This document shows positions 1-37,009 of a stretch of 37,009 nucleotides of DNA, one piece after another. Source of the DNA: Macrostomum lignano (taxonomy: Eukaryota); the NCBI GenBank assembly GCA_002269645.1, contig NIVC01002348.1, positions 1 through 37,009 on the forward strand. Direction: 5' to 3'. Numbering within the stretch: the stretch's first letter is position 1; every line of letters begins with the position of its first letter. The notes below the pieces were generated by a model, which had not been told where the DNA came from, made no database searches, and saw only the letters and a list, made by a program, of their open reading frames with translations. Both the position numbers and the translations under genes were made by a program.

Positions 1-745
1 CCCAAATAGCAAGCATCCCCCAGACTGCAAGCATCCCCCAGACTGCAAGCATCCCCAGACTGCAAGCATCCCCCAGACTGCAAGCATCCCCCAGATAGCA
101 AGCATCCCCCCGATAGAAAGCAACCCCAGATAGCAAGCATCCCCCCGATAGAAAGCAACCCCAGATAGCAAGCATCCCCCCGATAGAAAGCAACCCCAGA
201 TAGCAAGCATCCCCCCGATAGAAAGCAACCCCAGATAGCAAGCATCCCCCAGATAGCAAGCATTCCCCAGAGCAGATCCCCAGATAGCAAGCATCCCCAG
301 ATAGCAAGCATCCCCCAGATAGCAAGCATCCCCCAGATAGCAAGCATCCCCCAGATAGCAAGCATCCCCCAGATAGCAAGCATCCCCCAGATACCAAGCA
401 TTCCCCAGACCCCAGATAGTAAGCATCCCCCAGATAGCAAGCATCCCCCAGATAGCAAGCATCCCCCAGATAGCAAGCATCCCCCAGATACCAAGCATTC
501 CCCCAGACCCCAGATAGTAAGCATCCCCAGATAGCAAGCATCCCCCAGATAGCAAGCATCCCCCAGATCGCAAGAATCCCCCAGACAGCAAGCAAACCCT
601 GAGCAAGCATAACCTGGATACAAAGAGACCTTATAGATATCTAGCAACCCCCTCTCAGATAGCAAGTACTCTCCACCCCCAGAGCAAGCATCCCCCTGAT
701 AGCAACTATCCATCCTTAAATAGCAAGCATCCACCAGAGAACAAG
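1..745. repeat. Minisatellite, ~18-bp unit (GATAGCAAGCATCCCCCA), degenerating after ~600
   Basis: Directly visible tandem copies of cagatagcaagcatcccc from base 1; runs off the window start. Confidence 0.95.
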
Positions 746-789
746 TAGCTAGTGCAGCAATTTCCTTAGCTTTATAATGGTTCCATTTT

Positions 790-3700
790 GTTTGGCATGA
801 CACTTCTTTTTATGTTTGAAATGGTGTCTCTTTTTTTTTAAGAGGTGGCTCTTTAATGTTTGACATGGTGGCTCTTTAATGTTTGACATGGTGGCTCTTC
901 TATATTTGTCATGGTAGCTCTTTTGTGTTTGACAGGGTGGCCCTTTAATGTTTGACATGGTGGCTCTTCTATGTTTGACATGGTAGCTCTTTTGTGTTTG
1001 ACATGATAGCTCTTTAATGTTTGACATGGTGGCTCTTCTATGTTTGACATGGTAGCTCTTTTGTGTTTGACATGATAGCTCTTTAATGTTTGACATGGTG
1101 GCTCTTCTATATTTGACATGGTGTCTTCTATATTTGACGTGGTGGCTCTTTTGTGTTTGACATGATAGCTCTTTAATGTTTGACATGGTGGCTCTTCTAT
1201 GTTTGACATGGTAGCTCTTTATTGTTTGACATGGTGGCTCCTCTATGTTTGCCATGGTGTCTCTTCTATGTTTGACATGGTGGCTCTTTTGTGTTTGACA
1301 TCATAGCTTTTTAATGTTTGAAATGGTGGCTCTTTAATGTTCGACATGGTGGCTCTTCTATGTTTGACATGGCGGCTCCCTTATGTGTGACATGGTGTCT
1401 TTTTATGTTTAAGGTTTGACATGGAGTCATATATGTTTGACATGGTGGCTCTTTTATGTGTTTTATCTCTTTTATGAGTAAACAAACAAGCTTTTTAATG
1501 TTTGACATGGTGGCTCAATAATGTTTTGACATGGTGGCTCAATAATGTTTTGACATGGTGGCTCAATAATGTTTTGACATGGTCTCTCTTTTATGTTTAA
1601 TGTTTGACATGGAGTCACATATATGTTTGACATAGTGGCTCTTTTATGTTTGAGAGGGTGGCTCTTTAATTTTCACCATGATGGCGCTTTAATGTTTGAC
1701 ATAGAGACACGTATAGTATATGTTTGACATGGTGGCTCTTTTATGTTCGAAATGGTGGCTCTTTTATGTTCGACATGATGGCTCTTTTTTGTTTGGCATG
1801 GTGGCTCTTTTATGTTTGACATGGTGGCTCTTTTATGTTGACATGGTGGCTCTTTTATGTTTGACATGGTGGCTCCTTTTTGTTGATATGATGGCTCTTT
1901 TATGTTCTACATGGTAACTCTTTTATGTTTGATACGGTGGCTTTTCAATGTCTGACATGGGGGCTCTTTAATGTTTGACATGGTGGCTCTTTAATGTTAG
2001 ACATAGTGGCTCTTAAATGTTTGACATGATGGCTCTTTTATGTTTGACATGGTGGCTCTCTAATGTTTGACATGGTGGCTCTTTAATGTTAGACAAAGTG
2101 GCTCTTAAATGTTTGACATGATGGCTCTTTAATGTTAGACAAAGTGGCTCTTAAATGTTTGACATGATGGCTCTTTTATGTTTGACATGGTGGCTCTCTA
2201 ATGTTTGACATGGTGGCTCTTTAATGTTAGACAAAGTGGCTCTTAAATGTTTGACATGATGGCTCTTTTATGTTTGACATGGTGGCTCTTTAATGTTCGA
2301 AATGGTGGCTCTTTTATGTTTGACATGGTGGCTCTTTAATGTTTGACAAAAAGTCACTTATATGTTTGACAGAAAGTCACTTATATGTTTTACATAAAGT
2401 CACTTATATGTTTTACATAAAGTCACTTTATGTTTGACATGGTGGCTCTTTAATATTCTACATTGTGGCTCTTTAATGTTCGACATGGTGGCTCTTTTAT
2501 GTTTGACATGGTGGCTCTTTAATGTTTGACATGGTGGCTCTTTAATGTTAGACATGGTGGCTCTTTAATGTTCGACATGGTGGCTCTTTAATGTTCGACA
2601 TCGTGGCTCTTTAATGTTCGACATGGTGGCTCTTTAATGTTCAACATGGTGGCTCTTTAATGTTAGACATGGTGGCTGTTAATTTTTGACATGGTGCCTC
2701 TTTAATGTTTGACATGGTGGTCCTTTTATGTTTGACATGGTGGCTCTTTTATGTTCGACATGATGGCTCTTTAATGTTTGACATGAAGTCACATAAATTT
2801 TGGACATGGTGGCTCTTTAATGTTCGACATGGTGGCTCTTTAATGTTCGACAAGGTGGCTCTTTAATGTTAGACATGGTGCCTCTTTAATGTTCGAAATG
2901 ATGGCTCTTTAATGTTTGAAATGGTGGCTCTTTAATGTTTGACATGGTGGTCCTTTTATGTTTGACATGGTGGCTCTTTTATGTTCGACATGGTGGCTCT
3001 TTAATGTTAGACATGGTGGCTCTTTAATGTTCGATATGATGGCTCTTTAATGTTTGACATGAAGTCACATAAATTTTGGACATGGTGGCTCTTTAATGTT
3101 CGACATGGTGGCTCTTTAATGTTCGACAAGGTGGCTCTTTAATGTTAGACATGGTGGCTCTTTAATGTTAGACATGGTGGCTCTTTAATGTTCGACACGA
3201 TGGCTCTTTAATTTTTGACATGAAGTCACATATATGTTAGACATGGTGGCTCTTTAATGTTCGACATGGTGGCTCTTTAATGTTAGACATGGTGGCTCTT
3301 TAATGTTAGACATGGTGGCTCTTTAATGTTAGACATGGTGGCTCTTTATGTTTGACATGGTGGCTCTTTAATGTTCGAAATGGTGGCTCTTTAATGTTCG
3401 AAATGGTGGCTCTTTTATGTTTGACATGGTGGCTCTTTAATGTTTGACAAAAAGTCACTTATATGTTTGACAGAAAGTCACTTATATGTTTTACATAAAG
3501 TCACTTATATGTTTTACATAAAGTCACTTTATGTTTGACATGGTGGCTCTTTAATATTCTACATTGTGGCTCTTTAATGTTCGACATGGTGGCTCTTTTA
3601 TTTTTGACATGGTGGCTCTTTAATGTTCGACATGGTGGCTCTTTAATGTTAGACATGGTGGCTCTTTAATGTTCGACATGGTGGCTCTTTAATGTTCGAC

Positions 3701-4730
3701 ATCGTGGCTCTTTAATGTTCGACATGGTGGCTCTTTAATGTTCAACATGGTGGCTCTTTAATGTTAGACATGGTGGCTCTTTAATGTTAGACATGGTGGC
3801 TCTTTAATGTTAGACATGGTGGCTCTTTTATGTTTGACATGGTGGCTCTTTAATGTTCGAAATGGTGGCTCTTTAATGTTCGAAATGGTGGCTCTTTTAT
3901 GTTTGACATGGTGGCTCTTTAATGTTTGACAAAAAGTCACTTATATGTTTGACAGAAAGTCACTTATATGTTTTACATAAAGTCACTTATATGTTTTACA
4001 TAAAGTCTTTATGTTTGACATGGTGGCTCTTTAATATTCTACATTGTGGCTCTTTAATGTTCGACATGGTGGCTCTTTTATGTTTGACATGGTTGCTCTT
4101 TAATGTTTGACATGGTGGCTCTTTAATGTTAGACATGGTGGCTCTTTAATGTTAGACATGGTTGCTCTTTAATGTTCGACATGATGGCTCTTTAATGTTT
4201 GAAATTGTGGCTCTTTAATGTTTGACATGGTGGCTCTTTAATGTTAGACATGGTGGCTCTTTAATGTTTGAAATGGCTCTTAATGTTTGAACATGGTGGC
4301 TCTTTAATGTTTGACATGAAGTCTATATGTTGACATGGTGGCTGCTTTAATATTCGACATGATGGCTCTTTAATGTTTGAAATGGTGGCTTTTTAATGTT
4401 AGACATGGTGGCTCTTAAATGTTAGACATGGTGGCTCTTTAATGTTCGACATGATGGCTCTTTAATGTTTGAAATGGTGGCTTTTGTAATGTTAGACATG
4501 GTGGCTCTTTAATTTCGACATGGTGGCTCTTTAATGTTAGACATGGTGGCTCTTTAATGTTCGACATGGTGGCTCTTTAATGTTTGACATGGTGGCTCTT
4601 TAATGTTTGACATGGTGGCTCTTTAATGTTGAACATGGTGGCTCTTTAATGTTCGACATGGTGGCTCTTTAATGGTCGACATGGTGGCTCTTTACTGGTC
4701 GACATGGTGGCTCTTTAATGTTTGACATTG
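790..4730. repeat. Large satellite array, 23-bp unit (GGTGGCTCTTTAATGTTTGACAT), with internal higher-order duplications
   Basis: About 4 kb of tandem 23-mers. The variant block AAAAAGTCACTTATATGTTTGACAGAAAGTCAC recurs at ~2348, ~3449 and ~3931. ORFs called here are repeat translations. Confidence 0.97.
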
Positions 4731-4784
4731 TGCTTTTTTGTGTTTAGCATTTTGTGTTTTTAAGGTTTTTGAATAAAAAATCTT

Positions 4785-4855
4785 TTTGCACTACTAAGAT
4801 TCGAACCCAGATCGCTGCATTAGCAGTCCAGTCTGTTCGCATCTATGCTATCTCT
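4785..4855 (-). pseudogene. Degenerate tRNA-derived sequence (tRNA pseudogene or SINE head)
   Basis: Minus strand reads ...GGACTGCTAATGCAGCGATCTGGGTTCGAATC..., with a B-box (GGTTCGAATC) and a Ser(GCT)-like anticodon loop. No intact acceptor stem or D arm is visible. Confidence 0.4.
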
Positions 4856-5633
4856 TTTCAATTGGAGATCATGAATTGTGGCCCTTATAATAAATTCTTA
4901 TAGCAAATCGGTTAGAGTAAAAAGTTATGACATAATCAATTTCTCAGTCAGCCAGTATCAGTCTCAATTTAAGTTAGCAATATTGTTACGCAATTTAAAT
5001 CAAGTTTTGTGTGCATTTGTTCGGCACTGTTTTCAACTGGTTGTGATGTAATCTTTATCACAATTGGAATTCAGTCAGTCAGTTTTTTCTCTAGCATTCT
5101 TACAATGCATTTCAGGTCGAAAGAGCTGCTTGACCTTTGCAAAGAAGCATGTTTTTCGAATATTTAATCCCTTTAATATTGAGCAATTTCTTAGCCAGGA
5201 TGCATGTACCGTGCCAGGAAAATTTCTGATCAAATGGTGCAAGTTTGAAGAAAATCGGTTGAGCCAATTTTTTTGAAATCTATCGCATACCGACAGACAA
5301 CTCATTTTTAGTATATTGGAAGATTTAGTATATTTAGATAGTAGCTAGTGTTGACTGCTAGTTCTTTAAATTATTTTTACCTTTCCATCCGGCTACTCCA
5401 TAGCCATCTTGGCAGTCAATTTTATATGGAAATCTTTCTTTCACTAACGCTTCAGTGCCTTCTTGCGAGGTAATGTCTCTCCTTTCAAGTACCGTTCAAT
5501 TTGATAAAGTTTTCTTGAAGTAATACCAAAACATTTTGGCAGTTTTTTCCTTGTCATAAATTTCTATGCACAAAATTTTAAGTCACGCCAAATTTAAACA
5601 GACGAAGTTAAACAAACTGTACCTATTTTTCAG

Positions 5634-5902
5634 TCTGAGCAAACTCAGCGAGACCGGTCAGCTCCAGCTGCTATTCGACAAGTACAACAAGCCCGACTCT
5701 GATGACCAGTGCAGCGAAGGCGATAGTGACGCGAGCTACTCTGGCGCCGAGTCAATCGGTCTGGACACGGTGGCCGGCTGCTTCGTTGTCACGCGGCTGC
5801 TTCTTTGCTGTCGGTCTGCTTCTGCTGGCTGGCGAGTTAGTACTGGCGAGACTGAAGCGGCTGGACTGCTGCGCGAACACTCGGGTCGACCCAGCGGAAT
5901 GA
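5634..5902 (+). pseudogene. F1: orphan terminal exon (S2 end, M4, C-tail) of an iGluR-like gene; +1 frameshift
   Basis: Acceptor TTTTTCAG at 5632-5633; about 95% identical to F2 exon 12 (15515-15782). Extra G near 5793 (GTCACGCGGCTGC vs GTCACCGGCAGC). No upstream exons found in 1-5600. Confidence 0.85.
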
Positions 5903-7182
5903 ATGTCTGTGACTACTGAATCACCCAGCTATGACTGGCATTACTTTGAACAAGTTTATTAAGTCCTCTTATTGAAACGCAATACAGCGTCAAACAAACA
6001 ATGCAATCTAAATCATTCTGATATATTTTTTCACTTATTTTTTACTCATACAAGCAAATACTCCATGATCAGGAATCCCTGATCTAAGACTACAATTCAA
6101 AGCAATTGACAAATGTTGTGAAGGAGTGCTAAATTGCAAGGTAGTTTTGAAAGTGCCTCAGAGAATTACTCGTAGGATTGAGAGAACATTTACCTCTATA
6201 TGATTCATGGGAGCAATTGTAGCCCACCTGAAGTGTGCATAGGGAATGGGGCGTGAGAGACACCTCAGCCAGGGACTACTCAAAGTAGTCTCTGACCTCA
6301 GCCTCTGGCAGAAGAGAACTAGCTAGCTATTTTAAAATCGTTTTTTTAATCGGGCAATCATACAGTCGCCCATAATTAATTGGTGAGCTTTTTAGTAGGA
6401 ATCCTTTTTCTCCTTTCTACTTAAGATAATTTAATCAGTAGTTTGCTTTCAATCAGTAATTCTTCGTTTTTATATTATAGCTACTTATAAAAACCGCGGT
6501 ATTTGCAGAAATTTTGCTTCAATCTGGGCCATATAGATTTGGGTCAAAGTGATAGAGAGGACTCGTACTGATGCAACAAACCGCATTGAAACCAGCTAAG
6601 ATGCTGAGTAAGTAGCTGTTAAGAAATTAGTCAAATTAGTAGAATATTAGTAGAATTCTAATATTCAAATATTAGTAGAGTTATTGAATTGAAGCTGCTT
6701 AAAATGGCTTTTTAAACCTGAGCAGAGGCTGCAAGCATGCGCCTGCTTCATGAGAGATTCTACTAACGAAATCTTAGTAGGCTTAATTGAGAAAACAAGG
6801 CTTATAATAGATATAGGCTATAGCCGCATTTACAAATTCAGAGCATACAAATAGCGAGAGGAAAATTTAGATTGGTAGATATAAGTGAGTTGTCAATACG
6901 CCGCTTCACGTCAACCAATGCAAGTTCATTTCGTCATTTTACACAAAATACATATTTTGAGTACTCGTACTAACACAGCTTTATTGCCTCATGAAAATAT
7001 TGGACGGAAAAGGCGTTTTATTTTTCTAGTAATCCACGCTACTCGTAAATATTCAGTCTAACTTTCTTATACTAAAGATTTCAACTTATAAATCCTTCAG
7101 TGGTCATTGACACACTTGCCATTTTTTCCGCCCAAAAACAGGTTGTCCAAAAACTGCAAAAATCGATCGAACATCACGTGTT

Positions 7183-7670
7183 TCACCGGTAAATCAGCCG
7201 GGCTGCGACAAATTCTCCAGCAAGCAGCGCCAAGCCCATCGCGTAGAAACAGCCGGCTACCGCATACGGACCCGCCACAATGCCTAAATTAATCGCATCG
7301 GCGGACCTAGCGTTGCTCGAGGTTCATCTGACACAGGCCACACCAGTCTCCGGCTGGAAGTATCTCTGTTTCAGCATCGGGATCTGGCCTGCCTCGTGTA
7401 GTTGGCGCATGCTGAATAAAATTTGCAGGGTTGCGACCAACCTCTTTGACTGATCAAAGCTCTAGTCTTCATCGCTAAATGAAAATTCGCTTACTAGTAG
7501 TTGATAGCCTTTCCGTACACAGCATCCTCTGGCATTATGAAGGCCACAGTCGCGGCGTTGAAAACTTCCTCGGCTACCAGCGACCAGTACCAGCGACTGC
7601 AGTTCATTTGCACCAGGTATTCGATCAGTGCTACGTCACCCATGCAAGCGACCTTGTTGTTATTGTCCAT
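7183..7670 (-). pseudogene. R1: last two exons of an iGluR-like gene with a premature stop
   Basis: Exons 7495-7670 (167+9 nt; in-frame WSL insertion) and 7183-7411 (229 nt). In-frame TGA at 7324-7326 where R2 has AGA (19963-19965). Upstream exons not found. Confidence 0.88.
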
Positions 7671-8479
7671 CTGTGGGAGCAACAGAAAAACAAATGATCG
7701 AGGGAGCGCTTTTAAAATCCGCAGTTGCGGCTGTCGTTTTGAAAAAAAACTTCTTATAAACCTTATATTTTGCAGCGCACATTTCAAACATTAAAAAGGC
7801 TTAGAAGAACGCTTCAATAATTCGATCTCTAATCCCCTGAAGAAATCAGGGAGTTTATTGTCGTTTATGAGTAGAAATAAAACTCAAGTCTCGAAAACTT
7901 GACCTCTTTACCCCATAGTTATCATCAGGATAAGCATGCAAATCAAAACAGACGTGTAAATGTAGGATTCAATACTTAGTTTTGAGTGCAAGACAAACCA
8001 AGTATTGAGTAGTATTGTAATCTTCGTATATCGTGTTACAATAGACAGGAATAGACGGAGAAGGTTGATAATGCTGATCATTTCTGCATGGAAGTCGATA
8101 CTTAGACCTGATTTCAATGAGCTCAAAATTCAAAAGGCTGAGGTTTGAAGGCTGAGAAAGAATTTATGAGAGAGCTTGCTGCTGGCAACCTCTGTAGGGA
8201 AGTTTTTGCTTGGAAGTTCGAAGTTAAACTTCCGAATGAATGAACCAAAATAATCATAACATATCATAAATAATATCATATCATGGGCAATGAACTGATA
8301 AACTGTACGATTTTTAAGTGCTTTTACTCTTTTGCTATTACACGAGTTAGAACTACTCATAACAAGCATTAGAAGACCCATTTGATTCCTACGAGAGATT
8401 TCCGTCAAAATATAGGACTGATGCTCTTGTAAAATTGTCTTGATGCATTGATAAAAAATTGTTGTACACAGGAACTACT

Positions 8480-8715
8480 ACATTCTAGAGACGGGGAAGG
8501 TCGGGGATTCGAATCCCTATCACACTAAAACATTTGTGTCCTGGAGCAAGACGCTCAACTCTGCATTGTTTCAGCACACAATTCTTGTGAAATGCACCAG
8601 AATTAGGAATTGAGGCTTTGTGGCGACTGAACAGCCCTACGCAGCCTTCAGAGTCGGTTACTAATCTGCCCATTAGGGCTGGTGTCTTCAAATCTTATCA
8701 TTATTCATTATTAGA
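8480..8715 (+). mobile_element. Probable tRNA-derived SINE
   Basis: B-box-like GGATTCGAATCCC (~8505-8517), then TGTGTCCTGGAGCAAGACGCTCAACTC resembling conserved SINE central domains (V/Meta type), and a TTA-rich tail at ~8695-8713. A-box unclear. Confidence 0.5.
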
Positions 8716-9152
8716 GAGGAAACTAGCGATTAATGCAGAAAAGTTCTAGAGGCTGCAATGTTTTAATTTTTTCCTATCGGTTCACACATATAGCACAAAA
8801 TCTTTTAGTCTTCTTAACTACTGAATTCAGCTTCCGATAAAATTCTTCTACACACCAGCTACACGCTGATCAGACTGCGTGTCTGGCTTCAAACAAAATG
8901 AACGTTTATCAAAGAAGCAGACCGTCCGAGCCTTCACGAGCCAAAAGATAAAAGCAAACGTGAGAAATGAAGTATTGCACTTCCGAATTTTATCGAGGTA
9001 AGTCAGAGGTATCTGTCAGCTTTTTTTAAAAAACTTTGATCTCGCTAGTTCCCCGTCCCTTGAAATCAGTAGTCCTGGACAAATATGAGCAACAAAACTG
9101 TCCATCATTTTAAGCTTTCTTTCTGAAGCCATCTCTTGGCCGCTCACTTATA

Positions 9153-9659
9153 TACGAGGGGCACTGAAAAGGTTCTGAGCCTCGGTGTGACGGAGAGAGA
9201 ATTGGGGCAAATACAACCAGCTTTTTTTCTACCAAGATGCACTTTTGTGACATTTTGATCGCAGTGCTTCGATACCACTCTGAAAAACTGCGTTGAGCAC
9301 CCCTCGATCCAGGAGGTCGCAGCATCCTCCGGTGCATCATCAGTGTTAAATCGCTGCCCACGGAGTGCCCGCTTGAGATGCGGAAACAGCTGTGAAATTC
9401 GCTGGGGGCAAGGTCTGGTGAATAGGCAGGGTTGTGGCAGCTCTGATTCCCTGACAGCTGCTGTCTTTGTCAGTCCACTGGTGTGGGCAGGTGCGTTGGT
9501 CTGCAGCAGCACTACACCACGGCTCAGCACTCCCCGCCGATTCTCCTTGATTGCCTTGAGGCCTTGAGGGCAATCAGATCGGCGTAGTAGGCACCCGTGA
9601 CTGTCTGCTTGTGCGGCAGAAAGTCCAGCAGCAGTGGGCTTTTTTTAGTGTCCCTCGTA
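9153..9659 (-). mobile_element. Internally deleted, degenerate mariner (irritans-like TIR), ~500 bp
   Basis: TA-CGAGGGGCACTGAAAA at 9153 and inverted TA-CGAGGGACACTAAAAA ending at 9659. The minus strand encodes broken transposase pieces LLLDFLPHKQTVTGAYYADL, LLQTNAPAH (HDNAPAH-like) and YSPDLAPSEF across frameshifts. Confidence 0.88.
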
Positions 9660-10332
9660 AGAACTTTCATACCTGAGGCTACCCCTACGCTATTTTTTGA
9701 GGCAGGGAAATTGGCTTTGGAATGATTAATACTTGTAGGACACCTACCAAGGATGGGGTCTGTCCCAAAGTCAAGTCTGCCGCATCTTCGACCGACTGCG
9801 CTCCAGCTTTGATGGGTCAGACGGTCTCGCACTGCTGGCAAGAAAATTGCAATTGTTGAGAACCCGATTGAGGTGGGCGGACATCTCATGGAGAGGAAGG
9901 TTGTAGAAGACATGAAAAGACATATTGATGAGATATGCAGCATGTAGTGTCTGCTAGGTGGGGTCCCATGCTAGGACAACGTATGTGTCGGTGAAGAACA
10001 AGGATCACCTGGCAGCACTGGCATCCAGGTGCTACCGCACCAAGCCTATTTGCCAGATTTTCCAAAAAGTCAAACCTCGGATCCGGTTTCTAACTCCGAT
10101 TTTTTGGGTGTCGTTAATTTTCCTTGTGTTAGGTGCGATGAGAAAACAAGTCCACTGTGAACTCTGTGTTAGTATGTGCTCACGTACGGTTTCTTTGCCT
10201 TTTATGACTCGCATGACTGGCTGACAACGTCTTGAATTAACTTGACTTATCGTAAGGCGGATGCAGCGAGGAGGCGGAGATCGCCCATTGAGCTAGTTCC
10301 TGGCGACCAATGACTTCCGCTGGCTGACACCA

Positions 10333-10420
10333 TTGTTGTTGGTATTATTGTTTTTGTTGGTGTTGTTGTTGTTGCTGTTGTTGTTGTTGTTGTTTTTGTT
10401 GGTGTTGTTGTTGTTGTTGC

Positions 10421-10463
<43 letters not shown>

Positions 10464-10480
10464 ACTGTTGTTGTTATCAT
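10333..10480. repeat. (GTT)n microsatellite
   Basis: Directly visible; explains the poly-Thr and poly-Leu ORFs. Confidence 0.97.
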
Positions 10481-10588
10481 TGTTAGTGAAAAAACAAGGT
10501 TTGTTAAAAAATTAGCACTTAATAAAATGATATTCGCTTTAGATAAAGCTTTAAAAATAGTTTAAAAAGTTGCTAAATGTTGCCTGCA

Positions 10589-10614
10589 ATTGGCTAGAAT
10601 TTCTTATTGGCTAG
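10589..10614 (-). promoter_or_regulatory. Two tandem CCAAT-box-like motifs upstream of F2
   Basis: ATTGGCTAG at 10589-10597 and 10606-10614, about 100-120 bp before the ATG at 10711. Motif only; no TSS evidence. Confidence 0.25.
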
Positions 10615-10710
10615 CATGGTGCATATTTACATTAAAAAGCCTGATTCAGCTCGAGTTACCACTCAAAAAATACTCGAAATCCATTGCATCAATAAATTGA
10701 CGGTCCTGGA

Positions 10711-13700
10711 ATGAAGCTGTTACAATATTTTCTTTTTCTGTACTTAACATCCGCCACCTCAGGCCTGGAGTTCAATCTGACAGTTGTGATTGAGCAGAAT
10801 GCTGTAAATGAATCTCTCATCGACCTGGCTGTGAGCAGACGGGTGAACTCGAACTGGAGACTGTTGCCAGGCCACTCAATGTCGCACACAATCGTGCAGG
10901 TGCCCGCGGATGGAGCTCAGCAGGCTGCTAAAGAAGGTGAATGACTGAGCTATTTTGTTTGCTATCACTTCAGAGACTCAATTCCACAGGGCTTGGTACG
11001 TTCCGGAACTTCGACACCCCTACGAGTCCTTAAATTTTTTTGGTAGCATTAGTGCGCATCTAGGATTGCACTAGATTGTATTTTGCTCCGAGAAACTTTA
11101 CTAAGCTTGCATTACAATTTCACCTACATTATATTAACCGAGTATACTAGCGGGTTGATAAGATCCAACCCACCAACATTAGCCTTGATGATTAGCAGTG
11201 AGTCCAATGGCAGTCGAAAACATCAATGCTTAACCTGCATTTGTTGTGTAAAATTGGAATCCTTTTATATAATTAACTCTATTATACTTACTACACCTGT
11301 ACCCCACAAGCTATCTACTTACTCCCAAATTTTTGTATCGTCAGCAGTCTTCTCTAAAAATTCAACTGCTGCTAAAATAATGTACGAGTAAAAGTGTATT
11401 TTCGAGCTCTAGTTGGCCGATAGTGCTTGTTTTTATCCCATTCTTTTCCTCGGGTCCGTCCCAGCTAAATATCCTCTATGTCACTCGCCATTCCAGTGTG
11501 CTCTCAGGATGGTCTGTCAGCTCTACTGGCAATCGGCAGCTGCGGTCTCGTCACGGAGCTGAGCTCGCTAGCCAAGTCGCTGCAACTGCCGTTCATCGCC
11601 CTGCCAACCGCTCTGTGCAGCCCCACTAAACTTCGTGAGCAGTCGAGTGGTCAATGCTATTGCTAACATCCAGTTCGCTTGAAAAATCAGAAGAGTAACC
11701 AAAGAGGGAATGCTCCAACAACTTCCTAAACGATTTAAGCTTAGCATCGCACTAAGTCGTATCAAGTATCAAGCAAGAGGAGGTTTGCATGCCATGTCAA
11801 AATAATTTCTAGTCTGATTTGAATTGATAAGCCGAGAGAAATTTCCGTGTTGACAGCGATTCTGACAACAAGAATATAATAAACGGCAGGTCCAGTGTCT
11901 GACTGTTTTGAACAAGGAAACAGAGACCAACAGGCGCACCCACTTCAAAGAGACTTTTTGACTTTAATAAAGAAAAGAGGCTTGTTTGACTCCACAAAGC
12001 TATCATATTTAACCCGCAGCATTTGGGGTCTTCGGCAACCACGAAACATCCGTGATTCTGGACGCAGCAATTTCTGTAATGGAGTCCACTCGAGCGGAAG
12101 AGATTGCAATTTTGTATGACCAGACAAATGGTAGGTAGTGTCAAAATACTATTAAATCATGATTGTGACTACTCAGTATAGGTGACATGAATAAATTCCA
12201 AAGTTCCTCAAACTTTTCCAAATATTTGCAGGAGGAAGAGTTTTAGAATCGCTGCAATCGCGACTCTCGAGCCTCGGCATCAGCTCCGTCCCTTTCAACG
12301 TCGACCCCACACTCAGCGGAGATCTTCTCTCCGAGAGGCTCAGACGCCTCATGAAGAAGCGCCTGTTCAACGCCATCGTCATGGCGACGCCTCGCAACGC
12401 GCAAAGCATCGTGGCAGCCGCTGCGAACGCCAGCGTCATGCAGCAGAACTACTTCTGGCTCGTGATTGACAGCGGCGGACTCAGCAAGTCCCATCTGACA
12501 CCGTTGTGTCCCAACAACTGCAACCTGGCTCTGCTCAGAGGAGGCACAACTGGCGTCAATCGGCCATCGGACTGTCCGCCTGCAGTGAGAGACGTCTTTC
12601 CGAGCTGCGACACCGACAGCATTCGGGTGAGCGCCAGCTGCCGTGTCGTGCCCTGCCCTGCCCTGCCCTGCCCTGCCCTGCCCTGCCCTGCCCTGCCCTG
12701 CCCTGCCCTGCCCTGCCCTGCCCTGCCCTGCCCTGCCCTGCCCTGCCCTGCCCTGCCTGCCCTGCCCTGCCCTGCCCTGCCCTGCCCTGCCCTGCCCTGT
12801 CCTGCCCTGCCCTGCCCTGCCCTGCCTGCCCTGCCCTGCCCTGCCCTGCCCTGCCCTGCCCTGCCCTGCCCTGCCCTGCCCTGCCCTGCCTGCCCTGCCT
12901 GCCCTGCCCTGCCCTGCCCTGCCCTGCCCTGCCCTGCCCTGCCCTGCCCTGCCCTGCCCTGCCCTGCCCTGCCCTGCCCTGCCCTGCCCTGCCCTGCCCT
13001 GCCCTGCCCTGCCCTGCCTGCCCTGCCCTGCCCTGCCCTGCCCTGCCCTGCCCTGCCCTGCCCTGCCCTGCCCTGCCCTGCCCTGCCCTGCCCTGCCCTG
13101 CTTTGCTCTGCTCGATTTGCTCTAAATCTATTTGAGCAGCAGTGTAACTGTACTCACATTAATACTCGATCTCCCATCAACCGAAATCTTGCACAGACAC
13201 TGGACATCCGTCTCGTGGATGCGATCGAGGCTCTGGCGAAGGCTCTCACAGACTCGCTGACTCAGCAGGGATTCCGAGAGAGCAACGCGTCATGCTTTCC
13301 TCTGCAGCCGTGGTCGTCTGGCTCTCAAGTGCTCAGCAACGTCATGTCTGTGAGTTTTTGGTTTCTGCATTTGATTTTTTCATTGCAGCGTTTTTGCTCA
13401 CTTCGACGCTCATTTCATTGCTCATTATTAACAGGTCTACAGGTATTTGAGCAGTTGCACTCGACACTCTGTCTCATTTCAGCTATCGAGCTTCGACTCG
13501 GGTCGCGGTGAGATTTCCTACAACTCGACAACAGGATTCTTTAACGCTCAGGGCGTCGAGATCGTTGCGTCATTTACTGAGCAGGTGGGAGGGGCAGCTG
13601 GGTTCGTGCTGAGCGGTCGGTTCAGCAGCGGCTCGCTGACGAAACTGTTCCACAAGAGCGGCGCTGAATTCGTGTTTCCCAACACCTTCACGGGGTTCAA

Positions 13701-15782
13701 CAATGCTACAATTATGATTTGTGCTCCGACTGTACGTTAACTGTTTATAATAGTAAAACAATTTATTTGTTACTTGAGCTCCTTTCCTGTGCAATCCTTA
13801 GGTCTCTCCGAACACCTTGGTAATCGCTGAACTTGGCAACGACACATTTATTGGAAGTGGCTTCGTTCCTGATTTGGTGGAATACCTTTCGAAGAAGTTA
13901 AACTTTCGGTATGCTTTTTATTTTAAAGTCTACATAAAAAACAATACTAACGGTCACGTCAAACGATACCGATGCAGGTATATTTTGAAGAGGCCCTCGG
14001 ACGGCCAGCCGGGCGCTCCTGTTGCAGGCTCGCCATTTTTCACTGGCTGCATTGGAGAGCTGCAGCAAGGCGTGAGAACATTTTGTTTAATTTGAAGTGT
14101 CTTTTTATACCGTTTTAGGAGGGCAAACCATAATTTCTCTTTTTCTACGAGCGTAGATTGTTAGCCTTGGAGCTGGATTATTCACCAAGACAACTGTTCG
14201 TGACGCCGTGATCGACTACTCCGCCGCGCTCTTCGCTGAATACCACGCCATTCTGGTGCCGAAACCAAAGCCGGCCACCAAGATGTGGAATGTTTTCTTT
14301 CCATTGACGTGGCAGCTGTGGCTGTGTCTGGCTGCCTCTCTGTTTGTGTCCGCATTCTTCGTCTGGATCATGGCTTACTACTCTCCGTTCTCAGCCTACA
14401 ATCTGCAACTCGAGTACTCGATCCGTGACGAGATCAGCTACTTCGAATACCTGTGGTGCGTCACTGGCTGTTTCATGCAGCAGGGCCAGGACTTTTATCC
14501 GTTCGCCACGTCGCCAAGAGTTTCTCTGGCATTCTGGTTCTTCTTCCAAGTGATTGTGTATGCGGCCTACACTGGTGAGCTCGGGGTGCAAGGGGTAAAT
14601 CATGTTAATGAGTGCAAAGTTGCAATTCTTGCTTATCTTCCATATCACAGCGTTTCTGACCTCAATGCTGACGGTAAGTGTGACCCAGCTACCAATAAAA
14701 ACGCTGGAGGACTTGGCCTCGCAGACTGCCATCAGACCCGGAGCCATACCCGGCACCAGCGCCCACCAGTTGATGAAGTCGTCAGACTCTGGCATCTACG
14801 GCGAAATTGGAGGCCTGCTTCTGGACGCGCCGAACTGTCCGTACGAGGTGCGCAGTCGTTTGATTCAGTAGTCATTGATGCAGGATATTTAGCACGTTTA
14901 ACCTTCTGTCAAAACATTTTCAGACTCTGGAAACTGGTAGCGTAGCTTGTCTTGGCGACGCTTCCCGGATGCGTTTCATTGCCCGGTCCAACTGCAAGAA
15001 AGCGTACGTAGCTGACGATTTGTTCAACGCGGCAACCGTAGCGTTCACTTATCCCGAGGACGCCATTTACGGTCCGGCGGTGGACTTTTAGTAAGACGCA
15101 GAGGGAGTATGCCTTTTGCTTTTACGAGCACTTTAAAAGCTGTCTGTGCTGCAATACCTTGACGCGGATTTTAAATGCTTTAAAATTGCTTTATGATAGC
15201 TTCTGCTCTTTTAACCGCACTTATTTTGCTTTCATGTTTGTGGTCTTTAAAAGTAGCCAGAATTAATTGTTGGTTCTTTAATTGTTTTTTTACTTTCTCC
15301 GTGTTCTGTGGTTCTCCGTAGCAATCGTCATTTCTTGTATTTTCCAGCATCTGAATTTTTTAAGAAAATTGAGCGGTTTCTTATTTGTTTTTGAAATTTT
15401 CATAACGCATTGAAACATTGCTGCATTTTTTCGCAAATTATAACTCCCTGTGCATCCGCAGCACTGCAAAGTCAAATTTGAACCAAAGTTAAACAAACTG
15501 TACCTATTTTTCAGTCTGAGCAAACTCAGCGAGACCGGTCAGCTCCAGCTGCTATTCGACAAGTACTACAAGACCGACTCTGATGACCAGTGCAGCGAAG
15601 GCGATAGTGACGCGAGCTTCACTGGCGCCGAGTCAATCGGTCTGGACACGGTGGCAGGCTGCTTTGTTGTCACCGGCAGCTTCTTTGCTGTCGGTCTGCT
15701 TCTGCTGGCTGGCGAGTTGGTGCTGGCGAGACTGAAGCGGCTGGACTGCTGCGCGAACAGTAGGGTCGCCCCAGCAGAATGA
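10711..15782 (+). CDS. F2: divergent ionotropic glutamate receptor-like channel (signal peptide, ATD, S1, M1, pore loop, M3, S2, M4), 12 exons, 840 aa, intact
   Basis: Exons 10711-10936, 11497-11634, 12020-12130, 12232-12626, 13197-13349, 13483-13731, 13802-13908, 13978-14071, 14157-14574, 14651-14847, 14924-15090 and 15515-15782. All are GT-AG with consistent phases and sum to 2523 nt. Motifs: FTKTTVRDAVIDYS (S1), FMQQGQDFYP (pore), AYTAFLTSMLT (SYTANLAAFLT variant), IKTLEDLASQT, hydrophobic M4. Confidence 0.92.
12650..13100. repeat. (CCCTG)n / (GGGCA)n pentanucleotide tract in F2 intron 4
   Basis: About 450 bp, with occasional 4-nt CCTG units; lies between donor 12627 and acceptor 13196. 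Confidence 0.98.
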
Positions 15783-16256
15783 CCGTCTGTGACTACTGAA
15801 TCACCCAGCTATGACTGGCATTACTTTGATCAAGTTTATTAAGTCCTCTTATTGAAACGCAATACAGCGTCAAACAAACAATGCAATCTAAATCATTCTG
15901 ATATAGTTTTCCTTTTATTTGACACATGAGCTACCCAAAATCCAACACAGAACTTGCGTAAAATCGAGCAACAAAAACACGTAAAAACGCTGCAACTCTC
16001 TACGGAGTATTTTGCTGCACATCTTGTACTAGAGCTAAAGGCCGTCACTCTTAAGACGTTAGTGTCGCTCTGTACGAGCTCTGTAGTATTGTAGAAAGTT
16101 GCTGTTTCATAACAACTTTTTCTTATCTAAGACTACAATTCAAAGAATGAAAATTTGTGAAGATACATGTATGCTAATTCGCAAGCTACGTTTGAAAGTG
16201 CTTTGGAGAAAAGGGTTTAGAGATATTTACCTTAAAATTATTGGGAGTAATTGTAG

Positions 16257-18640
16257 TTTCACCAGTGAACGAGCCGAGCCGCGCCTCGGCTGCGCCGGGC
16301 GAGAGCGAGAGACCCCGAGGCCCCGCCAGGGGCCGAGGGCGAGTTAATAATTTCTACCCATGGCGGCCGAAGGCCGACATGGGCTAGAAAGTAATTACGA
16401 GTAAATAAGTTAGCCTCCCATGCATTTTTTAATTTCACGTTTTTTCGCCAAAAATGCTCCTGTTTTGCAACCACTGCACCGATTGAGTTGAGTGAGGTGT
16501 CGATCGATAGAAAACTTTTAGATCTATCGAATGAACATACTCTCAAGTGCACAGATTTCTTAAATGAGCCGTAAATTAACTGGAAAGACGATTTTTCAAA
16601 AGTGCTTCTGGAAGATCTCAAAATTCTGGTACACCTTACGAGATACGGCTTCGACATCTGAAGATCAAAGTTGTAAAACTAAATTTCCTACAAAATGGTA
16701 TATGGCGCTTTGATTTATTTCTGCATCTTTATGTAGTTTTGGTGGGTTTTTTGGGTAAAAAAATGACCCTCATTTTATTATTTCCCCACTTTTTCCTACG
16801 AAGTTTTTTGAGTTTCGGCTTCAAAGCAGTACAGTTGGATGCGCAATGCAAAAATCTACAAGTGTCTAAAGTTTTGTTTTCCTACGATTCTGCAGTGCTG
16901 AGAAAATCGATAAAGATCGATTTTTCAAAAAATCACATGGCTTTCGTATTATTGCTCATTATAATTTTGAGAACATGGTGCGAATAATCCGACTTCGAAT
17001 TTCTATAGCATAGTTGCTGTACTATATTGGTTTGAATTGCCGCCGTCTGATTTCGCTGCTTTCGGGTTGAAAAATCGATCAGAAATTTGTGATTTTTGGA
17101 TGATTGGGTGCCCGAAAAATGGATGATAAAAATTTTAAAAGAAGGGTAGATCAAAGGCGGATACTGCAGCGAGTTGTACTATTGTCTGGCTAAAATCGAC
17201 CAAGTTTTTGAGAGTCTGCAACAAGTGCTCATGTGTCAAAAGTGATTGGAAATCGATAAGAGTAGAGATTTTTTAATATTTAGCTTGAAATCAGGCACAA
17301 TAACGCAATAGGACGACAATATTTTTATGAAATCTGATTTCCAACATAACGAGGCACATTTTTGTGCAATTTCTAGAGATTCGGTTCATTAGGTAAAAAA
17401 TTATCGATAAAAAACTGAAAACATGATTTTTGACACTTTTGTTACTTCCGGGGCTATTTAACCGGGAAATGGTAGAAATTTTGCACTGAAAACAATGCAC
17501 AGTGTTCCAGACAGTTAATTTAACAAATTTCTTGAGTTTCATAACGATTCGATGATTTTTCAGGTAAAAAAGTGTATTTTTGTACAAAATTCATCAGATT
17601 AAGCTGCATATCGCTTTGCAAAATTTGCATTTGCATGCGATTGCTTGCATAGCTTTGGCGTTATAGGCTAAGTTAGGCTGGTTAGAAAGGAAAGGAAAGG
17701 AAAGGAAAGGAAGAAATATTCGTACATACAATGTACACACCCGTCCCTTCCAAGTGGGGTTGTGGCAACGCGAGAGGGCTTGGCGGCTTGGTTTGGAGGG
17801 CGTGTAATAAGAGTAGCTTCATTCGACTCGCGCACAGACCAAGGAAAATTAGATCGAAAAACGGGCGTCACGTGATTAGGATTTCGCATTAAATTTAGCT
17901 CTTTAACTGAACATTTGAATTGCAAGCCCAGTACAAAGTTTGGCCGGTGGCAAGCTCCAAGTCACTACGTGTACATCCCCCCAGGCTTATTAAGTACGAT
18001 AGTACGATAGGTCAGGCGATACGCGGCTTATTAAGTAGGTATGTACAGTGTTTTGGAATAACTTTATTTATAGCTTTCTTTGCAACCCCGTTGAAGAAGA
18101 GGCTTAGGGAGGATCTTATGTCAGTTTAGTGTACTATCTGATTGATAGTATCAGTCAGTATGAGTATTAGGTCCCACAAAACTGGCCTGGCTTTCCAAGC
18201 ACTTAAGCTGATGCTAGAGGATCTTGCGCCGAAACAACCAGCTTAAATGGAGTTGTATAACCCTGCTACGCTCTAGAGACTTTAGACAATTTTTTTAGAT
18301 CGAGGGCCTATTGTAGAAGATTCCAGTTCATGGTTGCGGGCCAGATAAGAGAGGAAATGAAAGAGAATAGATGGAGAAGAGAAAAGACGAGATAAAAGAT
18401 AAAGATAAGGCAAGGCGAGAGAAAAGCGAGAGGAGAGGGGAGACTAGAGAGAGATTAGAGAGGAGAAAAACAGAACAGACAAAGAGAAAAATGGGATAAG
18501 TAAATATTTAAATTTTTCTTGAGATTCTCAGTTCTTTTTTATCGGTAAAAAACTAGGTTTATCAAGTAGTATGAAGACCCACGTCTAAAAAGAAGCCCGT
18601 TCACTGGTGGCAAAAAGACGTGTGCGTCTTCATACTACTT
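16257..18640 (+). mobile_element. Probable non-autonomous Helentron/Helitron2-like (HINE-type) insertion, possibly with nested repeats
   Basis: Absent from the homologous F1-R1 spacer (~6215-6235). Asymmetric inverted repeat CACCAGTGAACG (16260-16271) / CGTTCACTGGTG (18598-18609), then hairpin AAGACG-TGTG-CGTCTT (18615-18630). TTGTAG occurs at both junctions. No coding capacity recognised. Confidence 0.5.
17686..17710. repeat. (AAAGG)5 microsatellite
   Basis: Directly visible. Confidence 0.9.
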
Positions 18641-19821
18641 GTAGCCCTCACGAAGTGGGCAGAAGCAGCCGAAGAGTTACATGTATTGCAGATGATTAGA
18701 TTATGTCGATTATAAATAGCAGAAGAGCTATTTTATAATCGATTGAATGGGCAATCACACAGTTGTCCATAGTTGGTGTGTGAAATTTCGAGAAAAAGTA
18801 GCTTCAGTTGCTACTAAAGATATTTTAATCAGTAGTTTGTTCTATATCAGGAATTCTAGTGTTTCTACTAGCCATATTTTAATTCCTCTTATCATAAATT
18901 AAGTTTATTTAAAACCTAGATGCAACCGCGGTACTTTCAGAAATGTTTGTACCCGTCATACACACGGTTTTCGTCAAGTGATAGGAAGGAGTCGTATGGA
19001 AAAAATCTTAATTGTTCATTTCAGTTGAATAAAACTAGTTCAGATGCTGGGTATGTACGAGCGTACGGTAGCTCTTTGTTAAAAATTTAGTCAAATTTAT
19101 TAGTCAAATGGGTGAAGAAATTAAAGCTGAAAAAAGATACAAAGATTATTAACTTTAGAGTACACGAATAAAGTGCGATTTTTATGGCTCATATAAGTGA
19201 GTTATTTAGAAAATGATCAGTGCCAATAAGCCATTTCAACTTAATCAATTTAATCTACTTCCGTGATATTACGCATAATACGGCTATATTTTGTCATAGA
19301 AAGATTAAACGGATAAACCATTGTCCGTTTTAGTGTTTCGATCACTTTTTGTGATCTTTTTTTGATCCTTTGTGAGCCTGGAGTGAAATGGTGTTAGCCA
19401 TCCACTCCTCGCGCTGTACATTGTGCCGCCTTCGTGCGCCGTCCTTTCTACCCCTCTGTGGGGTGTGGGGGGGGGTATGCTCACCCGCTTATTTATCTGC
19501 ACGCCACCCTCTGTTCCACGTCGCTCGCTTTGGCTTTGCAGCTCAATTTTTTGTTCAATACTAGAACTTTTAAACTTATAAATATACGGTCGTAATTCCT
19601 TCACTGGTCGTTGATACACTTGCATATTAGTAGGTGCGACACAATCTAAAAACCTGATCGATAAAATTGTTGTCGAAAGAAGCCGTGAGTGGTAAATAAG
19701 CCGACTAAATACCCGCATGAGCTAAAAGTACAATAAAAACTTTTATAAAAACCTCTGAAAATGTTTCGCCCAAAAACAGGTTGTCCAAAAACTGCAAAAA
19801 ATCGATCGAACATCACGTGTT

Positions 19822-22587
19822 TCACCGGTAAATCAGCCGGGCTGCGACAAATTCTCCAGCAAGCAGCGCCAAGCCCATCGCGTAGAAACAGCCGGCTACC
19901 GCATACGGACCCGCCACAATGCCTAAATTAATCGCATCGGCGGACCTAGCGTTGCTCGAGGTTCTTCTGACACAGGCCGCACCAGTCTCCGGCTGGAAGT
20001 ATCTCTGTTTCAGCATCGGGATCTGGCCTGCCTCGTGTAGTTGGCGCATGCTGAATAAAATTTGCAGGGTTGCGACCAACCTTTTTGACTGATCAAAGCT
20101 CTACGTGCGTAGTCGTCATCGATAAATGAAAATTCGCTTACTATAGTAGTTGACAGCCTTTCCGTACACAGCATCCTCTGGCATTATGAAGGCCACAGTC
20201 GCGGCGTTGAAAACTTCCTCGGCTAAGTACCAGCGAGTGCAGTTCATTTGCACCAGGTATTCGATCAGCGACACGTCACCCATGCAAGCGATCTTGTTGT
20301 TATTGTCCATCTGTGGGAGCAACAGTTAAACAAATAATAGAGGGGCGCTTTAAAACCTTACAGTTGCTGACGTTACACGAAAGGAGAGCCAAAGAGCTGC
20401 TGGGTCTTCTTCAGAAACCTTAGTGTTAACAAATGGAATCAATCCATAGACCTTGATTCACATTAGGTATCGTGAAGAAACCAGGAAGTTTATTGTCGGT
20501 TATGAGTGTAAGATAAAAATCCAGAAAATTTGATCTCATTACTGCCTCATTATAGATAGGATCAAGGACCACTAGTAGATAAGTAGTCCGTGGATAGGAT
20601 AAACATGCGAACCAAGACACCATGGATTTTTTTACAACGGATATTTCTCGACAAGATTTGTCTATCGGCAAAACACATTTAGCGCAAAGCGAAAAAGCAA
20701 ATCATCAGTATGGGACTTTAGCGCCAAAAAGCAATACTCCCCCATCCATCTGAAAATGCTTACACTGAAAAACATGTAGAAGCTAAGCGCTCTATTGTCA
20801 TTCAATTCAAATTTCATATAATTTTCACGCATAGAAATTTTGTTTTTAACTCGTATGTTACCTCAGCGATGCAGCTGCGAGGTGACAGCAGCTTGCTGCT
20901 AAGCTGCTTGTACACCCCAGTCTGAGCAGTTGTCAGCAGAGTGTGCACATTGCCACCAGCTGATGCAGCTGGTATGATATTGTTCTGATCAGCCAAGTCC
21001 CGCAGAGTCTTAATTGGTACACTGGTCACTGACACGGTCAGCGTTGAGGTCAGAAAGGCTGCACCGAATTTTTTAGGATATTTCGGTTAGCTTTGGTTTA
21101 GTTGGAATATTATAAAGTTTATAGGCTCCATAAATGCCTACTATTAGCTGCTTTCAAGATATTGCAGATATTCTGAGAGCTTACGCAGGAAATACACTCA
21201 GCAACAGTTAAAATGCAACCCTCTAACTAGAAGAAAACTGATTCGCTTAGACGACCAAAAACGCATTGGTCTACAAAAAGGAACCCCATTTGTAATTGGG
21301 GTTCGACCCACTATCTAGAGCGGCATTTCCCGTGTTCTCGTGCCATCTACTGTTGCTTGGTCTTTTATGTTGCACTAAAATCCTAGAGCACTAAAAAATG
21401 GGATTGACTAAACTGCACCACCTGTGTACGCCGCGTAGATGATAACATTGAAAAACCACCAGAAGGCCAGCAATGTTCTTGGTGACATTGCGCTTGGGTA
21501 AAAGTCCTGGCCCTGCTGCAGGAAGCTACCGATCATGGTCCAAACATACTGCAAATAGCGGGCCTCGTCGATATTTGCACCGTCAAGATTCAAATTTGTG
21601 CTCGAGAATGGCGAAAAGTAGGCCAGAATCCATACGAAAAAGGCCGCTACGAAGACGGAGCCACCCAAAGCCAGCCACACAGTCCAGTGGAGCGGCAGGA
21701 ACACATTCCACAGGCCTGTGCGAGCCTCTGCACGAGGGACTATCACTCCGCTGTACTCCGCATACAGGTCCGTTGTGTAGTCGATCACTGCGTCCCGAAC
21801 TGTGGTCTTTGTGAACGGGCCAGCGCCAAGCTGAGCAATCTTAATCGAGCATGATAAAAGAAAGAGGCGATGGATAAAGTCGCAAAGATAACGCCATCGT
21901 GCAGAAAGTGTCAAGGGTAATAGTACACAGTCAATCGACTAACTTACACCACGCTGAACTTCACCAACACATCCGGTATAGTAAGGAGATATTGGACTGG
22001 GACCTCCCCAACTGACCATCGTCCGGACTCTTTGTTGTATACCTAAAATTTTTTTTGAGAGTTACAGAACTTACCAAAACTTACAAAATTTGGTAAACTG
22101 CAGTAACGCCATGCCGAAAGTTCCGTCTTTCGGCCAGAAAATCGATCACTTCGATTGCGAATCCAGTGGTAATAACGGAAGAATTCGAAAACTTCTGCTG
22201 GAACACTATCACAGGAGGATACTGCAAAAGGTGGCAAATCGCTGGGTTAAATCTCTGAAACTTTATCTAAGAGCGTAAACCACTGACGTCGCAAATATGC
22301 TGGGATGCTATTAGCTTAGCGAAGATAAATAATAAAGCAAAACATTAATACCGAGGGAGCGCAGGCCACAATGCTGGCATTGTTGAACCCTGTGAAGGTG
22401 TTGGGGAACACGAATGCACCGCCGCTCTTGTGGAACAGTTTCGTCAGCGAGCCGCTGCTGAACCGACCGCTCAGCTCGAACCGAGCTGCCGCTCCCACCT
22501 GCTCAGTGAATGATGCAACGATCTCAACGCCCTGAGCGTTGAAGAATCCTGTTGTCGAGTTGTAGGAAATCTCACCGCGACCCGAGT
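19822..22587 (-). pseudogene. R2: 5'-truncated iGluR-like gene (part of exon 6 through exon 12) with two frameshifts
   Basis: Exons on the minus strand: 22352-22587 (partial 6), 22115-22221 (107 nt, GC donor), 21948-22042 (95 vs 94 nt; extra T near 22010 breaks DGQWG), 21422-21839 (418), 20862-21058 (197), 20142-20310 (169 vs 167; extra TA at donor) and 19822-20050. Motifs FLQQGQDFYP and AYTAFLTSTLT. Confidence 0.88.
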
Positions 22588-22699
22588 TCCGATTTGAAAT
22601 TCAAAAGAAACACAGTCACATTCTATTTCGACAGAGGGATAAAACACAGCATATCGACGAACATAAGAGTAAAATGAAAAACAGGAACAAGACAGTGTC

Positions 22700-23210
22700 A
22701 GTTGGCCAACTTGAGACACCTAACCATCAATTGCCTGTCCACCAACGCAGCGAGGGACGTATGTAAACACATGGTTGAACCACTCAATGCATTTGTCCAC
22801 AGAGATGCAGCCAATGGTTCTGTCCACCATGTTGTACAGAATGTCTCGCCGATAGGCCGCCATTGACTGATTCCCGTGCTGCTCAGCTATCGGAGCGATA
22901 AAATTTTGCTGGTCTGCTGCCAGTTTTCTCTTCAGAGTGTCCTTCCAACAGGAGATTGAGTTCTCCACAGGACTCAAAAATGGACTGTATGGTGGAAGCC
23001 GCTTGACCTGAATGGTTTCCGGAATCTCGTAGGCTGCTTTTCCGCTCTCCCTGACCTCACAATCGTGTTCGCTGTTGACCTCTTGACTTCAAGTTGGCGC
23101 GCCAGTTCCACAAGTCATCCCCATGATCAGCAGCCCTGATGATAGGGTCTCGTCACTGTTGCTTAAACAATAGCGCCCTGCCGAGGCTGCTGTTCCATGA
23201 TATCTTCATC
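22700..23210 (-). mobile_element. Internally deleted Tc1/IS630-like (DDE_3-type) transposon remnant
   Basis: Minus strand shows HTH-like VELARQLEVKRSTANTIVRSGR (~23045-23112) joined out of frame to the catalytic end IQVKRLPPYSPFLSPVENSISCWK...CIEWFNHVFTYVPRC (stop 22720-22722). TIRs not identified. Confidence 0.75.
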
Positions 23211-25150
23211 GAATTCTGCTTCAAATTAATCGATTCCATCTTCCAGCAATTCATCGTCTTCTTCAATCTGATTTTCAGCATTCATATCGTTTCTTGTTGC
23301 GCAACGATTGTACAGTTATATATGCAGTATGACTTTATATACTTTATTCTTTATTCTTATAAAATAGCTTCTATATTCTTCTTTGCTACTGAACTGAAAG
23401 TACTCGTAGAAAGCTGTTTTACTAAGTATTTATGCCTATGCTTACCTCCCTGTAATTTAACAGTTCGACAGAAAACATCTGTAAGTTTTTCCCCAGAAAA
23501 TGTGGCCGCAAAAACTTATTAAGAAGGCGAGTTATTGAGCTTAGAAATGTACGCTTGCTCATTTTCTGTCAAACATTGCCATAGACAGCGGCCATAGACA
23601 ATCTTTGCCGTATAAAAATCCTTGAGCATACACTCTGAGACTGTGGTCAAAATCCTCCAGTTTATTTGAACAAAAGACAACATGGCGACCAGGTAACACT
23701 GAACAGCATTAACAAGTAAGGAAGTTACCAAGCTGCCTGTGCCGCAAATGATGCCCATCATTTTCAATGCACTCACGGAGCCGACCAAGGAAGCCGTCAA
23801 CTGCATTGCGAACAGCATCCGCCCGGTTCTGTCGAATCCAATCGAAAGCTGTAACAATGGCTGCGTTCAGTTGGTGGAAATCCAAGAAAAGACGAAGGAA
23901 AAACTGACAGATGTTTTCTGTCGAACTGTTGAATTACAGGGTGACAGGCAAAACGGATTACTCGCAGTTAGCGCACAAAGAGTTACCCTTTTTTGGGACA
24001 CCCGTTATGCCTGAGTGGCCCATCTAGATACCTCGTATTTTAGTATCTGTGGTTGGGACTTGCACAGCCAAGACTTTTTCTATGGTAGCTGCTATACCAT
24101 TTCAATTTCGAGCCCTGCACATACTACTGAATAGATTAGATTTTTCATAGTGTACCCTGGGGACATATCATAAGTTACATGTATGATGACCTCTTTTTCC
24201 CTTAACTGTTGCGACTGTAAAAATTCTGCGCTATTAAAGCATGAAACTTTGACCCTATAATAGAATATATTTTTGACGCGGATTTCCATACCGTTAACGC
24301 TTATTAAATTGAATTATTACGGTCATAAATGCCAAACAAAATAGAGAATCTTGCTTGTCCTATTGCTCAAAAATCCCTATAAGTAACCCAGGAATTTTGT
24401 TACAATGTAATAACTATGTGAATGCTCTGTTACTTTTCTATCGGTCAACCAGAGGCGGCAGTGTTGTCGGTGAAGGCTCTGAACAATTCAGACTGATCAC
24501 ATGTAGCCAGTCTGACGTCTTTGATTTGCAAATTGAATTATTTGCTCTGCAGCATTGTCGTGATCCGCTTGTTTTGCTATGGAAACATACAGTGTTTTTA
24601 CTGAGTTTTATTGATGTTTATTTGATTAACAAAAAATTAGCCATATTTAAATTGACATCAAAAGGATACTATCCACGCTCATTAGTCGAAACAATGCCAA
24701 TACATTGAGCTACTTCGTAGATAATTGCTTCCGTGCATCATTGCTCAACCAATGGACACTCTGTCTGCAATAATTGTCACGGAAGCAAAACAGCCATCAC
24801 ACAAAACACCCAATAAAAGCGGTAATTGAGTTTGCTGTGACTGTGGACAGCGCATTAGATAGACAGACACAAGATTTTACAGCCAGGAACAATGACGTAT
24901 GCGGACACTGCATTTAGCGTGTCATTTTGAAGAAGGAAACTGCTCTCCTAATTAAAATATCTTTTTCTACGGCTTCATTAAAAAATAAAAGCTTTTCTTT
25001 GGTAACTTTATTCAACCTACTATCAATGCACCGAGCGTTTTTCTTTTAATCGTCACGGTTCAATCTTTTTACTGGAATTGTGTAAGAAATATATTGTTAT
25101 AGAAAATTAAAATATAATGGGACCATTAAAGGTTCGTCTCAGGCCAATAA

Positions 25151-25585
25151 CAAGGGGCTTTAGCACCAAGGGGCTTTAGCACCAAGGGGCTCTAGCACCA
25201 GGGGTTTAGCACCAAGAGGTTTTAGCACCAAGGGGCTTTAGCACCAAGGGGCTCTAGCACCAGGGGTTTAGCACCAAGAGGTTTTAGCACCAAGGGGCTT
25301 TAGCACCAAGGGGCTCTAGCACCAGGGGTTTAGCACCAAGAGGTTTTAGCACCAAGGGGCTTTAGCACCAAGGGGCTCTAGCACCAGGGGTTTAGCACCA
25401 AGAGGTTTTAGCACCAAGGGGCTTTAGCACCAGGGGCTTTCGCACCAAGGGGCGCCAGCACTAATAGCGCTATCCTCAAAGGCGCCATGAAGGGGCCTAA
25501 AGGGAAAAATAAAATGAATTTTCAGGTAGGAGTTCATATTAATACTCGTAGAATAAAAAACCAATTCACTCGCACAATAAAGGGG
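25151..25585. repeat. 15-16-bp minisatellite (GGGGCTTTAGCACCAA) with 62-bp higher-order period, inside an insertion flanked by a 17-bp direct repeat
   Basis: Higher-order unit starts at 25201, 25263, 25325 and 25387. TCGTCTCAGGCCAATAA at 25134-25150 and 25586-25602. Confidence 0.85.
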
Positions 25586-27307
25586 TCGTCTCAGGCCAAT
25601 AATCTGTGATTGGTTCCCGATGAGAGATGAAGAGAAAATCTACAGTCGAAATGCAGTTGTGAATTGTCAGTATAATAGAAAGAGCTGATTAATATTTACG
25701 ATGGCAGGATTTTTTTATATGCTTTGAGCATGCTGGCATACTCAACCCTTTACGAAATGAAACTGACCACTTTTGTCTTACTGTTGAATTCAATGTCAGC
25801 CACCTCTGGCCTGGACTTCAAGCTGGCAGTTGTGATTGAGCAGAATGCAGTGAGCAGCTCCCTCATTGATCTGGCTGTGAGCAGACGGGTGAACTCAAAC
25901 TGGAGACTGTTGCCAGGCCACTCAATGTCGCATGCAATTGTGCAGGTGCCCGCGGATGGAGCTCAGCAGGCTGCTAAAGAAGGTGAGTATCATAGATTTA
26001 GGCGGTTGAAACTAGTCTGTGACTGTAGTCACATCGTTATGAAAGTTGGGGTTCTCGGGCACAAAACCGGCGTCAAGTTTGATGATGCGTTTGGCGCTCA
26101 TGACGACCCAACTCCACTTTGCCCATGCCGAATTAATAGTGATTGTGATCAAAAAAGTAATCCTCGCATCTTTATGCTTATGGGTCAACGGAATCCAACA
26201 TATCAAAAGTGTTAGCCACTCGCGATTTTAGTTTGCTCCCAGTCAGGTCTGTCAGCTCTTCTGGCAATCGGCAGCTGCGGTCTCATCTCGGACCTGAGCT
26301 CGCTGTCCAAGTCCCTGCAACTGCCGTTCATCGCCCTGCCAACCGCTCTGTGCGAGGAGGGATATTTTCGTGAGTAACAGTGAAAAATCATTAAATCTAT
26401 CGGAGTTCGGTTAATTTTCGAAAAATAACTCAAGTAAGCTAAAATTACTGACAAATAATGTTTATGGAGTCATTTTCTCGGGCTATTTTTACCGCTCTTT
26501 CTCTTTCAAGATGTTTCCGATAAAAAAGAGACTACTAGACTACACTAGACTATACGAGCTAACTAAGTGTTCTTAGTGGTCCCTCTAACAAACTTGTGCC
26601 CATCACAGAGGAAGTCACAATTACTAAATCATAAATTGCGAAAAAATTTCCAATGTGATTCGAAAGACACAAGCGATTGACACTTTAGGGTACGGAGCCA
26701 TTGGCAGTCACTCAGTGTCTGAGGTTATCGGCGCTGCAGCCGAAATCATCTCAACCCTGGATGAAAAACAAGTGGCCATTTTGTACGACTCATCCAACGG
26801 TAAATAGTAATTACTAATTTAATGAATACAAGTATTTTTATGATACTGCTGTGATTAATAGAAATTAGTTAATAGTACTGTAACTCAAATTCCACTCTAC
26901 ATTTCTTATCTCACAGAGAATGGCTTCATCCAGTTGCTGCAGACGCGACTCTCGAGCATCGGCATCAGCTCCGTCCCTTTCAATGCCGACCCCACACTCA
27001 GCGGAGATCTTCTCTCCGAGAAGCTCAGGCGCCTCATGAAGAAGCGCCTGTTCAACGCCATCGTCATGGCGACGCCTCGCAACGCGCAAAGCATCGCGGC
27101 AGCCGCTGCGAACGCCAGCGTCATGCAGCAGAACTACTTCTGGCTCGTGATTGACAGCGGCGGACTCAGCAAGTCCCATCTGACACCGTTGTGTCCCAAC
27201 AACTGCAACCTGGCTCTGCTCAGAGGAGGCACAACTGGCGTCAATCGCCTGCAGTGAGAGACGTTTTTCCGAGCTTCGACACCGACAGCATTCGGGTGAG
27301 CGCCAGC

Positions 27308-27814
27308 TGCCCTGCCCTGCCTTGCCCTGCCCTGCCCTGCCCTGCCCTGCCCTGCCCTGCCCTGCCCTGCCTTGCCCTGCCCTGCCCTGCCCTGCCCTGC
27401 CCTGCCCTGCCCTGCCCTGCCCTGCCCTGCCCTGCCCTGCCCTGCCCTGCCCTGCCCTGCCCTGCCCTGCCCTGCCCTGCCCTGCCCTGCCCTGCCCTGC
27501 CCTGCCCTGCCCTGCCCTGCCCTGCCCTGCCCTGCCCTGCCCTGCCCTGCCCTGCCCTGCCCTGCCCTGCCCTGCCCTGCCCTGCCCTGCCCTGCCCTGC
27601 CCTGCCCTGCCCTGCCCTGCCCTGCCCTGCCCTGCCCTGCCCTGCCCTGCCCTGCCCTGCCCTGCCCTGCCCTGCCCTGCCCTGCCCTGCCCTGCCCTGC
27701 CCTGCCCTGCCCTGCCCTGCCCTGCCCTGCCCTGCCCTGCCCTGCCCTGCCCTGCCCTGCCCTGCCCTGCCCTGCCCTGCCCTGCCCTGCCCTGCCCTGC
27801 CCTGCCCTGCCTTG
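27308..27814. repeat. (CCCTG)n / (GGGCA)n tract in F3 intron 4
   Basis: About 500 bp, nearly pure; same intron position as in F2. Confidence 0.98.
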
Positions 27815-30007
27815 CTCAATCACCAACACACTGAGAGCATCAAAGCTCCAGCAATAATTTTCAGCAGCAGTGTACTGTACTCACAATAATACTCGATCTC
27901 CCATCAACCGAAATCTCGCACAGACACTGGACATCCGTCTCGTGGATGCGATCGAGGCTCTGGCGAAGGCTCTCACAGACTTGCTGACTCAGCCGGGATT
28001 CCAAGAGAGCAACGCGTCATGCTTTCCTCTGCAGCCGTGGTCGTCTGGCTCTCAAGTACTCAGCAACGTCATGTCTGTGAGTTCGTTCTCGCTGCTCACT
28101 TTATTGTGCATTTCACTGCTCATCGTTAACTGATCTCAGATGTGAGCAGTTACACTCGCCACTCTGTCTCATTTCAGTTATCGAACTTCGACTCGGGTCG
28201 CGGTGAGATTTCCTACAACTCGACAACAGGATTCTTCAACGCTCAGGGCGTTGAGATCGTTGCGTCATTCACTGAGCAGGTGGGAGCGGCAGCTGGATTC
28301 GTGCTGAGCGGTCGGTTCAGCAGCGGCTCGTTGACGAAACTGTTCCACAAGAGCGGCGGTGCATTCGTGTTTCCCAACACCTTCACGGGGTTCAACAATG
28401 CTACGTTGGTCGTTTGCTGTCCTATGGTAATAATCTCGTAAAAATATCACAAATTTTCTTTATAAAATCGAGAGTACTTATGCCAATTTCTTGTTGTTTT
28501 CAAGGTTTTCCCGTCCGCCGGTTTAATTGAAGATCTGGGCGATAATTTTTACAAAGGATATGGAATGGCTCCAGATATCCTTAAATATCTGTCTTCTAAA
28601 TTGAACTTTCGGTACGTAAGAAAATTGGAGTGTAAAAGTGCGAGACAATCCATTCTTACATGCCCGCTCTTGAAAATTTCAGATACATCCTCAAGAAACC
28701 TTACGACGGAGAGTGGGGTCGCCCGAATCCCGGCTCCAGGATCTTCACCGGCTGCGTTGGAGAGACTCAACAGGGGGTTTGTCAAGCAAACAGTTTTGTC
28801 CTACTTTTTAAAGTATCAGTGCAGTGAGGCAACACCGGTCCTCTCAAAAAAATGGAATGCAATTAATAACCAGAACGAGAATCTAAAATGGGCATCTTGA
28901 GATGAGATGTTATATTGTTATGAGCATTTCTCGTTTTGCATAGGTCCTTTTAAAAATTTCAGTACTCGACAGGATTATAATCTAAACGTCTATTGTAAAA
29001 AAAGGTCTAAACGTATATATTCTAAATATATTATAAACGTCTTTTTCGAGGTGGTCGACTTCTCAGCCGGGTCGTTTACAAAAACAACCGTACGAGCTAC
29101 TGTGATTGACTACTCGGCAGACCTGTACCCCGACTACAACGCCATTCTGATTCCGAGGCCACAAGAAGCGTCCAAGATGTGGAACGTGTTCCTCCCTCTG
29201 CACTGGCAGGTGTGGGCCTGTCTGGCTGGCTCATTCTTGGTTGCCGCATTCGCTCTTTGGATCCTTGCGTACTTTTCCCCGTTCTCCGCCATTAATCTGG
29301 GCCTGGAGGGCGCTATCAGTGACGAGGCCAGCTACTTTGAGTACCTGTGGACCATAATCGGCAGCTTCATGCAGCAGGGACAGGATTTCTATCCCTACGC
29401 TACGTCCCCTCGGGTGATCCTTGCTTTCTGGTGGTTTTTCAATGTTATCATTTATGCGGCTTATACAGGTAATCGCCAAGTTACATTTACGCTGATTGAT
29501 GAGATTTAAATTCAGATATTTTGAGCAGTGTTGTCATATTAATTTTGAATTCATCTTCAGCCTTTCTTACATCGTTTCTGACGATCACAACCACGGAATT
29601 GTCAATAAGGACGCTACAGGATTTGGTCGCGCAAACTGACATCGTACCCGGTTACTTTCCTGGTAGTAATTTGGACACTATGTTGAAAAGCAGCACGTCT
29701 GGCATCTACAAGCAGATCGCTGACATCATGGTTCCTGCGCCTGAGTGCCCGAGTTTGGTAGGCCTGAAACAGTGCTTGGGATACACTAGTTTGAGCCGTT
29801 TTTTTCTGAAATCGATCACATAGATACCTACCGGCAAACCATTTTTAGTTTACAGGACTAGCAATCAGCTCCCCGTGTTGGGGAGAGAAAAAAATTTAAT
29901 TCTTTTTTTTGAATAAACTATATGTAGCTTCTCCTCGCAATAAACAAAGCGTTAACGCATTGACATCTTAGCTATTCCCCCCGTAAGCCTTGAAATCTCA
30001 GCAATTC

Positions 30008-30080
30008 CCCTAAACCCAAACCCTTACCCTAACCCTAACCCTAAACCTAACCCTAATCTTAACCATGATCCTAACCCTAA
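30008..30080. repeat. Degenerate telomere-like (CCCTAA)n tract in F3 intron 10
   Basis: CCCTAACCCTAACCCTAAACCTAACCCTAA visible; interstitial and imperfect. Confidence 0.75.
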
Positions 30081-31174
30081 TTTCGTGTTCTTTCAACAAA
30101 AAGACACAATTTCTGTAAAATCTCTGGGTCAGCTAAATAGTAAGAATACCAAGCCATTTTTCCGCCCGTCGAACTACCAAAGGTGGGGGGACGGCATTCT
30201 GCTGTGCCGGAAAGGAGCAACGCAGGCGCACGAAATTCAAGGACACGGCTAAATTTTTGTTTAGCACCTTCTCAAACAAGAATCAAGTCGCCAGCCTTTG
30301 GGACCGTCGAGATATTCGACGATTTTGCCAGAAGGTCGGATTTTTTCCATAAGGCTAATGCATTCAATGCCAAGGGAAATTCCCCCGTGGTAGTTCTACT
30401 GTTAATTAGAGACGCATTCAAGACAGACGTTCCTATTGGACAAATGTACGTGTTCTCTCTTTTAGTTAAATAATACTTGTCTCTTGTACTCCCCAGTAAT
30501 AATACTCGTACTCCCCTAATAGCTTAGGGGAGAAATTGCGCATACAAGTTTTTTTAAATTGCCTTTCACAACGAACGCACCTATTTCAGTCACTGCATAG
30601 CAACATAGCCTGCATGAACGATTTAATGGCAATGAAAGCCATGGCCAAGCTCAATTGTTCTCGCGTGTACATCGCTGACGAAGTGTTCAATGCGGCTACT
30701 GTGGCGTTTTTGTACCCCGAGGATGCCTTCTTTGGCCAGCTGATGGACTACTAGTGAGTATCAGTAGTATATACTACTCAGTAGAAAGCTCGCACAGCTT
30801 GCAGAAGGTGCTTGCTACGTCGAAAGTTTCATTTACCTTTTTGGAAATTTACAAGGGTGCGACTCTGTCAAGTTCCTTGGGTTCGACCCTAAATTCTTAC
30901 TATACTTTATCATTTTCATACGGAAGTTTATTTATCTGCACTGCTCTGCTCTTGCATCAATACGATGTTCTGTCGAAAAATCGATATTAATTTTATATTA
31001 GCTCATATTTTAAGATTGAGGAATACTTTGAGCTATACTCTAAGCTACAGTTTGTTTATTGCAGACTGAAGTATCCTTGATTACAAGTCCTCCTTCGTAA
31101 GCAGTTCTAGGATGCCGAATCAGAGGCAGGGGGCTGTTTGCACCCTGGCGCATTTTAAGCGACATTGTTACCTC

Positions 31175-31478
31175 GTACACAACCGGCGAGAGTAATCACT
31201 GCCCACCCCGCCGACTCCTCTGAGCAGGCACACAAGCGCGCGGATGCGTACGCAGTCATACGCACAGGCACACACTCACACAGGAGTGCACAGCGGCCCT
31301 GATTTTATTTATCGTTAGGCATGTACACTTCACTGTGCCTTGGGGGTTGGCCCTAATTTCACAAGCGGAACTAAGTCGAGATTCCTATTTAGCCCCAAAT
31401 TAATGTGACTGCACTCGCAATCGAGCCTGGGCCGCTGGCACACCAGAGCGCCGCGTGGACCACTGGGAATCGGCCCCC
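31175..31478 (-). mobile_element. tRNA-derived SINE, copy 1 (F3 intron 11)
   Basis: About 300-bp dispersed repeat shared with 33515-33836. The minus-strand 5' end is tRNA-like (GGGGCCGATTCCCAGTGGTC...GGCTCGATTGC). Confidence 0.7.
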
Positions 31479-33514
31479 TTACTTGACCAGTACAAGTAGC
31501 AAATAATATAACCGCGTCTGTACTTATGTACACCGACAGCATTCGAAAGTTCCGAGAGTCCGGTCAACTGCAGCTAGTGACGAACATGTACGACGCGTCG
31601 AACAATATCACCGCTTGTAACACTGGAGTGAGCAGTTCCGCTGCACCAGCGATCAGTCTCGATGTTGTAGCGGGCTGTTTCGCTGTCACCGGAGCGCTTT
31701 ACGGATTTGGACTCGCTCTGCTGCTTGGAGAACTGCTCTGCATGAAGATTCGCAGGTCGCAGTGCTGCAGTAGCAACTCGGAATGAAACTTTGCTGACAA
31801 TAATTAATAACTCGATTATGCCACGAGAAAAGCTTCTTATTTCAAGACACCTTAATTTTATTAGCTTATTAATGATATTTTGAGTCGTAAATTCGTTCCT
31901 GTCCTTAATACACTGCTAAATTAAGTTGCACCGCAATTAACGACGTCAATCATTGTAGTAATCGATTAGTCATGAGTCTACTTACACGAATAGTTAATTT
32001 GTCACATAGAAAAAGCTCCTTGGCAGAAACGTTCCAGCTGCACGTAAATCTCTATGATTTCTACACCCTGAAAAGTTTTTTTTATCGAGAAAGCTATAAA
32101 ATTTTCAGCCCCAATATCAAAACCGTCCTTCTGCAGTTTATGGATTTTATGCTCCTACAATACACTGGTCAATCGCTTATTGAATGCACTGTTTAGTTTT
32201 AATTCCAGCATTTTAACTTTACAAATTTTTTTCTGAAATATGAATAGATGTAGAAAATGCCTGTGAGGCGTAAAGCGTGCAGCCTGCAAGGTCGAACAAA
32301 GCCGGTACTGTAGGGTTTGAAACTGCCGCACTGCTTTGTATGTAAAACAGTTTAAAGTTATTATAGTCCACTAACACTTGACATTCCTGCCGACAAAAAA
32401 CAACTATTTTACCTACCTGCCCTACCCTAATGAGGATCAAGGAGATAATCGCAAAAAACTTCACTTTAGGGAATCACTGAACTTCCAAATACACGCAGCA
32501 TGTTCCACGGATATGTATCCACCCTTCAACTTATAAACTGTAAATTGAAAGTACTCGTATTATTTAAGAATCTACCTGAGAACATTGTTGGCTGCAAGTT
32601 AGACTCATATCATGGACAACTCCATTGACTCATCCATGGACTCATATATGTAGTTAAAATTAAATGCGTTTTCAGTCGTTAAGCAGCACATTGAAGTTTG
32701 CAATCCTTTGTTAAAATCATCTGTTCGTTCTTTGCCTATTCGAATAAGTCGAAATGCTGTGACAACGATGGCTCCAAGATGGCTGGCAGATAAGTAGATA
32801 AGCTAGCTAAAGTTATCGACCAAGCTCGGCATCTTCAACAAAACTACATGAACCTTTTCTCTTAGTGCGAGGCTCTATCCATCTATCAAACTATTTTTTT
32901 ATACGCTCGTAAATCTATTATCTAACAACCATACATGTTACCTAATGGCAGAATCTTCGTATCCCGTACAGACCAATGGCACTTGTAATCGATCAAATAT
33001 GATAGTTTCTGCAAAACTCGTGTTTTTCGCATCAAATATGAAAGCTCAAAGCTCATTGTTCATCTGTGTGAATCTCTGACTAAATATTCCATGCTCTGTG
33101 ACGTTTCGGTGATCATCGTTGACTTATTTCTTATTTATTATTTATTGCAAATTCTCTTCTCGTGTTAGGCTCTATGCACAAAGATCTGAACAAGAGGCAG
33201 TTTAGTGTTTGATTTAGCATGCAGAATAGGCGCCAGCAATATCAGCAGCTGCCCTATTAAGACTGGGCTGCAGTCTCGGCTTTGGAAGTCCCAGCTTGAT
33301 TTCAAATGCACAAAAGCCGTAATTACAATCGATATATACTGTGGAGATATGAATAGGAGGAATATTTCCTCTGTGAAATCTTGGGGATCTACGTGAACTA
33401 ACCTACGTACATGTACCTTACTACGAATATACCGGTCGGCTTGCTCACGATACAAAAATGCTCATCGTTAGCCCATCCACTTTAGAACTCCCAAAACGAG
33501 CTTGGTTTGTTTGG

Positions 33515-33836
33515 TTTGTATCACAACGAGTTTGAGTTTGGTTACTGCCCATTCCGTCGACTCTCCTGAGCAGGCACACAAGCGCGCGGATACGTGCGCA
33601 GTCATACGCACAGGCACACACTCACACAGGAGTGTACGGGGGGCCCTAACTTTATTTATCATTCGGCATGTACACTTCACTGTGCCTTGGGGGTTGGCCG
33701 TCAAGGGCGTTAATTGCACGAGTAGACTTAAGCCGAGATTCCAATTTAGGCCCAAATTAATGTGACTGCACTTGGGATCGAGCCTCGGACGCTGGCAGAT
33801 CAAAGCGCCGCGCTAGACGACTAGGCTATGGCCCCC
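33515..33836 (-). mobile_element. tRNA-derived SINE, copy 2 (F3-R3 spacer)
   Basis: Minus strand begins GGGGCCATAGCCTAGTCGTCTAGCGCGGCGC...GGCTCGATCCC, with A-box-like and B-box-like motifs. Body aligns to 31175-31478. Confidence 0.72.
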
Positions 33837-34194
33837 GTGATTAGGCACATTTAAAACTCAGTATAATGTAAGATGCAGAGCATAATACGAGTATGTCTAA
33901 TAGATTCGTTTCCACATGTTACAAAGAGCGTAGCAAGAATTTTTTGCGAGGGGCAACATTTCATTTGAAGCGGTGCCATATACTTTTAATTGTGATATGG
34001 GGTACATAACACCAAAGATCATATCATAACACTCATCTTCTCCTGGAGAAGTTGTACGGTTGTAAATGAAAATAGTGATTTACTTATTGGCAGGTTACAT
34101 GTATGCACTCCTTTTACAAGCAAGAAATTCTAAAAAATAGAAAAGTGGCCGTATAAAATTGCATAAATTTGCTTGTTTCAAAATAATTTCAATT

Positions 34195-36554
34195 TTATTT
34201 TTTATTATGTCGCGCAACGCACAGTTCTCCCACAAGCAGCACAAGGCCAATAGCGTAGAAGCAAGCCGTGACCAAAACTATACCTGCCATGGTCTCTATG
34301 CCGATGGCATCAGCAGAGCCTGTATTGCTTTTAGTTCCTTTGGCGCAAGTAACGTCGGTCTCTGGCGAAAAGTACTTCTGCTTCAGATGTTGGATTTGGC
34401 CAGCCTCGTGCAGTTTCTGCATGCTGAAGATTTTTAGGCATGTAATTTTAGAATTATGCTTCACAAGCGTATACGAAAATCACAGTTGCAGTAGAGAATA
34501 AATGAATTTCGCTCACTAATAATTTATGGCCTTTCCAAAAACAGCATCTTCCGGCATGATGAAAGCCACAGTAGCAGCATTGAAAACTTCCGAAGCGACA
34601 TACCAACGAGAGCAATTCATCTTGGCCATGTATTCAATCAGCGAGAAGTCACCTATGCAAGCGATCTTGTAGTTGGTTTCCATCTGCGGGAAGTTTTCGG
34701 AGGCGGTTAACATACACGAGTACATGCATGCACACCTCCTACGAGGTGAAATTAATGTATGCACCTTATGCTAATACCTTTAAGCTCGTCCAACATTCCA
34801 ACGTCCTAAACGTATTAAACGTATACACTGCTAGTGGTCCTTAGTCGACAAAGGTTGCCGATAAATGGATCCTTTTAAATTACGCCGACGAATCACTACG
34901 TTAATGTGTCGGCTAAACGTCGGTGTAATATAAAATTAACCATCTAGTAGCGACATTAACAAACGTCGGAAATCTCAGCCGACGTCGCCAACGCCGGACT
35001 GCTGCCCGGGATAGAATAGTTAGTCAACTATATTAAAGCAAAATTAGTTTCACGAACGTGAATTACCTCAACAGCACAGCTACGAACAGCCAGTAATTTT
35101 TCACCAAGCTGCTTATACACCCCAGTCTGGGCAGTTGTCAGCAGAGTGTACATATTGCTTCCGGAGGACACGGCTGGTTGAATCTCGTTCTGATCAGCCA
35201 GATCCTGCAGAGTCCTGATTTGCACACTGGTCACCGATACGGTCAGAGTCGAAGTAAGAAATGCTGCAAAAAATTGGCTTTCGTATCATCGACTTTGTTT
35301 TTTTCTTCATAGATTATTTTCGATGAGTTACAACTAGAAATTCTACATGTAGTCATAGTATCATATAAAAAATTGGCGCTTGATGCCTTGGGTGTTACTT
35401 AGGCGCTTAAATATCCTGGGTGGAACAATTCCTTCCAAGAAGTAACTCCTAGACACAATCCACGTCAAAAATTACCTCGTGGGCTCAGGCTGAAAGTACA
35501 ATAGTAGCTCGTGGACACACAGTGGCGCAACCAGGTGGGGTGAGGGTCGGGGGCGGTCGCCCCCCACTGAGGCGGAGACCAAAAAATAAGGGGGCGAAGG
35601 GAATTTTGCCAAAACACAGAGCCGCACCTCCTCCGCCCCCCCTTTGGGTCCTTACCCTCTAGAATCCGCCGCGCGCCCCCTTCAACAAATTTCACAAGGA
35701 CAAGAACAAGGACAAGGACAACAAGGACACAACCTCAAATCTCCAGTGATTGTGTCCCAGTCTCATTACCCATGGTTAAAATGACTCTATAAGGCTGGAT
35801 TGTTTACTCGCTTTCAGGCTACGTCCTTAGGATATCTAAATAACTCCGAAATGATTTAAAAGCGCGTAGTAGTCTCATCAACAAGAAAGTTAGAATAGAA
35901 ACCACTTAGTGATTTGTTTAGCTCGGAAAATTTTAGACATCTTGAGGACATAGCCCTGAAACTGAGTTTGAGTTCTGCACTCTCAAAAATCTTGAATAAA
36001 GCATAGTTCCAACGCAATTCAAGCCTTGTTCAAACAATCCTTTTCAATAGCATCGTATGGCATACAACCACTCAAGGGTTCATTTTACCGACAGCCAACA
36101 CTAGAAAAACTGTTCCCTCAAAATCGATGAAATACCTGTGTACACCGCGTAGATGATAACATTGAAAAACCACCAGAAGGCCAGCAATGTTCTTGGTGAC
36201 ATTGCGCTTGGGTAAAAGTCCTGGCCCTGCTGCAGGAAGCTACCGATCATGGTCCAAACATACTGCAAATAGCGGGCCTCGTCGATATTTGCACCGTCAA
36301 GATTCAAATTTGTGCTCGAGAATGGCGAAAAGTAGGCCAGAATCCATACGAAAAAGGCCGCTACGAAGACGGAGCCACCCAAAGCCAGCCACACAGTCCA
36401 GTGGAGCGGCAGGAACACATTCCACAGGCCTGTGCGAGCCTCTGCACGAGGGACTATCACTCCGCTGTACTCCGCATACACAGTCCGTTGTGTAGTCGAT
36501 CACTGCGTCCCGAACTGTGGTCTTTGTGAACGGGCCAGCGCCAAGCTGAGCAAT
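34195..36554 (-). pseudogene. R3: iGluR-like gene, exons 9-12, with +1 frameshift in exon 9; 5' part not seen in the window
   Basis: Exons 36136-36554 (419 vs 418 nt; GACTGTGTATGC vs GACCTGTATGC near 36480), 35067-35263 (197), 34517-34683 (167) and 34195-34423 (229). Could be an intact gene if the 1-nt indel is an error and upstream exons lie beyond 37009. Confidence 0.8.
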
Positions 36555-37009
36555 CTTAATCGAGCATGATAAGAAAGAGGCGATGGATAAAGTCGCAAAA
36601 GGAACACGATCCTAGAAGAAAGTATAACAATTGTTGTGCGCCCCTTCGAAGCGACGCCTACAGCTTTGACCAGTCGGAAGCTGCGACTCCCCCCCCCCCC
36701 CCCAGGTCCCCAGTCAAGGCTCTCGTCCCGCGCCCAAGGAGAAGCAGGAAAAGAAAAGTAACTCAGGAACACGAACTTACACCGTAGCCGATGCAGTTCG
36801 CCGTGCAATTTTTATGGTAGACGAGTAATTTGTTCAATAGCGAACGGAGGCGGACCAAACGCGAGCAAAGGACGGGGCTGCCCACCAGACAGCGACTTCA
36901 TTATCGGAATGTTTCATCTGTTTACGCGTTACATGAATATTAAATAACTTAGGAACAAATGTACGGTATGAGGGTGAAGATGCAAGGTGTGTTATCAGCG
37001 TACGCATGG

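Follow-up and report, generated by a model that had tools for sequence, protein, structure and literature searches.

Genes that arise by tandem duplication may stay alike over one part of their length and drift apart over another, and the question is what fixes the border between the two. The 37,009-nt contig NIVC01002348.1 of Macrostomum lignano (assembly GCA_002269645.1), analysed as a whole and called the window below, raises this question in an array of genes with predicted iGluR-like products. In three of its paralogs, F2, R2 and F3, near-identity of the DNA stops inside one exon, at the point where the ATD gives way to S1. A preliminary description attributed this to concerted evolution of a constant ATD with diversification of the ligand-binding half, after the manner of constant/variable receptor systems. 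Here, we compare the DNA of the copies within the window and draw on M. lignano UniProt gene models and protein fragments for other copies.

F2 is predicted to be iGluR-like, with an AMPA/kainate-like architecture. Pfam assigns ANF_receptor (PF01094) to residues 39-355 (E=8e-17), Lig_chan-Glu_bd (PF10613) to 443-528 and Lig_chan (PF00060) to 542-806, and residues 41-820 align with residues 30-817 of GluK2 in a single continuous alignment that includes the ATD (E=2e-40); Pfam and this alignment together give the order S1-M1-pore loop-M3-S2-M4, with a bipartite LBD. The agonist Arg in S1 is kept (TKTTVRD in F2 opposite A/TITYVRE in GluK2), the acidic contact in S2 has changed from Glu to Asp (CLGDAS opposite LMESTT), and both residues also occur in F3, R2 and R3. 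F2 retains the MQQG pore-loop motif; of the M3 motif SYTANLAAF it keeps YTA alone (AYTAFLTSM). Loss of the ATD and of the glutamate contacts, by which divergent IRs are recognized, was not found: F2, F3 and the M. lignano model P0013 have ATDs, the Arg/Asp pair is retained, and the absence of an ATD in R2 stems from truncation. Searched exhaustively against proteins, the exon 9 product gave eight matches at E<=1e-30, followed by a steep drop to ordinary iGluRs at 25-35% identity, which indicates that the cluster is a putative iGluR family specific to the M. lignano lineage.

The array in the window comprises about three tandem units of ~14.7 kb, every one of them a convergent pair of an F gene (+) and an R gene (-) (Table 1). 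Only F2 is intact, with an open reading frame and GT-AG at every intron; F3 and R3 are frameshifted. Exon 4 of F3 carries a derived 16-nt deletion after 27245 that shifts the frame, the lost nucleotides still being present in F2 and in P0013, and a 1-nt indel shifts the frame of R3 exon 9. Two M. lignano models, P0003 and P0013, match R3, and both carry an F3-like ATD together with the exon 5-6a block (6a and 6b denote exon 6 to the left and right of the boundary). R2 is a probable pseudogene; its exon 6 lacks an acceptor and follows directly on an in-frame stop, the donor of exon 7 is GC, exon 8 has a +1 frameshift and the exon 11 donor is disrupted. Its 5' truncation point lies 13 nt into exon 6. 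A search for ATD exons upstream of R2 found none, and the DNA upstream of 22587 showed no significant similarity to other copies in an ungapped anchored comparison or in local alignment against shuffles; we treat 22587 as the presumptive edge of a truncation or rearrangement. The idea that the 36 nt upstream of the R2 block are intron 5, diverged and with its acceptor mutated, was rejected, there being no significant similarity relative to shuffles. Errors of assembly could account for the 1-nt frameshifts of R2 and R3. Elsewhere in the window, an ORF at 9147-9644 (-) was considered as mariner-like and gained no confirmation from Pfam, and the segment 22723-23088 (-) gave a DDE_3 match under the curated Pfam cut-off.

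Table 1. Positions of the genes, remnants and shared segments in the window.
Feature	Position	Strand	Description
F2	10711..15782	+	iGluR-like, 12 exons, 840 aa, intact
F2 exons 1-6	10711-10936, 11497-11634, 12020-12130, 12232-12626, 13197-13349, 13483-13731	+	
F2 exons 7-12	13802-13908, 13978-14071, 14157-14574, 14651-14847, 14924-15090, 15515-15782	+	
F3	25757..31786	+	F2 paralog, 12-exon structure as in F2; exon 6 = 28178-28426
R2	19822..22600	-	Paralog, 5'-truncated; exons 6-12 only; exon 6 = 22600-22352
R3	34195..36554	-	R-type paralog, exons 9-12; 5' part past window end
F1 remnant	5589..6040	+	Last exon and 3' flank; 94% identity to F2 15473-15920; frameshift ~5794
R1 remnant	7126..7716	-	Exons 11-12; 93.7% identity to R2 19764-20355; in-frame stop
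Homogenised tract, F2	12251..13709	+	Mid-exon 4, intron 4, exon 5, intron 5, to exon 6 codon 75/76
Homogenised tract, F3	26936..28404	+	Partner of F2 12251-13709
Minisatellite, F2 intron 4	12638..13101	+	(CTGCC)n = (CCCTG)n, 94 copies, mid-tract
Minisatellite, F3 intron 4	27307..27815	+	(CTGCC)n = (CCCTG)n, 102 copies
Exon 6a block, R2	22377..22587	-	211 nt; 96.7% identity to F3, 94.8% to F2; inverted relative to F2/F3
R2/R3 tract	21421..21886	-	47 nt of intron 8 and whole exon 9; 99.4% identity to ~36600-36135
Boundary	F2 13706..13709; F3 28401-28404; R2 22377-22374	F2 +; F3 +; R2 -	

Exon 6 measures 249 nt, without gaps, in F2, F3 and R2 alike. Over nt 14-224, mismatches per 211 nt number 8 for F2-F3, 11 for F2-R2 and 7 for F3-R2 (3.3-5.2%), whereas nt 225-249 hold 12, 11 and 13 mismatches, respectively, per 25 nt (44-52%). 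Breakpoint detection, which the preliminary description had proposed, was run as maximum chi-square with 5000 permutations; it places the break after nt 227 for F2-F3 and after nt 224 for F3-R2, and at nt 224-227 across pairs, with p<=2e-4 for all three. This is 24 nt upstream of the exon 6 donor and hence mid-exon. In the full-length phmmer alignment to GluK2 (5kuf, E=2e-40), FNNA|TIMICAPT of F2 stands opposite SNRS|LIVTTIL, the first S1 strand, so that the boundary falls where the ATD-LBD linker ends and S1 strand 1 has its first residue. On these points the preliminary description was correct: exon 6 is near-identical through FNNA in the three copies and diverges within the same exon (TIMICAPT in F2, SIVACAPS in R2, TLVVCCPM in F3), the junction is mid-exon at the start of the first S1 strand, and the exon 7 peptides quoted as strongly different, VSPNTLVIAELG / YPPVIVFQQKFS / VFPSAGLIEDLG, are all present. 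The motif TTCAACAATGC has three exact matches, at 13696 (+), 22377 (-) and 28391 (+); the bare count of this 11-mer is not significant by itself (at least three matches in 14 of 100 shuffles, one mismatch allowed), unlike the block around it.

The shared DNA reaches far beyond exon 6 in F2 and F3, which are 89% identical overall (blastn) across ~1.46 kb with sharp edges in the alignment. The identity common to all three copies is real, but R2 takes part in it over just 211 nt (22587-22377). Within the tract, F2-F3 dS is 0.08 in exon 4, 0.03 in exon 5 and 0.12 in exon 6a (pooled ~0.08), and to the right of the boundary, in exons 6b-12, synonymous sites are saturated (pS 0.68-0.87, pooled ~0.72). 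Similar dS on the two sides, which had been named, with congruent trees, as the observation that would count against the proposal, is thus not what the locus has. The introns behave likewise: the flanks of intron 4 and all of intron 5 can be aligned, and introns 1-3 and 6-9 are at the level of shuffled sequence. Since introns 4 and 5 have been homogenised too, the tract points to interlocus gene conversion and not to selection on the protein. The minisatellite in intron 4 reads (CAGGG)n on the opposite strand, which fits a G-quadruplex motif, and ORFs, as well as P0013, translate it as PALPC repeats. Long-term biased conversion should raise GC3, which is 0.72 in converted regions versus 0.65, a trend only (Fisher p=0.07).

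The upstream edge of the F2/F3 tract lies in the middle of exon 4, within the ATD, and the first ~20 nt of that exon differ between the two genes. Exon 3 is saturated (pS 0.76, dN 0.61), and exons 1 and 2 are intermediate (dS 0.46 and 0.19). A constant ATD is therefore not what we found, exon 3 and early exon 4 being as old as the LBD. Active diversification of the ligand-binding half has to be given up as well: with dS saturated, its pN/pS of ~0.4 reflects old divergence under purifying selection. What stands of the earlier proposal is concerted evolution to the left of FNNA and old divergence to the right, with the reservation that homogenisation is neither ATD-wide nor confined to the ATD. 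The likeness to constant/variable receptors is loose because the 'constant' part is copied in every gene; F2 and F3 each own exons 1-6, no splice site marks the junction, which is mid-exon, and there is no single shared constant segment.

Several shorter patches accompany this tract. The R2 block pairs with its counterparts in F2 and F3 as inverted repeats I1 and I2, and may be what remained after truncation. The R2/R3 tract encodes the end of S1, M1, M2 and the start of M3; its flanks cannot be aligned, one edge coinciding with the exon 9 donor (3') and the other lying in intron 8. Further patches join F1 and F2 in exon 12 (94%) and R1 and R2 in exons 11-12 (94%). Conversion also affects the LBD/TMD/C-terminal half.

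Other M. lignano paralogs extend the picture. At least five LBD types among the protein fragments have the exon 5-6a block in common at 93-99% amino-acid identity, and elsewhere their proteins are 20-72% identical in exon 7 and 60-79% in exon 9; a sixth, outgroup paralog, X2, is about 54% identical in both the block and the exon 9 parts (protein). UniProt models join the block to a type-specific exon 6b (TIMICAPT in P0010, TLVVCCPM in P0008, SIVICAPS in P0009). Variable sites within the block are shuffled among LBD types: F2 and F3 of the window have AGFVL, and the F2-type P0010 and F3-type P0008 have ARFEL. The separate relationships expected for the two segments are borne out to the extent that distance matrices for the block and for exons 7 and 9 are incongruent, the comparison being one of matrices and not of formal trees. 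In the X1-type model P0012 an R-like exon 6b is joined to an F2-like exon 7-9; FNNA is therefore not the end of every tract.

We consider it probable that interlocus (ectopic) gene conversion among nearby paralogs has laid a young, sharp-edged patchwork over anciently diverged genes. Conversion would act between neighbouring copies in both direct and inverted orientation, and the FNNA boundary would be the 3' edge of the largest patch, which runs from mid-exon 4 to exon 6 codon 75. Tracts of different ages coexist (dS 0.03 in exon 5 and 0.12 in exon 6a, 99.4% identity in R2/R3 exon 9). The edge may stay in place because conversion requires homology: since divergence to its right is saturated, heteroduplex should be unable to cross, and successive tracts would stop at or before the same nucleotides, so that their ends coincide. 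Such a limit would operate even in a pseudogene free of selection, and R2, seemingly non-functional, has the same 3' edge as F2 and F3. The minisatellite, by its position, may be the initiating hotspot. An origin of the edge at the domain junction through selection for ligand specificity and an origin by chance would both be compatible with this mechanism.

Selection could also be what delimits the modules throughout, a possible but unlikely account. Tracts entering S1 would be purged since ligand specificity would change, the domain junction would become the boundary, and homogenisation of the C-terminal half of the ATD and the linker would be tolerated or favoured, for example for co-assembly of paralogs. 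Three ends within 3 nt of a domain junction are equally expected if selection opposes conversion of the LBD. The position of the edge at the junction of ATD linker and S1 in three copies and a block common to at least five LBD types agree with this, as does the role of the ATD as the assembly domain in iGluRs (Croset et al., 2010, PMC2924276); every LBD type retains the S1 Arg and S2 Asp while neighbouring pocket positions differ, which is compatible with distinct ligands. However, the 5' edge of the tract lies mid-ATD, where there is no domain limit, ATD exon 3 has diverged as much as the LBD, the R2-R3 conversion falls inside the LBD/TMD half, and the probable pseudogene R2 shows the same edge. 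P0012 furthermore suggests a tract that continued beyond FNNA as far as the exon 6 end, and the window has one intact copy only.

A single historical chimera, in which a one-off event, either an unequal crossover or a segmental duplication, attached older LBD-TMD cassettes to a young 5' segment, the junction then being copied by tandem duplication, would suit an array made of ~14.7-kb duplicated units and an edge that is identical within 3 nt across copies. We regard it as improbable, since, in their LBD halves, F2, F3 and R are saturated for synonymous changes while their blocks differ by 3-5%, and one duplicated chimera cannot yield both. Moreover, the variants of the block are mixed with respect to LBD type, the tracts differ in age (exon 5, exon 6a, R2/R3 exon 9), and the distance comparison suggests that block and LBD are incongruent.

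An assembly or polishing artefact in a repetitive, recently duplicated genome, whereby reads of one paralog overwrote others locally, is very improbable. The 1-nt frameshifts in R2 exon 8, R3 exon 9 and F1 do resemble long-read indel errors, and the edges of the 99.4% R2/R3 patch are very sharp, but the 3-5% differences inside the block are copy-specific substitutions, and the independent models P0010, P0008 and P0009 show the same joins of block to exon 6b. It is a similarly long shot that the exon 4-6a block and the G-rich pentanucleotide intron form a recombination module through which cassettes are switched recurrently in the germline, or even in somatic cells. R2, an LBD-TMD cassette that lacks a promoter, ATD exons and an exon 6 acceptor, is situated between inverted copies of the block that lie 8.6 kb (F2) and 5.6 kb (F3) away; inversion between either inverted pair would put a promoter-plus-ATD module in frame with the R2 cassette, and deletion between the direct copies would fuse the F2 ATD to the F3 LBD. 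Nevertheless, R3-type copies own an ATD, R2 has further defects and both duplicated units are collinear. Least credible of all is a nucleotide-level element in exon 6a (RNA structure, regulatory or antisense) under purifying selection, which would fit the conserved synonymous sites of the block, although F2-F3 identity spans two introns and a minisatellite over 1.46 kb, distant paralogs such as X2, with only about 50% protein identity over the 211 nt, already disfavour it, and scans of the whole window found no Rfam families and no tRNAs, which leaves no hidden RNA element to explain the pattern.

[quoted passage not shown] Whole-protein trees of the Macrostomum family will mislead, so that ATD and LBD/TMD need separate analysis, and exons 4-6a should be left out when duplications are dated. 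If the boundary were held by selection, flatworm receptor diversity would combine a shared assembly module with varied ligand-binding modules; cassette switching, if true, would be a new way of diversifying an ion-channel receptor.

The pattern is real, yet evolution of this kind is familiar from gene families. Conversion boundaries at domain junctions are documented for protocadherins and immune receptors; in the literature searched we found no prior description of domain-limited concerted evolution or of such a conversion boundary in iGluRs. Minisatellites are associated with recombination and conversion hotspots, and immunoglobulin switch repeats are G-rich pentamers. The likeness here is one of position, the converted tract having a long G/C-rich pentanucleotide array at its centre, within an intron, and is a lead only. 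A theoretical framework is reportedly provided by the work of Walsh in 1987 and of Teshima and Innan in 2004 on divergence-limited conversion between gene duplicates ('escape from conversion'). Theory of this kind predicts a stable, sharpening boundary between a homogenised segment and one too diverged for heteroduplex. The IR chemoreceptor arrays (Croset et al., 2010, PMC2924276) are also protostome tandem families derived from iGluRs, with divergent LBDs and driven by NAHR. F2, unlike a typical ATD-less divergent IR, has a full ATD and the agonist-backbone Arg/Asp, and that study describes no domain-limited concerted evolution. Among known systems, the protocadherin clusters of fugu and zebrafish, with their regional gene conversion (Yu et al., 2007, PMC1852091), come closest; for this process in clustered protocadherins that paper cites Noonan et al. 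(2004). In both systems, one part of tandem receptor paralogs is homogenised, synonymous sites included, while the other, specificity-bearing part is divergent, and the boundary is mid-exon at a domain-coding position, EC4/EC5 there and ATD/S1 here. In protocadherins, the converted stretch is the 3' part of a single large variable exon, with >99% identity and clearly raised GC3 (PMC1852091), whereas in the iGluR array it spans three exons, two introns and a minisatellite at 95-97% identity, GC3 is not significantly raised, inverted copies are involved and most copies in view are damaged.

The near-identity of F2, F3 and R2, three of the iGluR-like paralogs (F on the forward strand, R on the reverse), ends at FNNA as the preliminary description claimed, and the peptides it gave on either side are present as written. 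Exon 6 is 249 nt long and gap-free in all three copies. Over nt 14-224 (211 nt), there are 8 mismatches for F2-F3, 11 for F2-R2 and 7 for F3-R2; over nt 225-249 (25 nt), the counts are 12, 11 and 13, respectively. Maximum chi-square analysis placed the breakpoint after nt 227 for F2-F3 and after nt 224 for F3-R2 (permutation p<=2e-4 each), and the identity discontinuity at FNNA is real and highly non-random. Its claimed position, mid-exon and at the first S1 strand, was also borne out: 24 nt of exon 6 remain between the boundary and the donor, and F2 FNNA/TIMICAPT aligns opposite GluK2 SNRS/LIVTTIL, the first strand of S1 (the first half of the ligand-binding domain, LBD). The edge is therefore at the junction between the linker of the amino-terminal domain (ATD) and S1.

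Synonymous divergence on the two sides of FNNA, which the preliminary description proposed to compare, is unlike: pooled F2-F3 pS from Nei-Gojobori counts is ~0.08 on the left and ~0.72 on the right. By exon, the Nei-Gojobori dS for this pair is 0.46 (exon 1), 0.19 (exon 2), 0.08 (exon 4), 0.03 (exon 5) and 0.12 (exon 6a, left of the boundary); exon 3 (pS 0.76) and exons 6b-12 (pS 0.68-0.87, dN 0.22-0.65), which begin right of the boundary, are saturated. The F2/F3 alignment contains a single continuous tract that starts ~20 nt into exon 4, includes intron 4, exon 5 and intron 5, and ends at the boundary. Identity is 72% in the intron 4 flanks and 65% in intron 5, against 49% for shuffled sequence; F2-F3 alignments of introns 1-3 and 6-9 were no better than shuffled sequence. 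Because synonymous and intronic sites are homogenised, the tract reflects gene conversion, in which DNA is copied from one locus to another, rather than protein constraint. A (CCCTG)n minisatellite lies mid-tract (94 copies in F2, 102 in F3), and GC3 is only slightly higher in the tract (0.72 vs 0.65, p=0.07).

The picture of a constant ATD joined to a diversifying ligand-binding half did not hold. F2-F3 divergence in exon 3 and at the beginning of exon 4 is on a par with that of the LBD, and a count made on exon 3 peptides gave F3 ~74% amino-acid identity to the R3-type ATD and ~37% to F2. The common part of R2 is 211 nt only, upstream of which no significant similarity to exon 5 or intron 5 was found. 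Right of the boundary, saturated pS with pN ~0.30 (F2-F3) indicates old divergence under purifying selection. Furthermore, R2 and R3 share a patch of 466 nt at 99.4% identity, comprising 47 nt of intron 8 and all of exon 9 and encoding the end of S1, M1, the pore loop and the start of M3; its flanks are unalignable on both sides, and one of its edges is the exon 9 donor. The last exons of F1/F2 are 94% identical, as are exons 11-12 of R1/R2. Given such young, sharp patches elsewhere in the genes, the array is a conversion mosaic, and FNNA marks one end of the largest patch in it.

The window sequence is eukaryotic, and close matches of its translated exons are solely iGluR-like proteins of the flatworm Macrostomum lignano. 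UniProt fragments with exact matches to window peptides include P0007 (F3 exons 5-6), P0004 (F2, in a frameshifted model) and P0003/P0013 (R3). Self-comparison of the window and tblastn revealed a tandem unit of ~14.7 kb with a convergent gene pair per unit. F2 is intact, with 12 exons, 840 aa, canonical splice sites throughout and the domains ANF_receptor, Lig_chan-Glu_bd and Lig_chan. Its alignment to GluK2 is full-length (E=2e-40), and it has the iGluR architecture. The Arg and the acidic residue of the agonist backbone are retained, but the SYTANLAAF motif is not. F2 thus differs from a typical ATD-less IR.

Most copies within the window are in decay. F3 has an F2-like exon structure, but its frame is shifted by a 16-nt deletion in exon 4. 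The bases are retained in F2 and in the R3-type model P0013, which makes the deletion derived, and as it lies inside the homogenised tract, conversion has not repaired the frame since. R2, which looks non-functional, consists of exons 6-12 only: exon 6 lacks an acceptor and is preceded by an in-frame stop, the exon 7 donor is GC instead of GT, exon 8 has a +1 frameshift, the exon 11 donor is disturbed by a 2-nt insertion relative to R3, and no ATD exons were found upstream. An ORF directly upstream of the truncated gene weakly matches the DDE_3 transposase (E=7e-4, below the Pfam cut-off) and may mark the event that removed the 5' half of R2. R3 carries a 1-nt indel in exon 9. The single-base defects of these copies could be assembly errors, which is an unlikely origin for the 16-nt deletion of F3 and the truncation of R2.

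Features of the array and their positions in the window
Feature	Position	Remarks
18-nt repeat CCCAGATAGCAAGCATCC	1-594	~33 copies, ahead of 23-nt satellite
23-nt satellite TTTAATGTTTGACATGGTGGCTC	808-4732	~171 copies, 83% matches; in place expected for F1 body
F1 (unit F1/R1)	5589-6040	3' remnant only; 4-kb 23-nt satellite in front
R1 (unit F1/R1)	7126-7716	3' remnant only
Long ORFs between R1 and F2	9147-9970 (-)	mariner-like by eye; no Pfam match at E<0.01
(TTG)48 run	10333-10475	upstream of F2
F2 (unit F2/R2)	10711-15782 (+)	second convergent pair
F2/F3 tract	12251-13709 (F2), 26936-28404 (F3)	
16 nt CGGCCATCGGACTGTC	12561-12576 (F2)	missing in F3 (27245/27246)
TTCAACAATGC at boundary	13696 (+), 22377 (-), 28391 (+)	
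R2 (unit F2/R2)	19822-22600 (-)	second convergent pair
R2 exon 11 donor	20144	
R2 exon 7 donor	22115	
Common part of R2	22587-22377	
DDE_3-like ORF	22723-23088 (-)	
16-nt / 62-nt tandem repeat CAAGGGGCTTTAGCAC	25151-25453	~19 copies, ~300 nt upstream of F3 start codon; counterpart not seen upstream of F2
F3 (unit F3/R3)	25757-31786 (+)	third convergent pair
Telomere-like (CCCTAA)12	30008-30080	interstitial, inside F3 intron 10
Dispersed direct repeat	31198-31478, 33544-33836	F3 intron 11 and downstream of R3 3' end; 82.6% over ~290 nt
R3 (unit F3/R3)	34195-36554 (-)	third convergent pair; 5' part beyond window end
Read-through in R3-type models	36897-36766 (-)	

The homogenised block extends beyond three copies. 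In M. lignano protein fragments, exon 5 plus exon 6a is 93-99% identical among F2, F3, R2, the R3 type (P0013/P0009) and X1 (P0012/P0001), a further type known from such fragments; identity among these five types is 20-72% for the exon 7 products and, R2-R3 excepted, 60-79% for those of exon 9. Another such type, X2 (P0002/P0014), is ~54% identical in both parts, about the level to be expected of the block without homogenisation. Concerted evolution, as originally proposed, is thus retained on one side of the boundary and for at least five types, but for the C-terminal part of the ATD and not the whole domain. Within the block, the residues that vary do so irrespective of LBD type: AGFVL occurs in the window's F2 and F3, and ARFEL in both an F2-type (P0010) and an F3-type (P0008) fragment. 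X1 joins an R-like exon 6b (SIVACAPP) to F2-like exons 7-9; the end of at least one tract was thus probably not FNNA but the exon 6/7 junction. The public R3-type models P0003/P0013 read through introns (the minisatellite, which in P0013 is (CCCTG)n; ~480 aa between exons 6 and 7; and a segment listed in the table) and skip exon 8; existing annotations of the family are therefore unreliable.

Interlocus gene conversion among closely spaced paralogs, both direct and inverted, is our preferred explanation of this mosaic, with the (CCCTG)n minisatellite, owing to its central position in the tract, as a candidate initiator. We think that the 3' edge is kept in place mainly by the absence of homology to its right, since the same edge is seen in the apparently non-functional R2 and equally sharp edges without domain meaning occur at mid-exon 4, intron 8 and the exon 9 donor. 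The main rival is selection against LBD conversion, which fits the present data as well and may have set the edge originally. It is very improbable that direct and inverted block copies are a means of exchanging a promoter-ATD module among LBD-TMD (channel) cassettes.

The preliminary interpretation was partly right. Its likeness to constant/variable receptor loci is only a loose one: unlike in immunoglobulin or variable-exon loci, each gene here has its own copy, and no splice site lies at the junction. The clustered protocadherins are closer, as they undergo regional gene conversion in which the homogenised part is common to paralogs and the specificity-bearing part differs, and there too the boundary falls within an exon, at a domain-coding position (PMC1852091). 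Tandem iGluR/IR arrays are known to be shaped by non-allelic recombination (PMC2924276); for these arrays, our literature search yielded no account of ATD-limited conversion. Processes of this kind are well known, and the M. lignano iGluR-like array is a new instance in a new family.
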